64,000 nucleotides of DNA, from NCBI GenBank assembly GCA_963422615.1, contig OY730414.1, positions 1,178,001 to 1,242,000 of the forward strand. Reading direction: 5' to 3'. The number at the start of each line of letters is the position of its first letter. Positions within the stretch are counted from its first letter, which is position 1. Shown here piece by piece: positions 1 to 64,000 of this stretch. This DNA is from Longimicrobiales bacterium (lineage in GTDB: Bacteria; Gemmatimonadota; Gemmatimonadetes; Longimicrobiales; Gaopeijiaceae). The notes beneath the pieces were generated by a model, which was not told the origin of the DNA, did not search any database, and was given only the letters and a program-made list of their open reading frames with translations. The translations under genes were made by a program, and so were the position numbers.

Positions 1-1197
1 GTTTAGCAACCGCCGGTAGCGGCTGCGCCCGACGATGTTGCCCTCGTCGTCCTTCCGGTCCCTTCCTTCGTTGCGGAAGTTGTGGGATTCGTCAATGACG
101 ATCAGGTCGAAGGCGCTCCAGTTGAACTTTGCAAGGTCGATGTTCCCTGACGTCCCCTTCGCGCGGCTCAGATCCGTGTGCGCGAGCACCGTGTAGCCCA
201 GCCGATCCTTCTCCAAAGGGTTGTGGCGGTATCCTGCCCAGGACGTGTAGCGTATCCAGTTCTCGCTCAGTCGCTTGGGGCAGAGGACAAGGACCCGTTC
301 GTTGCGCAGCTCGAAGAACTTGATCACGGCCAGGGCGGTCAGCGTCTTTCCCAGCCCGACGCTGTCGGCGACAATGCAGCCGTTGTGCGTGAGCAGGCGG
401 TTGATCGCGCTCACGGCGCCGTCCTTCTGGAAGGTGAAGAGCATCTTCCAGACGGCGGTGTCGTGAAGATGAACCGCCTCGACCAGTCCGTCCCGGACTT
501 GCCGTTCGGCGATCCGGTTTTCAAGGATGTGGAAGAGCGTCTTGTAGTAGACGAACTCCGGTGAGTAGTTTCTGCCGAGGCGCTCGAGGGCATCCAGGAC
601 GTCCTGTTTCGCGTCCCGGGTCAGGCGCGTGTCGTGCCACAAGTCGTCGAACCAGCGAAGAAGTCCTGCGCGTTCGGCTTCGTCCCGGACCACCAGATTC
701 AGTTCGATATTGGGGCTGGCGCCCAGGCCGAGACCCCTGCGGGTGAAGTTGGAGCTGCCCAGGAGGGCTGCGGTCTCCCCGGCGCCCCGAGCGACATGGT
801 AGAGCCTTCCGTGAAGGAAGTTGATCTTTTCTACCGTGCGGATGTCTGCCCGCTTCCGGATCCAGTTCGCGCACGCGCGGGCGAGGGGCTTTTGAGTCAG
901 CGCCTGCTTCAGCTCCAACCCGGCGGCGTCCGTTAGCCTGAATGCCTTGGCAACATCGTCGGTGGGGTCCGGCGCGCCCACACCGCGAGGGTCGCCATAG
1001 AGAAAACGCAAGTGACTTATGCCATCCAGCTCGGCGCGCAAGTCGGCGTAGGCGTAGATGGTGAAGTAGGCCGACACCACCGACATCCGCGCTCCGGGGT
1101 CGATTTCTCGGCGCAGAAAGTTCTCCACCTTTCGCACCCGGTTGTCAATGATCGCCGTGGTTTCCGGAGCGGGGTCCAGGGGAGTCGATGTGTGCAC
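1..1197 (-). CDS. PLD-domain/SNF2-type helicase (only the 5' part is in the window; runs off the left edge)
   Basis: Not in the ORF track; translated manually from GTG at 1197. Contains SAYFTIYAY, FLHGRLY...GSSNFT...NIELN (PLD-like), ADSVGLGKT (Walker A) and LIVIDESHNFRN (DExH). No stop before position 1. Confidence 0.85.
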   Translation of the reverse strand, partial: MHTSTPLDPAPETTAIIDNRVRKVENFLRREIDPGARMSVVSAYFTIYAYADLRAELDGISHLRFLYGDPRGVGAPDPTDDVAKAFRLTDAAGLELKQALTQKPLARACANWIRKRADIRTVEKINFLHGRLYHVARGAGETAALLGSSNFTRRGLGLGASPNIELNLVVRDEAERAGLLRWFDDLWHDTRLTRDAKQDVLDALERLGRNYSPEFVYYKTLFHILENRIAERQVRDGLVEAVHLHDTAVWKMLFTFQKDGAVSAINRLLTHNGCIVADSVGLGKTLTALAVIKFFELRNERVLVLCPKRLSENWIRYTSWAGYRHNPLEKDRLGYTVLAHTDLSRAKGTSGNIDLAKFNWSAFDLIVIDESHNFRNEGRDRKDDEGNIVGRSRYRRLLN

Positions 1198-1198
1198 T

Positions 1199-1864
1199 TC
1201 ACTCACTTTCCGGGAGAGACTGCCAATGCGTGAGGACTGCCTTCTCCGATAGCTCCGCCAAGTTCGTCCGGTAGCCGGAATGGCCGTTCCCGGTAATGGC
1301 TCCGATGCTCTTCAGCCACAACACACAGGCGGAAACCTGGTACTTGGGAACCGCCGCAACTCCCCGATGGATGTCATCTACCCTGAATCGATTCCCGTAC
1401 TGACCGTGTTCCGTGACCGTTTGCACAACGAGTCGAACCGTATTCCACGGCGTACGATGAAAGTACTCTTCACCCGTTTTCCTTCCCCATCCGACCTTGA
1501 CGAGCTTTTGGCCGTTCCTTTCGAATCGAGGGTACGTTGGTAGGACAGTCGACGGTCCTCTTCCGTCGGAGTGCGACTCATCTTGACCGGTCCCCTCGCC
1601 ATCATCCCCACCGGGGCCCTCGATTAGACCCTGGGTCAAGATCGCGATTGCGCTCGATATCTTGGCAGCAATCCGGTCCATCGCGGCGACTTCGGCGTGT
1701 TCGTGCTTCTCCAGGTTGGCGCTAATGAGTGCCTGGAGGGCCTTTCTTGCTTCCACGAGGATGCGATAAGCTTCGTTGACGTCGACTTTCACCTTGGAAG
1801 TATCTCCCGGTCGGACGTTTGCGCCTGGCCGCGTCGGGGGACGATGCGGATCCGGTCCGTGCAA
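1199..1864 (-). CDS. hypothetical protein with an uncharacterised C-terminal domain (possibly winged-helix-like)
   Basis: Stop abuts the helicase start. The C-terminal ~110 aa are homologous to the C-terminus of 59178..60353. True start may be GTG 1792. Confidence 0.75.
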   Translation of the reverse strand: MHGPDPHRPPTRPGANVRPGDTSKVKVDVNEAYRILVEARKALQALISANLEKHEHAEVAAMDRIAAKISSAIAILTQGLIEGPGGDDGEGTGQDESHSDGRGPSTVLPTYPRFERNGQKLVKVGWGRKTGEEYFHRTPWNTVRLVVQTVTEHGQYGNRFRVDDIHRGVAAVPKYQVSACVLWLKSIGAITGNGHSGYRTNLAELSEKAVLTHWQSLPESE

Positions 1865-1978
1865 ACAAATGGACTCCGCCCGATACGATTAGCCTCGCCT
1901 GCGTCGGTCCGAAAGATCTTCCCAGGTGGGTTGGCGTTGGCGGGTTGGTGCATGTGGTTGGCCCCGTAGGCTCACTTC

Positions 1979-2929
1979 TCACACGAGGAGCCTTGGCTGC
2001 TGTTGAGCGATCCGCCTGCGGGCCATCTCCACGTACTCCGGATCGATCTCGACACCTATACTGCTCCTGCCCGTGCGCATCGCCGCGACGGTTGTCGTCC
2101 CGGTGCCCAGAAACGGGTCAAGCACGGTGTCGCCCACGAAGGAGAACATCTGAACCAAGCGGAGGGGGAGTTCAAGGGGATAAGGTGCAGGGTGATCCCG
2201 CCTGGAGGCACCTGGGATCGTCCAAATCTGGCGAAACCACCTTCGGTGATTTGTGGCCGAAATCAAGCTCAGCGCCCGTGCCGCCGCGGAGGGATGACGG
2301 TATCCGCCCGGTTTTCGCTGCATCAAGATGAACTCAATGTCATTTTTAATGATCGCGTTGGGCTCGTATGGCTTTCCCATGAAACCGCTGCTTCCGGCTT
2401 CGTATGTCGCGTTAGCGATCTTGTGCCAGATGATTGGAGCCAAGTTATCGAAACCCAGTCGCCGACACGACTCCTGGATGCTTGCGTGCAAGGGAACTAC
2501 CACATGGCGGCCATGGCGACGCCTGGAAAGGCAGACGTCCCCCACCACGATGACCAGCCGTCCGCCAGGAACCAAAACGCGATAGCACTCGCTCCAGCAC
2601 CGGCCCAACTCCGACACAAATGACTCGTAATTCCCGACTGTTCCCAGCTGACTTGGCGTATCATTGTACTTCTTCAGGTTCCAGTACGGTGGAGAGGTGA
2701 CGACGAGATGGACGGACCGACTCGGGAACGCAGAAAGGTCTCGACTGTCGCCTTGGATGATCCGGTGGTTGGAAACCACTTCGTGGACGGCGGCCGCGAC
2801 CCTTGCCGAGTATTCCGGGTTTCTGGCCATGCCGGGTAGCGCAGTCTTCAGCGATGCCTCCGATAACACAAGACCGGGCAGGTGCCGCTCAACGAGCTTG
2901 TCCAGGGCGGGAACCTCGGCCGGTGTCAT
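1979..2929 (-). CDS. DNA methyltransferase, N4/N6 beta class (SPPY suggests m4C)
   Basis: VVTSPPYW catalytic motif lies N-terminal to the VLDPFLGTGTT SAM-binding motif; HPAPYP present; ATGA overlap with the upstream endonuclease gene. Confidence 0.93.
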   Translation of the reverse strand: MTPAEVPALDKLVERHLPGLVLSEASLKTALPGMARNPEYSARVAAAVHEVVSNHRIIQGDSRDLSAFPSRSVHLVVTSPPYWNLKKYNDTPSQLGTVGNYESFVSELGRCWSECYRVLVPGGRLVIVVGDVCLSRRRHGRHVVVPLHASIQESCRRLGFDNLAPIIWHKIANATYEAGSSGFMGKPYEPNAIIKNDIEFILMQRKPGGYRHPSAAARALSLISATNHRRWFRQIWTIPGASRRDHPAPYPLELPLRLVQMFSFVGDTVLDPFLGTGTTTVAAMRTGRSSIGVEIDPEYVEMARRRIAQQQPRLLV

Positions 2930-3531
2930 ACGCTCAAATCACCCAACACGGGATTGCGCTCTTTGACATCGGCAACGAGCCTGTCGAAAAAAGGTGATAG
3001 GTCTTCCTCACCTGAGACTATCGTCGGACCCGAGGAGAAATCGACTGAAATGACCGAGGACGCCTCAATCATACCGGTTCCCCAGGACGGCGGTCTTCGT
3101 CCCGTCAGCCGATTGATACGCCGCTTCAACAATTCTGCCCAGGTGCAACCGTGGCGTGCACTGTGAGAATCGGTGGCTATGTCGAACAGCATAATGTAGC
3201 CTATCACGATCTCCGGTGATTGCATCTGCAGATTGGCAACTTCGCCGATCATGTCATCAACGCGATTGGGAACGGTCCCGCCGAGATTCTTGAGAAGTGA
3301 TTTAAGGGATATCGCCAGCCGATACTTGCTATTCAGATTCCAGGCAACATCCCAAACTTTGCTTCGTCCACCCCCTGGGATCTTCGCCTCGGTTACTGCG
3401 CCAACGAGCCCACGCTTTGCGAGCTCTCTGATGCAGAAACCTGCCAACCCGTCCAGCCGCTTCGTAGAAGTTGCCTTAGCCTCCACCACCGCCTTCTCAT
3501 ACAGGGAGTCAACAGCATCTTGGATCGTCAA
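2926..3531 (-). CDS. putative Type II restriction endonuclease (PD-(D/E)XK fold, resembles the XhoI/PaeR7I family)
   Basis: KVWDVA...ISLKS...NRVDDMIGEVANL...IGYIML pattern; coupled to the MTase. Start set at TTG 3531 (GGAG upstream) rather than the ORF-track start 3813. Confidence 0.7.
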   Translation of the reverse strand: MTIQDAVDSLYEKAVVEAKATSTKRLDGLAGFCIRELAKRGLVGAVTEAKIPGGGRSKVWDVAWNLNSKYRLAISLKSLLKNLGGTVPNRVDDMIGEVANLQMQSPEIVIGYIMLFDIATDSHSARHGCTWAELLKRRINRLTGRRPPSWGTGMIEASSVISVDFSSGPTIVSGEEDLSPFFDRLVADVKERNPVLGDLSV

Positions 3532-3923
3532 GGGTAGGCTCCGTTCCAACGGGCCCGGAGAAGAAGGGGCTGGGGTGAAGTCTGGACAGTCCCGTTCGTT
3601 CCTGGCATTCCGTTGCTCATCCGGGTCTTCAACAGAGGTGGTGAGAAACACGCCCCTCCCGACACATGCCATACAGGTTCCTATAGTACGGCATTGGGAC
3701 GCGGCCCGACAAATCGGATGCGTGGCGTCCCCGGGATCCGGTTCGCCGGATCTTCTAAGCGGTCGGGTAGGGATCCAGTGCGCCGACGCCGTCGACACGG
3801 TGCCACATAACATACCGCGATTCCTCCTGCAGGCCCCCCGCTCTTGCCCGCGGCGGTCCGGGACTTCATGGTGACGACCGCAGCCTCGCTCATTTTCCGC
3901 TCTGCCAAGGTTAAGGGTCGCCC

Positions 3924-5696
3924 ATGCAACTCAGCTCCCTGGACTGGATCGTCATTGTCTTGTATGGCTTGGTCGCCGTGGCGATCGGCCTCCGCTTCGC
4001 CAGGCGGGCGGGCTCGGGGGCCGGCGAGTTCTTCCTCTCGGGAAGGAAGCTGCCGTGGTGGCTCCTGGGAACGTCCATGGTGGCGACGACCTTTTCCACC
4101 GACACGCCCAACCTGGTGGCGGACTTCGTGCGGGGCGGGGGCGTCGCCCGGAACTGGTCCTGGTGGGCGTTCCTGATCACCGGGATGTGCACGGTCTTCT
4201 TCTACGCCAAGCTGTGGCGGAGGTCGGGGGCGCTCACCGACGTCGAGTTCTACGAGCTGCGCTACTCCGGCCGCCCGGCCGCCTTTCTGCGGGGCTTTCG
4301 CGCCCTTTACCTGGGCGTCTTCTACAACGTCATGATCATCGCCACCGTGACCCTGGCGGCGACCAAGATCGGGGGCGTCCTACTTGGTCTGGACCCCGTG
4401 ACGACGGTCTTGATCGCCGGGTCCGTGACCCTGCTCTACTCGGCCACGTCGGGGCTCTGGGGCGTGGTCGTGACCGATCTGATCCTTTTCGTCGTTGCCA
4501 TGACCGGTTCTGTGGCGGCGGCGTTCTTCGCCCTCCAGCAGCCCGAGGTCGGAGGGCTCGCCGGCCTCGCCTCCAACCCGGATATCCGGGCAGCGATGAA
4601 CTTCTTCCCCGATTTTTCGGACTGGAGCACCGTCGCGGCGATCTTCATCATCCCCGTCGCGGTCCAGTGGTGGAGCGCCTGGTACCCGGGCGCCGAGCCC
4701 GGCGGTGGCGGCTATGTGGCCCAGCGGATGCTGGCCGCCAGGAATGAAAAGGAGTCGGTGAAGGCCACCCTGTGGTTCAACATCGCCCACTACGGGCTCC
4801 GTCCCTGGCCGTGGATCATCGTGGCCCTATGCTCGATGGCCGTGTACCCGGAGCTCTCCGACATCCAGGCCCGCTTCCCGAACCTCGACCCCTCCCTGGT
4901 AGGCAACGACCTGGCCTACCCGGCCATGCTCGTCTTTCTCCCCGCGGGGTTGCTAGGGTTGGTCGTGGCATCGCTTGCGGCGGCATACATGTCCACGATC
5001 AGCACCCAGCTCAACTGGGGGTCGTCGTACGTCGTCAACGACTTCTACCGGCGCTTCGTGAACCCGGGTGCCGACGACCGCCGGCTCGTGGCCGCGGGAC
5101 GGCTCTCTACGGCGGGGCTGATGGTGATCGGGGCCTTCGTCGGGCTCCAGCTCGACACCGCGGGGCAGGGATTCCAAATCCTCCTTCAGATCGGCGCCGG
5201 AACGGGCTTGGTCTTCCTTCTTCGCTGGTTCTGGTACCGGGTCAACGTCTGGAGCGAGCTGGCCGGGATGACGATTTCGTTCCTGGTGGCGATCTACTTC
5301 GCGTGGTTCCACGAGGCGCTGGGATTCGCTCCCCTGTCCGGTTGGCAGCAGCTCCTCGTCGGCGTGGCTGTAACGACAGTGGGGTGGCTGGCGGTCACCT
5401 TGGTGACGCCCCCGGCGGACCTGGAAACCCTCCAGCGCTTCTACGACAAGATCCGGCCCATGGGCAGGGGGTGGAGGCGGGTCGTGGATGCCGGAAAGGG
5501 TGACGGGGACCCGGAGTCCGTCACCGCTGCGTTCCTCGCCTGGTTCCTGGGGTGTGTGCTCGTGTACGGGGTCCTCTTCGGGACCGGGTACGTGCTGTAC
5601 GGACGTCCGGTGGCCGGTGTCCTGGCTTTGAGTGTATCGGCCGGGGCCGCTGCCTGGCTCTTCCGTCTCCTGCCCCGCATCGGCTTCTCGGATTGA
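3924..5696 (+). CDS. sodium:solute symporter family protein
   Basis: FFLSGRKLPWW, TSMVATTF, QRMLAA, AAYMSTISTQLN motifs; many hydrophobic helices. Confidence 0.95.
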   Translation: MQLSSLDWIVIVLYGLVAVAIGLRFARRAGSGAGEFFLSGRKLPWWLLGTSMVATTFSTDTPNLVADFVRGGGVARNWSWWAFLITGMCTVFFYAKLWRRSGALTDVEFYELRYSGRPAAFLRGFRALYLGVFYNVMIIATVTLAATKIGGVLLGLDPVTTVLIAGSVTLLYSATSGLWGVVVTDLILFVVAMTGSVAAAFFALQQPEVGGLAGLASNPDIRAAMNFFPDFSDWSTVAAIFIIPVAVQWWSAWYPGAEPGGGGYVAQRMLAARNEKESVKATLWFNIAHYGLRPWPWIIVALCSMAVYPELSDIQARFPNLDPSLVGNDLAYPAMLVFLPAGLLGLVVASLAAAYMSTISTQLNWGSSYVVNDFYRRFVNPGADDRRLVAAGRLSTAGLMVIGAFVGLQLDTAGQGFQILLQIGAGTGLVFLLRWFWYRVNVWSELAGMTISFLVAIYFAWFHEALGFAPLSGWQQLLVGVAVTTVGWLAVTLVTPPADLETLQRFYDKIRPMGRGWRRVVDAGKGDGDPESVTAAFLAWFLGCVLVYGVLFGTGYVLYGRPVAGVLALSVSAGAAAWLFRLLPRIGFSD

Positions 5697-7077
5697 GCGG
5701 TCCGCAGGAAGGGCTTCCTTGAGCGGAACCGGCCGCCCCGCCCCTTCGAGAAGGTCCTCACACCATATCGTCCCCCGCCGCCGCTGGCGGGCGCTGGCGC
5801 CGGGTCGGGTCAACCTGATCGGGGAGCACACGGACCACAACGGCTTACCAGTGCTTCCCATGGCCTTGGACCGGGAGGTGCGGATCGACTTCACGGTGCT
5901 GGAAGAGCCCGTGGTCCGCCTGGCCGCCGCTGCCTCCGAATTCCGCCCGTTCGGGTTTCGCCTGGACGGCCGGATCCAGCGAGCGACCCGGGGGGACTGG
6001 TCGAACTACGTCCGGGCCGCTGCCCGGGGCCTACGGCACAGAGGACTTTTCCTGGAGCGAGGCATTGAGGGGGTCGTCGAAGGGAACGTACCCGTGGCCT
6101 CGGGTCTTTCCTCCTCTTCGGCCCTGGTGGTGGCCTCGGCATTGGCGCTCCTGAAGGCGAATGACGAGATGGTTCCCGCCCTGGAGCTCGCGGCCCTGAT
6201 GGCGAAGGCCGAGCGCTTCACCGGGTTGGAGGGGGGCGGCATGGACCAGGCGGCGTGCCTCTGCGGCGTCGGGGGCCATGCCCTGCGGATCGACTTCGAC
6301 CCCCTCCGGGTAACGCCCGTGGTCGTGCCGAAGGGGTGGACGTGGGTCGTGGCTTCGTCTCTGGTGCGGGCCGAAAAATCCCGTGGCGCCCAGGAGGCGT
6401 ACAACGTTCGGGCCCGGGAGTGCAAGGAAGCGCTGGCCCGGGTCCGGGGGGTGCTGGGCGGGCGTCGGGGGGGTTCCGGCGGGTCCGATAGTGGGGCGTC
6501 AGCCGACGGTGTTGGGGATCAGTCCCGCCGGAACATGCTGGCGTCCCGCGCGGCTGCGCGTTTACAGAGCAAGGTACGCCAGCGAAACCCGGGCCGCTCC
6601 TACCGGGAGTTGTTGGTTGCCTTCGGCCCGGACGAGCTGTTGGACGTCGGAGAGCGGATTCTGGGGCCGGCGCACTTTCGCCGCTTTCGCCACGTGGTCA
6701 CCGAGGCAAAGCGGGTTGACCTTGCGGTTGACGCCATGCGCGCAGGAAAGATGGCCGAATTCGGCGCCCTCATGATTCAGTCGCACCAGAGCCTCCGGGA
6801 CGACTACCAGGTGAGCACGGCGGCGCTGGACGAGATCGTTTCGGTGGCCCTGGAGGCGGGAGCGGTGGGAGCGAGACTCACCGGGGCCGGCTTCGGGGGG
6901 TGTGCTGTCGCCTTGTGCGAACGCGAAGCCGCACCGGCCGTGACCACCGCGCTGGCCGAACGATTCTACGCGAAGCGCATTCCCGGGCCGGTGCCCGCCG
7001 ATGTGCTCTTTCTGGCCCGTCCGGCCGCGGGCGCAAGGGTGGATAGAGGGCGGGGGGTAGGAGTGTCGAGGGTCTGA
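5632..7077 (+). CDS. galK: galactokinase
   Basis: APGRVNLIGEHTDHN, PVASGLSSSSA (GHMP ATP motif), GGMDQ, GARLTGAGFGG. True start probably nearer 5693-5720. Confidence 0.92.
   Translation: MYRPGPLPGSSVSCPASASRIERSAGRASLSGTGRPAPSRRSSHHIVPRRRWRALAPGRVNLIGEHTDHNGLPVLPMALDREVRIDFTVLEEPVVRLAAAASEFRPFGFRLDGRIQRATRGDWSNYVRAAARGLRHRGLFLERGIEGVVEGNVPVASGLSSSSALVVASALALLKANDEMVPALELAALMAKAERFTGLEGGGMDQAACLCGVGGHALRIDFDPLRVTPVVVPKGWTWVVASSLVRAEKSRGAQEAYNVRARECKEALARVRGVLGGRRGGSGGSDSGASADGVGDQSRRNMLASRAAARLQSKVRQRNPGRSYRELLVAFGPDELLDVGERILGPAHFRRFRHVVTEAKRVDLAVDAMRAGKMAEFGALMIQSHQSLRDDYQVSTAALDEIVSVALEAGAVGARLTGAGFGGCAVALCEREAAPAVTTALAERFYAKRIPGPVPADVLFLARPAAGARVDRGRGVGVSRV
6900..7043 (+). repeat. 144-bp direct repeat, copy 1 (galK 3' end)
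   Basis: Matches 8598-8741 with 4 mismatches by manual alignment. Confidence 0.95.
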
Positions 7078-7152
7078 ATCGCCCCGGGACTCAAGGCATT
7101 CCGAGAGACGGCTAACGGTTCAAGAGGGTGATACAGCCCGGCTGGGTGCTCC

Positions 7153-7237
7153 AGGGCGTCGTCGTGGTGCCCCGAGACCCGGGACCCGTCACCGCGTCCT
7201 CCAGGTGGGGCACATGTCTTCCCCGAGCCGCTCGGTC
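7153..7237 (-). repeat. degenerate copy of part of the 3' end of the TolB-like/TPR gene
   Basis: Aligns to 10217-10299 at about 80% with small indels; shared blocks tcgtcgtggtgcccc and ctccaggtgggg. Confidence 0.8.
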
Positions 7238-7341
7238 TATGTTTGTGTCGTTTCCGCTACTCCCAGTAGCTGCCTAGCTTCTCCCCGACGGCGTATCGGC
7301 CACACCCAAGCAACCACAGTCCACCATGGAGCCGACTGACT

Positions 7342-8511
7342 ATGGCAACCGACCGGCGACAGTTCTTCAAGACGACGGTAACCGCGGGAAGCGCCCTCTT
7401 TGCAGGAGTGGCCGCACCCGTCAACCTCCCGGCTGAACTCCGAAAACCACCTCCCCAGAAAGAGGGCTCTCGGTCCGCTCCCTCTGTCCGGGCCCTCCGG
7501 ATCCTCATTCTGGGCGGCACCAGCTTCATCGGTCCCCACCAGGTGGAGTACGCCCTCTCACGGGGCCACGAAGTCACCCTCTTCAACCGAGGCCGCACCA
7601 ATTCCCACTTGTTCCCGCAGCTGGAGAAGCTGGTCGGTGACCGGAACGGCGACCTCCGGGCTCTGGAAGGACGGAGCTGGGACGTGGTGATCGACAACTC
7701 GGCCATCAATCCGGCCTGGGTCAAGCGCAGCGCCTCTCTCCTGAAGAACTCGTGCGAACGGTACGTCTTCGTGTCCACCCGGTCGGTGTACGCCGACACG
7801 AGCCGGGTTCCCATGTCGGTGGCGGCACCGGTGTGGACGTACGCGTTGGCCGGCGTGCAACCGGGTGCGGAGCGGCTCCCTTACGGACTGAGCAAGGCTT
7901 TGGCGGAACAGCATGCCCGCGACGCCTTCGGTGTGGACCGGAGTCTGATCTTCCGGCCCGGCCTGATCATAGGTCCGGGAGACACCACGGACCGCTTCAC
8001 CTACTGGCCCGTTCGCATCCACCGGGGCGGAGAAGTGCTGGCTCCCGGTGACGGCACGGACCCGGTGCAGATCATCGATGTGCGGGACTTCGGCGAATGG
8101 CTGGTGCGCATGGCCGAAGTCGGGGAGTCCGGGACCTACAACGTGGTTGGCCCCCGCACCCCTCGGCCCATGGCCGAGCTCCTGTACGGGATCCGCGCGG
8201 TCACAACCGCCGAGACGACGTTCACCTGGGTGGACACGGACTTCGCCGTCAACGCTGGGTTGCGGCCGTACCGCGAACTGCCCGTCTGGCGCCCGGCCCG
8301 GGACGGCGCAGAGGGCTTTGCCCGTTTTGACCTGACGCCGGAGGTGGAGAAGGGCCTGACCTTCAGATCGCTCGCGGAGACGACGGCGGCGACACTAGAG
8401 TACCACTTCTCCAGACCCCCCGAACGGCAGGCCGAAGTGCGGGCGGGCGTGAGCCCAGGACGGGAAGAGGAGGTGCTCAACCTGTGGCATGCCTTCCGGC
8501 GGGCGGAGTAG
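7342..8511 (+). CDS. NAD-dependent epimerase/dehydratase family protein with Tat signal
   Basis: DRRQFFK twin-arginine motif, ILGGTSFIG Rossmann motif, YGLSK (YxxxK). Confidence 0.9.
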   Translation: MATDRRQFFKTTVTAGSALFAGVAAPVNLPAELRKPPPQKEGSRSAPSVRALRILILGGTSFIGPHQVEYALSRGHEVTLFNRGRTNSHLFPQLEKLVGDRNGDLRALEGRSWDVVIDNSAINPAWVKRSASLLKNSCERYVFVSTRSVYADTSRVPMSVAAPVWTYALAGVQPGAERLPYGLSKALAEQHARDAFGVDRSLIFRPGLIIGPGDTTDRFTYWPVRIHRGGEVLAPGDGTDPVQIIDVRDFGEWLVRMAEVGESGTYNVVGPRTPRPMAELLYGIRAVTTAETTFTWVDTDFAVNAGLRPYRELPVWRPARDGAEGFARFDLTPEVEKGLTFRSLAETTAATLEYHFSRPPERQAEVRAGVSPGREEEVLNLWHAFRRAE

Positions 8512-8597
8512 ATTCGTTCCCAAGGTGGCGGGCGCACGGGTGGAATGAGGTTAGGGCGCTGGATTAACTTCATTGGGGCGACCAGTCCACATTCAGT

Positions 8598-8741
8598 GTG
8601 TGCTGTCGCCTTGTGCGAACGGGAAGCCGCGCCGGCCGTGACCACCGCGCTGGCCGAGCGATTCTACGCGAAGCGCATTCCCGGGCCGGTGCCCGCCGAT
8701 GTGCTCTTTCTGGCGCGTCCGGCCGCGGGCGCAAGGGTGGA
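8598..8741 (+). repeat. 144-bp direct repeat, copy 2 (orphan galK 3' fragment)
   Basis: Encodes CAVALCEREAAP...ARV identical to the galK C-terminus; all 4 differences are synonymous third positions. Confidence 0.95.
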
Positions 8742-8890
8742 GTCTCTACGGGCGCAATGGACGAAATCGGGGCCAGGCCGCACTTGGAGGGGCTCATGAT
8801 AAATCGCTAAATCAATAGGGATCATGGGCCTTTCCGAAAAGGGCTTATGTATTGGGTTTGGCAGGAAGGGCTGCGAGCCCCGCGGAGCCG

Positions 8891-9415
8891 TCACCCCCGA
8901 GCCGAGCCTACCTTCCGCCGCCCAACAAGCGGCTCATTCCAACCGAGAAACGACGTCGGCATAATATTGCCAAGCTCAAGAGAACGATCATCTTGCGCAA
9001 AAAAGGTTTCGCCACAATCGGAGCACAAGCCGAGTGTTTCAATGCCCGCACTGTGAACACGTAAGGCACAGCCGACATAAGATTCCAAGCCACACTCCGC
9101 GCACTCCCCCATCTTGCGATAGGTACATATTGCTCGACTCCGCTCGGGATTGAACTTGTCAGGTTTCACTTCCAAGATCTGAGCTAACCGCACTTCCACC
9201 GGAGCCGAGCCAAGAGAAGAACGCGCGTACGCCGCCGAGCCTTCCAGCGACAGCCTTACATTCCACTCGGGATAATTGCCATAGAGCAACACCGCCACGA
9301 ACCACCTATTTTTTTTCCGCACCTCGGTCACCACATCTTCCCATTCCACCGTTACGAGCTTGCGCCGCTGAGCCCAGCCCCGGATCCACCGGAGAATCAG
9401 TCTCAGCGGGTCCAC
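8891..9415 (-). CDS. hypothetical protein with CxxC...CxxC (possible zinc ribbon)
   Basis: 174-aa ORF in a visibly AT-richer stretch; CAEC and CSDC motifs. Confidence 0.5.
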   Translation of the reverse strand: MDPLRLILRWIRGWAQRRKLVTVEWEDVVTEVRKKNRWFVAVLLYGNYPEWNVRLSLEGSAAYARSSLGSAPVEVRLAQILEVKPDKFNPERSRAICTYRKMGECAECGLESYVGCALRVHSAGIETLGLCSDCGETFFAQDDRSLELGNIMPTSFLGWNEPLVGRRKVGSARG

Positions 9416-10062
9416 TTATCCGCCTCTGCCAGAAGGGTTACACCTTCCAGTTTCGCGCACTCGAGAGCACGCGAAAATCCGTATCCCGCGGCTTTCTTGC
9501 GATTTTCGCAGGCCCCGCCTCTGTGCCGATCCGGCACTTGAGACCGAGTTCTTTCCTACAGTCACGCTGTGGACCTTGCCAGCAGCATCACGATTGAGGG
9601 AGCGAAACCGAAGGTCTTATGGGAGCCATTCATGTTGATGTTACTATCCGAAACCCGGCCGATTCGTCAAGAGCTGGGTAGGAAGGTTTCTGGTTGACAG
9701 GGGGCGCAACCGACTCGGTCGTGCCCAGGCCGTACTTGGAAGCCATCGGTCTGGAACCGGGAGGAGAACGCACGGTAAGAACTTAGCAGACGGCAGTCGG
9801 GCCAAGATGAATATCGGAGTTGCCCGAATTCGAGTTCATGGGAGCGTTCGTTGGAGACCAGGCAGGACCAGGCGATTGACCCCCGGTGCGGGTTCCACCT
9901 GAAACCGTCGTTTTCGGAGAGGACGGCGTCAAGCCGCTTTTGGGGGTAACGGCGCTGGAGTCCATGGGAGTGGAAAATCGATCATCGATCCACGGAATCA
10001 GCGGCTGAAAGAGGGTCGCAGCGGTACGGTTGAAGGGGGTCAGGGGTCCCAGGCCCGACGCG

Positions 10063-11976
10063 TCACCGCCCCCTCCCCGGGCCCCGCCAAAGTTCCCGGA
10101 CCCGCCGGGCCATCTGTCTAAATCTGGGGTCGTCTCGGAGGAGGTCCCAGATGGGGCTGTTCTTCAGGGTGACCAGCTCCGGTTCGCGGGCATCAATGGC
10201 CGATTCCAGGTGGGCTAGGGCTTCGTCGTGGTGCCCCAGGCCCAGGGCCGTGACGGCGTGCTCCAGGTGGGGAACGTGTCGCCTCCGAGCAGTCAGGTCG
10301 GCGTTGTGCTGTTGCCGCCACTCCCAGTAGGTGCGTGGGTTTTCCCTGTCAAAGGCATCCCGGAGCTCCTGGACCTCCTGGCGACTCTCCGGAGTGTCGC
10401 CATCCGTGGCAAGGATGCGGTTGGCCCGAACGTCCACGGCGGCGGCATAGTCGCCCCGCATGACCTGTGCGTGTTCCAGACCGGACCAGACCGGGGACCG
10501 GGTGGAGTCCCTCTGGAGAATTGCCCGGAAGACCCGAATGGCGCTGTCGTACTGGGCGGCGTCCATGGCCCGCCGGGCTTCCAAGAGGTGTGGCCCCTCC
10601 CGCCCGGATCCTTCTCCTCTGCCCATGAACGAAGCGGCCCACCGCCCGATCCGGGTGAAGTCTCGCACGTACCGCCGGGACAGAGAGTCGGATTCGCTTT
10701 CAGGCCCGAAATCCAGGGCAAGGAGGATGCTCTGGGTATCCGTCGCCAAGTCTTCGGAAAGTCCGGCCAAGTAATCCACGAACGCGACCTGGGCGGCGCG
10801 GACCTCTTCTTCGGCGCCACCCAGCTCCGCTGCTCGCTGGATCTCCTCCTGCACCCGGGCCAGCATCTCCGCCGTAAGCAACGTTCCAGCCAGCCCCGTG
10901 GCCAGGCGCGCCCCCGCCAGGCCGACCCAAGCCGCCGCGTAGGTCGAATCGTTCTCCACTGCCCGGCTGAAGTGGCCAGTGGCCACTTGGAGTCCGTCGG
11001 AAGTGCCCCGCTCGAACGCTTCCCAGCCCCGAAGAACGGCTCGGTGGGCCTCCGGATCGACGGTGGCGACTTGGACAACGTCCTCGTTCGCCGCTTCTCC
11101 CTCGACCTCTCCCTGGACTGCCCGGGCGATCTCCCGGGCAACCTCCGTCTGAAGCCGGAGTATGTCCTTCATCTCCCGCTGGAAGGTCCGGGTGAGCATG
11201 TGGGTGTCGGAGGGGGCGTGTAGGAGCTGGATGCTGATCCGAACGGTGTCGCTTTCCGGGGTTCTGGCGACGGACCCCGTCACGACGGCCTGGACCCGGA
11301 GCTCCTCCGCAATCCGGGGCAGGAGCATCTGGGTGTCGGCGTACCGCTCTACGGAGGCACGGGGCACCACCCGAAGGCTGGTCATCCGGCTCAGTTGGGT
11401 GATGATCTCGTCGTGAAGTTGGGGAGCGAAGAAGTCGTCCCCTTCGGCGAAGTCCGCCAGAGGAAGCACGGCGATGGCCGTGACGGGCGCGTCCGGATCC
11501 AGATTCACGAAGGGCAGGAAGGGAGAGACACCGGTCGCCGGGGCGGAAGACAGGGTCGGACCGGCCCCCCCGGCGGCGCCGGTTTCAGCCCGCACGACGC
11601 TCCGATTGAACCAAAGGGAGGCCAGGGTCACGGAGGCCGCCGACACGGCCAGGAGGGCCACGCTGGGGGCGCGGGACTCCTGACCGATCCGTCCAGAACC
11701 TGGGGTGCGCTTGAGTCCCTTGGAGGTCAGATCATACGTCCACGCGGAGGCGAGGACGACGGGCAGACCCAGAAAGGCGCAGACCACCAGGGACTGCAGG
11801 GTCCAGTCCGGCATGTTGAAGGCCGGAAGGACGATCTCCCCCAGCTGCAGCACCACGAACGCCGCTGCCACGTACACGCCGGCAGCCCGCATGACCCGCC
11901 GCCTTCGCAGCTCCCTCCAGAAACGACCCAACCCCAACCTATCGATTCTCTGGCTTCCGGCTCTTTGGATTCTCAA
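10063..11976 (-). CDS. membrane protein with TolB-N-like domain and TPR repeats
   Basis: ELRRRRV followed by three TM helices; IAVLPLAD...EIITQLSR..LRVV; helical TPR-like tail ending DLLRDDPRF. Start uncertain. Confidence 0.85.
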   Translation of the reverse strand: MRIQRAGSQRIDRLGLGRFWRELRRRRVMRAAGVYVAAAFVVLQLGEIVLPAFNMPDWTLQSLVVCAFLGLPVVLASAWTYDLTSKGLKRTPGSGRIGQESRAPSVALLAVSAASVTLASLWFNRSVVRAETGAAGGAGPTLSSAPATGVSPFLPFVNLDPDAPVTAIAVLPLADFAEGDDFFAPQLHDEIITQLSRMTSLRVVPRASVERYADTQMLLPRIAEELRVQAVVTGSVARTPESDTVRISIQLLHAPSDTHMLTRTFQREMKDILRLQTEVAREIARAVQGEVEGEAANEDVVQVATVDPEAHRAVLRGWEAFERGTSDGLQVATGHFSRAVENDSTYAAAWVGLAGARLATGLAGTLLTAEMLARVQEEIQRAAELGGAEEEVRAAQVAFVDYLAGLSEDLATDTQSILLALDFGPESESDSLSRRYVRDFTRIGRWAASFMGRGEGSGREGPHLLEARRAMDAAQYDSAIRVFRAILQRDSTRSPVWSGLEHAQVMRGDYAAAVDVRANRILATDGDTPESRQEVQELRDAFDRENPRTYWEWRQQHNADLTARRRHVPHLEHAVTALGLGHHDEALAHLESAIDAREPELVTLKNSPIWDLLRDDPRFRQMARRVRELWRGPGRGR

Positions 11977-12199
11977 CCGTCGGCTTCAAGTCCGCCTCTC
12001 AACGTCAAGTTAGGGTAACCCGACCCATCATTCGATAGACAGACGACGGCAGGGGGTTGTTGAGTTGCCCATTCTTGCCTCAGCTTCCTACCGACCCATT
12101 CGCTTCCTACCCACGCCCTTGCTCTGGGTCTGTCCGAAATCTCCACAGACCCTATCCAAAGAAGCCTCCAAGAAGCCACGACTCCCGGGAATCCCTGCC

Positions 12200-13183
12200 A
12201 TGGCCGTCATCGAAACGCTGGATCTGACGAAGCGCTTCGGGAAGGTGTTGGCGGTGGACAAGGTATCGTTCTCTGTGGAGCGGGGCCAGGTCTTCGGTTT
12301 CCTGGGCCCGAACGGGGCGGGGAAGACCACCACGATCGGCATGCTGGTGGGGATCGTGACGCCGACGGCCGGGAGCTTTCGTCTCTTCGGAGCCTCCGGG
12401 CCCAGAGGTCTCCTGGCCGCCCGCGCCCGGGTCGGGGCCACCCTGGAGACGCCGAACTTCTACCCCTATCTGGGGGGCCGGGACAACCTCCGCATCGTGG
12501 CCCAGGTGAAGGGGGTGGGGGAACGGCGCATCGACGAATGCCTGGATCTGGTGGGCCTGGCCGACCGGGGAAAGGACCGTTTCAAGACCTACTCCCTGGG
12601 GATGAAGCAGCGCCTGGCCCTGGCTGCCACCATGTTGGGAGACCCGCAGCTGGTCATTCTGGACGAACCGGCCAACGGCCTGGACCCCCAGGGGATGCGG
12701 GAAGTTCGGGAAATTATCGGGGTTCTGGCCGACCGGGGCAAGACGATCTTCCTGTCGAGCCATCTCCTCTGGGAGGTCGAGCGCACCTGCACCCATGTGT
12801 CCATCGTTCGCCGGGGGCGAATCGTGAAGACGGGGAGCGTCTCCGAGATCGTGGGGGAGAAGGCCACGGTGCTGGTGAACGCCGACGACGGCGAAGCCTT
12901 GGGGGCGGCCTTGGAAGCCTGTCCGGACGTGTCTTCCGTGCGGCGGACGAACGAAGGAACGGTTGTAGGATTGGCGTCCGGTGACCTGGCCGCACTGAAC
13001 CGCTACCTGGCGGGCTTGGGCGTCTACGTTTCCCACTTGGCTCCCCAGCAGTCGAGTCTGGAAGACGCCTTCATGGACCTCACGGAAGGGGACTTCGGGT
13101 CCATGACCGAGATCGCCTCCCGGAGGGACGGAGACTCCGGGCTGGGCGTGCCGGGGCCCGGGGAGACGGAGGTCGCATCGTGA
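12200..13183 (+). CDS. ABC transporter ATP-binding protein
   Basis: GPNGAGKTT, YSLGMKQR, ILDEP, SSH motifs; ATG at 12200. Confidence 0.95.
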   Translation: MAVIETLDLTKRFGKVLAVDKVSFSVERGQVFGFLGPNGAGKTTTIGMLVGIVTPTAGSFRLFGASGPRGLLAARARVGATLETPNFYPYLGGRDNLRIVAQVKGVGERRIDECLDLVGLADRGKDRFKTYSLGMKQRLALAATMLGDPQLVILDEPANGLDPQGMREVREIIGVLADRGKTIFLSSHLLWEVERTCTHVSIVRRGRIVKTGSVSEIVGEKATVLVNADDGEALGAALEACPDVSSVRRTNEGTVVGLASGDLAALNRYLAGLGVYVSHLAPQQSSLEDAFMDLTEGDFGSMTEIASRRDGDSGLGVPGPGETEVAS

Positions 13184-14004
13184 GCCGCACGGTTGTGCTG
13201 TTCAAGAACGAGGTCCTCAAGGCCCGCAAGCGCCTTGCTTTTTGGGTCACGACGGGGGTCTTCGCCTTCTTCATCGCAGCGGGCGTGGCCGCCTTGGTCC
13301 GGGAAGCGTTCATGGAAAACGGCCGGCCGTTCGCGTTCCCGGAGGTGTGGGAGCGGTTCCTGCCCATGCCGGCCCAGGCGGGCCCGATCATGCTGGCCGT
13401 GCTCGTCATCCTGCTGTTCGCGCCGGAGTTCCAGTGGCGGACAGCCCGGCAGAACGTGATCGACGGGTTGAGCAAGGAACAGTTCTATTGGGGCAAGCTC
13501 ATGGTGCTCCCCGCCCTGGTGGTGCTGTTCCTGGCCGTTTCTTTCGCGATCGCAGGGGTAGGCGCGGTCGTCAGCCCGAGTGCGGAGGGGAGTTCCAGCT
13601 TCGTCCGGCGGACCGACTTGAGCTTCATGCTGGGGTACGTGCTGTTGCTTGTGCTGTGGGGGAGCACGGGGTTCTTGCTGGCGGCGCTGATTCGGGCGTC
13701 GGGGCCGGCCATCGGGGTCCTCATGGTGTACATCCTCGTGGAACAGATCATGGGGGCCGTGCTGGGGCGAATCGAGAGCCTGAGGCCCGTGCTCTCGTTT
13801 CTCCCCCAGAGGGTGTCGGAAAGCCTTGGGGGGAACTTGCTGCACTACCCCGACCAGCTTCCACAGGTCAACGCCGGTCGGGTCAGCCTGGGGATGGATC
13901 CACTGGACCTCCCGGCGAAGGAAGCCCTGGTCTTGGCGGCGCTGGCCTATTCGGCGCTCTTCCTGGTCTTGGCGTTCTTCAACCTGCGGAAGCGGGACCT
14001 GTAA
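13180..14004 (+). CDS. ABC-2 type transporter permease
   Basis: Six hydrophobic segments, EFQWRT motif, ends RKRDL; GTGA overlap with the ATPase gene. Confidence 0.9.
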   Translation: MSRTVVLFKNEVLKARKRLAFWVTTGVFAFFIAAGVAALVREAFMENGRPFAFPEVWERFLPMPAQAGPIMLAVLVILLFAPEFQWRTARQNVIDGLSKEQFYWGKLMVLPALVVLFLAVSFAIAGVGAVVSPSAEGSSSFVRRTDLSFMLGYVLLLVLWGSTGFLLAALIRASGPAIGVLMVYILVEQIMGAVLGRIESLRPVLSFLPQRVSESLGGNLLHYPDQLPQVNAGRVSLGMDPLDLPAKEALVLAALAYSALFLVLAFFNLRKRDL

Positions 14005-14135
14005 GCACAGGGGGGCCAGGCAGCGGCCACCCTGCGAGGGAGAGGTCGGCCCATCGGCCACCCTTTTTGGGGGGTGGGCCGAATTGACAATTGGGCGAGA
14101 CGAGGGGCAACCGAAAATCCTAAGGAGGTGCAGAA

Positions 14136-16043
14136 GTGATCATTGGCAAGTTGATTCCGGGTCTGGGTTCGGACCCCACGCCTTGCCCAGGAGCCGGCTC
14201 TCCCGGGCCCGACGGGAGATCCGTCGCATCGCGCGGGTTCGCAGAGTGCTTGGCCGCTGGGGTTGTGCGGGTTTCCCGGGGAGCGTCGTGGTTGGCCGTA
14301 GTCTCCCGCCCGGCGATTGGGGCTTCGCGGCCGAACGTGGCCTCTCGCTTGGCCGTGGTTCTGGGCGCCGTCTTTGCGGCCGCTTGCACCCAGGGTGGCG
14401 ACCCTGCGGACCTGGTGTTGTGGGGCGGTCGGGTGGCGACGGTGAACGAGGAGGGCGCCGTCGTTGATGCCCTCGCCATCCGGGACGGGTGGATCGTCGC
14501 CGTGGGCAGCGATGCAGAGGTAGAAGGCTTCATCGGCAGCGAAACCGAGGTCGTCGAGCTGGATGGGCGCCTCGCCGTGCCGGGCTTCATTGAGGGTCAC
14601 GGCCACTACATGAGTCTGGGCAACGCCAAGACGATCCTGGACTTGAACGCCGCCGCCAACTGGGAGGAGATCGTGGCCATGGTGGCGGAGGCGGTGGCGG
14701 AAGCGGAGCCCGGGGAGTGGATTCGGGGTCGGGGGTGGCATCAGGAAAAGTGGGATCGCCCGCCGGAGCCGGCGGTGGAAGGCGCCCCGGTCCACGCTTC
14801 TCTGTCGGCCGCCAGCCCCGCCAACCCGGTGCTTCTGACCCACGCTTCGGGGCACGCCGCCTTCGCCAACGCCCTTGCGTTGCAGGCGGGCGGCTACAAC
14901 CGGGACTCGGAGCCCCCGCAGGGCGGAGCCCTGGTCCGGGACCCAGCGGGGGAGCTGACGGGGCTCCTCAGAGAGACGGCCCAGCGGCCGGTTGGGGACG
15001 CCTTCGCGGCCACCCTGGCCTCCTTGTCGGAGGAGGAGGCCGACGCGCGCTTTCGCCGGCAGGTGGCGCTGGCCGCGGAAGAGGCGCTGTCCAAGGGCGT
15101 AACCTCTTTTCAGGACGCCGGTTCCGGCTTCGGGACCATCGACCGACTTCGGAATCTGGAAGCGGAGGGGGCGCTGCCCGTCCGCCTCTACGTCATGGTG
15201 CGGGGAGCGTCGAACGAAGAGCTGAATGCCCGCCTCCCAGACTACTACATGCCCTCGCAAGGGGACGACTACCTGACCGTACGGTCCATCAAGCGACAGA
15301 TCGACGGGGCCTTGGGGTCCCACGGCGCCTGGCTCCTTGAGCCCTACCAGGACATGCCGTCATCCACGGGGCTGGTGCTGGAGACCGTCGAAGACATTAC
15401 CGGCACGGCGCACATCGCCCTCCGGAACGGGTTCCAGGTCAACACCCACGCGATCGGAGACCGGGCGAATCGGGAGGTTCTGGACCTCTACCACGCCGTC
15501 TTCGATTCCGCCGGACGGCAGGGCGGGGAGCTGCGCTGGCGAATCGAGCACGCTCAACACGTTCATCCCGACGACGTGACCCGCTTCGCCGAATTGGGAG
15601 TGATCGCCGCGATGCAGGGCGTCCACGCCACCTCCGACGCCCCGTGGGTCTACCGGCGCCTGGGGGCCGACCGGGCGGCGTCCGGGGCGTACGTCTGGCG
15701 AGCCTTCATGAATGCAGGGGTTCGGGTCACCAACGGGACGGACGTACCCGTAGAAGACATCGACCCGCTGGCCAGCTTCCATTCGTCCGTGGTCCGCCAG
15801 ACCGCTGCCGGCGACGACTTCTTCCCGGATCAGCGAATGACCCGGGAGGAGGCGCTGCGGAGCTACACGATCAACAACGCCTTCGCCGCCTTCGAAGAGG
15901 ACTACAAGGGCTCCCTTGAAGTGGGGAAGCTGGGGGATGTGGTGGTGCTGGACCGGGACATCCTGACCGTCCCCGATTCAGAACTTCTGGGCACCCGGGT
16001 GGATATGACCATCGTCGGCGGGGTGGTGCGGTACAGGCGGTGA
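14136..16043 (+). CDS. amidohydrolase (YtcJ-like), probable lipoprotein
   Basis: PGFIEGHGH, DGALGS, HAIGDRAN, RIEHAQ, GTDVPV motifs. Real start is probably near 14337, before the lipobox-like FAAAC. Confidence 0.9.
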   Translation: MIIGKLIPGLGSDPTPCPGAGSPGPDGRSVASRGFAECLAAGVVRVSRGASWLAVVSRPAIGASRPNVASRLAVVLGAVFAAACTQGGDPADLVLWGGRVATVNEEGAVVDALAIRDGWIVAVGSDAEVEGFIGSETEVVELDGRLAVPGFIEGHGHYMSLGNAKTILDLNAAANWEEIVAMVAEAVAEAEPGEWIRGRGWHQEKWDRPPEPAVEGAPVHASLSAASPANPVLLTHASGHAAFANALALQAGGYNRDSEPPQGGALVRDPAGELTGLLRETAQRPVGDAFAATLASLSEEEADARFRRQVALAAEEALSKGVTSFQDAGSGFGTIDRLRNLEAEGALPVRLYVMVRGASNEELNARLPDYYMPSQGDDYLTVRSIKRQIDGALGSHGAWLLEPYQDMPSSTGLVLETVEDITGTAHIALRNGFQVNTHAIGDRANREVLDLYHAVFDSAGRQGGELRWRIEHAQHVHPDDVTRFAELGVIAAMQGVHATSDAPWVYRRLGADRAASGAYVWRAFMNAGVRVTNGTDVPVEDIDPLASFHSSVVRQTAAGDDFFPDQRMTREEALRSYTINNAFAAFEEDYKGSLEVGKLGDVVVLDRDILTVPDSELLGTRVDMTIVGGVVRYRR

Positions 16044-16351
16044 TTGGGTGGGGCCGCAAGACTGGGCAGAAACGCGACTGGGGCCTCGTTTGCCGAGGAA
16101 TCCCGGCTGGCTGCAACGCCGGACGCGCGTCCAATGCCGTTGTCGCGTGTGGGATTGGCAGCGGGCAAACTCTGGGTCGTGTCGACGGGACTGACTGCCC
16201 AATGGTCCGATCGCATTCACAGTACCGCTTCAGGAGGGGGACCCTTCGCTACAGATCCCGGGCGGGCCGGACTTCCATCACCGCGGGCGTCGCATCCGGG
16301 ACGTGGTGGTCCTGCCGGACCGAATCTTCGTGGCTAGAGACATTGAGGTCG

Positions 16352-16504
16352 TCATCCGGCGGGTGATTCACCCTGCCTAAAGGACGCCCTCCGGCCCAGC
16401 ACCCGCGCAGCGACGCCCGCCCCCAGCGCATGGAGGTCCGGCCGCACCCGAGCCGCCAGCGCGCCGAAGACGGTTTGGTTTGACGGCGACGTGATCAGGA
16501 TGTG
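16352..16504 (-). other. alternative target-recognition cassette 5 of the Type ISP enzyme
   Basis: HILITSPSNQTVFGALAARVRPDLHALGAGVAARVLGR...*; in frame if tract 2 is C19 or C22. Confidence 0.85.
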
Positions 16505-16620
16505 CCCCTGCGGCGGGGCAGGGCGCGGCCCAACTGACCCAAGCCGATCAGGTCTGGCATGTGCGGGGTCGCCAGGCAAGCCGGCACGGTCCGACTGAAG
16601 GGGGAGGCGATCAGGATCGC
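16495..16620 (-). other. alternative target-recognition cassette 4
   Basis: AILIASPFSRTVPACLATPHMPDLIGLGQLGRALPRRRGTS*; in frame if tract 2 is C18 or C21. Confidence 0.85.
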
Positions 16621-16721
16621 GGGATGGCTCGGGTCTGGCGCCCGGTCGCGCAGAGGTCGAAGAGGGTGTCCGTCGCCAGGGTGGCGAAGGGGAGCTGCTG
16701 GGTCTGGTTGACGAGGATGGC
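16611..16721 (-). other. target-recognition cassette 3 (in frame as assembled)
   Basis: AILVNQTQQLPFATLATDTLFDLCATGRQTRAIPRS*; reached with C13 plus C20. Confidence 0.85.
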
Positions 16722-19700
16722 TTCTCTCCGTCTCCCTTTGCCCCAAGCCCTTCCGAGGACGCGCGATTTTCTGGGGGGGGGGGGGGGGGGGGAATGCGGG
16801 GCACCTACGTCAGAAGCCGGGGCAGCGCCCGCGTCTGTTGCGAGCCCTTGATCGCGGCCAGATCCGGCATCTTTGCGGTCGCCAGGGCCTGAAAGATCAT
16901 GTTGCTGGTCCCCGTGATCAGGATCGCCGGGGGGCCGCTCTTCCGGCTGGGTCCAGGGCGTGGAGGTCCGGGAGCTGTGCGGTGGGGAGGCACGCGAAGA
17001 CGGTTCGGTTGGAGGGGGATGCGATGAGAAGCCCGACGTTCGTCCGCCCCGGGCTGGAGGCGGTGTTGTTGGATTTTCTGGGGGGGGGGGGGCGATCCCG
17101 GAGGCCTTTGCAAACATGCGGGAAATCGTCTTCACCGAGGACAAGATCCGAGCGTCTTCATAGAGCCAGAGCTTGGTGAAGGGACGGTAGAGCACTTCTC
17201 GGATTTTCGCCTCGTCGAACGCCAGGGGCTGCTTTCGCTTCAACGAAGATTTGAGCACCCCGGTCCACTTGATCACGTCGATTCGGGTGTTCTGGGTCAG
17301 GCTGTCCAGGGCAGCTTTGTCGAAGCCCGTTCCCCGCCACTCCGCCAAAGTCCGGTTGAATTCGTCAATCAATGCGGAGACCTTCTTGCACAGGGCGTCG
17401 CGCGAAAACGAATACACGTATGCGTCGCAGGCGGTTGTCAAGCCGATCGCGTGCCTCCGCACAGCGGCGGGGGTGTCTTCTTTCTTGGGTCGGGCCAAGG
17501 GCAGGAGCTCGAAAAACGTCTCGTCCCCCAGATTCATCCAGTCGTGTCTCTGATTGACCGGCACGACCTTGAAGTGATCGGACAAGACATCGCCCAGCTG
17601 CGCGAGCCATTGGAACTTCTGTTCCCGCGTGTACCGCTCCGGCACTTCGGCGTAGTGAAGGGTGGCGGGAGCGGCAAGTTTCCGATCCGGGTTGCGAACG
17701 AGGACCGTGATCTGCACCCCGTTTCGAGTGGCCACACCAAAGATCGGGTCACCTTCCTTCCTCCGCTCCTCCCCCGACTTGTAGGCGTTGCCGCGCAGGT
17801 TCACGACGTAGATGTCGGTAAATTCGTCCCGCACGGCGGCGCGCATGCCGGTCAGGGACGGCGCGTCTGCGAAGCTGTTGGGCGTCACCAGCGCGACGAC
17901 GGCAGGCCCGTCCTTGACCTCGGCTGGCATGTCGACTCGGTCCGATGCCCAGCGGCACGCCTTGACGTAGAGATTGCCGGCGGCCTTGCCCAAGCCTTGG
18001 CCCTTGACCTTTTTGTTCCAGAATCCGTAGGTGTCGGCAACTCGCGCGGAAAGGTCCGGATATTCCCTATTCGGGTTGTCGTCCGACGCGCGTTTTTGTC
18101 CGGCCGACCAGGGCGGATTGCCAACGACTACCCAAATCGGCTTGCGGTTCTGCTCTTCTTGCCGTTCATAGTTCTCGTCGATTCCTTCAAAGAATTCAAA
18201 CTGTCGCCGGGCTGAATGCTCGGTCATCAGGAAGGTGTCGGTGAGAAGGATGCGGTTGAACGGTTCGTACGGGACCATTCCCGCACGGCCCTTTGCACGA
18301 TCCTTGCTTTGAAGCCGATCGTAGCGGGCTTCTTCGATCGTAAGCGCGGCAATGTAGTAGGCCAGCAGCACGATCTCGTTGGCCCAGATCTCGTGCCGGT
18401 ACTTGCGCTCCAGGTCTTCGTCCCGGATCAGGTATTCGCCCTTTGCATCCCTGGCGGTCAGGAGCCGGTTCACAAAGGTGCCCGTTCCCACAAAGGGGTC
18501 CAGGATCGTCACCCCCTCATCGGTGAGCCCCCTGCCGAACTGATCCTTGCAGACGGCGTTCACGGACCGCAACATGAAGTCCACCAGCGGGATAGGGGTG
18601 TACGCGATCCCCAGGGACTTGACCTCATTTTTCATGGCGGCCGCGAAGAAGCCGTCGTAGATCTCCCGCAGGATGTCCAGCTTTTCGCTTCCGCTGACCG
18701 CGCCGTCGAAGGCTCGCTCCATGGTTCGGTAGGCCCGATTCAAGGGGCGCAGGTCTTCGTCGAAGGCGACCCCCTCCTTGGCAAAATCCGCCAGAAGCCG
18801 GTCAATGCTTCGGGAGATCGGGTTCCGGCGGGCGAACTCCGATTCCGCGAACATCACCCGAAAGACCGGGATCGTCACGACATGCTGGGCCACCATCTGG
18901 ATGGTGGTTTCGTCTGTGACCGCCGGGTCCACGGAATCACGCAGGGAGCCGGCGAAGGCGTGCAACGCGGTCTGGGCCGCCGGGCTGGAGGCGACGAGGT
19001 GATCAATCTTCCGCCGCACGGTCTTGCAGATGCTGGCGGCCTTCTGGCCCCAGCGGGGATACATGTGCTTGTCTCCGACCGAGTCCACGACCATCGAGGC
19101 AAACTGGTCGTTGAGTGCCAGCGCCAGCTCGGTCTGAACTGCGTCGCTGATGCTCCGGGAGCCGCCGTTGTTTCCTGAAAGCCGGGTGCTGAGCCTAAAC
19201 GGAGACTTCTTTTGGACGGCTCTGGGGTTGTTCAACCAGTAGTCGATCCGATCGTCGTGGCTCCGAAGCGCACGGGCAACTTGCCACACCGGAGAGAAGT
19301 CTCCCTCCTTGAGGATCGTGCGGGCCCGCTCGTCGACTTCGCCTTCTCCGAAATCCGGAACGACGACGGGGATGACGATGTAGCCCTTTATCTTCCCCTC
19401 GGCCTTGCGCATCGCCCGCCCCACCGCCTGGGTGATGTCGATCTCGGACCTGCGGGGCTCGAGAAAGACGACGGCGTCCAGGGCCGGCACGTCCACGCCC
19501 TCGCTGAGCACCTGGGCGTTGGTCAGCACGCGGCAGGTCGTGGGGGTCGGGCTTTCGTGGGGGCGGTAGGGGATCGCAGCGTGTTCCCGGAGCAGGTGTA
19601 GCTGGCGGGCGCGCTCATGCGCGGGTGTGCCGCCGTCGATGTGGCTGACATCGAGGACGAGGAAGCCCTTCCGCTCCCCAGCGGGGTGTTTCAAGGTCAT

Positions 19701-21257
19701 GGCCGAACCGATCTTGTCCCAATGTTCGGCGACGAGCTTGGACTTCTTCACGGTGTTGCAGAAGGCGATCGCCGAGCGGGCCGGAACCTTCCCCTGTGCA
19801 GTGTCGATCTTCCCGGCTGGGCGGGTTCCCACCTTGGCGACAGAGTGGGGCGTGGCGAGGGCGTCCCAGCAGCCGGCCAGCTTTACGGCCGAGTCCAACG
19901 ACACGTCGGAATCGGCGCGGGCCGCCTTGGTGCCCACCACGGACTGCTGGTAGGCGGCTTCCGACGCCACGATCACCAGCACCTCATAGTCCGAAAGACA
20001 GTTGGCATCCAGCGCTTCGGCGAAGCTCATCCTGAAGAACTCGGGGCCGTATTTTGCCTCATCGTCCATCGAATAGCTGTCGCCGTCGAAGCCTTCCGAT
20101 TCCAGCTTCTTCTTCAGGCGTTTCGTGAAGACGCGGGGCGTGGCCGTCATGAAGAGGCGTTTTGCCGCGGGCAGATAATCGTCCCGGTGAACGAGCAGGA
20201 AGGGTGACACGCCCTCGTAGCCCTTCACCTTGCTCCGGTCGGGGACGCCGGTGGTGCGGTGGGCCTCATCACAGATCACCAAGTCGAAGCGGAAGCCGGG
20301 CAGTGCCTCCAGGGCCGTGGCGATCTTGGACGTCGACTGATACGTGGAAAAGACCACCCGCATGGCGCCGCCGGGTACGGGTTGGGCAAGCTCCTTGGCA
20401 AGCCGGTCCGGGTCGGTCGTCACCGGCATCGCGAGTTCGGTCAAGTTGCCCACGGTACCGGAAGCTTCGCCCGTCTTGCGGGCCGTCGTGCTGTCGGAGC
20501 ACACGCCCAGGTAGCGAAGATCAAGCGTCCGCTGCCTAGACCATTCCCGCATGGTCTGGCCCATCAGGGCAATCGATGGCACCAGGTACAGGACCGTGCT
20601 GCCCAAGCCCGCCTCCTGCTCGGCCGCCCGGAGGGCCACGAACGACTTCCCGGTTCCACAGGGGAGGATCAGCTTCCCCCTGTCGGAGCTCGTGAAGCCG
20701 GCCTGGATCTTCTCCAGCGCCTGCCGCTGATGGGCCCAGGGGGTATGCTTGGGCAGATCGACCGGGTCCACCAGCCTTGCCGCGTCGAAGGAAGGCCGCC
20801 AGTCGTCGACCCAGTCGTCCATCTCCGCCGTGTGCAGCACATGGCAGCGGGGGTCCGCCTTTTCCAGCTTCTGATAGCCGATTTTGGGGATGTCCCTGCT
20901 CGTGATCAGCATTCGGGCCTTGAAGTCCGCCCCATCCGAGTCCGCGAGAAAGCTGTCGATCTCGGACGTCTTGGTTTTGCTCTTGCCGTATTTGCACTGG
21001 ATCGCGCAGAAGCCGCCTCCCCAGGCCACGCGTTGACGGGCCACCAAGTCGATGCCCGTGTCCTGTCGCGAATATCCACGCGCCTCCCGGTCCGGCCAGT
21101 TCTGCCAGAGCCAGACGTCCTCGAACCGGTCCCGCCCGTATTCGCCCGGGTGGGACTTCAGGGCGTCCCGCACCACAAACTCGAAGCGCTTGCCCGCCAG
21201 GGCGTGCGAAGGGTCATCGTGACGGAGCGATCGAATCGCTTCGGCGATATGGGCCAT
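16611..21257 (-). CDS. Type ISP restriction-modification enzyme (Mrr-like nuclease, SF2 helicase, m6A MTase, N-part of TRD) with variable C-terminus
   Basis: DTGIDLVA..AIQCK; LPCGTGKS; CDEAH; MTATPR; QAVGRAMRK; DPFVGTGTF; GNPPW; LYRPFTK. ATG 21257 overlaps the upstream TGA. Confidence 0.93.
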   Translation of the reverse strand: MAHIAEAIRSLRHDDPSHALAGKRFEFVVRDALKSHPGEYGRDRFEDVWLWQNWPDREARGYSRQDTGIDLVARQRVAWGGGFCAIQCKYGKSKTKTSEIDSFLADSDGADFKARMLITSRDIPKIGYQKLEKADPRCHVLHTAEMDDWVDDWRPSFDAARLVDPVDLPKHTPWAHQRQALEKIQAGFTSSDRGKLILPCGTGKSFVALRAAEQEAGLGSTVLYLVPSIALMGQTMREWSRQRTLDLRYLGVCSDSTTARKTGEASGTVGNLTELAMPVTTDPDRLAKELAQPVPGGAMRVVFSTYQSTSKIATALEALPGFRFDLVICDEAHRTTGVPDRSKVKGYEGVSPFLLVHRDDYLPAAKRLFMTATPRVFTKRLKKKLESEGFDGDSYSMDDEAKYGPEFFRMSFAEALDANCLSDYEVLVIVASEAAYQQSVVGTKAARADSDVSLDSAVKLAGCWDALATPHSVAKVGTRPAGKIDTAQGKVPARSAIAFCNTVKKSKLVAEHWDKIGSAMTLKHPAGERKGFLVLDVSHIDGGTPAHERARQLHLLREHAAIPYRPHESPTPTTCRVLTNAQVLSEGVDVPALDAVVFLEPRRSEIDITQAVGRAMRKAEGKIKGYIVIPVVVPDFGEGEVDERARTILKEGDFSPVWQVARALRSHDDRIDYWLNNPRAVQKKSPFRLSTRLSGNNGGSRSISDAVQTELALALNDQFASMVVDSVGDKHMYPRWGQKAASICKTVRRKIDHLVASSPAAQTALHAFAGSLRDSVDPAVTDETTIQMVAQHVVTIPVFRVMFAESEFARRNPISRSIDRLLADFAKEGVAFDEDLRPLNRAYRTMERAFDGAVSGSEKLDILREIYDGFFAAAMKNEVKSLGIAYTPIPLVDFMLRSVNAVCKDQFGRGLTDEGVTILDPFVGTGTFVNRLLTARDAKGEYLIRDEDLERKYRHEIWANEIVLLAYYIAALTIEEARYDRLQSKDRAKGRAGMVPYEPFNRILLTDTFLMTEHSARRQFEFFEGIDENYERQEEQNRKPIWVVVGNPPWSAGQKRASDDNPNREYPDLSARVADTYGFWNKKVKGQGLGKAAGNLYVKACRWASDRVDMPAEVKDGPAVVALVTPNSFADAPSLTGMRAAVRDEFTDIYVVNLRGNAYKSGEERRKEGDPIFGVATRNGVQITVLVRNPDRKLAAPATLHYAEVPERYTREQKFQWLAQLGDVLSDHFKVVPVNQRHDWMNLGDETFFELLPLARPKKEDTPAAVRRHAIGLTTACDAYVYSFSRDALCKKVSALIDEFNRTLAEWRGTGFDKAALDSLTQNTRIDVIKWTGVLKSSLKRKQPLAFDEAKIREVLYRPFTKLWLYEDARILSSVKTISRMFAKASGIAPPPPENPTTPPPARGGRTSGFSSHPPPTEPSSRASPPHSSRTSTPWTQPEERPPGDPDHGDQQHDLSGPGDRKDAGSGRDQGLATDAGAAPASDVGAPHSPPPPPPRKSRVLGRAWGKGRRREAILVNQTQQLPFATLATDTLFDLCATGRQTRAIPRS
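16773..16792 (-). repeat. homopolymer C20 on the coding strand (tract 2)
   Basis: G20 on the + strand; followed on the coding strand by AGAAAATC. Confidence 0.95.
16805..16927 (-). other. alternative target-recognition cassette 2
   Basis: AILITGTSNMIFQALATAKMPDLAAIKGSQQTRALPRLLT*; in frame if tract 1 is C12 or C15. Confidence 0.85.
16918..17040 (-). other. alternative target-recognition cassette 1
   Basis: Manually translated: NVGLLIASPSNRTVFACLPTAQLPDLHALDPAGRAAPRRS*; in frame if tract 1 is C14 or C11. Confidence 0.85.
17080..17092 (-). repeat. homopolymer C13 on the coding strand (tract 1)
   Basis: G13 on the + strand; followed on the coding strand by AGAAAATC. Confidence 0.95.
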
Positions 21258-22216
21258 CAGGCTTGCTCCCGGGCCCCCGATGCGGGTGTTTCGCTGGGGT
21301 CGAGCCCTCGGGGGAGCCGGGTGTCGTCCTGCACTCCGGTGCCCTGGCTTGGTGCCCCACCGGAGGCCCAAGCGGACGCGTCGGCGGGCATGGCCAACCG
21401 CCCTTCCAGGGAAGGCGGCAACGACCGAATGATCTCGTCGGAACGGATGCCGACGTGGATGAGCCGCCGAAGATGGCGGATCAGCTGATAGGAGTCCTCC
21501 GCCCAGACGTGCCACTGGTTGGGGTCGTCCGGAACCGGCCAATCGGCCTTGCGGCGCAGGCTGTCTACCGCCCATTCAAGCGGCGACCGCCCGGATACCT
21601 TATACGCGAGTGCCTCCGGTGGGATGCCCTCCAACCGGCAACCATCGTTGACTTCCAGAACCGCCGTTCCGGTCTCTTCGTTTCGCCGGAGGCGCATGCG
21701 GGAACCGGTGATGCGATACGCATCGCCCGGGGTATCCCCCGCATCGGCCACCCCCGAACCGCGTTCCCCGCTGTTTGAATCGCATTCCCCGCTGTTTGCG
21801 CCGCGTTCTCCGCCTTCGATTTCCGCGAAGAGGGAGGTTTCAGCTAGCGCTCCCCCCCCCCCTGAATTCCGGGAGGCCGGGTCCACAAAACGAACCCGCA
21901 CGTCGGCCTCGGGACAGCTTTCGTAACCGGTGTGCAAATCCATCAATTCGCGCCCGGCGGTCCGGAAAGCTTCAAAGTCTGCGGCAAACGGGATTCTGGG
22001 AAGATTGCGCTGAAGATCGTGCTTATACGTTTCACGCCAGTCGGGGGCGTGCATCACCCCGTAAAAGTACTCCCAGATGTCGTCCTTCGTGATCCCATCG
22101 TCACCGTAGGCCCTCCGAAACTGGTTCAAACACCAGTCGGTGACGTTGTCCAGATCCCCTTCTCCTGGGATTGCCGGCTCGAACATCCCCCCTTGGCTCG
22201 GGGTTGGCATCGGCAA
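21257..22216 (-). CDS. stand-alone C-terminal part of the Type ISP specificity domain
   Basis: DNVTDWCLNQFR..ITKDDIWEYFYGVMHAPDWRETY..DL..NLPRIP..F..AGRELMDLH..YE, GIPPEALAYKVSGRSPLEW and DDPN are the normal extreme C-terminus of LlaBIII-like enzymes. Confidence 0.88.
   Translation of the reverse strand: MPMPTPSQGGMFEPAIPGEGDLDNVTDWCLNQFRRAYGDDGITKDDIWEYFYGVMHAPDWRETYKHDLQRNLPRIPFAADFEAFRTAGRELMDLHTGYESCPEADVRVRFVDPASRNSGGGGALAETSLFAEIEGGERGANSGECDSNSGERGSGVADAGDTPGDAYRITGSRMRLRRNEETGTAVLEVNDGCRLEGIPPEALAYKVSGRSPLEWAVDSLRRKADWPVPDDPNQWHVWAEDSYQLIRHLRRLIHVGIRSDEIIRSLPPSLEGRLAMPADASAWASGGAPSQGTGVQDDTRLPRGLDPSETPASGAREQA
21852..21862 (-). repeat. homopolymer G11 on the coding strand of the ISP C-terminal subunit gene
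   Basis: C11 on the + strand; encodes SGGGG in frame. Confidence 0.9.
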
Positions 22217-22418
22217 TCCTCACTTGTGGAAGTCTCTCAAGCGTGATGGACAGCGGGAGCGCGGCCCGGGTGCCTGATGGCGCCTGATCCTTATCGTCCC
22301 CGCTTGATCAATAGCGTCCAACCCTGCCAACTTTGCGCCACTCCCGGCTCGCGGCAACCCCAGCTCGCGGCAACCCCGACCCGCTGCGCCTCCGAACCCT
22401 CTTCCTAAGGAATCCTGC

Positions 22419-25400
22419 ATGGACGACGCTGCCCCCCTGCCCCCGACCCCTTTCACCCGCCGTTGCCCTTCCGTTGCTCTGGTGCTTCCGGCCTTCGCGC
22501 TGATCGCCTTCGCCCCGGCCACCCTGACCCAGGAGCCGGATCCGGAGGTCGTACGCCAGGCGGTTCGGGGACTCCAGTTGCGGGAAGTCGGCCCTGCCCT
22601 CATGGGGGGCCGGATTGCCGACATCGCTGTGCATCCCCGGGATCCCGTCGTCTGGTACGTGGCGGCGGGATCGGGAGGGCTGTGGAAGACGACGAACGCC
22701 GGGACGTCCTGGACCCCGGTCTTCGACGACCAGCCCTCGTATTCCATTGGTTCGGTCACCATCGACCCCGCCGACCCGGCCGTGGTGTGGGTGGGCACGG
22801 GAGAGAACGTCAGCGGTCGGCACGTCGCGTGGGGGGACGGCGTGTACCGGAGTCCGGACGGCGGCAAGACGTGGCGCCGGATGGGGCTCGACACCTCCGA
22901 ACACATCGGAAAGATCCTGGTGGATCCCAGGGACGGGGACGTTGTGTTTGCGGCCTCCGAAGGTCCCTTGTGGTCGTCGGGGGGAGAGCGGGGCCTCTAC
23001 AAGACGACGGACCGGGGGGAGACCTGGCGGGCCGTCCTGCAGGTGGACGAGAACACGGGCGTCACCGACGTGGAGTTCGACCCCCGGAACCCCGACGTTC
23101 TGTACGCGGCCACCTACGAGCGGCGCCGGAGCGTTTGGGCCCTCCTGGCAGGCGGCCCCGGTTCAGGCGTCTACAAGTCCGTCGACGGTGGGGAGACGTG
23201 GCGGGAGGTGACGGACGGGCTCCCGGACGGCGACATGGGGAAGATCGGCCTGGACGTGTCGGGCGCCAGCCCCAACGTGATTTATGCCACGATCGAAGCC
23301 GGGCCAGGGAAGGCCGGCTTCTACCGATCGACGGACCGGGGGGAGAGCTGGGAGCGGCGAAACGCCTACCTGTCCGGGGGCACGGGACCCCACTACTACC
23401 AGGAAATCGAGGCGTCTCCCCACGATGTGGATGTGGTCTACCAGATGGACGTGTTCGTTCATGTGACCCGGGACGGCGGATCGACCTTTGCGGTGCTGGG
23501 GACGGGTCGCGAAAAACACAGCGACAATCATGCCCTCTGGATCGACCCCGAGGATGGGCGGCACCTGCTGGCCGGGACCGACGCGGGCCTCTACGAGACC
23601 TTCGATGAGGGAGCCACGTGGCGCCACTTTCCCAATCTTCCCATCTCCCAGTTCTACCGGCTGGCCCTGGACAACTCCGAGCCCTTCTACAACATCCTGG
23701 GCGGGGCTCAGGACCTGGGGACCCTGCTGGGGCCTTCCCGGACGCTGAACATGGAGGGGGTTCGCAACCGGGACTGGTACGTTCCCCTGGGCGCAGACGG
23801 GTACGCCGCCGCCTTCGATCCGGAAGACCCGGACATCGCGTACATCCAGTCTCAGCAGGGCAACCTCCAGCGCCTGGACCGGCGGAGCGAAGAGGTGATC
23901 GGGATCCGTCCCCTCCCGGCGCCTGGCGACCCTCCCGAGCGCTGGAACTGGGATTCGCCCTTGCTCGTGAGCCCTCATTCCCCGTCCCGGATCTACTACG
24001 CCTCCCAGCGACTCTGGAGGAGCGACGACCGGGGGGACTCATGGCGGGCCGTGAGCGAGGACCTGACCCGAAACCTGAACCGCTACACGCTGGCGATGGC
24101 CGGACGGGTCCGAAGCGTGGATGCCCTATACGGCAACACCGCCATGTCCTGGTACTCCACCATCACCACCCTCTCCGAGTCCCCGGTGGCCGAGGGGGTG
24201 CTGTACGTGGGCACCGACGACGGGCTCATCCAGGTGAGCGAGGACGGGGGCGGGTCGTGGCGGGAAGCGGCCCCCCTCCCGGGGGTGCCTCCCCGAGCGT
24301 TCGTGAACCAGGTCCGGGCGTCTCTTCATGACCGGGCCACCGTGTTCGCGGCTGCCGATGCCCACAAGGAAGGGGACTATGCGCCGTACCTCTTCGAGAG
24401 CAACGACTTCGGGCGGAGTTGGCGGTCCGTTTCCGGTGACCTTCGGGAGGGGAACGTCATCTGGTCCGTGGAGCAGGACCACATGAACTCCTCCCTCCTC
24501 TTTGTCGGTACCGAGTTCGGCGTCTACTTCACACCCAACCGTGGCGTGAACTGGGTGGAGCTGGGTGCAGGGGTTCCGACCATCGCCTTTAGGGATTTGG
24601 AAATCCACCGCCGAGAAAACGACCTGGTGGGCGCGACCTTCGGCCGCGGCTTCTACGTCCTGGACGACTATACTCCTCTTCGAAACATCGCCGCCGGCGC
24701 CCTGACGGAAGAGGAGGTCCTCTTTCCCGTGAGGGACGCCTGGTGGTACGTGCCTAGCGTGCCCATGCAGGCACCGGGCCAGCCGACCCTGGGGACGACC
24801 CACTACACGGCCCCCAACCCCGACTTCGGTGCCACCTTCACCTACTATCTGGCCGAAGCCCGAGAGACCTCCCGGGAGACACGCCGTCGCGCCGAGAGGG
24901 AGCTGCGGGAGCGGGGAACAGACGTTCCCTTCCCCGGCTACGAACGACTGGCGGCCGAGGCCCTCGAGGGCGAACCCCGGATTGCCCTTCTGGTGACCGA
25001 TGCCGAGGGTCAGCCGGTGCGCCGCGTTACGGGTCCCGCTTCGGCCGGCCTCCACCGGGTCACCTGGGATTTGCGGCGCCCGCCTCCCGACCCCGTCAAC
25101 CTGACTACGCCCGGTTTCGTTCCGCCTTGGGCGGGGGAGCCTCGGGGGCCCCTGGCACCGCCGGGGAGGTATCGGGTCGAAATGGCGTTGGTTACGGAAG
25201 ACGGGATGACGCCCCTGGGCGGGTCCCGGGAATTTGACGTGAAAGCGGTTCCCACCGCTCGGGCGGGGGTCGACTTCCAGGCCGCCATGGCCTTCCAGGA
25301 GGAAACGGCCGACCTGCTTCGCCGAGCCCGGGGAGCCGCTGCGGAAGTCGGCCGAGCCCGGGCGCGGCTTCGCCACATGCGCGAGGCACTGAACGAAACC

Positions 25401-25742
25401 CCTGCGGCTGGGGACGATCTGTATCGCCGTCTGGAGGAAGTCGAGGAACGCATCGAGGAGATCGGGACCCGCCTGCAGGGGGATCGAACCCGGCGTGGTC
25501 TCAACGAGCCCGGCGTTCCTTCGATCCTCGGGCGTCTGGGCCAGGTCGCCGGAGGGCACTGGGGGACCCGGCAGATGCCCACCGAGACCCAGCGGACCAG
25601 CCTTGGCGTCACGCGAAGGGAATTCGCGGGCTTGCTCCAGGATTTGACCGCACTCCTGGATGGGGATCTGGCGGAGCTGGAGGCGGACTTGGAAGCTGCC
25701 GGAGCCCCGTGGACCCCGGGGCGCCGGATCTCCGGGGAATGA
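22419..25742 (+). CDS. secreted VPS10/BNR-repeat (glycosyl hydrolase-like) beta-propeller protein
   Basis: Signal peptide; repeated SxDGGxTW Asp-boxes; GPALMGGRIAD; RWNWDSP; ATFGRGFYVLDD. Confidence 0.9.
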   Translation: MDDAAPLPPTPFTRRCPSVALVLPAFALIAFAPATLTQEPDPEVVRQAVRGLQLREVGPALMGGRIADIAVHPRDPVVWYVAAGSGGLWKTTNAGTSWTPVFDDQPSYSIGSVTIDPADPAVVWVGTGENVSGRHVAWGDGVYRSPDGGKTWRRMGLDTSEHIGKILVDPRDGDVVFAASEGPLWSSGGERGLYKTTDRGETWRAVLQVDENTGVTDVEFDPRNPDVLYAATYERRRSVWALLAGGPGSGVYKSVDGGETWREVTDGLPDGDMGKIGLDVSGASPNVIYATIEAGPGKAGFYRSTDRGESWERRNAYLSGGTGPHYYQEIEASPHDVDVVYQMDVFVHVTRDGGSTFAVLGTGREKHSDNHALWIDPEDGRHLLAGTDAGLYETFDEGATWRHFPNLPISQFYRLALDNSEPFYNILGGAQDLGTLLGPSRTLNMEGVRNRDWYVPLGADGYAAAFDPEDPDIAYIQSQQGNLQRLDRRSEEVIGIRPLPAPGDPPERWNWDSPLLVSPHSPSRIYYASQRLWRSDDRGDSWRAVSEDLTRNLNRYTLAMAGRVRSVDALYGNTAMSWYSTITTLSESPVAEGVLYVGTDDGLIQVSEDGGGSWREAAPLPGVPPRAFVNQVRASLHDRATVFAAADAHKEGDYAPYLFESNDFGRSWRSVSGDLREGNVIWSVEQDHMNSSLLFVGTEFGVYFTPNRGVNWVELGAGVPTIAFRDLEIHRRENDLVGATFGRGFYVLDDYTPLRNIAAGALTEEEVLFPVRDAWWYVPSVPMQAPGQPTLGTTHYTAPNPDFGATFTYYLAEARETSRETRRRAERELRERGTDVPFPGYERLAAEALEGEPRIALLVTDAEGQPVRRVTGPASAGLHRVTWDLRRPPPDPVNLTTPGFVPPWAGEPRGPLAPPGRYRVEMALVTEDGMTPLGGSREFDVKAVPTARAGVDFQAAMAFQEETADLLRRARGAAAEVGRARARLRHMREALNETPAAGDDLYRRLEEVEERIEEIGTRLQGDRTRRGLNEPGVPSILGRLGQVAGGHWGTRQMPTETQRTSLGVTRREFAGLLQDLTALLDGDLAELEADLEAAGAPWTPGRRISGE

Positions 25743-25876
25743 CCCGGGAGGCGGGGCCGAACCGGGCGGGGTTCCGCCTGAGCCGGGAAAACCGGTACAT
25801 TCCCTGAAGGGACGATTGCCCTTATGAGGGACGATCGCGGACGGTGGGGGGGGCCCGAAGAGGAGAGGGGCTTGCG

Positions 25877-26656
25877 ATGTTGATGACGCCCGTGGTTCAG
25901 CGTCTGCTCTTGGCGAATGTGGTTGTTTTCCTGTTGACGCGGGTGTATCCGACTGCCTTGCAGGACTTCGGGTTTGGCCCCGGGGGCATACTGGTCCGCC
26001 CTTGGACCCTTGTCTCCTACATGTTTCTCCACGCCAACTTTCCGCACATCCTCTTCAACATGCTCATCCTCTTCTTTTTCGGCCCCCGCCTGGAAGAGCG
26101 CCTGGGGAGCAAATCCTTCATCTGGTTCTATGTCGTGTGCGGGATCGGGGGCGCGATCTTGTCCCTTGCCTTCTTCATGTTTGCCCCCTTCTCCGTAATA
26201 ATCGGGGCTTCCGGCGCCGTCTACGGGGTGGTGTTGGGGTTCGCCCGCTATTGGCCCCGGGAAGACATCTACATCTGGGGCCTGCTACCTGTCCAGGCCC
26301 GCATCCTCGCCCTGTTCATGCTGCTTTCCAGCCTCTTCGCGGGCTTCACCGGCGCCGGGGACGGGATCGCCCACTTCGCTCACTTGGGAGGTTTGGTGGT
26401 CGGGTGGCTCTTTCTGAAGCGCTGGGAGAATCGGCGGACCCGGGGCGTTGTCCAACCTCCCGGCCCGCCCCCGAAGGCAACGGGTGCCCAAGATGTCGAA
26501 GCGGTGGAGCGCTGGAGAGCGATCCCTCGAGAGCGTCTCCACGAGATCAACCGGGCGGAGCTGGATGCCCTGCTCCAGAAGATCGGGGAGGTGGGGGTCA
26601 AGGCGTTGACCAGGGACGAACGGGCCTTCCTGGACCGAATTGCCAAGTCCTTGTAA
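25877..26656 (+). CDS. rhomboid family intramembrane serine protease
   Basis: YMFLH..HILFNM, GASGA (catalytic Ser), AHLGG (catalytic His). Confidence 0.95.
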   Translation: MLMTPVVQRLLLANVVVFLLTRVYPTALQDFGFGPGGILVRPWTLVSYMFLHANFPHILFNMLILFFFGPRLEERLGSKSFIWFYVVCGIGGAILSLAFFMFAPFSVIIGASGAVYGVVLGFARYWPREDIYIWGLLPVQARILALFMLLSSLFAGFTGAGDGIAHFAHLGGLVVGWLFLKRWENRRTRGVVQPPGPPPKATGAQDVEAVERWRAIPRERLHEINRAELDALLQKIGEVGVKALTRDERAFLDRIAKSL

Positions 26657-26768
26657 AGAAGCGCTTACGGCCCTTCTTCATGTTCATCCCTCCGACCGAT
26701 GGGCCGGGTGTGTCCGATGGGTCGCAAGGTCCACGCCCCCGCCTTCAAATCCCCCTGGAGCGGGTCCT

Positions 26769-27470
26769 TCAAGACGCCCCAAGCAGCCTAGCCGCTTCGG
26801 CCATGTTCGGGACTTCGGCGTCGGGGCGAGCTCGGGCGGAAGGGGTCGCTCCGCCGGATGCGCCGCCTCGGCGATTCACCCACAGCGTGGCGTAGCCCAA
26901 GGATGAGGCCGGCGCAATGTCGTGGAAGAGGCTCTGGGCGACGTGAAGGGTGCGGCTCCGAGAAATGCCGGAACGGGCGGCCATCTCGTGGAAGTGGCCG
27001 AAGGCGGGCTTGTAGCTCTTCACCTGCTGGGCTGTGACGATCCAGTCGAACTGGATGGGCAATCCCACGCCGGTCTTCGCGAAGAGGTCGTCATCGACGT
27101 TGGAAACGATCCCCAGCCGGTAGCGTCGACCCAGTCGACGGAGCGCCTCGACGGTATCCGGGAAGACGGGCCAGTCCCCAACCGAGCCTGCGAAGGCGTC
27201 CCGTTCCGCTTTTGTGGGACGGAAGCCCAGGGATCGGCCCAGGCGGTCCAGGGTGATCTTGAGGACATCCCGGTACGTGCGGTAGCCTTCTCCTTGCACC
27301 CGGTGTTCGAATCGGGCGAAACCCGCCAGCAGGCTTTCGTCGTCCGAATCGATGCCGTGGATAGCGCAGACGGCCCGCAGCGCCGAAAGGATCCCGGCCT
27401 CCCAGTCGACCAGGGTGCCGTAACAGTCGAAGGTGAGGAGCTGGAACCGGGTCGGGTCGAGAAGGCGCAT
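26769..27470 (-). CDS. haloacid dehalogenase type II / HAD hydrolase
   Basis: TFDCYGTLVDWE, SNVD, SYKP, HVAQSLFHDI motifs. Confidence 0.93.
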   Translation of the reverse strand: MRLLDPTRFQLLTFDCYGTLVDWEAGILSALRAVCAIHGIDSDDESLLAGFARFEHRVQGEGYRTYRDVLKITLDRLGRSLGFRPTKAERDAFAGSVGDWPVFPDTVEALRRLGRRYRLGIVSNVDDDLFAKTGVGLPIQFDWIVTAQQVKSYKPAFGHFHEMAARSGISRSRTLHVAQSLFHDIAPASSLGYATLWVNRRGGASGGATPSARARPDAEVPNMAEAARLLGAS

Positions 27471-27502
27471 GACCGGACGTTCTCTCCTGTCGCCGCCGGA
27501 GG

Positions 27503-28006
27503 CTACATGTCCGGGAAGTCTGCCGTCGGACCCATCGTCGGGGGCACGGGCACATCCAGGAGGCGGAGGTAGACGCCCATCTGGGCCCGGTGGTGAATCA
27601 TGTGGTCCAGGATGAAACCCCGGAGAACCGCCCGCTTGGGCAGGGAGAAGCGGGTCTCGCCCCGGACAAGCAGGCTCCAGGGCGCCTGGAAGTCTTCCTC
27701 CGAGGCCCGCTCAATGGCCCCTCGGGCTGCTGCCGCATTCGTGTTCAGGGCTTCGACGAGCCGAGCGCTGGAGGCGTACTCGGCCATCGGCGGCGGGTCG
27801 CCCTCCGGGTCGATGTTGAATGTGGACTCCGCGAGGGTCGGCAGGGTCCATTGCGGCAGGTTGGCGATGTGGCTCCCCAGTTTTCCCAGCGTCCACGACT
27901 TCTCGTGGGGCCGCCAGTCTATCCGGTCATCCGGAACGGACGCCAATACCGCTCTACAACCTTCAACGACGCGGTCGAAGGCCATCAAGAAAGCTGTGTC
28001 CGACAT
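27503..28006 (-). CDS. DinB family protein
   Basis: WRPHEKSWTLG.L..H and HMIHHRAQMGVYLRL motifs; ATG at 28006 with GGAGG upstream. Confidence 0.9.
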   Translation of the reverse strand: MSDTAFLMAFDRVVEGCRAVLASVPDDRIDWRPHEKSWTLGKLGSHIANLPQWTLPTLAESTFNIDPEGDPPPMAEYASSARLVEALNTNAAAARGAIERASEEDFQAPWSLLVRGETRFSLPKRAVLRGFILDHMIHHRAQMGVYLRLLDVPVPPTMGPTADFPDM

Positions 28007-28495
28007 GAACCCACCTCCGATATTTTTCGATATAGGAAAAGGCCACCAACGGCCGCCGGTGGCCAAGGCGACCGGGGACAAGCCGGAACGTCAAGTCTCC
28101 GCCGGGAGATCAGGTCCCCTCATGTTCTTCAAGGTATCTTCAAGGTAGATGAGGGAGAGACGCGGCGGAATAGCCCGCTCCGCGAGCCTCGCTGGGCGGG
28201 GCCCTCCGCCAACCCCCAGCGCCCAGTTCGGCGAACCCGGCCTCGGATGGGCCAGGCCCGGTCATGGTACCCATGGAGGCGAGCGTGGCCCGAGCAGCCC
28301 GAAGACCAGGGCGCCGGCCGGATTGGCGGGAGGCGGCTTGTCGTTTGTACTCTTGGCAACCGTGAAGGGAGCGCGATGGCCCAATCGTACGTCACGGATA
28401 CGGGTCGCGGGGCCAGCGGCCCGCGGCACAATCCTTCCGCCCACGATGGAGTAGGGCCCATGCCGAATCCCGCCCTCGGGATCCCTAGCTGAATC

Positions 28496-31400
28496 ATGAA
28501 CGGCAAGCGGCTGCCGATCGGGGTCGGCGCGCTCTTCGTCGTCGCGCTGGGCGTCCTGTGGCGGCTGGCCCAAGCTCGGCCAGAGTGGCCATGGTTCTCG
28601 ATCGGGCTATTGCTCCTGATCGCTTCGATCTCTCTGGGCGCGGTTCCCGGCCTGCGTGCCCGCCTCGGCGCTGGGTGGCCCTGGCTGACCTTCTTCAACC
28701 TCGTGGCGGCGGGCTTCTTTGTCTTCTTCCTCTTCCAGGTAGAGACCTATCGTCAGCGCAGTGAGCGCCTCGAGGTGCGGGGCGTGTATTTCGATCCGGC
28801 TCCGGCGTCTCTGCGAATCGGCGTTGGACACGACAGCCTGGATGTTCGCTTGGAGGGCTCGCCCGAGACTTTGGACCGCTGGTTCGTTGAATTGCAGCGG
28901 GGGCCGGGAAGCGGCTACCGGATCGGATCCACCGGAGACGTGGATATGATCGAGCTTTCCGAAAAGGGCTGGCTTCGGCGCCGATCCTCGAGTCGGCGTC
29001 CGGTCCACGGCTGGGCGTTGAGCGGGTCGCGGCCCGTCACCCTGACCCTCAGGGGCCGGGAGGCGGAAGGCGCGGTGACCCTCGCCCTGGTGCGGGGGGG
29101 AAAGCGGGGCACCCTGATGTGGGATGCCCAGCGGGCCCACCTGTCCATGGAGGACGACATTCTGGACCGGCGCCTGGCGCGGGGCCTGGCCAACGGCATC
29201 GAGGTCGGAAGGTTGCCATGGGACTCGGTTCCGGACCCGGCCCTGGCCCGGGACCTCGTCATCACCCGGGCTCGCCCGGGACACGCCCCCGGCGGGGTTG
29301 TGCTGCGGCTGCCGTCGTTTCGGGTCGTGTCGAGAAGCGGGCGATGGGTCGCGCAGAGTCCCACCGTCTCCCAGAACGCCGAAACCGTGCCGGACCGGAC
29401 CGTTGCGCCCGGCGACTCGGTGTGGGTGACGTCCCGAGGGAAGACGTGGGCGTTTTCCTTGGGCGCCCTTACCGAAAGGGGTTTGGCCAGCCCCCCCGTA
29501 GCGGTCGGCTTCGTGCGCCGTCCCCGCCCGAACGGCTGGGCGCTTCCCGCTCGGCAAGACTGCGGTGGTGCGGGGGTGTGTGCTGTACTGTCGAGCCGTC
29601 CCCTTCCTCCGCCGCTGGCGCACTTCAACCTGGAAGCCTTTGGACTCGACACGACCCGCTACGCCTACCTCGCCCGCCTCTCTGTGGAGGCCGACCGCGT
29701 GTCCCTGGTCGGTGCCTGCGACAGCACGGCTTTCCCGGTCGGGGCGCGCCAACCCTCCAGGGCGTTTCCCCTGGACGGCGCTTCGGCCGGGTGCGCCTCG
29801 GCTGGCGCGACTTTGTCATCGGGGGACCGTGCGGAAGCGGGACTCCTTCTGCGCGTCCGAAGGGCCGCCGCGGGGGACCGGACCGACGTGGCCCGGACCT
29901 TGGCCGCCCTCCTCGCCATTCTGGGCGGCGCCTTCCTGGTGCTAACCGGCAACCACCGACTCAAACAAGCGGCCCGGATGGCGGGGGCCAACCCGCTCTG
30001 GTGGCTCTTCAACCTGATCGTGGTTTTTCTTGCCGTCCGCCTGGCCCTCGGGCTCCGGGTTGCCTACGCGTCGCCCTACTATGAGCGGGCAGCGGAAAGC
30101 TCTGTCGGAATGTGGGTTGCCTTCTCCGCACTTGTCGTTGCGCTCGGACGCTGGACGTGGTGGGCGCCGCGGTGCCTGGCGGTTTTGCTCGCTGCTTGGA
30201 GGCGTCTGCCCGGGAAGGGGGGGTCGCGTCCGTGGTTCGAGCCGCAAGAAGGCCCGGACCCGTGGAGCTCGGGGTGGCCCCGGCCACCAATGCGTCCCGC
30301 TTCGGCCCCCCAGGGACGCGCCCCGGGGGATTGGGCCTGGCCGGGCGCGATCCTGATGGCCACGGGATCGGTCTTTGTTCTGTTTCAGTACTCCGGCGCC
30401 TTCGTCATGGGTCTGGCCGTCGCGGCCATGTGTGCGGGGCTGTGGGTGCTCCCGGCCCTCGCGGACGCAAGTTCCGTCTCCCTGGGCCCGGTTCGTCTTC
30501 TGGCCAGCCCGGTTCGTCTGGGGAGAGGAGGGCGCACCCGAGCCCAGGCCGGAACCCGCGTGCCCGCGGCCGAGGCCAAGGGACGCGCATCTCGTAACGA
30601 GCTGGCTATCACGGCGGGTTTTGCGGTAATCGTGACGTTTCTGGTGTACGCGCCGGGTGTCGCACTCGGCATGTCATTTCTTCTCTTCGTGGTTTCCCTT
30701 CTAGCGCGTCTGCGATCTCGAAGACCGGAGGACCGGGAGTCCCGTGTTGGCGGAGAAGACGCTGCGGTCCAGCAGCCACTTCGCGGCCGATCCGTGAGGG
30801 GCCCGAGGAGATCTCGGCTGATCCGGTTCCTAGCGGAAGCCGGGGCCGAGAAGTGGGGAGCGGGTGCCGCCCTTCTCGCCCTTCTTCTCACCCTCTTCGA
30901 CCTTCCCCTGATCTTTCGGTTCTGGCTGGTCTTCTTTCTGTTCCTGCTGACGGTACGGGCCGGGGCGCTGGGCCACCGGGTCATCCGGGAAGCCCGGGGA
31001 TGGGAGAAAACGGCCACATCCGTCGCCAGTCTCCTCGTGGTTCCCTTGGGGGTGCTGGTTGGCTTCACGATCTTCGATTTCGGCCTCGGCCTCGTTTTCT
31101 TCGTGCCCGTGCTCGTCACCGTTGTTCTGGGAATGGACCTGAAGCGGGTTTGGGACAACTTCAGCCAGCCGCCCGGCCGCTTCCCCGGGTTGGTCTTCGT
31201 CCTGGTGTTGCTGGCCGTCGTCTACGGCACGAGATCCGTGCTTCGCCCCCCCGTGGGCCCGCTCGAAACCGCAGCGACCGTGCCGGCCTACGCCGAAGCC
31301 TTTGTCGGGACCGGAAACCGGGCCGTCGACTTGGCCCGGAAGATCCCCTTGCTGGACGGACCCATCACCCGGGCGACGGTCAGGAGCCTGGCGGCCTCCC

Positions 31401-31975
31401 ATCCCCAACTGCTGGAAAAGGCCCTCGCTTACGCCGGCCGCAGCGAGGCTCTCGAAGCCGCCCAGCCGTCCATCGAACAGATTTGGGGAGGTCGGGCCTA
31501 CGCCGCCGCCGGCTGGTTCGGTACGGGCTTTGCCGGGACCACTTTGCTGGGAAGAGGAGTGCCGACGGCGGTGTCGTACGCCGAAAACACCTTTTCTGTC
31601 TACATCCTGTCGGAGCACGGCGCCTTGGGCGGGCTTCTGGTTCTGCTCCTCTACAGCGCGTTGCTCGGAGGAACGGCGCTGTGGGTCTTGGGCTTGCAAA
31701 GGGATGAAGTGGCCACGCCGGATAACCGAGTGATCCTGGCCGCGGTCGTGGGCGGAGCGCTGTGGATCACCGTCCCCGCCTTGTACGTTGCCGCGTCGAA
31801 CTTGGGGCTGGTTCCGCTGACGGGCCAAAACATGCCCTTCCTGGGCCTCAACTCCTGGGCGGATGCGGTCCTGGGGGTCGGAGTGAGCACGGCGATGCTG
31901 GCCGCCCTGGCCCACTTCGCGGTAAAGGGACGGGGTGGTGTGCCTTCGGACGCCCGGAACGCCCGCCATGCGTGA
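28496..31975 (+). CDS. large divergent FtsW/RodA/SpoVE (SEDS)-like membrane protein with a ~390-aa soluble N-terminal insert
   Basis: C-terminal DFGLGLV, AAAGWFGTG, ILSEHG and LVPLTGQNMPFLG match SEDS signatures; many TM helices; directly followed by a PBP gene. Confidence 0.75.
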   Translation: MNGKRLPIGVGALFVVALGVLWRLAQARPEWPWFSIGLLLLIASISLGAVPGLRARLGAGWPWLTFFNLVAAGFFVFFLFQVETYRQRSERLEVRGVYFDPAPASLRIGVGHDSLDVRLEGSPETLDRWFVELQRGPGSGYRIGSTGDVDMIELSEKGWLRRRSSSRRPVHGWALSGSRPVTLTLRGREAEGAVTLALVRGGKRGTLMWDAQRAHLSMEDDILDRRLARGLANGIEVGRLPWDSVPDPALARDLVITRARPGHAPGGVVLRLPSFRVVSRSGRWVAQSPTVSQNAETVPDRTVAPGDSVWVTSRGKTWAFSLGALTERGLASPPVAVGFVRRPRPNGWALPARQDCGGAGVCAVLSSRPLPPPLAHFNLEAFGLDTTRYAYLARLSVEADRVSLVGACDSTAFPVGARQPSRAFPLDGASAGCASAGATLSSGDRAEAGLLLRVRRAAAGDRTDVARTLAALLAILGGAFLVLTGNHRLKQAARMAGANPLWWLFNLIVVFLAVRLALGLRVAYASPYYERAAESSVGMWVAFSALVVALGRWTWWAPRCLAVLLAAWRRLPGKGGSRPWFEPQEGPDPWSSGWPRPPMRPASAPQGRAPGDWAWPGAILMATGSVFVLFQYSGAFVMGLAVAAMCAGLWVLPALADASSVSLGPVRLLASPVRLGRGGRTRAQAGTRVPAAEAKGRASRNELAITAGFAVIVTFLVYAPGVALGMSFLLFVVSLLARLRSRRPEDRESRVGGEDAAVQQPLRGRSVRGPRRSRLIRFLAEAGAEKWGAGAALLALLLTLFDLPLIFRFWLVFFLFLLTVRAGALGHRVIREARGWEKTATSVASLLVVPLGVLVGFTIFDFGLGLVFFVPVLVTVVLGMDLKRVWDNFSQPPGRFPGLVFVLVLLAVVYGTRSVLRPPVGPLETAATVPAYAEAFVGTGNRAVDLARKIPLLDGPITRATVRSLAASHPQLLEKALAYAGRSEALEAAQPSIEQIWGGRAYAAAGWFGTGFAGTTLLGRGVPTAVSYAENTFSVYILSEHGALGGLLVLLLYSALLGGTALWVLGLQRDEVATPDNRVILAAVVGGALWITVPALYVAASNLGLVPLTGQNMPFLGLNSWADAVLGVGVSTAMLAALAHFAVKGRGGVPSDARNARHA

Positions 31976-34208
31976 GCGGGGTCAGGCGCTTCCCGCCGTC
32001 TTCCTGGCGCTGATGGTCCTGGTTGCGGCGTGGGTCGGGTTGGGCGTCGTTCGCGCCGCCGGCGACGCCCGCTACCGGAGTGGCCTTGAGTACCGGGCCT
32101 TCCGCAGTGCCTTCGAGGATGTCTTCAGGCCCGGAGACCCGCCCCTCATCGTGGCCCGTTCGGTGGAAGTTCCCTTGGCGGACGGGACGGTGGCCACGAT
32201 CGACACCCTGGCCGTCGTGGCGGACTCCGTTGCCCTGCCGGGGTTTCAACAGGGGGGCTTCCTTCGAGACAACGTGGAGGCGTTCAACCGGGTCCAGTGG
32301 TTGCGCGCCGAGTTCGGGCTCACCGACAGCACCCTCTTCCGCCGGCCTGCGGGTCACGGTCGTTCCGTCTACCGGGTCGAAGAGGGAGTCTACCGCGTCG
32401 GTGGAAATCGCCGGGACGACCGCAGTCGGGTGGTTCCGTCCCCGGCCGTCTGGAACCTGGCGATTCCTTCGCCCTTCCAAGAGGCGTGGTTCGGCAGGGT
32501 TCTGGCTCGGTCGTCAAGCCTCGTGCCCGGTCTGCTGGGTCCCGGCCAAGCGATTCCCCTGGATCGCTCAACCCGGCGGGAGGTCGTCGTACAGGGCCGT
32601 CGGCGGCCGTGCGACTTCGAGGCGGATGCCGGGGACGTGCGGGTCTATTGCCTGTCCCAAGAGCGTCTGCCCCAGGTCTCCTTCACGGGCATCGCCGACC
32701 CGGCGGCGGATCGTTCCATGGCGGTTTCCGGATGGGACCACCTGTGGCTGCAAGGACGACGGTTGCCACCGAACGATTCGTCTGAAATTCGCCGGCGGGA
32801 GTCGGTCATGGTGATCCCGCCCCTGCCGCCCGTCCTCTTCTCCGACTACTGGGAAGGGCAGATGTCGAGCATTCAGTGGATCAACGGACGCGCCCGGCGT
32901 CGCGGGGAGGGTTCACCGCCCCTTGACCTGCTGGGGGACCTGGGCCGGGCCCGCCCGAACTCGGGCGCGGGCGATGTTCGGCTGAGCGTCGACTCCGAAG
33001 CCTCCCTCGCCCTGACCCGTAGCTTGAACGCCTTCCTGGGAGGGTCGCAGGTCCCTCCGGTCGACTTCGCGGTGGCCATGGTGGCCATGATTCCCTCGGG
33101 TGAAATCCTCGCCATCGGGGAGACGGGTGCCCGGCTCGGGGGACGGAGCAACTTCCTGAGGCGGGTTGCCCCGGGCTCCACCGTAAAGCCGCTCCTGGCC
33201 GCCGCCGTGCTTTCGGAGGAACCTGGCCTTGACTCCCTCCGGGTACGGGCCCGGAGTGGTCCGGTGCGCTCCGTCCAGGGACTTCCCGTGCTGCCGGCCG
33301 TCGAAGCGTTCCGGACCCAGCTGTACTGCGAATATCCGTCGGACGGGTGGGTGGACCTCCAGTACTTCATCCGCTGCTCCAGCAACGAGTACGCCGCAGC
33401 CTTGGTCATGGCCGGCTTCGGGAGGAACGCGCTTCAGGGTCGCGGGGTGCCTAGGGACCGTCTCCTCACGAGCCCGCTGGCCAGAGGGATCAACACCCTC
33501 TACGGACTTGCCACCGATCCCCAGATCGCCGACGATGTGCCCTTCGTTCCGGGCTTTTGGTCCGGGGTGACGTTCGAATCGGGAGAAGGCGTCGTCCCCC
33601 CCGCAGACGTGATGCCCGCCCGGTCCAGGCCTGCGCTACTGGCGACCCATCGGTCGGAGGGAACGGACATCGCATACCTGTACCGGTATGCCTACGGCGC
33701 GTGGGAAAACCGGTGGACCGTGCCGGACCTGGTTCAGGGTTTTGCCCGGATCGCCACGGACCAGGCCCTGACCCTGACCATGGCCGCCGATCCTGCACCA
33801 AGCGCCGACGCGCTGGGCCTTGCCGGACAGGCGTGGTACCCCACCCTGTTGCAGGCCCTGAGACGGGTGGGAGAAGACGGCACCGCCCCGGGACTGAACG
33901 AAGCGTGGACCGTCCCTCCACAGGCCGTCCGCTCGGAGGGGTCCCGGCCCCGCACCACATACGCCAAGACGGGCACCCTGAACGAGCCGAACGACCGCCT
34001 CTTCGTCAAGGCGTTGCTCTTTGCCACCGGCGAACCGGATTCGGGGCAGCGGGCCCTGGCGTGCGGCTTCGCGGGAGCTGTCTATTTCAAGTTCCGGACC
34101 GGACCGCCGGGCGGCGGAAGTCTGCCGAGCTATCAGGTAGACTTTGCCCGAACCGGTTTGGCCCCCTTGTTGCGAGAACTGCTGGAGCGCCACGCTCCAT
34201 GTGGTTGA
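31968..34208 (+). CDS. penicillin-binding transpeptidase-domain protein (class B-like)
   Basis: N-terminal TM; PGSTVKP (SxxK), CSSNEY (SxN), AKTGT (KTG). Confidence 0.85.
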   Translation: MRERGQALPAVFLALMVLVAAWVGLGVVRAAGDARYRSGLEYRAFRSAFEDVFRPGDPPLIVARSVEVPLADGTVATIDTLAVVADSVALPGFQQGGFLRDNVEAFNRVQWLRAEFGLTDSTLFRRPAGHGRSVYRVEEGVYRVGGNRRDDRSRVVPSPAVWNLAIPSPFQEAWFGRVLARSSSLVPGLLGPGQAIPLDRSTRREVVVQGRRRPCDFEADAGDVRVYCLSQERLPQVSFTGIADPAADRSMAVSGWDHLWLQGRRLPPNDSSEIRRRESVMVIPPLPPVLFSDYWEGQMSSIQWINGRARRRGEGSPPLDLLGDLGRARPNSGAGDVRLSVDSEASLALTRSLNAFLGGSQVPPVDFAVAMVAMIPSGEILAIGETGARLGGRSNFLRRVAPGSTVKPLLAAAVLSEEPGLDSLRVRARSGPVRSVQGLPVLPAVEAFRTQLYCEYPSDGWVDLQYFIRCSSNEYAAALVMAGFGRNALQGRGVPRDRLLTSPLARGINTLYGLATDPQIADDVPFVPGFWSGVTFESGEGVVPPADVMPARSRPALLATHRSEGTDIAYLYRYAYGAWENRWTVPDLVQGFARIATDQALTLTMAADPAPSADALGLAGQAWYPTLLQALRRVGEDGTAPGLNEAWTVPPQAVRSEGSRPRTTYAKTGTLNEPNDRLFVKALLFATGEPDSGQRALACGFAGAVYFKFRTGPPGGGSLPSYQVDFARTGLAPLLRELLERHAPCG

Positions 34209-35746
34209 AGCGGCGGCGGACCCCCCGAAGAATGGGGGCCGAAGGCGAAAGTCCGAAAGAGACGGCCCGCCGGGCCGGTCAGCGGGTTCGCAACGCTTTG
34301 GTCGGTGAGCCCCAGGGCCCCGAAAGCGAGGGCCCTCGTCCCCAGCCCCATGTTCGGGATGGCCTCCCGGGGTCCGGCGAAGGTTCCGAAGCGCCCAGAG
34401 TCGCGGGGGCAAGGACCGCCGGAGACGGTTGTGACGAAGACGATCCCTTCATCCTCGGCCTGACCTTCCGGGTTCCCGCCGGACAGAGTCCCCGGAAGCT
34501 GGACAGGGTCATCCGGGGCTTTCTTACGGAAATCGAGGACCTGCTTGATGAAGACTTCGCCCCTGGCGATTTGCCGTCGGCGTACGGCCAGCGACACCCG
34601 GAGCTGTTGCCTTTGCGTGGGGGCCACGGCTTGCACATGAGATCGGTGCCCGATCCCAAGACGGCCCCGAGCGGTCCTGTCGCCTTCGCAATTGAGCGTC
34701 GTTGCGGGGCCCCTCCGGACCCAGCGCACGGACTCCTGGTCGCCCGGCGAAGGAACGTGTTTCGGTCCGCGGTCCGCCCCGTGCGCGAAACGCTGTCGGG
34801 CGGGCAGGTCGTGTACGCGGGCAACGCGGACCTGGATCTTACCGTCGGCCCTGGGGGAGACGTGGACTTGGGCGACCTGTCCGGGAAGCTGGCGTGGAAC
34901 CCTTCCCGCGGATGGACTTGGTGGCCCGGCCCCGAGAAGGGAGACCGGTTCGAGTCTCCCTTCTCCGGTACCTCCGGGCCGAGCGGGCAAGTATGCCGAC
35001 AAGAGGACGACGTGGTTTTTCTCGATCCCGATGGCAGCGTGGCCGCCCGGGCCGTTCGTTTCCGGCGTCCGGTGTCGGCCAAGCGGGCGCGGCTGCTGGC
35101 GGGGCCCGTGCCGTCGGTGGGACTCTATTTTCGCGGGAGGGTCTTGCGCGAACCTTTCCCCATGGGCAGTGTGGCGACCTTTCACGAATATGCAGGGGTT
35201 CCGATGCCGGATGGCGTGGTGAACGCCATTGATTTGGGAGATGTGTGGTTGGGCATCACGGAGAAGCGGGGTGTGGTGGGGCATTGGCCGGCATCTCGGA
35301 AAACCGAAGTCGTGAAGGGCGCGGTGGGCATCCCCTCCTGGTCCTGGGAAGGGGAGGTTGAGTTCTCGGTCGCCGTCGTTGACCTTCCCCCGAAGTGCAT
35401 GGCGGCCTTTCTCATGAGCGGGGGCCACCGGGTGCGAATCGGACGGGCGACTCGCCAGCAGCCCCTCGTGTTGGGGCGCGGTGGCGCGGGCGGAACGTCA
35501 CTCGTCGGGGACGATCCGTTCTTTTGCGGGAGCACCCGGTTTTCCGCCGCGGCCTCGGGCACTGACGGCCACGGGAGGGTAGCGGTTCGCGCCGGGACGC
35601 GGAGCGAAGCCCGGGCTTGGTACCGGGACCGGGGTGGCCAAGGCAGGACCGGGGCGTGGAAGCCCATCGGTGCCCAGGGGGTTCGGGTTGCGCCCGGTGC
35701 GGACATCGTGGTGGGGTCCACTTGGTACGAAATCGACCGGGAGTAG
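34199..35746 (+). CDS. hypothetical protein with a possible C-terminal FHA-like domain
   Basis: Overlaps the PBP stop; LVLGRGG...VRVAPGADIVVGST resembles FHA start and end strands. The ORF-track extension to 33557 overlaps the PBP gene and is ignored. Confidence 0.6.
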   Translation: MWLKRRRTPRRMGAEGESPKETARRAGQRVRNALVGEPQGPESEGPRPQPHVRDGLPGSGEGSEAPRVAGARTAGDGCDEDDPFILGLTFRVPAGQSPRKLDRVIRGFLTEIEDLLDEDFAPGDLPSAYGQRHPELLPLRGGHGLHMRSVPDPKTAPSGPVAFAIERRCGAPPDPAHGLLVARRRNVFRSAVRPVRETLSGGQVVYAGNADLDLTVGPGGDVDLGDLSGKLAWNPSRGWTWWPGPEKGDRFESPFSGTSGPSGQVCRQEDDVVFLDPDGSVAARAVRFRRPVSAKRARLLAGPVPSVGLYFRGRVLREPFPMGSVATFHEYAGVPMPDGVVNAIDLGDVWLGITEKRGVVGHWPASRKTEVVKGAVGIPSWSWEGEVEFSVAVVDLPPKCMAAFLMSGGHRVRIGRATRQQPLVLGRGGAGGTSLVGDDPFFCGSTRFSAAASGTDGHGRVAVRAGTRSEARAWYRDRGGQGRTGAWKPIGAQGVRVAPGADIVVGSTWYEIDRE

Positions 35747-35749
35747 GGG

Positions 35750-37753
35750 ATGGGAGGCTTCGTCAAACTGAGTCAACCGGGGCCGGAGGGAGCCACGAGC
35801 GCCCCCAGGTGGGTCCGGGTGGTGCGCCAGGAAAGCTTGCGGAGTCCCTATGGGAGGGTGGCGGAAGTGTTTATCGCGGCCTTCGCGGGTCGCAGGCTCG
35901 ACAGTCAGGACGCTGCCGGGCTGCGGGACGCCGCGGTCGACTGCGCGGGGGACCCCTCGGCCTTTGCCGCCGCCGCAAAGGCTGTACTGGAACGGCTGGA
36001 AACCCCGGATACCCTGCCGAATTTCTTCTTCATCTGCTATGACGACCAGATCGACAGCAACGACAGGGACAGGATTGAGGAATTCAGTGCCGGCTTCGAA
36101 GGATCGCACAAGAATCGCCTCTTCGACCTTGCCGCTGCGTGTATCGATGAAGTGCCCGCTTTTCTGGGCGGCTGGTTCAGTGCCCGGGGCTACGACGAAA
36201 ACCAAGATGGTCCCCGGAGCGACTTCTTTCGCTCCGAGTATGAAATCGGGGTCGTTCATCGGGCCCTGCCTTCCGGAGCCATGCCCATTCCCCAGCATGG
36301 CGGACAGGTTCAGATCGTACCCAAGGTCAGCGCGCACTTGCTCCTCGGGAAGGCCCGGGCCTCGGATCGCGGGACCGGTGCCGGGAGGCGGGTCATGGTG
36401 CCCGCCCGAATCGAAATCATCGGGGACGACGGCAATCTGAGAATCCGAAAATTCCTTCGGGACGAGGAGTTCGGGGATCGTTCTCCCCGCCAGCTGTTGT
36501 TGATCGATTCCGAATCCCTGTGGAACTTCACGATCGGAAACGGGGATTGGGACGACATTTTCGTCCCGGACCTGGTGGACTGCCGGGCGGAACTACGAAT
36601 CACCGTTCAGCGCCAGCCCTTTGCCGACACCCCGCTGGTCACGGTTGCGGCAGATGTCCCGAAGGGTTGCCCGCGCTTGGAGAGCGACCCGGACGTTCGG
36701 AGACCCATTCGCCACCGCCTTCGGATTCGGCCCGCCCACGAGTCTTCTTCCCGGACAAACGGCCCGCCGATCGTGCAGGTTCACGCTTTCGACCCGCCGC
36801 TCCCTCTCTCCGCAGTCGCCGATGCGCCGCTGTTCAACCCGGTCTTCCGGGTCGTGGCTCGCCTTTTGCCTCGGCCTGTGCGGAACATCCAGAACATCCC
36901 CCGGGACGTCCGGGGGGACGACGTTTTCGGGGCTCGAAGGTTCGGGAAGGCGACGCTTCCAGGGCTGCAAGAGGACGGTCCGTCGGCGGAGTCGCTCAAT
37001 TCGGTGGAAGACTTCCTGACCGTAGGGACCGTGCCCCTGAAGTCGCTCTTGTTTGGTATCGACCGATACGGCAAGCCCTTCTTCAAGGTGCTGGACGATG
37101 CGCCCCTGAGGCAGCTTTCGCTGACCCGGAGGGGTGATGAGCTCCCGATCGGCAACGAGTCCATTCGTCTTGAACACGGCGACGAGATCCGCGTGTCCTC
37201 CCCCACGGAAACCCTTCGCCTGTTGTGGAAAAACTGCGGAGAGGGAGGGTTCATCGACGGTTTGAAGGATGTTTTTGCAGGAGGGTTCCAGGTCTCCCGG
37301 GAGCGGGGGTTGGAGGGGACGCTGGTTCGCCAAGGGGAATACGAGACGATAGACCCTCAAGGGGGCCCCAACCGGTGCGTGTTGATCGGCCGGTCGCGGG
37401 CGACGGAACCCCCGGCGTGGCAGGATGACAGGGCCGTGACCCAAATGCCGGTCGGGGACCCTTACCTGCCTCACGATGGGATCGTGACGATTGCACCCGT
37501 CCTGCGAAACGAAGACTACCAGGTTGTTCTCAAGGCCGTGCCGAATCTACGCCCCGAGTATCGCGACCGGGTCTTCTTCGAGGGCGCCGACTTCCAATGG
37601 TACCGGTGGGACGACAACGGCACCGGGAAGGGCGAATCGTTGCGCTCGGTGTCGCTGGCCGCAGTAGAAGAAATATGGTCGAAGCACCTGAAGATGCAGA
37701 GGTTTGTGCTGGGGTCCACGCTCATTTCGGCGACCCTGTCCGGCACGGTGTAG
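35750..37753 (+). CDS. hypothetical protein with several FHA-like segments
   Basis: 3-nt gap to the previous gene; FTIGNGDWDDIFV, IRLEHGDEIRV, VLIGRS...RFVLGSTLI. Confidence 0.65.
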   Translation: MGGFVKLSQPGPEGATSAPRWVRVVRQESLRSPYGRVAEVFIAAFAGRRLDSQDAAGLRDAAVDCAGDPSAFAAAAKAVLERLETPDTLPNFFFICYDDQIDSNDRDRIEEFSAGFEGSHKNRLFDLAAACIDEVPAFLGGWFSARGYDENQDGPRSDFFRSEYEIGVVHRALPSGAMPIPQHGGQVQIVPKVSAHLLLGKARASDRGTGAGRRVMVPARIEIIGDDGNLRIRKFLRDEEFGDRSPRQLLLIDSESLWNFTIGNGDWDDIFVPDLVDCRAELRITVQRQPFADTPLVTVAADVPKGCPRLESDPDVRRPIRHRLRIRPAHESSSRTNGPPIVQVHAFDPPLPLSAVADAPLFNPVFRVVARLLPRPVRNIQNIPRDVRGDDVFGARRFGKATLPGLQEDGPSAESLNSVEDFLTVGTVPLKSLLFGIDRYGKPFFKVLDDAPLRQLSLTRRGDELPIGNESIRLEHGDEIRVSSPTETLRLLWKNCGEGGFIDGLKDVFAGGFQVSRERGLEGTLVRQGEYETIDPQGGPNRCVLIGRSRATEPPAWQDDRAVTQMPVGDPYLPHDGIVTIAPVLRNEDYQVVLKAVPNLRPEYRDRVFFEGADFQWYRWDDNGTGKGESLRSVSLAAVEEIWSKHLKMQRFVLGSTLISATLSGTV

Positions 37754-37761
37754 CCGTGGGG

Positions 37762-38736
37762 ATGCTTGGCACGTGCGAGACCGGTTCACCGGCTTCGGGA
37801 GGGTTCGCCGACCTTGTGCGTCGTTTCGTGTTCGCGAAAGCGCTCATCCCTGCCGATGCAGCACTGCAAGCGGGCCCGGTCGGGTCCAGGAACGTACGGC
37901 ACTTCGTGGTGCAAGGGCCCGAACGATGCCTTCACGTAAAGGGTGGATCCATGGTGGAGGAGCTGGTAGAGCGGGAGCTCCGGGCCATAGAAGACGCCCC
38001 GGCCGGGGTGCGGCCCCATGTACTCCATGCCTTCGGGTTGGGCGGGGACATCGGACCCCGGTGTTGCTTCGTCATGCCTCACTATCAGGCGTTGCCTTAC
38101 TTCGAGTTATCCGAACCCGAACAACTTGTCCTGGCGCTTGCCGCGGCGGACGTGGCCTGGCACCTCTGGACGAAGAAGCGCCTGCATTTGGATCTGAAAC
38201 CCGACGTATTCTACGCCGACCCGCTTCCGGCGGGGGAAGAGCGTCTCGTAGTGCTTGACTACAACGACGTGTACAAGTGGCCCCCGTCTAGCAACGATTC
38301 CATGGTGTCGTTGGATCGTTTCGGGGACCCGGATCACCCCGACCTGAGGGGAAGAGAGTGTGGCCGTGATATAGGTGCACTTGCCCAGCGCATCCAGGGG
38401 TTGGAAGATCGGCTACTCAGCTTTTCGATGGCCCACCTCCTTGCGTTGTCCGCGGGGATTCGGGGGCCCAGCCCCGGCGGTGAAGCGCCGAACGCCAAGC
38501 GGGACGTATCCGGTCGTTTGGCTGCCCGGTTCTCCCTGATGACGCAGACGGCGGAGATCTTGGAGCGCGGCCTGCGACGCCGGATGGCGGACCGTCCCCC
38601 CTTGCAGGAACTGATCCATGCTCTGGCCGACGCCGCAGCCGACCTCCCGCTCCGGGTTGGCGGGAACGGGTCCGCGATCGGGCTGACCGAAACCGTGGCC
38701 GCCCGCTACCTTGCGCTACGAGAGGAGCGACCGTGA
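37762..38736 (+). CDS. divergent Ser/Thr protein kinase-like protein
   Basis: HVK (beta3 Lys), ERE (alphaC), FVMPHY, LHLDLKPD, VVLDY, DRP; start at 37756 or 37762. Confidence 0.72.
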   Translation: MLGTCETGSPASGGFADLVRRFVFAKALIPADAALQAGPVGSRNVRHFVVQGPERCLHVKGGSMVEELVERELRAIEDAPAGVRPHVLHAFGLGGDIGPRCCFVMPHYQALPYFELSEPEQLVLALAAADVAWHLWTKKRLHLDLKPDVFYADPLPAGEERLVVLDYNDVYKWPPSSNDSMVSLDRFGDPDHPDLRGRECGRDIGALAQRIQGLEDRLLSFSMAHLLALSAGIRGPSPGGEAPNAKRDVSGRLAARFSLMTQTAEILERGLRRRMADRPPLQELIHALADAAADLPLRVGGNGSAIGLTETVAARYLALREERP

Positions 38737-40145
38737 GTCGGCTAGCCATCGGCGTGGCAGCCAGCCCGGGTGCGTCCAAGCGGGGTGGTGCATCGGAGGA
38801 TTTTGCTTGGCACAAACGAATCGGCCGATCCGGCGTCGTCGTGGTCGTGGGCGACTTCGCGCCGAACCGGGCCGCCGCAAAGGTCGCAAGTCGGGTTGGC
38901 GGAAAACTGGACGAGAGCCTGGAGCGCCTTTGGAAGGCCGGCGTCGTTGCGGCCGACCTGCCCACCGCGCTGGTCTACGAGCTGGCAAACGATCTGTACG
39001 TGGAGAACGCGAAGATGGGCGGGGCCTCCTGCCCCCGTTGCTCGGTGGTCGCCTTCGCCATCCAACACCGGCGCATCTGGGCGACCCAGGTGGGTGATGT
39101 TCGTCTGGCGATCGAGGGAAAGGACGGACCGGCCCATCCCGAACGCCGGCTCTTCTTTCCCGGCGGGTCCAACTGGATGCGGGCGACCGCCGACCCTGGG
39201 CTGACCGGGGATTCGTCTTATAGCCGAGCCCGCCCCGATGCGATCGGCCTGGACGAAATCCCCAGTCCCCTGAGCCTTCCCGGCTGGACCGGCTCCCTGG
39301 AAGCCGCGACCCGGATCCTCTGCTACACCGACGGGTTCGAAGACGGCTGGACGCCCGCACGAACCCTGGAAGTCCTGAAGGGAGAAGACCCGGGCGACCC
39401 TCGAGGATTGGCGGCTACCCTGGTCGAAACGTCCTCCTGCGACCGGGGCGATGATGACATCACCCTTGTGGTCGTTGAAGGATTCGCGAAGGCGCCCGAT
39501 CCCCTTGCGAAGCTTCGCAACCACTTCGAAAAAGCGAGAGAAGACGATAGGCGCGAAGCCACAAGCCGACTCGCGGAGATGCAGCGGAAGCAGGGCGAAT
39601 GGGACCGGCACCTCGCAGAGACGCGCACGTTGCTCGAAGACAGGCAAAGGGAAATGCTCGCGCTGCGGAAAAGGATCGACGAAATGGCGAAGGCACAAAA
39701 AGAACACAAAGAACGGAGCGACGAACAGGTCGGTCGCTCCGCCCAGCCCGAGCAAGCAGGGCCTGGTCTTCCGGAGCCGGTCGAGATCCGGGTCAAGGGC
39801 ATACCTACGGAGGTGACGCTCCGCCCAGGGGGAGGACCCGCCTCGTCGGGTTCGAACCTGGACGGCGAGGCGGCCTCAAGCCCCCGAGGAAGGGCTGGAG
39901 GATCTCTCTGGCAGGACAAGTGGATGAGGGTCCTTTTTCGGACGTTCCTGCTGTTCATTACGGTCTTCGCCCTCCTCGGGGTGATCTGGTTGGGCGTCGT
40001 CGTTCGGGCCGGCATCGGGGCGACCGACCCGGGAGCCACGAATGATGAGACCCAGGAGGCAACGGGAGGGGAGGGGGACCCGGAGGGAGGGTCCGACCCG
40101 GGGGCAGCCGAGGAGGACTCCGCAGGGAGCCGCCCGTCTGGGTGA
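38733..40145 (+). CDS. PP2C-like phosphatase with coiled coil and C-terminal TM helix
   Basis: SED, VVGD, QVGDVR, CYTDGF and DDITLVVV motifs; charged helical region; hydrophobic TM; GTGA overlap with the kinase gene. Confidence 0.8.
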   Translation: MSRLAIGVAASPGASKRGGASEDFAWHKRIGRSGVVVVVGDFAPNRAAAKVASRVGGKLDESLERLWKAGVVAADLPTALVYELANDLYVENAKMGGASCPRCSVVAFAIQHRRIWATQVGDVRLAIEGKDGPAHPERRLFFPGGSNWMRATADPGLTGDSSYSRARPDAIGLDEIPSPLSLPGWTGSLEAATRILCYTDGFEDGWTPARTLEVLKGEDPGDPRGLAATLVETSSCDRGDDDITLVVVEGFAKAPDPLAKLRNHFEKAREDDRREATSRLAEMQRKQGEWDRHLAETRTLLEDRQREMLALRKRIDEMAKAQKEHKERSDEQVGRSAQPEQAGPGLPEPVEIRVKGIPTEVTLRPGGGPASSGSNLDGEAASSPRGRAGGSLWQDKWMRVLFRTFLLFITVFALLGVIWLGVVVRAGIGATDPGATNDETQEATGGEGDPEGGSDPGAAEEDSAGSRPSG

Positions 40146-40166
40146 GCCCTGACGGACCTGGCGCGC

Positions 40167-41744
40167 GTGCCCCTTTGGCAGTGGTTCTATCTGGCCCTTC
40201 TCGCCACTGCGGCCGTGTGTGCAGTCCTCACCCTGCTCCGGTGGAGGAGCACGTTGGACCGGTGGCACAAGGGCGGCTTCTCGGATACGACCGCTGGATC
40301 CACCGAACTCACCGCCGAAATCGACAAGTGGGTCCAGTCTTCGGGCGGGCTGATCGGGGGGCTGGAGGCCCTGCATTTGGCCCTCGACCACCGCCACGCC
40401 CGCTGGAGGCGGGGGGCGGGCCTGCTCGTCCTGGGCGGGCTGCTGGGGACGGTCATCGGATTGGTCGGCGTTTCCGGTCAGCTGGCCGAGGTCTTTCGCG
40501 ACACGGAGAATAGCCAGATCCAGGCGGCCCGGGATCTGGGTGAGGCCCTGGGGAACCTGACTTTCGCCTTCCTCTCCACGTTGGTCGGCGTGGTCGGCGC
40601 TCTGGTACTGAGGGTTGTCCTCCTTTGGATCGAGGCGGGGGTGGGGGGATGGGCGCACGAGTTCGTGGACTGGGACCGGGCCATCGTCAATGCGGTGGGC
40701 CCGTTGGAGCGGAGCGCCAAGCGGCTTGACGAGGTATCCGACAGCCTCTTGCGTCTTGTGGGAAGCCCGGGGGAGGGGGAGCAGCGGGTGGGCGCCCTCG
40801 TGAAGACGGCGGCCGCCTTGGACCGGGCGGCCCTCGCTCTGCAAGAGGGAGTCAACGCCTGGGAGGCCCGGCTGAAGGCGTGGCGGCAGGACCGGGACGA
40901 AGCGTGGGACCGGTGGAGCCGAGAGATGAAGGAGGGACAGGGAGCCCTGGACCGAGTGATCGACAAGATGGCCAGGCGTCAAGAGGCCGAGGACGAGAGG
41001 GTCCGGGTCCTCTTGGGGGGTCTGGAAGCGGCGGTTGCGGCCGGTACGGAGACGATCGGGAAGAAGATTGCGGCGGGCGCAGCGGAGATCCGTCGCCTGA
41101 TCGAAAGTGGAACGGGACACATGGAGGGCGTCCTGCAACAGAGTGCGGACGCCCACGCAGAGCGTTTGACCACGCTTCGCCTGGCCACCCGGGAGCTCAC
41201 CCGGCACATCACGGGTTTGGTTGACCGGGCGGACAACCAAACCCAGCTGTTCCGGGGGATTCAAGAAGCGCTGGACCGGGTTGCCGGGGCGACCCAGGAC
41301 CTGGTGGAGGGCGCGGAGTCGCGCCTGGGCGACATTGGCAACAAGCACGTCGAAGCGCTGGATGCCGTTGCCGCCGAGCTTCGGAGTGCCTTCACCGGGG
41401 CCGAGCAGCGATGGGACGAGAGGTGGCGGAAGGTGTTCGAGGAGCTGCACCAGGCCACCGTTGCGCTGAACGGTCTTATGAGCCGCCTGACGAATGAACG
41501 GGACAGGGGGGTTGCCGAAAAGGAAAGCCTGAAGCGGGCCGCCGACGCGGTCGCCGAGCACTTGATGGGTCTTGAGGGTCACGTCGCAGACACCCGAAAC
41601 GTCATGCAGGATTCCCGGAACGTCATGCAGGACACAAGGGAAATCGTGATTCTCATAGAAGAAGCGTTGCGCAGAATCGGCGATCGCTTGGCCGTCTTGG
41701 ACGACGCGCCCCGGGACCGCATCCGGGACGAAGGGAGTGCGTGA
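40167..41744 (+). CDS. MotA/TolQ/ExbB-family proton channel with a long helical tail (ZorA-like architecture)
   Basis: Three TM segments with GLLGTVIGL and AFLSTLVG, then ~370 aa of amphipathic, heptad-rich sequence. Confidence 0.78.
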   Translation: MPLWQWFYLALLATAAVCAVLTLLRWRSTLDRWHKGGFSDTTAGSTELTAEIDKWVQSSGGLIGGLEALHLALDHRHARWRRGAGLLVLGGLLGTVIGLVGVSGQLAEVFRDTENSQIQAARDLGEALGNLTFAFLSTLVGVVGALVLRVVLLWIEAGVGGWAHEFVDWDRAIVNAVGPLERSAKRLDEVSDSLLRLVGSPGEGEQRVGALVKTAAALDRAALALQEGVNAWEARLKAWRQDRDEAWDRWSREMKEGQGALDRVIDKMARRQEAEDERVRVLLGGLEAAVAAGTETIGKKIAAGAAEIRRLIESGTGHMEGVLQQSADAHAERLTTLRLATRELTRHITGLVDRADNQTQLFRGIQEALDRVAGATQDLVEGAESRLGDIGNKHVEALDAVAAELRSAFTGAEQRWDERWRKVFEELHQATVALNGLMSRLTNERDRGVAEKESLKRAADAVAEHLMGLEGHVADTRNVMQDSRNVMQDTREIVILIEEALRRIGDRLAVLDDAPRDRIRDEGSA

Positions 41745-41855
41745 TGAGCCGATGCCGGCGCGTAGTCCGGAAGCGTGGCCCTTCGGCCCTTCCTGCGCCC
41801 AGCGGGTCCTCCCCCGATGCCTATCGTCCCCAGCCCTTCCATGTGTAGGGATCCG

Positions 41856-43682
41856 ATGCGCAGGTCGGTCCACCCGGTCGCCGTCTGTATCGTTCTGGTC
41901 GGGTTGTCCCTCTCTTGGGCGGCGGTTCCCTCTGCCGGGGACGCTCAGCTTGTCCGGGGCCGGCTCGTGGAAGCCGAAGAGGAAGTCGGCGTCGGCGGGG
42001 CCATGATCACGCTGGTCAGCCGGGAGGGCCGCGCTATCGAACGGGTCCTCACCCGAAGCGGTAGCGGCCTCTTCCAGCTGAAGGCGTCCGGGCCGGGGGA
42101 GTACCGCCTCCGGGCCGATAGAATCGGCTACGCCACCACCTACTCCGACTACTTCCGCATCGCTGGCGGGGACACGCTGGGGGTCGAGATGGCGGCCCGG
42201 GTGGAGGCGGTGTCGCTGGAGGGCATCGAGGCCGAGGGGAACCGGCGGTGCCGGGTGCGGCCCGAAGAAGGCTTGGCCGTGTATCGGGTCTGGGAGGAGG
42301 CCCGGAAGGCCCTGATCGCCGCGGCCTGGACCCAGGAACGCGGCATGTATCACTACGAGATGCTGCGGATCAAGCGGAATTTGGACCGGGAAGGCCGCAG
42401 GATCGAGTCCGAGGACCGAAGCTACGGACAAGGGTACAGCGAAGCGCCGTACGTTGCGCGGCCCGCCGACTCCTTGGCGGTCAGCGGATTTGCTCGATTT
42501 ACCGAAAGCGAATCGGTCTTCTGGGCGCCCGACGCCGGGGTTCTCCTTTCCGACGCATTCCTGGACACCCACTGCTTCAGGGTCGAGGCCGGCGGGTCGG
42601 AAGCCCCGGGGCGGGTCGGCCTGGCGTTCGAGCCCCTGTCGGAGCGAACCGTTCCCGAGATCAGCGGGACCCTCTGGGTCGACCCCGTCACGGCGCGGCT
42701 GAGTTGGCTGGAGTACCGGTACGTAAACCTGAACATTCCCCGGTCCCTCTTGGCGGCGTCCCCCCGCGGTCGAGTCGAATTCCAGGAGCTGCCCAACGGT
42801 ACGTGGATCGTGACCTCGTGGAGCATTCGGATGCCCCGGCCCGGGGTGGTCAGCCACTTCCGGTCCGGTCGGCGGGTTCCGGTTCCCACGCTGGACGGCA
42901 TCGCTGTGGCGAGAGGCGAAGTATTGCGGGTTCACGGGAGTGAAGGAGTCGTCTTCGAGGGTGATCCGGGAAAGCGGATCATCGGAACCGTCTTCGATAC
43001 GCTCCGGATCGGACTCCCGGGGGCCCGGGTGTTTGTCGAGGGCACGGGAACGGAGGTCGTGACCGATTCGGCGGGTCACTTCGAGCTCACCCATCTTCGG
43101 TCCGGCGTCTATACGCTCTACTTCACGCATCCCTATCTCGATCCCCTGTTGTTCCTGCCCGAGCCGATCGAAGCCAAGGTTGAAGAAGGAAAAGACCCCC
43201 TGCGGGTGGATTTCTTCGCGCCCACGCTGGAGCGGGTCATCGATGAGGTTTGCGACGGCGACCGCCAGCCCGAGGCCCCCTTGATTGTGGCTGAAGACGA
43301 GCGACTGGCTTGGCCCCGGGGTATCCTCACGGGGCGGGTGACGGACCCGGACGGAAATCCCGTCAGCGAAGCAACCGTTGTCTTCCTCTCCAGAACGTAC
43401 GAAATCGAGGCCTATGTGGATGCCACGGCCAAAGGAGCGGGTCGGCTTCGGGAGGGGCGTCGGGGCGCCGTGGCGAAGACCGGCGGGTCGGGGGTCTATC
43501 GCATATGCTGGGTACCGGTCGGCGCGCCACTGGAGGTTGCGGTCCTGAAAGAGGGGGAAGCCCTCAATCCCTCAAGCGTGGATGCGTCGTACGATCTGTC
43601 GGACTTCTTCCCGGGGAGAGTGCGGACCCTGACCGTCGTCCCCCAATCCCCCTTTGCTACCCTGAACCTGCGGACCCGATGA
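41856..43682 (+). CDS. secreted carboxypeptidase regulatory-like domain protein
   Basis: Signal peptide; three repeats of the G.V.D..G.P...A.V....T...G.F.L...G.Y pattern; LLSDAFLDTHCF. Confidence 0.8.
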   Translation: MRRSVHPVAVCIVLVGLSLSWAAVPSAGDAQLVRGRLVEAEEEVGVGGAMITLVSREGRAIERVLTRSGSGLFQLKASGPGEYRLRADRIGYATTYSDYFRIAGGDTLGVEMAARVEAVSLEGIEAEGNRRCRVRPEEGLAVYRVWEEARKALIAAAWTQERGMYHYEMLRIKRNLDREGRRIESEDRSYGQGYSEAPYVARPADSLAVSGFARFTESESVFWAPDAGVLLSDAFLDTHCFRVEAGGSEAPGRVGLAFEPLSERTVPEISGTLWVDPVTARLSWLEYRYVNLNIPRSLLAASPRGRVEFQELPNGTWIVTSWSIRMPRPGVVSHFRSGRRVPVPTLDGIAVARGEVLRVHGSEGVVFEGDPGKRIIGTVFDTLRIGLPGARVFVEGTGTEVVTDSAGHFELTHLRSGVYTLYFTHPYLDPLLFLPEPIEAKVEEGKDPLRVDFFAPTLERVIDEVCDGDRQPEAPLIVAEDERLAWPRGILTGRVTDPDGNPVSEATVVFLSRTYEIEAYVDATAKGAGRLREGRRGAVAKTGGSGVYRICWVPVGAPLEVAVLKEGEALNPSSVDASYDLSDFFPGRVRTLTVVPQSPFATLNLRTR

Positions 43683-44452
43683 GGAGCCACCGCGCCCGGG
43701 CGGGAGAACGGGAGGGGAACTGGCAAGTCTTTGCGGACTTGGGTCTGGCGCTTGTCTTGGTGCTCTTCGCCGTCGTGGCGTACCAGTTCGTGCGCAACCG
43801 CGATTTCTGGCTGCGGGAGAAGATCGTCTTCAGTCAGGAACGGGTCGATTCCATCATCCGGGAGCACTTGGCCGACACTTCACGGTACAGGGTTTGTCCT
43901 CCGGACGGGGACAGGCAGGCGATTGTTTTCGGGGCCGACGCCACCTTCGAGATCGGAGACTGGCGGCTCAAGAGAGAAGGAGCGGAGCTCTTCCAGCGTT
44001 TGGGCGCCGTGTTGGCGGAAGTCGACACCGTACTGGGCCAAATCGATGTGGAAGGCCACACGGACTCGGTTCGCATCAACCGGGTCGGCGTACGGTCGAA
44101 CTGGCAACTTTCCACCCTGCGGGCGCTGGCCGTCACAGACTCCCTTCGGACCCGCCCCACCCTGGATTCCCGGAAACTGGCCGTGGTGGGTCGGGGCCGG
44201 TGGAGGGAAGCCATGTCCAACCAGACCGAAGAGGGTCGGGCCGCGAACCGGCGAATCGAAATCTCTCTGGTCTATTCCCCCGAAGTGCTGGGTCCCGTAG
44301 GCATGGAGAGCCTGGGGGCCCTCTTCGACACCATCGGAAACCGGGTCCGCCGTCGCATCGACGTGCTCCCCCAGCCTTCCAGCGCGCTGCAAACAAGGCC
44401 CTTTTTCCGCCCTCGCTGCCGGGGCGAAGCCAGACTTCCGGTAGTCCGATAG
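43679..44452 (+). CDS. OmpA/MotB-family protein (ZorB/MotB-like)
   Basis: WQVFADL plus a single TM helix with the conserved Asp; VEGHTD, NWQLSTLRALAV, NRRIEI; ATGA overlap with the previous gene. Confidence 0.88.
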   Translation: MRSHRARAGEREGNWQVFADLGLALVLVLFAVVAYQFVRNRDFWLREKIVFSQERVDSIIREHLADTSRYRVCPPDGDRQAIVFGADATFEIGDWRLKREGAELFQRLGAVLAEVDTVLGQIDVEGHTDSVRINRVGVRSNWQLSTLRALAVTDSLRTRPTLDSRKLAVVGRGRWREAMSNQTEEGRAANRRIEISLVYSPEVLGPVGMESLGALFDTIGNRVRRRIDVLPQPSSALQTRPFFRPRCRGEARLPVVR

Positions 44453-44524
44453 AAGGCAGGCGCGCAAGCGTCTTCGAAAGGAGAACCCCCTCAGGTGACG
44501 CTGGGCGGGACCCCGAGACGGGAT

Positions 44525-44601
44525 CCACGGCGCGGCGGAGCCACCTCAACGAGGTCGCTCAGGGGGCTCTGCGCCCAAGCCGGTGTCGAGTCGTATCAGG
44601 T
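44525..44601 (+). repeat. degenerate copy of an internal segment of the downstream SusC-like gene
   Basis: 44544-44601 matches 45720-45776 with 4 mismatches and 1 indel. Confidence 0.88.
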
Positions 44602-44611
44602 TCCCCGGTCG

Positions 44612-44628
44612 CCCCCCCCCCCCCCCCC
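44612..44628 (+). repeat. homopolymer C17 (intergenic)
   Basis: Counted directly from the sequence. Confidence 0.9.
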
Positions 44629-44838
44629 TTGTCCGGTGCCGTCGCTACTGTCCGGTATCGCCTCTATGTCTTCGTGAGATGGATGCGCTTACATTCGCGC
44701 TTCGCGCGACCGGAGGAGTCGAACCGCAAATCTCCGCGGTCCGATGGAGTCCTTGACCTTCGCGAACCCGGTTGTGCGTCAGAGCCGTCCATTCGGGCCG
44801 GCGATGTTTCCAATCCATCAGTTTTCTAAGGAGGGCAC

Positions 44839-47725
44839 ATGCCACAACCTCGTCAGATTCATGCCGTTGCATTGCTGACGGCAATCCTGGCCACACCCGC
44901 CCAGGCGCAAGAGCGCGCCACGGTGGGGGGTACGGTCATCGACGCAGCAACGATGGCCCCGCTGGAAGGCGTTCAAGTTGCCATTGAGGGGACAAACTTC
45001 GGCTCGCTTTCCAATTCGGCGGGCCGTTTCGTCATCCTCAACGTTCCCCCGGGCACCCACACGTTGCGCGCCGTATTCATCGGGTATGGTCCTGTCGCAC
45101 AGGACTTCACGGTGGAGCCCGGCGGCACCGCTGTGATCGACTTCAACCTGGCTCAATCGGTGCTCCAGCTGGATGAAATCGTCGTTACCGCGACGGGGGA
45201 GCAGCGCAAGCGGGAGCTCGGCAATGCGGTCGGCGAAATCCGCGCCACCGAAGTCGTAGAGATCGCGCCGATCAACAACCTCGCCGACCTGATTCAGGGC
45301 CGTCAGGCGGGGGTCCAGGTCTTCAACTCGGCGGGCACTTCGGGGGCCGGTTCCCGCATTCGCGTCCGCGGATCCAGCTCGATCTCCCTGTCCAACGATC
45401 CCATCCTGGTCGTGGACGGGATCCGGGTCGACAGCCGCCAGAGCGGTCTCGGAGCGGGAGGCCAGGAGGCTTCCAGGCTGGACGACTTCAACCCCGAAGA
45501 CATCGAGTCCATCGAAATCGTGAAGGGACCGTCGGCCGCCGCACTCTACGGTACCGAGGCGGCCAACGGCGTAATCCGGATCACGACCAAGCGGGGTCAG
45601 CCCGGGGAGACGCGCTGGAACGTCTGGGCCGAGGCAGGACTCATTCAGGAGCCCAACACCTACCCTTTGGGCTACTTGGGACTGGACGCGAACAGTGACA
45701 CCTACGCCACGGCGTGCCGCCTCAACGAGGTCGCCCAGGGGCTCTGTGCCCAAACCGGTGTCGAGTCCTATCAGGTCCTCCACGATCCTGATCTGTCCCC
45801 GATCGATGACGGAAGCCGGAACCAGATGGGGATCTCGGTCTCTGGCGGAAGCGAAGCCGTCAGCTACTACGTCTCGGGAGAGATTGAGGGCGAAGTCGGA
45901 CCCTACTCCCTGCCGACCCCCGACCGGGAGCCTGTCGTACCTCGACAGCCACTTCGCGTACATGGGGAACGACAACAACTCCTTCGGCATGCTTCCGAGC
46001 GCCTTCTTCGGCACCTCGGCTAGGCCGTGGTCCTTCCAGAAGCCGGCCCAGCTCTTCGGGCGGACATTCTACCAGGACACGCAGCGCTTCACCGGCTCGG
46101 GCACGGTCACGTGGGATCCGATGGACTGGCTTTCCTTTCGGGCAACGGGGGGATTGGACTACTACAATCGCCAAGACGTGTCGTTCTTTGCCCGAGACAT
46201 CGGCGTCCCCGGCACGAGCAACCTGGGCCGCAAGGACACCGACTTCCGCAACTCCTGGCAGTACACGCTGGATGGCAGCACGACCGCATCCTTCGATCTG
46301 ACCGACGGGATCACGTCCCGGTCAACCGTCGGCGTTCAATACTTCGAAAACCAGTTCGCGGGCACCAACGCGTGGGGCATCGACATCGTGAACGGGGCCT
46401 CATCGATCGGCGTTGCCGCGGAGACGTTCTCCGGCGAGGTCCACATCTTCGAAAAGACCGCCGGCCTTTTTGTCGACCAGCAGTTCGGGATCAATGACCG
46501 GCTCTTCCTGACCGGGGCGATCCGGGCGGATGACAACAGTGCGTTCGGTCAGGACTTCGACCTGATCTACTATCCGAAGGCGGGGCTGTCGTGGATTGCT
46601 TCCGAAGAGTCCTTCTTTCCGCAGATCTCCTTCCTGGACCAGCTGCGCATACGGGCCGCGTGGGGGCGCTCCGGGTTGCAGCCCGGGTCGGACGACGCGA
46701 TCCGGACGCTGAGCGCCAATGCGATCACCACACCGGACGACCAGACCGGTTCGGGCGTGTCGATCGGCAATATCGGCAATAGCCTGCTCGAGCCCGAAAA
46801 GTCGAGCGAGATCGAAGCGGGTCTCGACGCCGAGTTCTTCAGCGGCCGGGCCGCGCTGGAGCTGACCTATTACGACAAACGCACCGACGGCGCCCTGATC
46901 ACCGTGCCTCTGGCGCCTTCGTTGGGCGCGAGCGCCACCCGCTGGGTCAATATCGGCGAGGTCCAGAACGCCGGGTGGGAAGCGGCGATCACCGGAACCT
47001 TTGTTGAAACCAACACGGTGAGCTGGGAGATCGGTCTGTCGGGCTCAATCAACAACAACGAACTGCTGTCGCTGGGCGAAGGAACGGAGCCCATCGGCAC
47101 CCAGACCCGCTTTGTGCCGGGCTTTCCGCTGGGAGGACAGTGGGACCGCCCGATCGTGGGCCACAACGATGCCGATGGCAACGGCATCATCACGCCGGAC
47201 GAGCTGACGATCGGAGACACCATCGAGTACATCGGCCCGGGCATGCCCGAGAACCAGCTCTCGATCTCATCGAGCCTGCGACTTCCGGGCGGAATCCGGG
47301 TCACCGGGCTTCTGGACTACCGGGGCGACTACATCGCATACAACAACACGGAACGCTTCCGTTGCCGCTTCCGGGTTTGCCAGGCTCTGATCGATCCGGA
47401 GACGCCCCTTGCGGAGCAGGCGCGGGCCGTCGCATCGCTCCTTCATCCGAGCCAGACCGTGTGGGGCTACATGGAACCGGGAGATTTCTGGAAGCTCCGC
47501 GAGGTCTCGGCGCGCTTGGACCTGCCGGAGCGCTTCGCAAACAGTTTCCGAGCTTCGAGGGCGTCGGTCACGATCACGGGGCGCAACCTGGCCACGTGGA
47601 CGGACTACTCGGGGATGGATCCGGAAATCAACTCGAACGGTTCGGGGGACAACTTCGGCATCTCGGAGTTTCTGACCCAACCGCCGGTCCGATTCTACAC
47701 GGTCCGCTTCAACTTCAGCTTCTAG
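44839..47725 (+). pseudogene. SusC/RagA-like TonB-dependent receptor, frameshifted near 45925
   Basis: The N-part has plug motifs (IESIEIVKGPSAAALYG.EAANGVI.ITTKRG). The barrel part (..NDNN..R.DDNSAFG..PEKS.E.E..FNFSF*) is in a different frame. Confidence 0.85.
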
Positions 47726-47736
47726 GAGATCCGATC

Positions 47737-49062
47737 ATGAAAACAACACACAACAAGGTCTTGCCGGTTGTCCTGGCGGCCGGGATGGGGCTCCTGGGTC
47801 CGGTCGCGTGTGACACCGACCAGCTCCTCGAGGTCGTTGACCCCGACCTCGTGACTCCGGAAAATCTGCAGGGAGCCAAGGGGGCGGAGCTCTACTGGGC
47901 CGGAGCGGTGGGCCTCTTCGGTAGCGCTTTTTCCAGTGGCGGCGGGGGTCAGGCGGTCTACTCGGGGATGCTGGCCGACGAGTTCCATCTCTCGGGCACG
48001 TTCCCCACCCGCAACCAAGTGGATCGTCGGGAGATGGACGATCGCAACGGGACCCTTCTGGGTCAGTACCGTTCCCTGCACCGAGCCCGGGTGGGCACGA
48101 AGAATGCCGCTCAGCGGCTGGAGGAGTTGTTGCCGGGGGACAGTCGCATCGCGGAAATGTGGAACCTCAACGGCTACGCCAACCTGTTTTTTGCCGAGCA
48201 CTACTGCTCCGGAGTTCCCTTCAGCGATACGCCCAACGAGGGCGACATCGTGTACGGTAAGCAGGCGACAACGGCGGAGATGCTGGACGCCGCTTCGGGG
48301 AGCTTCGATGCCGCCGCCAGCGCTTCGGCGGGCGACGCCGACCAAGCCCACCTTGCGGCCGTCGGATTGGGGCGCGTCCACCAGAACCGGGGGGATTACG
48401 CTGCGGCCGCCGCAGCCGTGGCAGGGGTTCCCGACGATTGGACGTACAGCATCCGCAGCAAGGCGGGGGGCACGTTCGGGCAGCGCAACGCGATCTTCGA
48501 GATGAACCACACTCAGCGCCGCTGGTCCCTGTCGGATCGGGAAGGGGGAAACGGAGTGACGTTCCGCTCCGGGGCGGACAGCCGGGTGCCGTGGAAAGAC
48601 TCAGGGGGCACCGGTTTCGACGAAGAGACCCCGCTATACCTTCAGCTGAAGTACGGTTCGTCAGAAGCCGACGTCGTGTTGGGGAGTGGCATTGAAGCCA
48701 GGCTCATCCGGGCTGAACACGAAATCGCCTCGGGCGGGCCCTGGCTCAAGACCCTGAATGGATTGCGGGCGGGGGTAGGCTTGCCCGCCCTTGCCGACCC
48801 GGGGACGGAAAGTGCCCGCATAGATCTGCTCTTTGACGAGCGGGCCCGCTGGCTCTTCGGGACCGCCCACCGGCTGGGCGACTTGAGACGCCTTGTCCGT
48901 CAGTACGGTCGATCCCAGGAGGCCGTCTTCCCGGCAGGCGACTTCTTCAAGGGCGGCGCCTACGGTTCCGACGTGAACTTCCCGATTCCGTTCGAGGAGC
49001 ACGAAAACGAGGCGCTTTCGGGCCTCGAGGGACGGCCGGTCTGCCTGAATCGGGCGGCGTAA
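47737..49062 (+). CDS. SusD/RagB-like lipoprotein
   Basis: Lipobox PVAC; EARLIRAE, ERARWLF...RLGDLRR, FPIP motifs; follows the SusC-like gene. Confidence 0.9.
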   Translation: MKTTHNKVLPVVLAAGMGLLGPVACDTDQLLEVVDPDLVTPENLQGAKGAELYWAGAVGLFGSAFSSGGGGQAVYSGMLADEFHLSGTFPTRNQVDRREMDDRNGTLLGQYRSLHRARVGTKNAAQRLEELLPGDSRIAEMWNLNGYANLFFAEHYCSGVPFSDTPNEGDIVYGKQATTAEMLDAASGSFDAAASASAGDADQAHLAAVGLGRVHQNRGDYAAAAAAVAGVPDDWTYSIRSKAGGTFGQRNAIFEMNHTQRRWSLSDREGGNGVTFRSGADSRVPWKDSGGTGFDEETPLYLQLKYGSSEADVVLGSGIEARLIRAEHEIASGGPWLKTLNGLRAGVGLPALADPGTESARIDLLFDERARWLFGTAHRLGDLRRLVRQYGRSQEAVFPAGDFFKGGAYGSDVNFPIPFEEHENEALSGLEGRPVCLNRAA

Positions 49063-49102
49063 ACACAAGTAGGCGTAACGCATATAGAGGAATCGCCGGC
49101 TA

Positions 49103-49142
49103 CAAGGTCCGGGGTGGAGGTCACACCCCACCCCGGACCTTG
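49103..49142. terminator. 15-bp perfect hairpin between convergent genes
   Basis: caaggtccggggtgg-N10-ccaccccggaccttg; no clear U-tract. Confidence 0.6.
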
Positions 49143-49247
49143 GGCCTGCGAGAGGCGCCGGGGAGGCGCTCACGATTCCCTCCAAGGGGGAGGGCCGCTA
49201 CGAGGGAAGGGGCGCCCCTTTCTGGAGGGATCAGGCTCGCGAGAAGT

Positions 49248-49703
49248 TCAGTTGAGTTGTGGCCCAGCCTCGGGTTCCTTCGCGCCCCGGGTGCGGATCA
49301 GGATCACCCCGTCGCCCGCGTTCGTGCCGTAGCGAGTCGTTGCCTGGACCCCGTTGAGCACCTGGATCCGCTCGATATCGTGGGCGGGGAGGGAAGCGAG
49401 AATGCGCACATCCACGACCCGAACCCGATCGATATAGATCGGCATATCCTCGTTCAGTACAAGGCTTGAAGCGCCCCGGCGACGGATCCGTTCCGGAGAC
49501 CCGGTACCGGATTCCTGAAAGCGCGCGTAGCGCACCGTTCTGCGCAGGGCCTCCCACATCGTCTTCGCTTCGGAGTCAGCGATCTGCGCTTCCGTAATGA
49601 TCCTGCCCTCTTGCGCGTCTGGAACGTTGGCCCGAGTGCGGATTCCGCACGCACTGATCAGCAAGACGACGACCGCCAGAATCAAGCGGGGATGCCGCTT
49701 CAT
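49248..49703 (-). CDS. small lipoprotein with a TonB-dependent receptor plug domain
   Basis: Lipobox ISAC; DIERIQVL...ATTRYG....GVILIRT. Confidence 0.85.
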   Translation of the reverse strand: MKRHPRLILAVVVLLISACGIRTRANVPDAQEGRIITEAQIADSEAKTMWEALRRTVRYARFQESGTGSPERIRRRGASSLVLNEDMPIYIDRVRVVDVRILASLPAHDIERIQVLNGVQATTRYGTNAGDGVILIRTRGAKEPEAGPQLN

Positions 49704-49740
49704 CGTCCCCCATCGCGTCCGGATCTGCTCGGTTTTGTCC

Positions 49741-51813
49741 CTATCGGTCCATCGTGATCTTCGGGGCCCCGCCGTGCTCCTCGAACCACTTCATCAGGTA
49801 CAGCTGGGTCCTCATGAAGTTCGAGGGCTTGGAGCTGGTTCCGTGGTATTCGTCGTGGAAGCGGAGCATCTTGGTCGGCACCCCCAGTTGCTTCAGGGCC
49901 TGGTAGTACTCTTCCGTCTGGGCCATGGGGGTTCGCAGGTCCAGCTCTCCGGTCATGAGGATCGTCGGGGTCGTGACGTTTTCGACGTACATCAGCGGCG
50001 AATGTTCCAGGTACTTCTCCGGGTTGTCCCACGGATAGCCATGGTATCGGTAGTACCCCCAGACGGTGATGTCGGCCGTGCCCGCAAAGCTCATCCAGTT
50101 GATCACGGGGCATCGAACGCCGGCCGCTGCGAACCGGGTGGTGTGACCGATCACCCAGCTGGACAGGACCCCGCCGCCGCTGCAGCCGGTCACGTACATC
50201 TGGTCCTCGTTGATGTATCCCCGCTCCAACAGGGCGTCCACACCGGCCATCAGATCGTCGTAGTCAACGGATGGGTAGCCGTTGTCGATGGCGTTTCCGA
50301 AGTCGGTTCCGTAGCCTGTGCTCCCCCGGGGGTTCGTGTAGAGGGTGACGTATCCGTTGGCGGCAAAGTTCTGGTACGGATAGCTGAAAGAGACGTTGTA
50401 CATCCCGTGGGGACCGCCGTGGATGTGGAGGATGAGGGGGTAGCGCCGGGTGGGTTCGAAGTCCGGGGGCTTCACGATCCATCCCTGCACGCGGGTTCCC
50501 CCGGTGGATTCGTACCAGATCTCTTCCACCTCCCCCAGCCTCTTTCCCGCGAGAACATCCGCGTTGACCCGAGTGAGCTGCCGGATCTCTCCCGGACGGC
50601 TCAGATCAAAGGCCACCACATCGCCCGGTTCGTGGGGGGACGAACGGGTTCCGGTCGCGAGGCCGCCCGTTGCGACGGACGCCAGGGACAGCATGTGGCC
50701 GCCCTCCGTGACCTGCCGGACTTCGCCCGAAAGGCTTGCGTGGTGGACATTCGTCGTGCCCTGGTCCCCGGCGGTGAAGAAGACGCCCCGGGAATCCTCC
50801 GCCCAGTGCAGGCTTCCCACGTCCCGGTCCAGGGTGGCGGAAAGAAGACGCGGATTGCCGCCGTCCACGTCCATCACGTAGAGGTCGGTTGTCTTGTACG
50901 TCTGGGAAGTCCAGGGATATCCCGCGTAGGCGATCCTGCGGCCGTCGGGCGAAATGGCGGGACGCGCCCACGGGCCCCGCTCCCTCGTGAGCTGATCGAT
51001 GTCCCCCGTAGCCAGGTTCATCGCGTAGATGTGGGATTCGCGGTAGCGGCCGTCCCCGTCTTCTTCCATGAGGCCATCGAAGATGAGGACGCGGCCATCG
51101 GGAGACAGGTCGTACCCTACGTTCCCCACGCCGGGAACGAAGGTGGCGCCGGCGTTCCAGGGGCCACGGGTCAGCTGGCGGGCATTCCCGCCGTCGCTGG
51201 AGACCCGGAAGAGGTGGGTGAAGCCCTCGTCCAGGAACCCGATCCGGTCGAAACGGTAGTGGATTCGGTCAATGATCCGGGGCGGGGCGGTCCACGCTGC
51301 GCCTTCGGGGGCCGGGGGGAGGTCGATGGGCCAGGGGTCCTTGTGGGGAACGAACCGCTGGAAGTAGATGTGCGCACCGTCCGGGGACCACTGGAAGTTG
51401 GACGGAGCTTCCGTTTCCCGAGTGACCTGGCTGGTGGCTCCCTCCGCGTCCATCCAGCGAACGAAGATCTGGGTCCCTTCGGGCTCCCCCGGCGCGAGGA
51501 AAGCAATGCGAGTGCCGTCGGGGGACCACCGGGGGCTGGACCCTTCCAGCAGAAAACGCTTTCGTCCGCCGTCGGCGTCCATGACCCAAAGGGAAGACTT
51601 GAAACGGTCTTCCAGTTTGTCGACCCAAGCCCGCGTGTACACGATACGGCTTCCGTCCGGGGAGATCTGCGGGTCCGACACCCGTTCCATGTCCAGGTAG
51701 TGGCCGACGGTGAGCAGGTCGACCGCCGGAATTTCCTGGGCGGGCGCCACCGTCGTCATCCCGAGACCGGCAGCCAAGAAAACGGCGAAGCCCACGGCAA
51801 CCTTGATTTTCAT
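49741..51813 (-). CDS. S9 family peptidase
   Basis: Signal peptide, WSPDG propeller repeats, IHGGPH, GCSGGG nucleophile, DLR, EYH; ATG 51813 with AGGAGG upstream. Confidence 0.93.
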   Translation of the reverse strand: MKIKVAVGFAVFLAAGLGMTTVAPAQEIPAVDLLTVGHYLDMERVSDPQISPDGSRIVYTRAWVDKLEDRFKSSLWVMDADGGRKRFLLEGSSPRWSPDGTRIAFLAPGEPEGTQIFVRWMDAEGATSQVTRETEAPSNFQWSPDGAHIYFQRFVPHKDPWPIDLPPAPEGAAWTAPPRIIDRIHYRFDRIGFLDEGFTHLFRVSSDGGNARQLTRGPWNAGATFVPGVGNVGYDLSPDGRVLIFDGLMEEDGDGRYRESHIYAMNLATGDIDQLTRERGPWARPAISPDGRRIAYAGYPWTSQTYKTTDLYVMDVDGGNPRLLSATLDRDVGSLHWAEDSRGVFFTAGDQGTTNVHHASLSGEVRQVTEGGHMLSLASVATGGLATGTRSSPHEPGDVVAFDLSRPGEIRQLTRVNADVLAGKRLGEVEEIWYESTGGTRVQGWIVKPPDFEPTRRYPLILHIHGGPHGMYNVSFSYPYQNFAANGYVTLYTNPRGSTGYGTDFGNAIDNGYPSVDYDDLMAGVDALLERGYINEDQMYVTGCSGGGVLSSWVIGHTTRFAAAGVRCPVINWMSFAGTADITVWGYYRYHGYPWDNPEKYLEHSPLMYVENVTTPTILMTGELDLRTPMAQTEEYYQALKQLGVPTKMLRFHDEYHGTSSKPSNFMRTQLYLMKWFEEHGGAPKITMDR

Positions 51814-52071
51814 CCATGCCTCCTGTCGCATTGCGTTTGTTTCTTTTGATCGGCCGCCATTGCGCACCGCCTTATCCATGCGGTCGCACCGGTCCATATT
51901 ATCGCCCCAGTCGACATATTGCGAGGCGATCCCACCCCCAAGGCGCGACCTTGACCCCGCGAGGATTCTCGCACTCCTTGGACCCAAGTGGCCCCGGTTC
52001 CGCGGCCCCTGGGGACTTCCGGGACGCGGGCGGCCTCGGCGCCCGAACCCCCAGAAATCCGTCGCCCGAAA

Positions 52072-52983
52072 TTGAACGTTCATCTTGTGGATGGCACGGC
52101 AGAGCTGTTCCGGTACCACTTCGGGATGCCGCCTGCGACCGATCGGCACGGCCGTCCTTGTGGAGCCATTCGGGGGGTGTTGTCCTCCCTCCTCTCCATG
52201 TTGGAGTCCGGAGCGACCCATGTGGCAGTGGCGACGGATCACGTCATCGAGTCCTTTCGCAACGACTTGTGGCCCGGATACAAGACCTCCGCCGGAATCG
52301 AACCGGCCCTTTTGGCCCAGTTCCACCCCCTGGAAGACGCCCTGCGGGAGATGGGCGTTCGGGTGTGGCCCATGAGAGAGCTGGAAGCGGACGACGGACT
52401 GGCGTCGGGAACGGCCCGGGCGGCCCGCGACCCCCGGGTGGACGTCGTGTATATCTGCACCCCCGACAAAGACCTGTCCCAGTGTGTCAAAGGGGACCGG
52501 GTGGTCCAGTGGGACCGGAGAAAGGGAGAGATTCGCAACGAGCAGGGGGTCAGAAAAAAATTCGGCGTACCCCCAGCGAGTATTCCGGACTACCTGGCCC
52601 TGGTCGGGGATAGCGCCGATGGCTTCCCGGGACTTCCCGGCTGGGGCGCGAAGTCCACCGCGACGGTTCTGGCCCGCTACGGACACTTGGAAAACATCCC
52701 GGCTCGGGCTCGGCTGTGGGAGGTTGACCTCCGGGGGGCTCTGCGTCTTGCCAGGGTCCTTCGCCAGGGACGAGCCGACGCCCTCCTCTTTCGTGACTTG
52801 GCGACCCTTCGAGACGATGCGGTGCTCTTTGAGGACGTGGCGGAGCTGGAGTGGCGGGGACCGGCCCGCGGTTTTCGGGAGGTCTCCGCAAGCTTGGGCG
52901 TACCCGGACTGTCCCTTCGGGCGGAGCGGCTCCGGGAAGTCAGGACCCGATCGTCTCCACCGTCTTCAGGATCCAGTTCGTGA
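52072..52983 (+). CDS. stand-alone 5'-3' exonuclease / flap endonuclease
   Basis: HLVDGT, EADD, TPDKD and LVGDSADGFPGLPGWGAKST (H3TH) motifs. Confidence 0.93.
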   Translation: MNVHLVDGTAELFRYHFGMPPATDRHGRPCGAIRGVLSSLLSMLESGATHVAVATDHVIESFRNDLWPGYKTSAGIEPALLAQFHPLEDALREMGVRVWPMRELEADDGLASGTARAARDPRVDVVYICTPDKDLSQCVKGDRVVQWDRRKGEIRNEQGVRKKFGVPPASIPDYLALVGDSADGFPGLPGWGAKSTATVLARYGHLENIPARARLWEVDLRGALRLARVLRQGRADALLFRDLATLRDDAVLFEDVAELEWRGPARGFREVSASLGVPGLSLRAERLREVRTRSSPPSSGSSS

Positions 52984-54427
52984 TGAGCTCCATCGACGCC
53001 ACGGACCACGTCTCGTCGATCTCCTGGTACTCGTTCGGGGCCCCGGTTTCGGCGTGCTGGAAGAGGTGGTTGTGGTCCGGGAGGGCGTGGATTTCGTAGC
53101 GGGTGTTCCCGCCCCGTTTCAGGGCCGCCTCGATTTCTCGAAGGTTCTCCTCGTGCGGGACCTGAAGGTCCTTTTCCCCGGTGACGGCCAAAACGGGCAC
53201 GGTGACCTGTTCAATCACCGCCGCGGGATCATGGACCAGGAAATAGCGAAACCACGGTGAATTGATCGCCTGTACCTGGGTGGCCACCACGCGCTCCAGG
53301 GAGGCTTCGTCCGTGACCCCGGCCTGGACCCGCTCTTCTTCTGTGACTTCTTTCAGCTGGGCGCGCACGTAATCGCCGATTTCCCGGGCCGCCACTTCCG
53401 GGTCCGCTTCTCTCTTCACGATCTCGAAGATGACCCGCTGTTGTTCCGTGTTTTCTGCGATTTTCTCTTCTGGCACGCCGTTCGCCCTCAAAATCAAGGC
53501 ACTTTGCGTGTACAGGATCCGTTCGCCGTTCACCCCCGGGGCGGCCATGAGGACGATATAGCTCACGTCTTCGGACTCCACCGCGACCATGGGCGCGATC
53601 AAGCCTCCTTCCGAGTGTCCCGCGAGTCCGATCTTGCGCTGCTTCACGTCTTCCCGAGTCGTCAGGTACGCCACGCCGGCCAGCACATCGGAGGCAAAGT
53701 CCCTGGAAGTGGCCGAATCGAAATCCCCCTTCGACTCCCCCACGCCCCGGTCGTCGAAGCGCAAGACCGCGATTCCGTTTCTCGTCAGGTGGTCCGACAA
53801 CACCAGAAAGGGCCGATGTCCCACCAGCGCTTCGTTCCGGTCCTGAGGACCGGATCCCGAGATCAGGACCACGGCCGGGAAGGGCCCGCCTTCGGTGGGC
53901 CGGGTAAAGGTGCCCGCCAGGGTGTGGCCGCCGTCGGGATTCGAGTAGGCGACCTCTTCCGAGTGGTAGGGGAGGGGCTCTTCCGGGTCCTGGGGCCGCC
54001 TGGAGCGGGCCGCGACTTCCTCTTCGGAGGTCCGCTCCAGCACCAGGGGCAAGGTGTTCCCTCTCTGGGTGAACGACCCCTCGATGGTATCGCCGTCGTC
54101 GGCCAGGGTCCCTTCGAAGGATACGCCGATGGCCGGGATGGACATGGAAAGCGTGGCCCCGATGGCCTGGATGGTCTCCACGGCAGACTCGGCGTTGCCT
54201 TGGTCCAGCGAAACCAGGGTCGCGGTCAGACCGCCGTCCTCTTCGCGCACGCGGAAGAGCAGCCGGAGCTTGATGTCCGTTCCCGGTATCTCCAGGGTGC
54301 CGATCCAGTGCCCGACGAAGCTCTCACCATTCTGGACCGGGTCCGGCACCTGGGCGTCCGCCCCGCTTCCGCCACCCAGCGGCGCCACCCCGATCACGAT
54401 TGCCGACAGGACAAACATTTTCCTCAC
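52940..54427 (-). CDS. secreted alpha/beta fold hydrolase
   Basis: ISGSGPQDRNE, LRFDDRGVG, GHSEGG, KDLQV, NHLFQ; GTG 54427 with AGGAGG upstream. Confidence 0.92.
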   Translation of the reverse strand: MRKMFVLSAIVIGVAPLGGGSGADAQVPDPVQNGESFVGHWIGTLEIPGTDIKLRLLFRVREEDGGLTATLVSLDQGNAESAVETIQAIGATLSMSIPAIGVSFEGTLADDGDTIEGSFTQRGNTLPLVLERTSEEEVAARSRRPQDPEEPLPYHSEEVAYSNPDGGHTLAGTFTRPTEGGPFPAVVLISGSGPQDRNEALVGHRPFLVLSDHLTRNGIAVLRFDDRGVGESKGDFDSATSRDFASDVLAGVAYLTTREDVKQRKIGLAGHSEGGLIAPMVAVESEDVSYIVLMAAPGVNGERILYTQSALILRANGVPEEKIAENTEQQRVIFEIVKREADPEVAAREIGDYVRAQLKEVTEEERVQAGVTDEASLERVVATQVQAINSPWFRYFLVHDPAAVIEQVTVPVLAVTGEKDLQVPHEENLREIEAALKRGGNTRYEIHALPDHNHLFQHAETGAPNEYQEIDETWSVASMELITNWILKTVETIGS

Positions 54428-54631
54428 GTCCGCTTCCTCCTTATGAGCGCGCAGTTGGGATGCCCCGCCGCCCGCGCATCGGGCGATCTGCACCCGGTAA
54501 GCATACGTAGCTGCCCCCCGGTTCCCTTTCAGCCCCCCGTTCAAAATAGGAAGACAGGATAGGAGAACAGGAACCGGGGCGCGGAAACTTCGCCCTCCCG
54601 GTTCGGGGCGGCACCCCCGGGGATTCCTGCA

Positions 54632-57600
54632 CTACACCCGCATCAGCCCCACGCGACCCGGGCCGAACACCGCCTCCAGATCCCGAAGGACCTCGGCGCT
54701 CGGGAAGACCTTCAGGGAACGGGACCTCATCCGGGGATTGGATGCCGAGGTCCCATTTCCATCCACGATGACCAGTTCGACAGGGGTGCCACCGACGTGG
54801 TCCTGGATGACCGCCCGGGCCTTCTTGAAGGCGTCCGCTGCCGGCTTCGAATCCCATTCCAACTGGATACGCACCGCAAGGCGCCCGCTGTCCGGCACCC
54901 GATCAAGGGGTTCGGCGGCGTCCAGAAACACGGGAGGGTCCTCTTCGTCGCGCTCCCGGTCGCTCACCTTGCCCGAGAGAAGGACCACGGCATCCGGGCG
55001 AAGCGTCTCCTTGCAAGACCGCCAAACCTCCTTGAACGCCAGGACCGTAGCCGTGCCGTGGAAGCCCTCGACGGTGATCTTCCCCCACTCGGATCCGTCG
55101 CGGCGCGAGATCTGGCGGGCCACCTTGGTGACCACGCAGGCCATCTCCACCGGCTTGCCCATCCGCTCTTTCAGAGAGGCGGAGCCGACTTCGTCGAAGA
55201 GGCGAACCACTTCCCGGTAGCGGTCCAAGGGATGCCCGGAGATGAAGAACCCGAGGGCCTCCTTCTCCCGGGCCAGGCGCTCCGACTCCTTCCACTCGGC
55301 GACGGAGGGAAGCTTGGGAGCCGGGCGGGCCGTGAGGCCTGCCGCGTCTCCGAAGAGCGACCCCTGTCCGGACTCGGCTTCCTCTTGGCGAGCTTGGACC
55401 TCCCCGTAGCCGGCATCCAGGCCACCGAAGAGCTGGGCCCGGGGGCCGAAGGAGTCCAGGGCGCCCGACGCGATCAAGGGCTCGCATGCCCGCTTGTTCA
55501 GGGCCCTGAGGTCAATCCGTTCCAAAAAGTCGAAGAGGCTGTCGAAGGGGCCGTCCTTCTCCCGGGCTGCCAAGATGGAACGGACGGCAGCGGCGCCGAC
55601 ACCCCGGACCGCGCCCAGTCCGAAGCGGATGGTTCCGGTGCTGACGACCGTGAACTTCCAGCCGCATTCGTTCACGTCGGGGGGAAGCACCTTCAAGCCG
55701 TCGTCCAACCCGGGGGCGTACCGGCCCACCTCCCGACACTCCCCGATGTACTTCACGACGTCTTCGGTCCGGTCCAGCACCGAAGAGAGGAGCGCGGCCA
55801 TGAATTCGGCGGGGTAGTGGCGTTTGAGCCACGCCGTCTGATAGGACAACAGGGAGTAGGCGGCCGAATGGGACTTGTTGAAGCCGTAGCGCCCGAAGGT
55901 CTCGATCTGGTCGGCCAGCTTTGCCGCGGCCACCCGGCCGAGACCCCGCTTGATCACCCGCTCCTTGAAGCGGCTCAGCTCCGCACGGATGAGGGCGGCG
56001 TCCTTCTTCCCCATGGCCTTGCGGAGCACGTCGGCCTCCCCCAGGGAGTAGCCTGCCAGGTCGCTGGCGATCCGCATCACCTGTTCCTGGTAGACGATGA
56101 TCCCGTACGTGGGCTCCAGGATCGACTCCAGGCCCGGCGCGGGATACGAAACGGGCTCCTTGCCGAGCTTTCGCCGGATGTACGCGTCGGTCATGCCCGA
56201 GTCCAGGGGGCCAGGACGGATCAGGGCGTTGGTGGCGACCAAGTCCTCGAATCGATCGCAGCGCATGGTCCGCAGCTTGTCCAGCGCCAAGTCGGACTCG
56301 AACTGGAACACCCCGGACGTGCCGCCCAAGGCCAGCATCCGATAGACCTCGGGGTCGTCCAGGGGCACATCGTCCATGGTGTCGGAGTCGAAAAGGCGCC
56401 CCGTTTCCGGGTGGCGGAACGCCCCCAGGCGACCCTTCACCGCCCGAACGGCGTCGTGGATCACCGTCAGGGTCTTGAGGCCCAGGAAGTCCATCTTGAG
56501 CATCCCGGCGTCTTCCAGGCTGTTCATGTCGTACTGGGTGACGATGTCCGGCTCGTCTTTGCCTACGCCCAACCGGAGGCCATCTCCCCCGTTCCGCTCT
56601 TTCCGTTGCCCCCGACCCTGGGTGCAGATGGGCACGTAGTCTTGCAGCGGTCCCGGTGCGATCACGACCCCGGCGGCGTGGACAGACGCATGGCGGGACA
56701 GGCCCTCCAGGGTCATGGCATAGTCGAAGAGCTGCTTGTACCGATCTTCAGAGCCGTACAGTGCCTTGACCTCCGAGATCCGCTTGACCGCCTGGGCTAC
56801 CGTGTAGCTCTGACCGGGCCGGTTGGGGATCATTTTTGCGATCCGGTCGGTCTCCCCGACCTCGAAGCCCAAGACGCGGCCCACATCCCGAATGACGGCC
56901 CGACTCTTCATTGTCCCGAAGGTGACGATCTGGCCGACGGCGTCTCTCCCGTACTTTCGGCGCACGTAATCGATCACCTCTCCCCGGCGCTCGTAGCAGA
57001 AGTCGATGTCGATGTCGGGCATCGAGATCCGCTCCGGATTGAGGAAACGCTCGAACAGGAGGCCGTGCTCGATCGGGTCCAGGTTCGTGATTCCCAAGGC
57101 GTAGGAGACGAGGGAGCCTGCCGCCGATCCACGACCTGGGCCCACCGGAATTCCGTTTTCCCGGGCCCAGCGAATGAAGTCCCAGGTGATGAGGAAGTAG
57201 CCGGCATACCCCGTCTCCAGGATCACCTCCAGCTCGTACCTGAGCCGCTTTTCCACTTCGGCTCCCAAGGGGGTTCCGTAGTGCTTCCTGGCCCCTTCCT
57301 CGGCTAGGTGCACCAGGTAGTGGTTGTCGTCGCCGAACCCTTCAGGAAGGGGGAAGCGGGGCAGGTGGTAGGTCCGTTCCAGGGACAGAGAGACCTCGTC
57401 GGCGATCTTCAAGGTGTTCTCGATCACATCGGGGCGATCCGGGAAGACGGCCGCCATTTCCTGGGGATCCTTGAAGTAGAGGCCGGCATCGTAGACCAGC
57501 CGGTCTTTGTCGTCTCTGTTCTTGGCCGTCCCGATGCACACGAGGATATCGTGGGCCCCGTGGTGGTCCTGCTGGAGGAAGTGGGCGTCGTTGGTGGCGA

Positions 57601-58204
57601 CCACGGGCAACCCCAGATGGGCGGCCAGTTCGAAGATCTGTCCGTTGAGCTCCGCTTGGCCCTGGGTTCCGTGGGCCTGAACCTCCAGGTAGTAGCGGTC
57701 CGGGAAGGCGTTGGCGTACCAATCGGCGACTTCCCGGGCTGCGTCGGTGTTCCCGGCCGCCAGGTGCCGGGCTACCTCTCCGGCCATGCAGGCGGAGGTC
57801 ACGATCAGCCCTTCTGAGTGGTGGGCCAGGGTCTCCCGGTCCAGGCGGGGATGATAGTAGAAGCCCTCCGTGTACCCGATGGAGGAAAGCTTCACCAAGT
57901 TGCGATAGCCTTGGGCATCCCGTGCGAGTACCACCAGGTGATACGCTGCCTGTCTCCCCTGGCCGGAGCGGGCCCGCTCCTTGCGGTCGCCGGGGGCCAC
58001 GTAGGCCTCCATCCCGATGATGGGTTTGACGCCTTGCTTCCGGGCCATTTTCTGGAAGCTCCAGGCGCCGTACATGCAGCCGTGGTCGGTCAGCGCCAGC
58101 GCCGGCATCTCGAACTGTTTTGCCGTCCTGATCAGGTCGGAGAGCCGGTTCGCGCCGTCCAGGAGGGAGTACTCGGAGTGGGTGTGGAGGTGAACGAAGG
58201 ACAC
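54632..58204 (-). CDS. dnaE: DNA polymerase III alpha subunit
   Basis: HLHTHSEYSLLDG, GRGSAAGS, PDIDIDF, YGFNKSHS motifs. Confidence 0.98.
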   Translation of the reverse strand: MSFVHLHTHSEYSLLDGANRLSDLIRTAKQFEMPALALTDHGCMYGAWSFQKMARKQGVKPIIGMEAYVAPGDRKERARSGQGRQAAYHLVVLARDAQGYRNLVKLSSIGYTEGFYYHPRLDRETLAHHSEGLIVTSACMAGEVARHLAAGNTDAAREVADWYANAFPDRYYLEVQAHGTQGQAELNGQIFELAAHLGLPVVATNDAHFLQQDHHGAHDILVCIGTAKNRDDKDRLVYDAGLYFKDPQEMAAVFPDRPDVIENTLKIADEVSLSLERTYHLPRFPLPEGFGDDNHYLVHLAEEGARKHYGTPLGAEVEKRLRYELEVILETGYAGYFLITWDFIRWARENGIPVGPGRGSAAGSLVSYALGITNLDPIEHGLLFERFLNPERISMPDIDIDFCYERRGEVIDYVRRKYGRDAVGQIVTFGTMKSRAVIRDVGRVLGFEVGETDRIAKMIPNRPGQSYTVAQAVKRISEVKALYGSEDRYKQLFDYAMTLEGLSRHASVHAAGVVIAPGPLQDYVPICTQGRGQRKERNGGDGLRLGVGKDEPDIVTQYDMNSLEDAGMLKMDFLGLKTLTVIHDAVRAVKGRLGAFRHPETGRLFDSDTMDDVPLDDPEVYRMLALGGTSGVFQFESDLALDKLRTMRCDRFEDLVATNALIRPGPLDSGMTDAYIRRKLGKEPVSYPAPGLESILEPTYGIIVYQEQVMRIASDLAGYSLGEADVLRKAMGKKDAALIRAELSRFKERVIKRGLGRVAAAKLADQIETFGRYGFNKSHSAAYSLLSYQTAWLKRHYPAEFMAALLSSVLDRTEDVVKYIGECREVGRYAPGLDDGLKVLPPDVNECGWKFTVVSTGTIRFGLGAVRGVGAAAVRSILAAREKDGPFDSLFDFLERIDLRALNKRACEPLIASGALDSFGPRAQLFGGLDAGYGEVQARQEEAESGQGSLFGDAAGLTARPAPKLPSVAEWKESERLAREKEALGFFISGHPLDRYREVVRLFDEVGSASLKERMGKPVEMACVVTKVARQISRRDGSEWGKITVEGFHGTATVLAFKEVWRSCKETLRPDAVVLLSGKVSDRERDEEDPPVFLDAAEPLDRVPDSGRLAVRIQLEWDSKPAADAFKKARAVIQDHVGGTPVELVIVDGNGTSASNPRMRSRSLKVFPSAEVLRDLEAVFGPGRVGLMRV

Positions 58205-58638
58205 GGTGGCGGGCTTCTCATCTCTTTAAGAGGACGGAAACGCTTGCTTCCGGGCAGGAGCTCGTTTCTTCCCGCTCCGGCTGGGGCTACCGAGTGTTCA
58301 TGGCCGCGGTTCGGGGACGCGGACAAGATCCAGGTCCGGACGCGGATTCCAAACAGATCGAATCCTTACCCAATGTACGGTGTTTCGCAACGTCCGGTGC
58401 GGCCCGGCATCCCTCTGGTGCCGCGGTACCCCGAAGGCCGGTTGCCGTGGGTCCGCGACGGGATCGTTCCCGGCGTCCGCGCAATCTTGCGGTACGACCT
58501 TGGAGAAGGCTATTGATAGGAATTGGCCCCGGATCCATCTGCCAAGAGGTTTTTCGATGCGGGATAGTTCAAGAAGATTCCCTTTGCCCGAGTGCATGCA
58601 GAATGCAATCAATGAAAGAATCGATCAAGAGGCGTCCC

Positions 58639-59118
58639 ATGCGAGTCGAACGAACGCTTTTCGCAGGTCGGTCAGGGTTCTTTACCCTGGTCGGCTTCAC
58701 TTGGATTTCCCTTTCGTGTAGCGATACGGGCTCGATGGCACCCGAGGCAAGGGCGTCACTCGAGGGAAAGGAATCCGCGCTCGAGTTGGATCGGGAAGCC
58801 ATTACTTGGGCCGGAATCATATTGACGGTGGAAGCCCTTGGCGGACGAGCGAACGTGGATCTGTCCGGCGGGGAGGGCAGCACCACGATTTCCGTGTTGC
58901 CTCCCCGAGGCTCCGACCAAGCGAATGTGACGCTGGGTTCGGACCCCATTTGCGAAACCACTGCCGAAGAAGGGCTTGAAGGCCTGGGCCTGGAAGGGCT
59001 TGCCGAATGCGCGCGAGAAGGGAGCGAAAGGGATGACTGTGGTAACGGCGGAGGGCTCTTCCGACTGGAAGTCAAAACCGGCGAAGCGTACGTACGCCTC
59101 CACTGTCCAACCGAGTAG
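58639..59118 (+). CDS. hypothetical protein, possible lipoprotein
   Basis: Hydrophobic stretch ending ISLSC, then an acidic/Gly-rich body. Start uncertain (58612 or 58639). Confidence 0.5.
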   Translation: MRVERTLFAGRSGFFTLVGFTWISLSCSDTGSMAPEARASLEGKESALELDREAITWAGIILTVEALGGRANVDLSGGEGSTTISVLPPRGSDQANVTLGSDPICETTAEEGLEGLGLEGLAECAREGSERDDCGNGGGLFRLEVKTGEAYVRLHCPTE

Positions 59119-59177
59119 ACGACCAAGCTGGGCGGCGAGGACGCACGTTTGCCGTAGAGGCGCTCCCGTCCTTCCTA

Positions 59178-60353
59178 TTAACCGGGTTCGCTTGTGGGTA
59201 GGGACTGCCAATGCGCATCCATGGCCTCGTCCGAGAGCTTGGCCGGGTTCACCCTGAAGACACCCCTGCCGCTCCCGGTCACCGCCCCTACATGCTCCAG
59301 CCAATTCAGACAGGTGCGGACTTGGTAGTGTGGAGGCGCGGCATCGCCGTCCCTGACCCGTTCAAGGATCTCGGCCCACTTGAATTGATTCTCTTGCGAC
59401 CTGAGGTTTCTCATTGTCCGGGCAATACGCCAAAGCACGCTCTGCGGAATACGTCGGATGTACTTACGCCCCGTCTTTTCTGACCAGCGGGCCACATGGA
59501 GTTTGTCGCCGTCCTTCCAGAATCGGGGGGGGGGGGGGGGCAACGGGCCCGCATCGCCTCCGCCTGGTTTCTCTTTCCTAGGTGAGGTGGCGGAATCACC
59601 AGAAACAGTGCCGGCCGCTACTTCTCCCGATTCGTCCCGTTCCCTTTCCAAGGCCGATTGCAACCGATCATTGATCCGGTCATCAATAAATTCTTGGAAT
59701 GCATGCTTGGTCAGATTCGTAAACTTCTCTATACGGACCTTGGTCTTGGGGCCACCATGCACCTGATCCACGATAAACCGAACAAAGTCTGGATTCGGAC
59801 GTTTGAGCGTATCAGTGAGTACCCACTTTATCGCTGCCGTGTATTTTAGGTTCTCGGCGGATCTGATAGAATCTTCAGAATCGAAAGATTCTTTTGTAAA
59901 GCGTTTGAGATTCTGGGCATCATCTTTGGTAATCGTTGACAAGTCGAATTCAAAGAATGGTTTCTCATCCATCCTGTTTGGTTCTTCAAGGTCCGCGAAA
60001 AAGCGATAGATCATACCATCGGTCAGGATACCGAACCGGGAGGAGGAACTCGAAAAATACCGAAAGAGCTGGGTAACGCTGCTGAGGTCGAGCTTAGATC
60101 CGAATGCCTTGCACTCAACGAGAATGATGGGGCGATTTTCCTTGAGAACCGCGTAATCCACCTTCTCACCGCGTTTTATCCCTACATCGGCGACATACTC
60201 AGGTACAACCTCCAGCGGATCAAACACATCGTATCCCAGTGCTTGCAAGAACGGCATCACAAGAGCTGTCTTCGTCGCTTCTTCGGTACGTGTATGTGGC
60301 ACGCGTGCACGGGCGCTGCTTGATAGTACCTTGAGCCGATCGATGAAATCCAT
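59178..60353 (-). CDS. HsdR-N-like (PD-(D/E)XK) endonuclease protein with an appended uncharacterised C-terminal domain
   Basis: TEEATKTALVMPFLQALGYDVFDPLEVVPEY..GEKVDYA..LVECK..QLFRYF..ILTDG; visibly AT-richer DNA. Confidence 0.88.
   Translation of the reverse strand: MDFIDRLKVLSSSARARVPHTRTEEATKTALVMPFLQALGYDVFDPLEVVPEYVADVGIKRGEKVDYAVLKENRPIILVECKAFGSKLDLSSVTQLFRYFSSSSSRFGILTDGMIYRFFADLEEPNRMDEKPFFEFDLSTITKDDAQNLKRFTKESFDSEDSIRSAENLKYTAAIKWVLTDTLKRPNPDFVRFIVDQVHGGPKTKVRIEKFTNLTKHAFQEFIDDRINDRLQSALERERDESGEVAAGTVSGDSATSPRKEKPGGGDAGPLPPPPPRFWKDGDKLHVARWSEKTGRKYIRRIPQSVLWRIARTMRNLRSQENQFKWAEILERVRDGDAAPPHYQVRTCLNWLEHVGAVTGSGRGVFRVNPAKLSDEAMDAHWQSLPTSEPG
59525..59540 (-). repeat. homopolymer C16 on the coding strand at a domain junction
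   Basis: G16 on the + strand; encodes PPPPP immediately before RFWKDG. Confidence 0.93.
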
Positions 60354-60397
60354 AATCTAGTGTCTCAATTTTCCAAAATGGGAGCTCCCCTCTGTCC

Positions 60398-61843
60398 CTA
60401 CCGCCGCGTCATCACTGTATATCCCGCCACCACGTCCCACCGGAGCGTCTCCGCCCGGCTTGCTTCCCCCTCGAACGTGAGAAGACCCCCGTTCGGCCCG
60501 GCGAAGGTCATGCCGCCCCGGAAAGCGAGGGTGTCGGTCTGCTGGCGATCTTCGGGAATTTCCTCGTTGCCCACCATGACCATGGTGGCCGTGAGCGCGT
60601 CCGCTTCAGGCGCGATTCGAATCTCGGCCCGACCGCCCCGCCCCGGTCCACCGTAAGTGCCGCTATAGTAGGAGAGATTACCCTCGAACGCTAGGGCTTC
60701 CGGCGTAGCGTCCCCGACCATGACCCTCACGATCTCCCGCGCCATCTCCGATGGCCCCGGTGAACCGAGGGTGTTGACCAGAACCACGACGGCAAGCTCT
60801 TCCTCGGGAAGATAGAGCGACTCCGAGAGGAAGCCCGGGATTCCCCCGCCGTGATGGATCGCGCGGTGGCCCAGAATATCACTTACGGACAGCCCCAAGG
60901 CGTAACGGATCCTCGTTCCGTCGTTCAGGTCACCGGGCTCAATCATCTGTCGGTAGGAATCGGGCGCAAGCACCGTCCCGCCGTGGAGCGCCGCGAGCCA
61001 CGTGGCAAGGTCGGCGGCCGATGAACAGAGAGATCCGGCCGCGTAGGGCAGGTTGTGCACAATAAAGCCCTTGTGCTGGAGGCCGTTCTCCCCCGTTTCG
61101 TACCCCTTCACCTTGCCTTTGTGGATCTCGGTCTCACTGCAGTAGTGCGACCGGTCCATGCCCAGTTCTGCAAAGATCTCCTCTTCCACGTACGCTTCGT
61201 AGCTGACCCCGGCGGCCCCCTCCAGGATCATCCCTGCCAGATAGTAGGCCGAGTTGTTGTAGATCTCGTGTTCCCCCGTCGGGAAATCGAAGGGGTGGGC
61301 GGCCACGAGCGCTACAAGGCTGTCCCGGGGCACCCGCCGGACAAAGTAAGGCCGAGCCTCGCTCATTTCGGTGTAGCCCCGGATCCCGGAGGTATGGTCG
61401 AGGAGCACCCGTACGGTGATCCGGTTGCCCTGAGTCGGGAAGTCCGGGAGGTACTCTTCCATGTCCGCGTCGAGATCCATGAGGCCCTGCTCTTGCATCT
61501 GGAGCAGTCCAGCAGACGTGAACTGCTTGGTGATGGAGCCGATTTCGTAGATGGCGTCCTCCGGGGTGGGAACGTCCAGCTCCAGATCGGCCCAACCATA
61601 ACCTCGAATCGCGACCGTCCGGCCCCGGTGCACGACGGCAACGGACCCACCTGCGATCATGCCCTCCCGAATGGGCGCCATCATGATCTCATCAATTGCC
61701 TCTACCTGCGCTGGGTGGTCGGGACTCCCGAAGCCCACCCCCTGGGACCCGAATTCGCCCGCGGTCGGTCCGCCGGCCGGACCGCACGCGGCCAGAGCGA
61801 AAACGAAGTGGAGAACGACTGGAAGCGCCTTGGTAGGGTGCAT
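60398..61843 (-). CDS. serine hydrolase / beta-lactamase family lipoprotein
   Basis: LAAC lipobox; SITK, LLDHTSG, YNN, HGG motifs. Confidence 0.92.
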   Translation of the reverse strand: MHPTKALPVVLHFVFALAACGPAGGPTAGEFGSQGVGFGSPDHPAQVEAIDEIMMAPIREGMIAGGSVAVVHRGRTVAIRGYGWADLELDVPTPEDAIYEIGSITKQFTSAGLLQMQEQGLMDLDADMEEYLPDFPTQGNRITVRVLLDHTSGIRGYTEMSEARPYFVRRVPRDSLVALVAAHPFDFPTGEHEIYNNSAYYLAGMILEGAAGVSYEAYVEEEIFAELGMDRSHYCSETEIHKGKVKGYETGENGLQHKGFIVHNLPYAAGSLCSSAADLATWLAALHGGTVLAPDSYRQMIEPGDLNDGTRIRYALGLSVSDILGHRAIHHGGGIPGFLSESLYLPEEELAVVVLVNTLGSPGPSEMAREIVRVMVGDATPEALAFEGNLSYYSGTYGGPGRGGRAEIRIAPEADALTATMVMVGNEEIPEDRQQTDTLAFRGGMTFAGPNGGLLTFEGEASRAETLRWDVVAGYTVMTRR

Positions 61844-61854
61844 CGGAAGCTCCT

Positions 61855-62589
61855 TCAAGCAGGTGGAATGACGATTTGGGGTTCCGGTGAATTCGGACGC
61901 ATTCGGCCCCCGACTGTCCTTGCCCGTTCCGCTTCAATCACGGTGACGGAAGCGGACCAGGATGAATTCTCCGCGCCCTGGTACGCTATGGTAAGGTCCC
62001 GGGACAGTTCCACGGTGCCCGAGTATGCGTACACGGCCACGGAGGTCGTCTGCTGAGAAAGACGACCGGTTCCCCATCCGGGGCTGATGGCCCGAATGGC
62101 CAAGGGTCTCGTCCTCAGCCCGCGGGAAATCAGATGAAGGTCTTCGGGCTGGAAATTGGTGCCGGGCCGGATACTGGAGAACGACACCAAGAAGAGGGTG
62201 GGCTCTTCTTCCCGGGAGAGGCGGGCCAGTTCTGGCCGGTATGTGCGGGCGATCCGGTGCAGCCGTTTCCCGGTGTCCGGGGCTGTCGCCTCCAAGACCC
62301 AGGCGGCCAAGGGGGTGACTTCGATCCGTAGGTCACCGGCGGCCACGCGAACCGAAATCTGGTCTTGTCGGAGGGATCCGGAGCGAGCCAGGGCGTCGGG
62401 GTCGTCCTTTTGATTTTCCGCCGCTGGCGCATGATTCCGGGCGCCGGAACCCGGAGTCGCCGAACCTGGACCAGCCGGCAGCGCGTTTCCAGAGCGGGAG
62501 GCTGGCGCACAAGCGCCAACACCGGCGAACAGGGTCACAGAGATGCAGATCCGGCGGGACAACGGCGAAAGCCGCGGGCGAAGGGTCAC
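61855..62589 (-). CDS. hypothetical lipoprotein
   Basis: VGAC lipobox; co-oriented and tightly packed after engB. Confidence 0.75.
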   Translation of the reverse strand: MTLRPRLSPLSRRICISVTLFAGVGACAPASRSGNALPAGPGSATPGSGARNHAPAAENQKDDPDALARSGSLRQDQISVRVAAGDLRIEVTPLAAWVLEATAPDTGKRLHRIARTYRPELARLSREEEPTLFLVSFSSIRPGTNFQPEDLHLISRGLRTRPLAIRAISPGWGTGRLSQQTTSVAVYAYSGTVELSRDLTIAYQGAENSSWSASVTVIEAERARTVGGRMRPNSPEPQIVIPPA

Positions 62590-62590
62590 G

Positions 62591-63208
62591 TCAAGGCTCC
62601 GTCTCCAGAAGCGTCTCCATGGCGGCCAACAGTTGGTGTGTTCCCTCTCCCGTGCGGGCGGAGCTCTTCACGATCTGGTCCTGGGTCACACCCAGGGCTT
62701 CCACTGTCGGTCCCACGACGCCCCGTTGGCGCTCCTTGGACTTGAGCTTGTCGGTTTTGGTGAGGGCGATCAACGTCGGACTGCCTGTCTGGGAAAGAAA
62801 ATCAACGAAGTCTCGGTCTGTACGGGCCGGCGGACGCCGGGAATCCACAAGATAAACCACGCCTCTCAGGTTGTGGCCGCTTCCCTGTCCGCGTTGTCCG
62901 GACAGGTAGCTTCGGACCAGGGCTCCCCACGACTCCCGCACCGCCTTTGGGGCCCGGGCGTAGCCCGAGCCCGGAAGGTCCACCAGGAAGAAGGACCCGT
63001 TTACCCGGTAGAAGTTGAGGGCCTGGGTTTTGCCCGGGGCCGCCGATACCCGGGCGACTTTTCGCCGGGTCCGACCCAGGAGCCGATTGATCAGCGACGA
63101 CTTGCCCACGTTGGATCGGCCCGCGAAGGCGATCTGAGGAAGGTCACCGGGCAGCGGCTGTTTAGGTGAGACAACCGATCCCGCGAATTCCACCCTGTGA
63201 ATGACCAT
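62591..63208 (-). CDS. engB: ribosome biogenesis GTP-binding protein YihA/YsxC
   Basis: GRSNVGKSS, PGKT, DLPG, TKTDK motifs; follows lon. Confidence 0.96.
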   Translation of the reverse strand: MVIHRVEFAGSVVSPKQPLPGDLPQIAFAGRSNVGKSSLINRLLGRTRRKVARVSAAPGKTQALNFYRVNGSFFLVDLPGSGYARAPKAVRESWGALVRSYLSGQRGQGSGHNLRGVVYLVDSRRPPARTDRDFVDFLSQTGSPTLIALTKTDKLKSKERQRGVVGPTVEALGVTQDQIVKSSARTGEGTHQLLAAMETLLETEP

Positions 63209-63216
63209 ATGCGGGG

Positions 63217-64000
63217 TCAGGGAACGCTTGCGCCCACGCCCGTTGACTTCGCGGGCATCCCCGGGATCTCCTGGGCCTCCCTCCTGGCGTCGCCCCGGCG
63301 CTTCAGCCCGGCCTCAACCTGGCCGATTCCGGGGACGGATCCCGCCTCGTCCCTGGGGCCGGCCTCCCGATAGGGGCCCTTTTCGGCCCGGGAGGGGACA
63401 AGCGCTTCCCGCAACACCTGGTCCATCGTCTCTACGAGGACCAGGTCTACCCCATTTTGGACCTCGGCGGGAAGCCGCTCAATGTCGGTTTCGTTCATTG
63501 CCGGGAGGAGGACCCGCTTGATCCCGCCCCTCAGGGCCGCCACCGCCTTCTCCTTGATCCCCCCCACCACCAACACGCGACCCCTCAGCGTGATCTCCCC
63601 GGTCATGGCCACATCGGCCCGGGTTGCCTTGTCGGTGAGGGCGGAGATCAGAGCCACAGCAATGGTAATGCCGGCAGAGGGGCCGTCTTTGGGCGTGGCG
63701 CCCTCCGGGATGTGAATGTGGGTGTCCACTTCCCGGTAAAACTGTTCCGACAGCCCCAGTCGGCGGGCTCGAGAACGCGCATAGGTGACGGCGGCAAAGG
63801 CCGACTCCTTCATCACGTCTCCAAGCGTTCCCGTTAGCTGAATTTTTCCCGATCCCGGTACGACTGCTACCTCCACTTCCAGGATCTCCCCGCCGGCGGC
63901 AGTCCAGGCCAGCCCGCATGCGATCCCGGAACGGTCCATCCCATCTTCCCGCCGCTGGGGCAGGTGAGCCGGGGGACCCAGGAGCTCCCGGAGATCGGCC
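63217..64000 (-). CDS. lon: Lon protease, C-terminal part (gene begins beyond the right edge)
   Basis: GLAWT, LTGTLGDVMKES, HIHIPEGATPKDGPSAG, AMTGEITLRG motifs. Confidence 0.97.
   Translation of the reverse strand, partial: ADLRELLGPPAHLPQRREDGMDRSGIACGLAWTAAGGEILEVEVAVVPGSGKIQLTGTLGDVMKESAFAAVTYARSRARRLGLSEQFYREVDTHIHIPEGATPKDGPSAGITIAVALISALTDKATRADVAMTGEITLRGRVLVVGGIKEKAVAALRGGIKRVLLPAMNETDIERLPAEVQNGVDLVLVETMDQVLREALVPSRAEKGPYREAGPRDEAGSVPGIGQVEAGLKRRGDARREAQEIPGMPAKSTGVGASVP

Follow-up and report, generated by a model that had tools for sequence, protein, structure and literature searches.

The Type ISP gene in the window (the whole stretch of 64,000 nucleotides that was analysed) probably encodes the large subunit of a split, two-gene restriction-modification (R-M) enzyme in which slippage at homopolymers determines the target specificity, a reading to which we give a probability of about 0.6. 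Besides the nuclease, the motor and the methyltransferase, the large subunit carries two thirds of the core of the recognition domain (TRD), counted from its start, and under the proposed mechanism it would finish in one of five tails (c1-c5) of about 40 aa, each giving a hairpin and Loop VI. The remaining TRD would be supplied by a second, translationally coupled protein, TRD-C, presumably assembling with the large subunit in trans. Slipped-strand mispairing at a C13 tract would shift the reading frame so that two frames lead to c1 or c2, while the third passes both out of frame and arrives at a C20 tract whose three frames lead to c3, c4 and c5. A complete enzyme would be made from every frame state, with separate ON/OFF control exerted via a G11 tract in TRD-C. 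In this way, cells probably change the target sequence of the enzyme without recombination.

The enzyme body and the TRD-C gene

All coordinates are given on the + strand, and the Type ISP gene lies on the minus strand (Table 1). The assignment of the host gene to the Type ISP enzymes, first proposed from the letters alone, is borne out by its Pfam domains and by its match to LlaGI and LlaBIII (E ~2e-185), which stops at residue 1312 of the 1578 residues of LlaBIII. Homologues begin at the same ATG as the body ORF. The domain order is Mrr nuclease (PF13156 Mrr_cat_2, E 4.8e-20), SF2 ATPase, coupler, N6-adenine methyltransferase and a first part of the TRD, with further Pfam matches to ResIII (E 1.5e-17), Helicase_C (E 1.5e-8) and ISP_coupler (E 1.5e-21). 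The catalytic motifs GTGKS, DEAH, NPPW and D...QCK are present in the translation. More specifically, the D...(Q/E)xK motif of the nuclease is found in GIDLVA...AIQCKY, which aligns with GVDLVA...AIQAKF of LlaBIII, and the methyltransferase aligns without a break to LlaGI and LlaBIII, with DPFVGTGTF and NPPW (gamma-class N6-adenine); its Pfam N6_Mtase score is 20.3 bits for a cut-off of 20.4. The part of the TRD held by the body comprises Loop IV, the jaw and Loop V, the last of these corresponding to ILSSVKTI, and the Pfam profile Type_ISP_C (PF18135) is matched in the large ORF at positions 6-101 only.

Table 1. Features of the locus, with positions in the window
Feature	Position	Strand	Remarks
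Tail c5	16355-16504, with stop 16352-16504	-	stop TGA; atypical, longer loop, 50 aa
Tail c4	16498-16620, with stop 16495-16620	-	stop TGA; atypical, loop IGLGQLGRALPR
Tail c3	16614-16721, with stop 16611-16721	-	stop TGA; class NQTQQLPF ... FDLCATGRQTRA.PR
Tract 2	16773-16792	-	G20 on + strand, C20 on gene strand; second three-way switch
Tail c2	16808-16927, with stop 16805-16927	-	stop TAG; class GTSNMxFQ ... PDLAAIKGSQQTRA.PR
Tail c1	16921-17034, with stop 16918-17034	-	stop TGA; class SPSNRTxF ... PDLHALDPAGRA.PR
Tract 1	17080-17092	-	G13 on + strand, C13 on gene strand; first three-way switch
Constant body, Type ISP enzyme	17093-21257	-	Pfam matches; LlaGI/LlaBIII homology; ends ...SRMFAKASGIA
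TRD-C gene, 317 aa	21257-22210	-	PF18135 positions 165-336; directly upstream, same strand
G11 tract in TRD-C	21852-21862	-	ON/OFF switch; G11 on gene strand

The earlier note had the enzyme simply ending at the tails. Instead, the TRD continues in the separate upstream gene TRD-C, which holds positions 165-336 of the 342 of the PF18135 profile (E 3.5e-40), so that the TRD is divided between two ORFs rather than carried on a single polypeptide. TRD-C consists of the last TRD core helices and the guide subdomain, encoded as a protein of its own, and aligns to LlaGI chain positions 1228-1294 and 1321-1401 (E 2.3e-18). Its ATG at 22210 is preceded by GAGGA (Shine-Dalgarno), and at its other end the stop codon shares letters with the start codon of the ISP gene (TGATG). 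The frame of TRD-C depends on the tract within it: with G11 the product has 317 aa, but with G12 or G10 a stop falls 3-4 codons past the tract and leaves products of 123 and 121 aa, respectively.

Elsewhere, 16 of 80 TRD-C copies have a tract of at least 9, either within the gene or at it, and there are at least 542 stand-alone TRD-C homologues, mostly of 220-260 aa among the matches listed. Fusion to TRD-C was found for none of the 371 tails that make up our set of 75 enzyme tails (74 from 79 related loci, plus the window). In the 79 loci, TRD-C lies upstream of the enzyme gene in 25, downstream in 32, divergent in 9, both upstream and downstream in 3, and is unclassified in 10; this varied placement among genomes suggests that TRD-C acts in trans. 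One of 40 other related genomes has a TRD-C match, there within a fused enzyme. Prediction of a complex between large-subunit residues 1330-1492, TRD-C and the c3 peptide, made without controls, scored 0.00 against a mark of 0.32 and carries no weight in either direction. Two other accounts of TRD-C were considered unnecessary, namely that it is what remains, at the 3' end, of an upstream enzyme gene since lost, and that a circular or tandem form joins a tail to TRD-C: the gene has its own Shine-Dalgarno sequence and ATG, its placement varies among genomes, and it is never fused to a tail.

Frame logic and identity of the tails

Ahead of tract 1 the constant body reads LYRPFTKLWLYEDARILSSVKTISRMF, with the seven residues AKASGIA between this text and the tract. 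Relative to C13, a setting of +1 leads to c1, -1 to c2 and 0 to read-through, and tract 2 is reached solely with tract 1 in the read-through frame. A script varying the tract lengths in silico reproduced exactly the frame table of the earlier note: C14 gives c1 and C12 or C15 gives c2, while C13 leads to c3 when combined with C20, to c4 when combined with C21 or C18, and to c5 when combined with C19 or C22. None of the 9 frame combinations of the window is OFF, each of them finishing in a tail; the assembled state (C13, C20) makes c3. Long in-frame homopolymers (C13, C20 and G11) thus set the frame by their length, and the long G/C tracts of the genome form a bimodal set, as is typical for DNA contingency loci. 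The linkers from tract 1 to c1-c5 measure about 15, 50, 119, 152 and 191 aa, close to the 13, 51, 120, 153 and 192 aa originally estimated. Against the proposed mechanism, c3-c5 need 119-191 aa of out-of-frame linker, rich in P/R/G/S, within a folded domain.

A stop codon directly follows each of c1-c5. The TGA ending c1 falls within the first codons of c2, GCGATCCTGATC; where one tail adjoins another, the TGA of the first sits within the ATCCTGATC (A-I-L-I) with which the second begins, and adjoining tails are therefore one frame apart. The window has a G+C content of 65%, at which long chance ORFs are common, and the off-frames of the gene body have stop densities of 0.030 and 0.015 per codon. 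Nevertheless, when the two inter-tract segments were subjected to mononucleotide shuffling, equally long open frames were obtained in only 6 of 20000 shuffles, making it unlikely that the frames are open by chance.

The tails are 36-50 aa long and are arranged as direct, not inverted, copies. Aligned with one another, c1-c5 have a mean column identity of 54% at the protein and 58% at the DNA level, and a tail HMM run on the 2.57-Mb genome found no sites but these five at E <= 1e-10, and one weak match beyond that threshold (E 0.067). An earlier claim that the locus works without a recombinase agrees with its surroundings, which consist of an amidohydrolase and a BNR/sortilin-like gene. A recombinase shufflon was likewise rejected: no recombinase lies nearby and the tails are not inverted.

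The five cassettes had been described as sharing one scaffold, but two of them are atypical. Of the other three, c1 is 69-76% identical to tails of L047, L053, L082, L015 and L022, c2 82-89% to tails of L032, L024, L016, L065 and L052, and c3 83-89% to tails of L030, L019, L008, L063 and L013. The atypical c4 and c5 have about 60% identity or less to tails elsewhere (c4: HMM score 41, best relatives 49-55% identical; c5: HMM score 53, best relatives 49-61% identical, terminal P-R absent) and are, by these comparisons, the weakest tails. Because c4 and c5 are without close class relatives and c5 is without the conserved terminal P-R, five functional states should be taken as an upper bound.

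Which part of the TRD the tails form was derived from three observations. First, c3 aligns to LlaGI chain positions 1185-1215, an alignment that is weak when taken alone (domain score 1.2 bits); the chain-to-residue offset of +164 was checked by H1368, G1372 and Q1373. Second, the tail HMM matches the fused relative G005 34 aa past YRPF (E 1.9e-4, Z=1). Third, the pieces are collinear, the body ending at about LlaGI 1331 and TRD-C starting at about 1392. According to the available text of PMC4872093, the LlaGI TRD has a hairpin at 1347-1358 and Loop VI at 1365-1374, and H1368, G1372 and Q1373 read position +3. Judged by homology, each tail is therefore the equivalent of LlaGI ~1345-1379, that is, the stabilising beta-hairpin plus the base-reading Loop VI of the TRD core. 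The initial description of the tails as DNA-recognition cassettes is correct in that they form the variable base-reading stretch after LYRPF, but each is only the hairpin and Loop VI and not a complete TRD. Similarly, the proposed alignment of the cassettes to the TRD is found in the weak match of c3 to LlaGI and not in Pfam, where no tail matches PF18135 and no family at all is hit by c1-c5 alone at E <= 1 (the tails being only 36-50 aa).

The residue equivalent to H1368 could be parsed in 316 of the 371 tails and is H in 124, C in 61, A in 51, N in 24, S in 16, L in 14 and K in 13, with others in the remainder. In the window, c1-c5 have H, A, C, I and H, and a single locus mostly has 3-5 different residues at this position among its tails. 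Since both the H1368 equivalent and the loop behind it differ among the tails, a change of tail would be expected to alter which base is read near position +3 of the target, and each tail may confer a different methylation/restriction motif.

Recurrence, selection and competing explanations

The nested layout is no one-off and is conserved across a large clade. Examination of 79 related loci yielded 74 further enzyme tails, each with 1-7 tails (mostly 3-7), and the layout recurs in dozens of other genomes from several phyla. The 75 enzyme tails contain 125 homopolymer tracts of 9-22 nt, and the frame step is -1 in 208 of 218 directly adjacent tail pairs. The assembled state finishes in a tail in 69 of 75 cases (the other 6 do not), as do 1291 of 1633 tract-length combinations (the other 342 do not); in six loci, 7/7 tails are reachable and 27/27 settings of three tracts are productive. 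Across the set, 119 of 371 tails are unreachable via tracts of 8 or more. The tails form discrete classes that are kept among genomes, and loci mix classes rather than holding copies of one. Homologous tracts of related loci differ in length; near-identical tail pairs for this comparison are scarce, as the genome collection holds one genome per species.

For pN/pS, the tails' own frames give 0.31-0.43 and the shifted frames 0.92-2.23; as the tails were identified through protein similarity, these ratios have a downward bias. When tails were divided by assembled state, pairs of silent tails had a pN/pS of 0.37, mixed pairs 0.38 and expressed pairs 0.36. Silent tails are as constrained as expressed ones and are under purifying selection.

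Tract 1 also differs in length among contigs that are otherwise identical over the stretch (0 other letters differ in each), these being short-read contigs and hence error-prone at long homopolymers: it is 14 (+1) in the contig of run X3 (depth 57), 12 (-1) in that of run X5 (depth 95) and 15 (+2) in that of run X2 (depth only 3.9). At tract 2, the run contigs break or show 3-4 gaps. Run X6 (organism B), which covers only parts of the stretch, was left out.

These tract differences bear directly on the most serious competitor, in which the anatomy is the same and the choice is made on RNA. RNA polymerase or the ribosome would slip on C13 and C20, and each cell would contain a mixture of all tails, that is, a multi-specific pool rather than heritable phase variants. 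We consider this unlikely, though several points are in its favour. Tracts of 13 and 20 nt exceed the length of the RNA:DNA hybrid (general knowledge), a complete product in every frame would suit a constitutive mixture, and the equal constraint on silent and expressed tails fits both models. Moreover, a restriction-proficient enzyme that changes specificity should be expected to attack its own unmodified genome, which counts against DNA-level switching, and methylating all motifs at once would avoid such self-restriction. However, the consensus of tract 1 differs among samples at depths of 57 and 95, indicating change at the DNA level, homologous tracts of related loci vary in length, and the bimodal long G/C tracts of the genome are those of DNA contingency loci. 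We therefore favour slippage on DNA, which may be reversible within a lineage. RNA-level and DNA-level mechanisms can coexist.

Alternatively, the tails could be equivalent spares that buffer against frameshifts, so that slippage never inactivates the enzyme and specificity stays constant. The absence of OFF frames in the window and the wholly productive settings of the six loci described above would be explained equally by such buffering. Yet the tracts are conserved although selection could simply remove them, what distinguishes the conserved tail classes is precisely the LlaGI H1368 position and Loop VI, and loci mix different classes instead of repeating one, leaving this explanation improbable. 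Least credible by far is a broken gene, with tandem 3' fragments decaying after TRD loss and frames kept open by high G+C: the base composition, the degenerate look of c5 and the detection by Pfam of just TRD positions 6-101 in the large ORF would agree with it, but the remaining TRD is intact and adjoining, so few shuffles are as open, purifying selection acts in the tails' own frames, the same layout exists in 74 other enzyme tails from several phyla, and the catalytic motifs are in place.

Relation to known systems and significance

To our knowledge, published repeat-driven R-M switches are either ON/OFF or alternate between two specificities, and multi-state switching has so far needed recombination of cassettes. 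We put at even odds a broader proposal, namely that these loci are a recombinase-free, heritable ternary decision tree in which n tracts select among 2n+1 loop copies in overlapping frames of a split Type ISP enzyme, giving 5 specificities here and up to 7 elsewhere with no dead frame, with ON/OFF control by the TRD-C tract, and spread over several bacterial phyla, apparently in sponge symbionts.

LlaGI and LlaBIII (PDB 5FFJ, 4XQK; available text of PMC4872093) share the domain order and clear homology with the enzyme described here. They are single polypeptides with one fixed TRD, whereas in the present system two genes share the TRD, with the cut placed behind the ...LPR strand, and five alternative Loop VI segments would be chosen by homopolymer frameshift. 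The closest parallel in mechanism is found in the Helicobacter pylori Type IIG enzymes JHP1272 (Hpy99XIV) and HP1353-HP1354 (HpyAXVI) (Krebes et al., 2014; PMC3936762). As far as the available text of that paper describes them, they have two homopolymer tracts per R-M gene and no recombinase, tract 1 switches the gene ON/OFF, and a frameshift at the second tract adds or removes a C-terminal domain, altering the C-terminal recognition part and hence the recognition sequence, with two specificities; a corresponding change of recognition sequence would apply here. In contrast, the tracts described here are three-way branches among versions of one element, without an OFF frame, and provide 5 states (up to 7 elsewhere) in overlapping frames. 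The H. pylori enzymes are also MmeI-like, while the present one is Type ISP with the remaining TRD as a separate protein.

Type I hsdS and Type III mod phasevarions (available text of PMC7394358, PMC7383803 and PMC5909438) resemble the proposed switch in that methylation specificity or expression of a defence enzyme varies stochastically and heritably, with simple repeats as mutable elements. Multiple specificities in Type I systems need copies of hsdS to recombine, in most cases by means of a recombinase; repeat tracts of Type I and III systems govern ON/OFF or TRD spacing and are not known to make a choice among cassettes in different frames. The BcgI-like Type IIB system HP1471/HP1472 of H. 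pylori, again from the available text of PMC3936762, combines an RM fusion with a separate recognition subunit, and a poly-G tract in the S gene gives ON/OFF control, comparable to the G11 tract of TRD-C. That S subunit is responsible for recognition as a whole, whereas TRD-C is only the non-reading part (guide and helices) and all reading loops are on the large subunit. The literature search, which covered the main text of freely accessible articles, among them the available text of PMC12707154, found no description of multi-cassette frameshift selection or of a Type ISP enzyme that is split or phase-variable.

If true, this would be the richest known repeat-driven switching of specificity. 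It would rest on a compact coding trick, in which placing a stop within the conserved start of the next tail sets tandem tails in successive frames and makes every frameshift productive. The loci also offer a natural experiment on Type ISP recognition, in which seven or more conserved classes of Loop VI are set on one constant scaffold. This collection could enlarge the partial recognition code given in PMC4872093 and assist the engineering of specificity, and the natural boundary between the reading and guide parts of the TRD marks where the domain can be cut. Finally, gene callers annotate these loci as fragments or hypothetical proteins, and this defence repertoire is therefore probably under-counted.

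Tracts, tails and reading frames in the window

Near the 3′ end of the Type ISP enzyme gene, ...LYRPFTKLWLYEDARILSSVKTISRMFAKASGIA leads into a first poly-C tract (tract 1), and three-frame translation revealed five related segments of about 40 aa downstream of it (tails c1 to c5; see table). When the tail was rebuilt by script with altered tract lengths, C14 at tract 1 gave c1, C12 or C15 gave c2, and C13 read on to a second tract (tract 2), at which, with tract 1 kept at C13, C20 gave c3, C21 or C18 gave c4 and C19 or C22 gave c5. The assignment of tract lengths to tails made in the earlier note was thereby reproduced exactly, and enumeration showed that 9/9 frame combinations in the window terminate in a tail.

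The frames of the tails overlap because the stop TGA of the preceding tail sits within the string, GCGATCCTGATC or CACATCCTGATC, with which c2, c4 and c5 start; the tail units are spaced by 107, 101 and 116 nt, each 2 mod 3. Open frames of such length are not expected by chance: shuffling the two inter-tract segments 20,000 times gave equally open frames in only 6 cases, and the off-frames of the body (the constant part of the gene before tract 1) contain 0.030 and 0.015 stops per codon. Mutual alignment of the tails gave a mean column identity of 54% for protein and 58% for DNA. A tail HMM run against the 2.57-Mb genome recovered the c1 to c5 sites and no further site at E ≤ 1e-10.

Positions of the features on the forward strand of the window
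Feature	Position	Strand	Remark
Tract 1	17080-17092	minus	G13 on plus, C13 on gene strand
Tract 2	16773-16792	minus	G20 on plus, C20 on gene strand
c1	16921-17034	minus	stop codon directly after
c2	16808-16927	minus	stop codon directly after
c3	16614-16721	minus	stop codon directly after
c4	16498-16620	minus	stop codon directly after
c5	16355-16504	minus	stop codon directly after
Enzyme ORF	16611..21575	minus	1654 aa
Enzyme start, probable	ATG at 21257	minus	MAHIAEA...
Enzyme frame open 5′ of probable start	21258-21575	minus	106 codons, overlaps TRD-C end
TRD-C ORF	21257..22216	minus	directly upstream of enzyme
TRD-C start	ATG at 22210	minus	GAGGA six bases before ATG
Type_ISP_C match, profile 165-336	21491-22159	minus	E 3.5e-40
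G11 tract in TRD-C	21852-21862	gene on minus	
Insertion in TRD-C	21700-21870	minus	about 45 aa
OmpA-family ORF	43310..44452	plus	
C17 tract	44612-44628		
TonB-dependent-receptor-like ORF	44839..46023	plus	CarbopepD_reg_2, Plug
HSDR_N ORF	59178..60353	minus	391 aa
G16 tract	59525-59540		within HSDR_N ORF

The large subunit, TRD-C and the nature of the tails

Homologues of the enzyme start at the internal ATG, which is thus probably its start, and with the 106 codons open upstream of it the ORF would overstate the protein by about 106 aa. By domain content (Mrr_cat_2, ResIII/Helicase_C, ISP_coupler and a methyltransferase region) and homology to LlaGI and LlaBIII (E ~2e-185) this is a Type ISP enzyme, one that is not a single polypeptide. 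The alignment ends at LlaBIII residue 1312 of 1578, and Pfam Type_ISP_C matches the ORF at profile positions 6-101 of 342 only. A search of the organism's genome with this profile placed positions 165-336 in the adjacent upstream ORF, termed TRD-C (TRD, DNA-recognition domain), whose stop TGA overlaps the enzyme ATG (TGATG). TRD-C aligns with LlaGI chain positions 1228-1294 and 1321-1401 (residues 1392-1458 and 1485-1565), and by the subdomain borders in PMC4872093 it encodes the last TRD core helices and the guide. Its homologues number at least 542, with lengths of 174-555 aa; of the 120 listed, which are 45-56% identical and all carry PF18135, most have 220-260 aa. The G11 tract is predicted to be a plain ON/OFF switch, because G12 and G10 yield proteins of only 123 and 121 aa. 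It sits in an insertion (SGGGGALAETSLFAEIEGGERGANSGECDSNSGERGSGVA) absent from most homologues, and two Thermoanaerobaculia loci also have tracts at this point of the TRD-C gene (C19 in L007, C16 in L020).

In the numbering of PMC4872093, each tail corresponds to the beta-hairpin (1347-1358), described there as stabilising the core and packing on Loop VI, and Loop VI itself (1365-1374), and Loop IV, Loop V and the jaw helix belong to the constant body. This assignment is based on the HMMER alignment of c3 (NQTQQLPFATLATDTLFDLCATGRQTRAIPR) to LlaGI chain 1185-1215 (GQGDKADFATLISEYLSDMHVIGGQARNLPR), which has a low domain score of 1.2 bits and was therefore cross-checked by residue offset, collinearity and a fused relative. 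The chain-to-residue offset of +164 makes H, G and Q of ...DMHVIGGQ... LlaGI 1368, 1372 and 1373, which according to the same source read position +3; the body ends at about LlaGI 1331 (ILSSVKTI, Loop V 1324-1331) and TRD-C begins at about 1392; and in a fused relative of the same family (G005) ...VTGKGGRSGFSALMMDSLPNLHTVDTGQCFPLYLY... lies 34 aa after YRPF, where the tail HMM matches (E 1.9e-4 at Z=1). As the residue after P-D-L, the counterpart of LlaGI H1368 and LlaBIII N1360, c1 to c5 carry H, A, C, I and H, respectively. The proposal that these segments belong to the ISP recognition domain is supported by the c3 alignment together with these cross-checks; on their own, c1 to c5 are too short for Pfam, in which they matched no family.

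Conservation, selection and tract-length variation

In a collection of species-representative genomes, 168 stretches encode a TRD-C relative, and the best 79 of these 168 loci were studied. According to their record titles they come from Acidimicrobiia, Candidatus Poriferisodalis, Poriferisocius, Spongiisociaceae, Thermoanaerobaculia, Thermodesulfobacteriota and other lineages, which we take, from the names, to be sponge associates. TRD-C lies directly upstream of the enzyme gene at 25 of the 79 loci, as in the window, downstream of the tail region at 32, on both sides at 3 (tandem arrays) and divergently at 9, with 10 unclassified; this varying placement argues that it may act in trans. At L028, L063, L064, L030 and L067 complete units follow one another in tandem, an enzyme with its tails and TRD-C being succeeded by the next enzyme, and every unit has tracts and tails of its own; some tracts are very long (G27 in L067, C26 and C27 in L070).

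Downstream of YRPF...MF, 75 tail regions were collected, 74 from these loci and one from the window. An HMM trained on 100 seed tails identified 371 tails in them, 3-7 per region except in three regions. A stop follows within 0-2 residues of the model end in 283 of 374 HMM matches, directly adjacent tails are offset by a frame step of -1 in 208 of 218 pairs, and no fusion of TRD-C to any of the 371 tails was found. Tail classes kept across genomes include SPSNRTxF...HALDPAG, GTSNMxFQ...AAIKGSQQT, NQTQQLPF...CATGRQT, SNRxRPA...HVIDPAG, MKDPQLPF...HTAGRPT, GPSNMAxFG...HxMGPGQQT and NNRxIFG...CATGTNQPS. In these regions there are 125 homopolymers of G or C with lengths of 9-22 nt, and homologous tracts of related loci differ in length (for example C13 versus C11; L029, L042).

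With -1, 0 and +1 enumerated at each tract of at least 8 nt, 252 of 371 tails are reachable (119 are not), 1291 of 1633 tract-length combinations terminate in a tail (342 are unproductive), and so does the assembled state of 69 of 75 regions (6 do not). Six loci (L008, L015, L021, L047, L079, L082) form perfect trees of three tracts and seven tails in which 27/27 combinations are productive. The misses are partly loci without long tracts. At L011, L018, L023, L026, L062, L081 and other loci, three tails lie in three successive frames with no tract of at least 8 nt, so that one tail only is reachable; such loci could be locked variants, or shorter tracts could serve in them.

Between loci, pN/pS for seven tail classes was 0.31-0.43 when tails were read in their own frame and 0.92-2.23 when they were shifted into either of the other two, and with 69 of 371 tails in frame in the assembled state it was 0.37 for silent-silent (2086 pairs), 0.38 for mixed (899) and 0.36 for expressed-expressed comparisons (84); these ratios are biased downward because tails were found via protein similarity, and their informative part is the equality of silent and expressed tails. 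Contigs of three other sequencing runs under the same organism label differ from the window in the length of tract 1 and in 0 other letters over the compared stretch: +1 in X3 (depth 57, predicting c1), -1 in X5 (depth 95, predicting c2) and +2 in X2 (depth 3.9, predicting c2). Variation in length is seen here for tract 1, the tract that this comparison covers, in short-read contigs in which homopolymer error is possible.

Proposed mechanism and possible phase variation elsewhere in the genome

We give a probability of about 0.6 to the following chain as a whole. Slipped-strand mispairing, which we infer to be reversible, would set the frame at C13 and, when this is read through, again at C20; one of up to five hairpin and Loop VI tails would complete the large subunit; TRD-C would supply the remaining TRD in trans; the choice of tail would change the base read near +3 and the motif; and G11 in TRD-C would turn the system on or off. 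The analysis shows the anatomy and how it is conserved, the homology of the tails and the differences in tract length between samples; assembly in trans, reversibility and tail-dependent motifs are inferred. Problems for this mechanism are the long out-of-frame linkers needed to reach c3-c5 (119-191 aa) and escape from self-restriction after a switch. The five frame-selected tails on which the earlier note built a five-state specificity switch are confirmed, but c4 and c5 are atypical: c1-c3 are 69-89% identical to class relatives elsewhere, whereas identity reaches at most 55% for c4 and at most 61% for c5, which also lacks the terminal P-R, so that three to five functional states is the honest range.

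Slippage at the RNA level, by which all tails would be made in every cell, is compatible with the DNA model and seems to us unlikely. That the tails are equivalent spares buffering frameshifts we consider more doubtful still, and a decaying gene is very improbable.

The closest published mechanism is that of the H. pylori Type IIG pair JHP1272 / HP1353-54, in which, according to PMC3936762, a first tract acts as ON/OFF switch and a second alters specificity by adding a C-terminal domain. In the literature outside subscription journals and supplements, we found no published description of a single reading loop encoded in alternative versions whose consecutive frames overlap, of nesting of tails via read-through frames, of a frame switch without an OFF frame or of a natural TRD split into two genes.

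Two further long tracts lie in the window. The ORF containing G16 matches Pfam HSDR_N (E 4.1e-13) and HSDR_N_2 (E 6e-9), families for the N-terminal nuclease-like part of the Type I restriction R subunit, and is a candidate second phase-variable defence gene. C17, between the OmpA-family and receptor-like ORFs, may be a promoter or 5′-end switch of the outer-membrane receptor gene. Across the window's own genome there are 16 G/C tracts of at least 10 nt, with bimodal lengths, ten of them 13-21 nt; of all 16, 7 fall into the stretch from 1.153 to 1.264 Mb that surrounds the window (example tract positions in the genome: 30288, 195635, 1173122, 1263940, 1658011 and 2361882). For a genome of 2.57 Mb and 64% G+C, this set of tracts makes up a putative repertoire of contingency loci.

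Follow-up and report, generated by a model that had tools for sequence, protein, structure and literature searches.

A Type ISP-derived restriction-modification locus split within its target recognition domain, with a probable five-state slippage switch of specificity

In the window, the whole stretch of 64,000 nucleotides of Longimicrobiales DNA that was analysed, two minus-strand genes probably specify a two-chain, Type ISP-derived restriction-modification enzyme whose specificity is switched among five states by slippage at repeat tracts. Type ISP enzymes are defined as single-chain, and are normally one protein; they translocate and cleave DNA at the cost of ATP and place m6A on one strand of an asymmetric site of 6-7 bp. 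The anatomy of the locus, its conservation and its frame logic are read directly from the DNA, and the two genes with their associated signals are:

16611..21257, minus strand: main gene, 1548 aa as assembled (Pfam and PDB matches, motifs located)
21257..22210, minus strand: small gene, 317 aa (PF18135 positions 167-337, PDB alignments, AF2 model, Foldseek)
21255..21259, minus strand: TGATG stop-start overlap, candidate translational coupling (sequence)
22217..22221, minus strand: Shine-Dalgarno-like GAGGA, 6 nt before ATG 22210, putative function (sequence)
21852..21862, minus strand: G11 tract within the small gene, candidate ON/OFF switch (sequence)

The main gene retains its catalytic motifs and, by Pfam and PDB matches, follows the Type ISP domain order (Mrr nuclease, SF2 helicase, coupler, gamma N6-MTase, TRD), with the TRD running to loop V and followed by a linker and cassette 3. 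Its match to the Pfam family Type_ISP_C (PF18135) covers positions 6-101 only, which bears out the claim of a preliminary description that it lacks the tail region; positions 167-337 are matched by the small gene (E 4e-40), and no further Type_ISP_C match was found in the genome besides these two. A complete TRD (core, jaw, guide) is present only as the sum of both genes, no frame combination joins tail and main chain in one frame, and 0 of 80 related genomic loci carry a fused gene, in contrast to the single polypeptide that defines Type ISP; on these grounds the locus is best classed as Type ISP-derived, outside Type ISP membership. The preliminary description had also reported a separate upstream reading frame with a set of constant motifs, ending in a TGA that overlaps the ATG of the main gene. 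All of the motifs were found and the TGATG overlap was confirmed, the TGA occupying 21259-21257 and its A doubling as the A of the main-gene ATG; overlaps of the same type are present in four related loci (L004, L013, L019, L085). The reading frame placed at 21257..22216 is a real gene, but the TTG start at 22216 (319 aa) is less likely than the ATG at 22210 (317 aa), which is favoured by the GAGGA 6 nt upstream. A Shine-Dalgarno screen was positive for 34 of 80 related small-gene starts.

By PDB alignments the small protein corresponds to LlaGI from about residue 1385 to its end, a stretch that takes in the C-terminal helices of the TRD core (about 55 residues) as well as the guide subdomain. 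Foldseek matches its AF2 model to DrdV, LlaGI and LlaBIII, a disordered insert lies at about aa 112-160, and the gene is under purifying selection (median dN/dS 0.275, 987 pairs). A gain or loss of one base in the G11 tract cuts the protein to 123 or 121 aa, and repeats occur at the equivalent place in the small genes of L001, L011, L013 and L019. Fusion of the small gene to the main gene via slippage at G11 was rejected, since both shifts stop at once.

Misassembly of the gene order, a concern raised at the outset, is unlikely, because contigs of other runs bridge the junction and the order recurs in relatives (22 of 80 related loci). Neither a run X2 contig over 17978-22800 nor a run X6 contig over 20992-21541, the latter from a different study, shows any gap; substitutions number 0 in the first and 34 in the second. 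Among the listed contigs of run X5 none bridges the junction, and run X11, of raw Hi-C reads, gave no reads here. Over 15800-17997 the X2 contig has 0 substitutions and 5 gap letters, whose positions are not displayed and which are hence not counted as slippage. Run X2 possibly comes from the same campaign as the source. PADLOC assigns both genes to one single-chain model, an NCBIfam profile search gave nothing above cut-off, a promoter scan found none, and no related sequence was found among viral contigs. Gene callers annotate the pieces as partial or hypothetical proteins, and such loci are thus easily overlooked.

The base-reading portion of the TRD lies beyond the main-chain alignment to LlaGI, which ends at loop V, and is encoded as an array:

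17080..17092, minus strand: switch tract 1, coding-strand C13, immediately past loop V (sequence)
16918..17034, minus strand: cassette 1, one frame of tract 1 (sequence, cassette profile)
16805..16927, minus strand: cassette 2, second frame of tract 1 (sequence, cassette profile)
16773..16792, minus strand: switch tract 2, coding-strand C20 (sequence)
16611..16721, minus strand: cassette 3, in frame as assembled (sequence, cassette profile)
16495..16620, minus strand: cassette 4, second frame of tract 2 (sequence, cassette profile)
16352..16504, minus strand: cassette 5, third frame of tract 2 (sequence, cassette profile)

All nine frame combinations of tracts 1 and 2 end in a cassette, the cassettes are all co-oriented, and a profile search found no cassette match before tract 1, leaving the main chain with no resident copy. 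Cassettes 3-5 follow linkers of about 125-200 frame-derived residues, and linkers of such length may lower activity. In the run X6 contig 118 other letters stand in place of cassette 2, which suggests that cassettes are also exchanged between strains. The best PDB match of the cassette profile, a weak one (E 0.27), is to LlaGI chain 1182-1215 (= 1346-1379); the sequence of a fused relative bridges the LlaGI numbering between cassette and tail, and the three parts (main chain, then cassette, then small protein) follow one another along the LlaGI sequence. In LlaGI, loop VI reads target position +3 and the guide subdomain contacts no bases (PMC4872093).

Related arrays hold 3 to 8 cassettes, and about ten loop-VI cassette types recur across them on a nearly constant scaffold, the same type being repeated within a locus for 8 of 365 cassettes against a shuffled mean of 78. 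The earlier proposal that every cassette ends in its own stop codon agrees with these loci, where a stop codon follows within 10 codons for 373 of 404 cassette hits and a cassette in a shared frame with the small gene was found in 0 of 80. A simple repeat lies within the array in 72 of 73 cases, the first one usually at the place of tract 1, and the 163 repeat sites have units of 1, 2, 4, 5 or 7 nt, with none of 3 or 6. When homopolymers and di- to heptanucleotide repeats are counted together (homopolymers alone undercount reachable cassettes), 9 of 73 arrays contain unreachable cassettes; dead-end frames occur in 18 arrays and are absent from 55. The in-frame cassette is a distal one in many assemblies. 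Direct signs of slippage are sparse: two near-identical locus pairs differ at the repeat, a difference that assembly error could explain.

That the TRD is assembled from two chains, as first suggested from the gene arrangement, is the best reading of a complex model and of gene co-occurrence. The predicted complex of main chain and small protein scores 0.75 as compared to 0.02 for the best control (the mark for this score is reached by 116 of 157 solved pairs and 2 of 215 mismatched pairs), a result that shows likeness and not binding, because the halves of a split gene pass by their resemblance to solved structures. Model runs share at least 18% of contacts, with partner pLDDT of at least 73; the cassette takes no part in the confident contacts, and the model of the main chain gives it a low pLDDT. 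Co-occurrence, a survey proposed with the original claim, was followed in two families whose genomes were not chosen by small gene: the small gene is present in 24 of 24 main-positive genomes of the 81 sampled in one, and in 10 of 12 of the 40 sampled in the other, or 34 of 36 in all, the 2 misses falling at contig edges. Three main genes with arrays have no small gene within windows of 19-20 kb and one elsewhere in the genome, and these, together with 11 divergent loci, support the idea that the constant chain can be supplied in trans. Conversely, 8 of 80 small genes have no nearby main gene (5 of them with more than 5 kb of flank), 6 of the 40 genomes have a small gene and no detected main gene, and small genes are seemingly broken in G387, G471 and L111-L113. 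A class-wide sample, too dilute a set to be informative, was positive in 2 of 301 genomes, and among host relatives 1 of 60 has a match, a fused enzyme bearing a separate frameshift near its 5' end. Matches bearing on the host lineage were a mixture of Bacteroidota and Gemmatimonadota, with gene content favouring Gemmatimonadota.

In the mechanism we propose, a single cut in the gene after the segment of about 40 residues comprising a core hairpin and loop VI (LlaGI 1342-1380) would turn the base-reading segment into the C-terminus of the main chain, and so allow copies of it, each with its own stop codon, to line up in different frames behind repeats prone to slip. Of the three frames at tract 1, two would lead to cassettes 1 and 2 and the third through to tract 2, where the choice would be among cassettes 3, 4 and 5. 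The small protein would complete the core and add the guide in trans for any cassette, its gene being free to lie downstream, upstream, divergent or distant; in the upstream position found here, coupling to the main gene is probable, and G11 would serve as a separate ON/OFF tract. The population would then contain groups of cells that each methylate and restrict their own sites, distinguished from one another at position +3 of the target at the least. Activity, binding in the cell, slippage in the host, change of specificity and an anti-phage role are inferred. With somewhat less assurance, we favour a general principle in which fission makes an internal DNA-reading loop a C-terminus, chained tracts pick among 2n+1 cassettes in three frames with no recombinase and few dead states, and several main genes of a genome can draw on the same constant chain, encoded apart, to complete each variant; cassette number under this scheme is five here, and seven or more in relatives.

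The preliminary description had proposed a different enabling event, namely that movement of the constant half upstream and its translational coupling to the main gene themselves make the switch possible, which is distinctly unlikely. The small-gene tree, a quick tree, does place upstream loci at the base of the split clade, with downstream and divergent loci nested at weak support (86), and a stop-start overlap is found at 8 of 23 upstream junctions. However, the other 15 junctions have no overlap, and the small gene is downstream in 38, upstream in 22 and divergent in 11 of the 80 related loci, and slippage gives access to every cassette in 33, 19 and 10 of these arrays, respectively; upstream position is thus no requirement. 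On the main-chain tree, moreover, the upstream arrangement requires at least 7 changes, and upstream loci as one clade are rejected (p-AU 0.00075). The 80 genomic loci, and most of the 31 metagenomic ones, share the break seen here, and split genes form one clade in both small-gene and main-chain trees (SH-aLRT 100). From these comparisons gene fission appears to be the enabling step, with position and coupling varying. If so, two fused forms would mark the path to split arrays, L118 with a repeat at the same place and two cassettes, one joined to the tail, and L120 with a repeat at the same place and one segment. P0001, nested in the split clade, carries a clade-type cassette fused to the tail in a single chain, and L101 is an in-frame deletion join without loops V and VI.

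Other readings accept less of the scheme. The long linkers of the distal cassettes, the cassette's lack of confident placement in models and the replacement of cassette 2 in run X6 would suit a real two-chain enzyme whose cassettes are a recombination store, or mostly an ON/OFF device in which only the nearest fold in, giving fewer than five specificities. This reading is unlikely, though it keeps a real chance of being correct, as frames are open to distal cassettes, most arrays are free of dead ends, repeat units avoid multiples of 3, distal cassettes are in frame in many assemblies, and the 25 longest of the 354 repeats listed include no inverted repeats flanking cassettes. The locus does not match an inversion shufflon either, its cassettes being co-oriented and neither such inverted repeats in that part of the list nor, by eye, a recombinase-like ORF beside the locus having been seen. 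It is highly improbable that the small protein is dispensable or accessory (stability, DNA steering) and the main chain acts alone: in its favour are the absence of base reading by the LlaGI guide (PMC4872093), the three main genes without a small gene beside them and the existence of orphan small genes, but the small gene also holds core residues, is under purifying selection and accompanies nearly every main gene. Pseudogene fragments or an assembly artefact are hardly credible; the source is metagenome-assembled, long G runs are error-prone and some loci have decayed, but independent contigs cross the junction, the break is common to relatives and catalytic motifs are kept. A pseudogene, with a lineage-specific break and relaxed selection, is contradicted by the clade-wide shared break and the dN/dS value.

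The preferred reading, a two-chain enzyme with a slippage switch, has consequences for both structure and biology. As a conserved natural two-chain form, it indicates that a TRD can be cut within its core and completed in trans, and with it phase variation by repeat slippage would go beyond two states, to five or more. A recognition code for the bases beside the methylated adenine, a goal that PMC4872093 calls unmet, becomes directly testable with the natural library of loop-VI cassettes on a near-constant scaffold. The system also hints at bet-hedging defence or epigenetic switching among symbionts, in two families of which it is carried by 24 of 81 and by 12 of 40 genomes sampled.

A literature search found no earlier description of a two-chain, Type ISP-derived slippage switch; the system of preprint 10.64898/2026.04.01.715767, in the part of that text available, is a different one that deals with leaky Type III repeats. 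LlaGI and LlaBIII (PMC4872093; PDB 5FFJ, 4XQK) have the same domain order and motifs, whereas here there are two polypeptides, the break between them falling within the TRD core beyond loop VI, the loop VI segment occurs in five frame-selected copies and the tail gene is movable. In the Helicobacter pylori Type IIG enzymes JHP1272 / HP1353-1354, a homopolymer tract adds a C-terminal copy of a small recognition element, changing bases beside the methylated A, and another tract gives ON/OFF (PMC3936762). That element is plausibly the structural equivalent of the cassettes, and a repeat tract before a copy of the recognition element is common to both systems, but the H. pylori switch has two states in a single chain, whose complete short form holds a resident element that the extra one displaces, whereas the present locus lacks a resident copy, draws on all three frames, sets its tracts in series and keeps the constant part in a gene of its own. 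Repeat-switched Type I hsdS genes (NgoAV, extended three-TRD hsdS; PMC7383803) likewise always retain an active enzyme of changed specificity after slippage and build the specificity subunit from separate chains, as proposed here, but they have two states, gain or lose whole TRDs and are without a sub-domain cassette array. Inversion shufflons of Type I and Type II R-M genes (PMC9881135, PMC7383803) share the multi-state choice among stored recognition segments, but require DNA inversion, whereas the co-oriented cassettes here would be chosen by reading frame.

This locus carries two overlapping genes:

22210 to 21257, minus strand: small ORF, 317 aa, from a likely ATG preceded by GAGGA
21257 to 16611, minus strand: main ORF, 1548 aa, from an ATG that overlaps the end of the small ORF as TGATG

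The main gene carries Mrr, helicase, coupler and MTase domains and, from the Type_ISP_C model, only positions 6-101, while positions 167-337 are matched by the small ORF. The preliminary description of a separate small gene, overlapping the main gene by TGATG and encoding the region that the main gene lacks, is thus borne out, and neither piece was found a second time in the 2.57-Mb single-contig genome. The gene order is genuine rather than a misassembly, given that contigs of two sequencing runs cross the junction without gaps: one (X2) is identical to the window across 17978-22800, and the other (X6, from a separate study) differs by 34 substitutions and 0 gaps. A stop-start overlap of this kind is present in 8 of 23 upstream junctions.

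Two tracts within the cassette array, C13 and C20, give nine frame combinations that resolve into five products (1446-1634 aa), all of them closed by a cassette and its stop. Of 73 arrays (the window's own and 72 of related loci), 72 contain simple repeats, at 163 sites with units of 1 nt (122), 2 nt (31), 4 nt (8), 5 nt (1) and 7 nt (1); no unit of 3 or 6 nt occurs at any of these sites. Arrays hold about 3.6 such repeats per kb, and the host genome 0.06 per kb. Every cassette can be reached in 64/73 arrays, 55 lack any dead-end frame, and the number of cassettes equals twice the number of tracts plus one in 50, counts that come from related loci and hence are not independent trials. About ten cassette types recur, and the same type appears twice within a locus for 8 of 365 cassettes (shuffled mean 78, minimum 62), a count among kin that omits four multi-array loci.

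Long homopolymers are otherwise sparse in the window's own genome, where 16 G or C runs of at least 10 were counted in 2.57 Mb, 3 of them at the locus and 5 inside the window. A C16 tract (59525-59540) lies on the coding strand of a minus-strand ORF, 59178-60353, that by eye resembles a Type I restriction N-terminal domain and is possibly a second phase-variable defence gene. A C17 tract (44612-44628) precedes a gene that resembles those for TonB-dependent receptors (from 44839) and is apparently broken over two frames near 45700-46020.

A search for relatives found 95, of which 80 were retained as loci, almost all labelled Acidimicrobiia, with two labelled Thermoanaerobaculia; many bear Candidatus names that denote sponge symbionts. 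In 38 loci the small gene follows the array downstream. In 22 it sits upstream of the main gene, on the same strand (20 assigned by script, plus L013 and L079 by eye, where it overlaps the main start); in 11 the two genes diverge, in 1 it stands between two main genes, and in 8 no main gene is nearby. Nowhere in the 80 loci is it fused, nor is any cassette in frame with it, so that the proposal that every cassette is closed by its own stop holds. What is not supported is that moving the tail upstream enabled the switch, since all cassettes are reachable in 33/38 downstream and 10/11 divergent arrays as well as in 19/22 upstream ones. The same forms recur in 31 metagenome loci, several of which duplicate the first set; a few of their small genes are frameshifted, and one locus (L101) is a deletion join. 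At three loci (L049, L053 and L024) tandem copies of main gene and array surround a single small gene, a possible route between downstream and upstream placing. At L126, L127, L033, L068 and L080, cassettes and a small gene were seen with no main gene detected nearby, as remnants or cassette stores.

The window's small gene contains a G11 tract in which a change of one base either way leads to a stop at 123 or 121 aa. Repeats lie inside the small gene or at its start in 10/22 upstream versus 0/38 downstream loci, and in or just ahead of the main-gene body in 26/36 downstream, 9/10 divergent and 9/22 upstream loci. From these patterns, most loci would hold an ON/OFF tract somewhere, and an upstream coupled small gene may be one site for it. 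At L018, L031, L041 and L043, near 7880, G10-G15 lies between divergent genes, possibly as a promoter-spacing switch.

The small gene has a median dN/dS of 0.275 (987 pairs; above 0.5 in 6). The proposed co-occurrence of half-gene and cassette enzyme was found in two family samples, chosen independently of the small gene though with genomes overlapping the 80 loci: the clade's main gene is present in 24/81 and 12/40 genomes, accompanied by the small gene in 24/24 (one in two pieces) and 10/12, respectively. The two exceptions stop at contig edges, and in the second family 6 genomes carry the small gene alone. For three main genes whose arrays are full, windows of 19-20 kb contain no small gene; in their genomes one lies 36 kb, 107 kb or further off. 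Where the genes are divergent, no single chain is possible.

The preliminary interpretation is supported in part, and for the TRD an assembly from two chains is the likeliest reading. A complex of main-chain residues 1232-1548 with small-protein residues 14-272 is predicted at a score of 0.75 versus 0.02 for the best control (the score mark is attained by 116/157 solved and 2/215 mismatched pairs), with runs sharing at least 18% of contacts and partner pLDDT of at least 73; split halves reach that mark by resembling solved enzymes, and the contacts predicted with confidence fall in the constant part, the cassette not being among them. In LlaGI numbering (5FFJ chain + 164, anchored on N1327, R1329, H1368, G1372 and Q1373), the main chain aligns as far as residue 1331, including loop V, which is almost invariant over 63 main chains. 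The five cassettes correspond to the core hairpin plus loop VI (1342-1380), as placed by a bridging fused relative and the cassette profile's best PDB match (E 0.27), and the small protein accounts for the remainder from about 1385. The model of the small protein has a mean pLDDT of 75, and its top structural matches are DrdV, LlaGI and LlaBIII. Because in PMC4872093 loop VI is assigned to target position +3 and the guide steers DNA and reads no bases, the small protein would be a structural chain and the cassette the variable base reader. A two-chain, multi-state mechanism is, on the whole, quite probable.

Quick trees were built for the small protein (81 split and 60 of 120 fused rows) and for the MTase-TRD region (65 split and 25 of 117 fused rows). 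Each recovers a single split clade (SH-aLRT 100), within which one fused protein, P0001, is nested in both, a probable re-fusion. The two trees also agree in pairing the window with L001 and L011 (99). The main tree requires at least 7 changes to account for the upstream loci, and their forming one clade is rejected (p-AU 0.00075, with labels fixed from gene order before the tree and the test picked after viewing it); ancestral gene order differs between the trees. P0002, a member of the sister group, has roughly 100 extra residues, among them an SL repeat, inserted between its recognition segment and its tail.

Fused enzymes suggest how the split could have arisen. L120 (genome G063) is a fused Type ISP gene with a single recognition segment; of its two G11 tracts, at 3015 and 6407, one is in the post-loop-V position. 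In L118, a Type ISP of a different lineage, loop V is followed by an (ATCC)14 tract and then by two cassettes, of which one shares the tail's frame and the other is terminated by its own stop. This locus (L118:6900-9120, or G065:C1 about 312900-315100) also has (AG)22 in its MTase part, and is a candidate intermediate or independent origin. It illustrates the constraint implied earlier, that the tail limits the frames: in a fused gene the tail is reachable in one frame only, so that fission would lift the constraint, freeing cassettes from the need to stay in frame with the tail. The order of events along this path is our inference.

Frameshift switches between two states are described for single-chain Type IIG enzymes of H. 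pylori (PMC3936762) and for repeat-switched hsdS (PMC7383803); the portion of PMC9881135 at hand covers inversion switching and does not mention ISP. No description of a split Type ISP enzyme or of frame-selected cassette arrays was found in a search of main texts drawn largely from outside the subscription literature. Type ISP enzymes are treated as single chains in PMC6158711 and PMC12707154; the present enzyme would work alike, yet as more than a single chain.

Follow-up and report, generated by a model that had tools for sequence, protein, structure and literature searches.

A third SEDS-PBP pair heading a nine-gene Longimicrobiales operon: a candidate accessory wall synthase linked to exchangeable envelope-sensing modules

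In a 64,000-nucleotide stretch of contig OY730414.1 from a Longimicrobiales bacterium (hereafter the window), nine co-oriented genes at positions 28496..44452 form an operon (Table 1) that opens with a giant SEDS protein (A) and a class B penicillin-binding protein (B). Since canonical dcw (FtsWI) and mreB-mrdA-rodA (RodA-PBP2) clusters are located elsewhere in the genome, A/B represent a third SEDS-PBP set, and a housekeeping SEDS-PBP role is ruled out. Our leading reading, which we hold tentatively and with slightly less than even confidence, is that A/B are an accessory wall synthase that connects to exchangeable modules for envelope sensing.

Table 1. Genes of the operon, with positions in the window.
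Gene	Position	Strand	Length (aa)	Assignment	Basis
A	28496..31975	+	1159	giant SEDS (FtsW/RodA-like) protein	TIGR02614, hhalign, TM scan
B	31968..34208	+	746	class B penicillin-binding protein	AF2 model, Foldseek, motifs
C	34199..35746	+	515	soluble orphan; C-terminus FHA-like by eye only	codon frame
D	35750..37753	+	667	soluble orphan; possibly FhaA_N/FHA-like, lead only	Atlas
E	37762..38736	+	324	degenerate Hanks-type kinase-like protein	hhalign against 9 kinases
F	38733..40145	+	470	PP2C-like phosphatase domain, coiled coil and TM	weak Pfam/NCBIfam
G	40167..41744	+	525	MotA/ExbB/ZorA-like subunit	PF01618, E=5e-4
H	41856..43682	+	608	secreted carboxypeptidase-regulatory-domain protein	PF13620, E=1e-23
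I	43679..44452	+	257	MotB/ZorB-like subunit	PF00691, PADLOC ZorB3

Codon scoring and gene spacing confirmed that the nine-gene operon is real. The annotated frame of each of the nine ORFs was the best of six (0.11-0.34) and the other frames were all negative, which rules out a wrong-frame artefact, including a 1084-aa antisense ORF over G and H. Neighbouring genes overlap by 8 nt (A/B), 10 nt (B/C) or 4 nt (E/F and H/I), or are separated by gaps of 3 nt (C/D), 8 nt (D/E) and 21 nt (F/G); the G/H junction spans 30 nt if H starts at GTG 41775 and 111 nt if it starts at ATG 41856. The initial annotation, which had described nine co-oriented and mostly tightly packed genes with no mur/fts/mre genes beside them, was thus correct on both counts: within the 64-kb window the flanks contain none of the latter and carry rhomboid/HAD/DinB-like genes and SusC/SusD, with susC directly downstream of the operon. 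A promoter scan of the operon returned 0 sites, terminator-like sites were uninformative, and no RNA sequencing run carrying the locus was listed. The insertion site is variable among relatives, since such a cluster follows HAD-dinB in 0/20 of them, and in genomes G183 and G290 a distant branch of the SEDS-PBP family sits at the HAD-dinB site. A second strain (run X6), about 96% identical, retains A-G and I and has lost H through a 1701-nt in-frame deletion that preserves the stop/start overlap with I; runs X7 and X8 contained only scattered short pieces of the locus. The carboxypeptidase-regulatory domain originally recognised in H is confirmed by its CarboxypepD_reg match, and H has paralogues elsewhere in the genome (56% and 47% identical). 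Together, the paralogues and the deletion rule out H as a core part and identify it as a dispensable passenger.

The FtsW/RodA-like nature of the giant protein A is supported by profile comparisons, both with TIGR02614 (E=1e-3) and, using hhalign, with the genome's own FtsW/RodA (probability 89%, E=2e-6). The TM scan places 3 N-terminal TM helices ahead of a ~380-aa soluble insert, followed by ~13 TM helices; the FtsW/RodA homology is carried by the C-terminal half, and the N-terminal SEDS loops have no confident alignment. A carries the ECL4 and TG..P motifs, with E1030 occupying the position of the catalytic Asp, which in FtsW is D297 of ECL4 (PMC8765783). Across 74 SEDS sequences this column holds E 51 times and D 21 times (acidic in 72/74), and having Glu there instead of the catalytic Asp may change or eliminate the polymerase activity of A. 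A test for FHA in the soluble insert was not significant, and both A and B score below Pfam cut-offs.

B is a class B PBP and, as judged from its model, a predicted transpeptidase. Its one TM helix is followed by a pedestal, which contains a degenerate beta insert of FHA-like type at about residues 195-290, and by a transpeptidase domain. The AF2 model (pLDDT 91) matched PBP3 in Foldseek (E 3e-13), and residues 172-746 compared with PBP3/PBP2 in VIA gave Z 29.8 and an rmsd of 3.5 over 372 aligned residues. The motifs are S404/K407, S471/N473 and K667-T-G, and the S, K, S, N, K and G residues of SxxK/SxN/KxG are invariant in 76 PBP sequences of the B family, in agreement with the intact SxxK/SxN/KTG noted at the outset. 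The beta insert resembles the C-terminal half of FHA (E=1.5e-4, probability 51%) and, lying in the periplasmic part of B, is the sole FHA-like signal of the operon.

G was expected to be MotA-like with a long tail, and its PF01618 match, 3 TM helices and ~370-aa helical tail bear this out; its GLLGTVIG and AFLSTLVG TM motifs align with the genome's own ExbB/TolQ/ZorA. G matches PADLOC ZorA only at E~1e-4, whereas the true ZorA2 of this genome reaches 4e-157, and G had no matches in 400 other genomes. I is MotB/OmpA-like as initially proposed, with an OmpA-type peptidoglycan-binding domain (PF00691, E about 2.5e-12 to 6e-12), a match to PADLOC ZorB3 (E=1e-13) and one TM helix with Asp20, which aligns with the TM-helix Asp in ZorB2 from the same genome. 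A flagellar stator (MotAB) is ruled out for G/I because FliG_C has no match in this 98% complete genome (the control matched in 4/14). The ZorA/ZorB-like label holds for the architecture of G and I, but at E<=0.1 PADLOC matched none of the nine proteins to a Zorya effector (ZorC/D, ZorE, type III set).

The FHA-like calls originally made for C and D did not survive. C had no match in Pfam, NCBIfam or PADLOC, and the sole support for FHA in either protein is an Atlas lead for D (0.87, under the Atlas 0.9 mark); Pfam FHA matched neither of them nor anything else in the whole genome, and five segments tested for FHA all scored within the shuffle range. D had no homologues among 8000 scored candidates, and its single-sequence structure model reached a pLDDT of 32. 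The kinase-like label of E stands in part: its hhalign match to 9 kinases (E=1e-3, score 31.7) exceeded 12/12 shuffles (maximum 20.5) and D144, K146 and D166 are kept, but the Mg-binding Asn is V149 and DFG reads DYN. E has no TM helix. Similarly, F retains features of the membrane-anchored PP2C-like protein first described, namely one TM helix (406-424) and visible acidic metal-site motifs, but its family matches are weak (SpoIIE, E=0.007; PP2C_2, E=0.02; NF033484, E=0.04). No homologues of F were found, and PDB sequence searches with E and with F gave 0 matches at E<=10. Signalling through phosphorylation, as first proposed, is weakened by the orphan status of these genes, the degenerate kinase, the unsupported FHA calls and the periplasmic position of the FHA-like signal.

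The SEDS-PBP family is accessory and patchily distributed, being present in 17/401 genomes of the phylum, 28/314 of the bacterium's own family and 2/251 of another phylum. The SEDS gene lies directly upstream of the PBP gene in 42/44 scorable loci, and the family includes natural SEDS-PBP fusions, among them P0110, which is listed at NCBI under Gemmatirosa kalamazoonensis, a cultured species. In the PBP tree, B nests among bare two-gene cassettes, with P0006 as its sister (support 1.00). Neither the nine-gene set nor close homologues of C-G and I turned up in the other species searched, where the closest relatives are bare pairs in unrelated contexts. A phmmer comparison of C-I with 2643 ORFs from 122 loci gave one marginal match; as I did not recover ZorB2 of the same genome, the positive control, this screen excludes close homologues only, and the relatives' loci were therefore screened with Pfam, for which the control worked. 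Of the close loci, 0/35 carry the motor-like gene of the sister clade described below, and 0/35 downstream genes tested with Pfam encode an OmpA domain, which indicates that the SEDS-PBP pair can persist without a linked sensor. A plasmid tblastn search with two distant PBPs gave no match, and 0/34 pattern matches in viral contigs were confirmed. Defence-gene neighbours of the family are few: PADLOC at 1e-12 matched 7/56 flanking proteins of multi-gene loci, and the matches beside bare pairs (9/78) were generic kinases, ABC ATPases and similar.

The idea that motor genes co-occur with SEDS-PBP genes held in one form and failed in another. The window's own MotA/MotB-like, kinase, PP2C and supposed FHA genes were not found alongside SEDS-PBP in any other species searched, but in a sister clade a different MotA/ExbB-like gene follows in 21/21 scorable loci, with a second, ExbD-like gene in 19/21, giving a four-gene version of the operon; a link between wall synthase and ion-motor-like genes therefore recurs. 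The first of these membrane genes has an Atlas lead to MotA_ExbB (0.88), and the second matched a 27-sequence ExbD profile in hhalign (E=6e-4) and resembles ExbD/TolR rather than ZorB. In shallow-profile comparisons with ExbD and ExbB the pair gave no match or one confined to the tail, a PDB sequence search with the two alignments returned only coiled-coil or marginal matches, and the motor identity of the pair is a lead only. PADLOC ZorA matched 16/17 sister-clade members, but in the member shown the match lies in the helical tail and is thus not counted as homology; G/I have no detectable homology to the pair (probability 2% and 0.3%). Most sister-clade loci are without defence neighbours. 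Other branches have DO-GTPase-like genes beside SEDS-PBP (Pfam E 8e-7 to 7e-3) and a weak GAP1-M match.

On our tentative reading, A/B would together polymerise and cross-link peptidoglycan as a horizontally mobile pair, making or mending wall locally on demand, not for growth or division, the SEDS-PBP family being the conserved effector and the envelope-sensing modules being exchangeable. In this lineage the sensing module would be a ZorAB-like 5:2 ion motor, G/I. Upon disturbance of the envelope, I would grip peptidoglycan, ion flow through Asp20 would rotate G together with its cytoplasmic tail, and the soluble C, D and E together with the membrane-anchored phosphatase F would relay the signal to the synthase and reset it. 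The analysis shows the folds, motifs, arrangement of the operon, accessory status and recurring partners; we infer the enzyme activities, the assembly of the motor and every signalling step, as well as the trigger, which could be attack by a phage, a predator or a compound acting on the wall. A role in defence is plausible, though unproven. A previously undescribed class of envelope immunity with wall synthesis as its effector, in which a motor (ZorAB-like or ExbBD-like) or, in other branches, a DO-GTPase would sense a breach and switch on the Glu-type SEDS-bPBP to seal or thicken peptidoglycan at the attack site, strikes us as rather unlikely; on that reading, a 5:2 ion motor directly coupled to a peptidoglycan synthase would have arisen twice in one family.

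The operon might instead hold two independent modules co-transcribed within one insertion hotspot: a SEDS-PBP cassette that works autonomously, and a conflict module made up of an orphan kinase/phosphatase and ZorAB-like genes, the latter an atypical Zorya-like system with C, D and E as effectors. The bare pairs of all close relatives in unrelated contexts and the variable site would fit such an arrangement, as would the passenger H, whose tight junctions inside the operon mean that close packing by itself is no proof of function; the 10-nt B/C overlap, the block kept intact in the second strain and the motor-like or GTPase genes that repeatedly follow the family in other branches argue against it, and we consider it unlikely, if a serious contender. 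An envelope-spanning contact or export machine with no defence role, comparable to the Agl-Glt, Kil and Tol/Ton systems, would use the motor for force and SEDS-PBP to remodel the surrounding wall. Such machines typically include FHA-like pieces, PP2C and OmpA-domain anchors, the second subunit of the sister clade is nearer ExbD/TolR than ZorB, and defence neighbours are absent from most sister-clade loci; however, the loci examined share no conserved component for secretion or the outer membrane, and many family members have two genes only, and we regard this explanation as improbable.

Just as improbable, in our view, is that the operon encodes a regulated wall synthase used as an alternative in morphogenesis or in growth under stress, like fhaAB-pstP-rodA-pbpA-pknAB, with the motor-like genes sensing wall tension for housekeeping. 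The operon shares functional categories with that locus (PMC6554272), and Pedobacter ginsengisoli is reported to have a fused SEDS-transpeptidase with a kinase and a phosphatase beside it (PMC12516126). However, a conserved morphogenetic locus would not be expected to occur in only ~4% of genomes, to vary in location and to change partners, and the operon has no PASTA kinase and no canonical FHA.

The usual view is that SEDS-bPBP pairs serve growth, division and sporulation and that 5:2 ion motors power motility, transport, outer-membrane constriction or nuclease recruitment; both views would be broadened by a mobile Glu-type SEDS-bPBP family that escapes standard annotation and is repeatedly connected to motor-like or GTPase modules. 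The four-gene version and the fused P0110 offer compact test objects.

We found no paper that describes this system, and no characterised system matches the cluster, consistent with the suggestion in the initial annotation that it is possibly undescribed. Like the SEDS-class B PBP synthases RodA-PBP2 and FtsW-FtsI, A and B are encoded by adjacent genes and combine a pedestal and transpeptidase fold with SxxK/SxN/KTG, ECL4 and TG..P; unlike them, A is about three times the normal SEDS length, with a large soluble insert and Glu at the catalytic Asp, B has an FHA-like insert, and the pair is accessory and patchy. G and I share with ZorA-ZorB of the anti-phage Zorya systems (PMC11946911) a 3-TM MotA-like subunit with a long helical tail and a single-TM partner with a TM Asp and a peptidoglycan-binding domain, but they are split by the passenger H, are linked to a wall synthase and come without a ZorC/D/E-type effector match. 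DO-GTPase/GAP1 genes, which the other SEDS-PBP branches resemble in their DO-GTPase-like genes and weak GAP1-M match, belong to a class described as conflict systems (PMC7159879). Within that class, GAP1-N2 systems operate close to the membrane, and a kinase plus PP2C is present in some; the main text of that paper does not mention FtsW, RodA, transpeptidase or penicillin. Among the window's proteins no GTPase or GAP1 was detected, either by Pfam or with the GTPase/GAP1-like neighbours of relatives as queries. The actinobacterial fhaAB-pstP-rodA-pbpA-pknAB locus (PMC6554272) likewise clusters SEDS, bPBP, a membrane-anchored PP2C and a kinase, but it is phylum-wide, with canonical enzymes and no ion motor, whereas the kinase E is soluble and degenerate and the operon lacks a transmembrane PASTA kinase and canonical FHA. 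A further comparison is the giant fused SEDS-transpeptidase of Pedobacter ginsengisoli, flanked by kinase and phosphatase (PMC12516126): it too is a third, oversized unit, reportedly without a pedestal, which B has, and with no motor pair mentioned in the part of that report available, and fused SEDS-transpeptidase members occur both there and in the A/B family.

The operon (genes A-I; see table) is, as the initial annotation held, a run of nine co-oriented, tightly packed genes: four of the eight junctions overlap, three are spaced by 3-21 nt and one by 30 or 111 nt, and of the six frames at each gene, the annotated one scores highest on codon usage. The genome, G000, is a single 2.57-Mb contig, 98% complete. 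Rhomboid-, HAD- and DinB-like genes flank the operon upstream (HAD by profile match, rhomboid and DinB by reading of the sequence), and susC/susD lie downstream.

Positions of the operon and of further features (window coordinates unless a contig or locus is named)
Feature	Position	Strand	Description
Operon A-I	28496-44452	+	A, SEDS; B, class B PBP; C and D, soluble orphans; E, kinase-like; F, PP2C-like; G, MotA/ExbB/ZorA-like; H, carboxypeptidase-regulatory-domain protein; I, MotB/ZorB-like
Type ISP/IIG restriction-modification enzyme	16611-21575	-	1654 aa; 7 kb upstream of operon
Intergenic copy of interior of adjacent susC	44527-44601		75 bp, 87% identical; seemingly replaced in strain run X6
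susC-like gene	44839-47725		Split between two frames that overlap, the plug domain lying in the first and the barrel in the second; either frameshift or assembly error
Ranges covered by X6 (second strain, two contigs)	25800-41976; 43678-45699		
Intergenic copy from inside motA-like gene	G000:C1:111318-111389		72 bp, 93% identical
True ZorA2/ZorB2 pair	G000:C1:1662506-1664665 (L141:2507-4665)	-	PADLOC E 4e-157 and 2e-88
Four-gene operon, genome labelled Polyangiales	L036:8965-16676		Then HNH nuclease, PDC-S11 match, two type III restriction-modification-like genes; possible transfer into defence island

Protein B has no Pfam match. Its AlphaFold model, built from a 76-sequence alignment (pLDDT 91), agrees with class B PBPs both in Foldseek (E = 3e-13) and in VIA-align (Z 29.8 over 372 residues, pedestal covered), and S404, K407, S471, N473, K667 and G669 do not vary across the 76 sequences, bearing out the proposed transpeptidase with intact SxxK/SxN/KTG motifs. 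Residues 235-286 resemble an FHA profile made in this analysis, over its C-terminal half (E = 1.5e-4, probability 51%); since this part lies after the single TM helix, it would be periplasmic and unable to read cytoplasmic phosphothreonine. A is SEDS-like (1159 aa, ~16 hydrophobic segments), and its family profile matches the genome's own FtsW/RodA with a probability of 89%, aligning E1030 onto the Asp of their H/T-D-F motif. In E. coli FtsW this Asp is D297, a putative catalytic residue (PMC8765783); of 74 sequences, 51 have E and 21 have D in the E1030 column. Since G000 has a complete dcw cluster, as well as an mreB-mrdA-rodA cluster, at other sites, A-B is the third SEDS-PBP pair of the genome.

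Relatives of the pair were placed in Gemmatimonadota, for the most part in Longimicrobiales. A family member at E < 1e-40 was found in 17 of 401 phylum genomes (G000 counted), the remaining matches listed being 2e-17 or weaker and spanning only the motif region common to housekeeping PBPs. With P0006, a protein relative of B, as a query that is blind to distant branches, 28 of 314 genomes of G000's own taxonomic family matched; the phylum of another genome, G442, gave 2 of 251. When 1.84 billion representatives were searched with a profile, 76 proteins matched at 1e-30 and 297 matched at 1e-10, SEDS-PBP fusions of 1500-2000 aa among them. From 64 oriented loci of the genome and metagenome scans we drew the 44 having at least 300 bases upstream, and a SEDS gene precedes the PBP in 42; one of the other two matches starts mid-PBP and the other is marginal (E = 9e-5). 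Because the scanned loci include near-duplicates, locus counts overstate independence.

In a sister clade (28-34% identity), 21 of 21 loci having at least 300 bases downstream encode, after the pair, a ~390-aa protein that has a helical tail and is predicted to contain four hydrophobic helices; in 19 of them a ~160-aa protein with one TM helix and an invariant Glu comes next, the other two loci being incomplete. Profiles for both proteins were made from those same loci. The larger gave an Atlas lead to MotA_ExbB (0.88, 176 shared features), the smaller matched the ExbD periplasmic domain (E = 6e-4, probability 28%), and neither showed detectable homology to G or I. This conserved SEDS-bPBP-390 aa-160 aa operon (loci L036-L039 and L116-L133) is the cleanest version of the system for experiments. 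Unnamed clusters resembling the 390-aa protein were also seen in Pseudomonadota (0.95-0.96). Of 16 other phylum loci, three (G147, G310, G325) adjoin DO-GTPase-like genes (Pfam E 8e-7 to 7e-3, below cut-off in most cases), and three (G044, L090; G290, L091; G341, L092) have in common a five-gene block upstream of their SEDS-bPBP pair, itself very distant. The block encodes a small TM protein, a TM protein, a GAP1-M-like protein (weak match), a P-loop protein and a TPR-like protein, with mutual E-values of 1e-15 to 1e-117. The same block appears to be present in G183 (L089), and nine of the 16 loci look like bare pairs.

In the window, G has three TM helices bearing ExbB/TolQ/ZorA Gly/Thr motifs and a ~370-aa tail, and I combines a TM Asp with an OmpA domain. 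The suggested ZorA/ZorB-like pair holds as a shared ZorAB design, but G scores only E~1e-4 against ZorA models versus 4e-157 for the true ZorA2 elsewhere in G000, and PADLOC found no Zorya effector among the operon's proteins. In ZorAB itself, effector recruitment or defence is lost in the D26N motor mutant and when the tail is truncated (PMC11946911). The two ORFs adjoining the true ZorA2/ZorB2 pair have no PADLOC match, with no ZorE seen, and FliG is absent from G000. Of the proposed signalling genes, E retains the catalytic Asp and Lys and the DFG Asp but lacks the Mg-binding Asn, F matches PP2C but weakly, and the FHA-like identity of C and D is unproven.

Co-occurrence of C-I with the family beyond the species was not found. 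C-I queries gave no close match in family loci by tblastn and phmmer, searches that rule out only close homologues because the phmmer control failed; the OmpA domain was found in 0 of 35 tested downstream genes (1-3 per locus, 22 loci). No homologue of D, or of F's PP2C domain, was among the 8000 candidates scored for each, and G had no match in 400 other genomes. A FastTree phylogeny of 170 transpeptidase regions places B as sister to P0006 and nests it among proteins encoded by bare gene pairs whose surroundings are unrelated. By these searches, the nine-gene set is conserved no further than the species. In run X6 (different study, ~96% identical), one contig connects 41976 to 43678 directly, removing 1701 nt of H in frame, while the H stop still overlaps the I start. 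Given this deletion and the H paralogues elsewhere in the genome (56% and 47%), H is a passenger, and the other eight genes are apparently retained.

We tentatively propose, with slightly less than even confidence, that the pair is an accessory wall synthase that exchangeable envelope sensors would turn on; in the window's lineage the sensor would be the ZorAB-like motor, its signal relayed by the kinase/phosphatase. The main rival, that two modules merged by chance at a hotspot, we consider less likely. It would fit the genomic site: gene content after HAD-dinB differs among relatives (no SEDS-PBP cluster within ~12 kb in the 20 retrieved out of 104 that have a HAD match), and a distant branch of the family occupies the same site in G183 and G290, which suggests an insertion hotspot. 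The real result is the family with its recurring motor-like and GTPase partners, of which the nine-gene signalling chain is a variant of one lineage. Defence neighbours are a modest feature: 7 of 56 proteins flanking multi-gene loci match PADLOC at 1e-12, in five loci (HNH, PDC-S11, PDC-S03, TIR and two pAgo-model matches), and 9 of 78 flanking bare pairs match solely via generic kinase, ATPase or methylase domains.

In the literature covered, largely outside subscription journals, neither the family nor a link between a SEDS-bPBP pair and an ion motor was described. One paper classes DO-GTPase/GAP1 systems among conflict systems, and its main text contains no mention of FtsW, RodA or transpeptidases (PMC7159879). 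By analogy with SEDS-bPBP pairs, the window's synthase would work alike. Its motor is built like ZorAB, yet the operon is not a Zorya system, nor is it the actinobacterial pstP locus (PMC6554272). The nearest published case, compared by description, is a Pedobacter SEDS-transpeptidase fusion with a kinase and a phosphatase on its flanks (PMC12516126).
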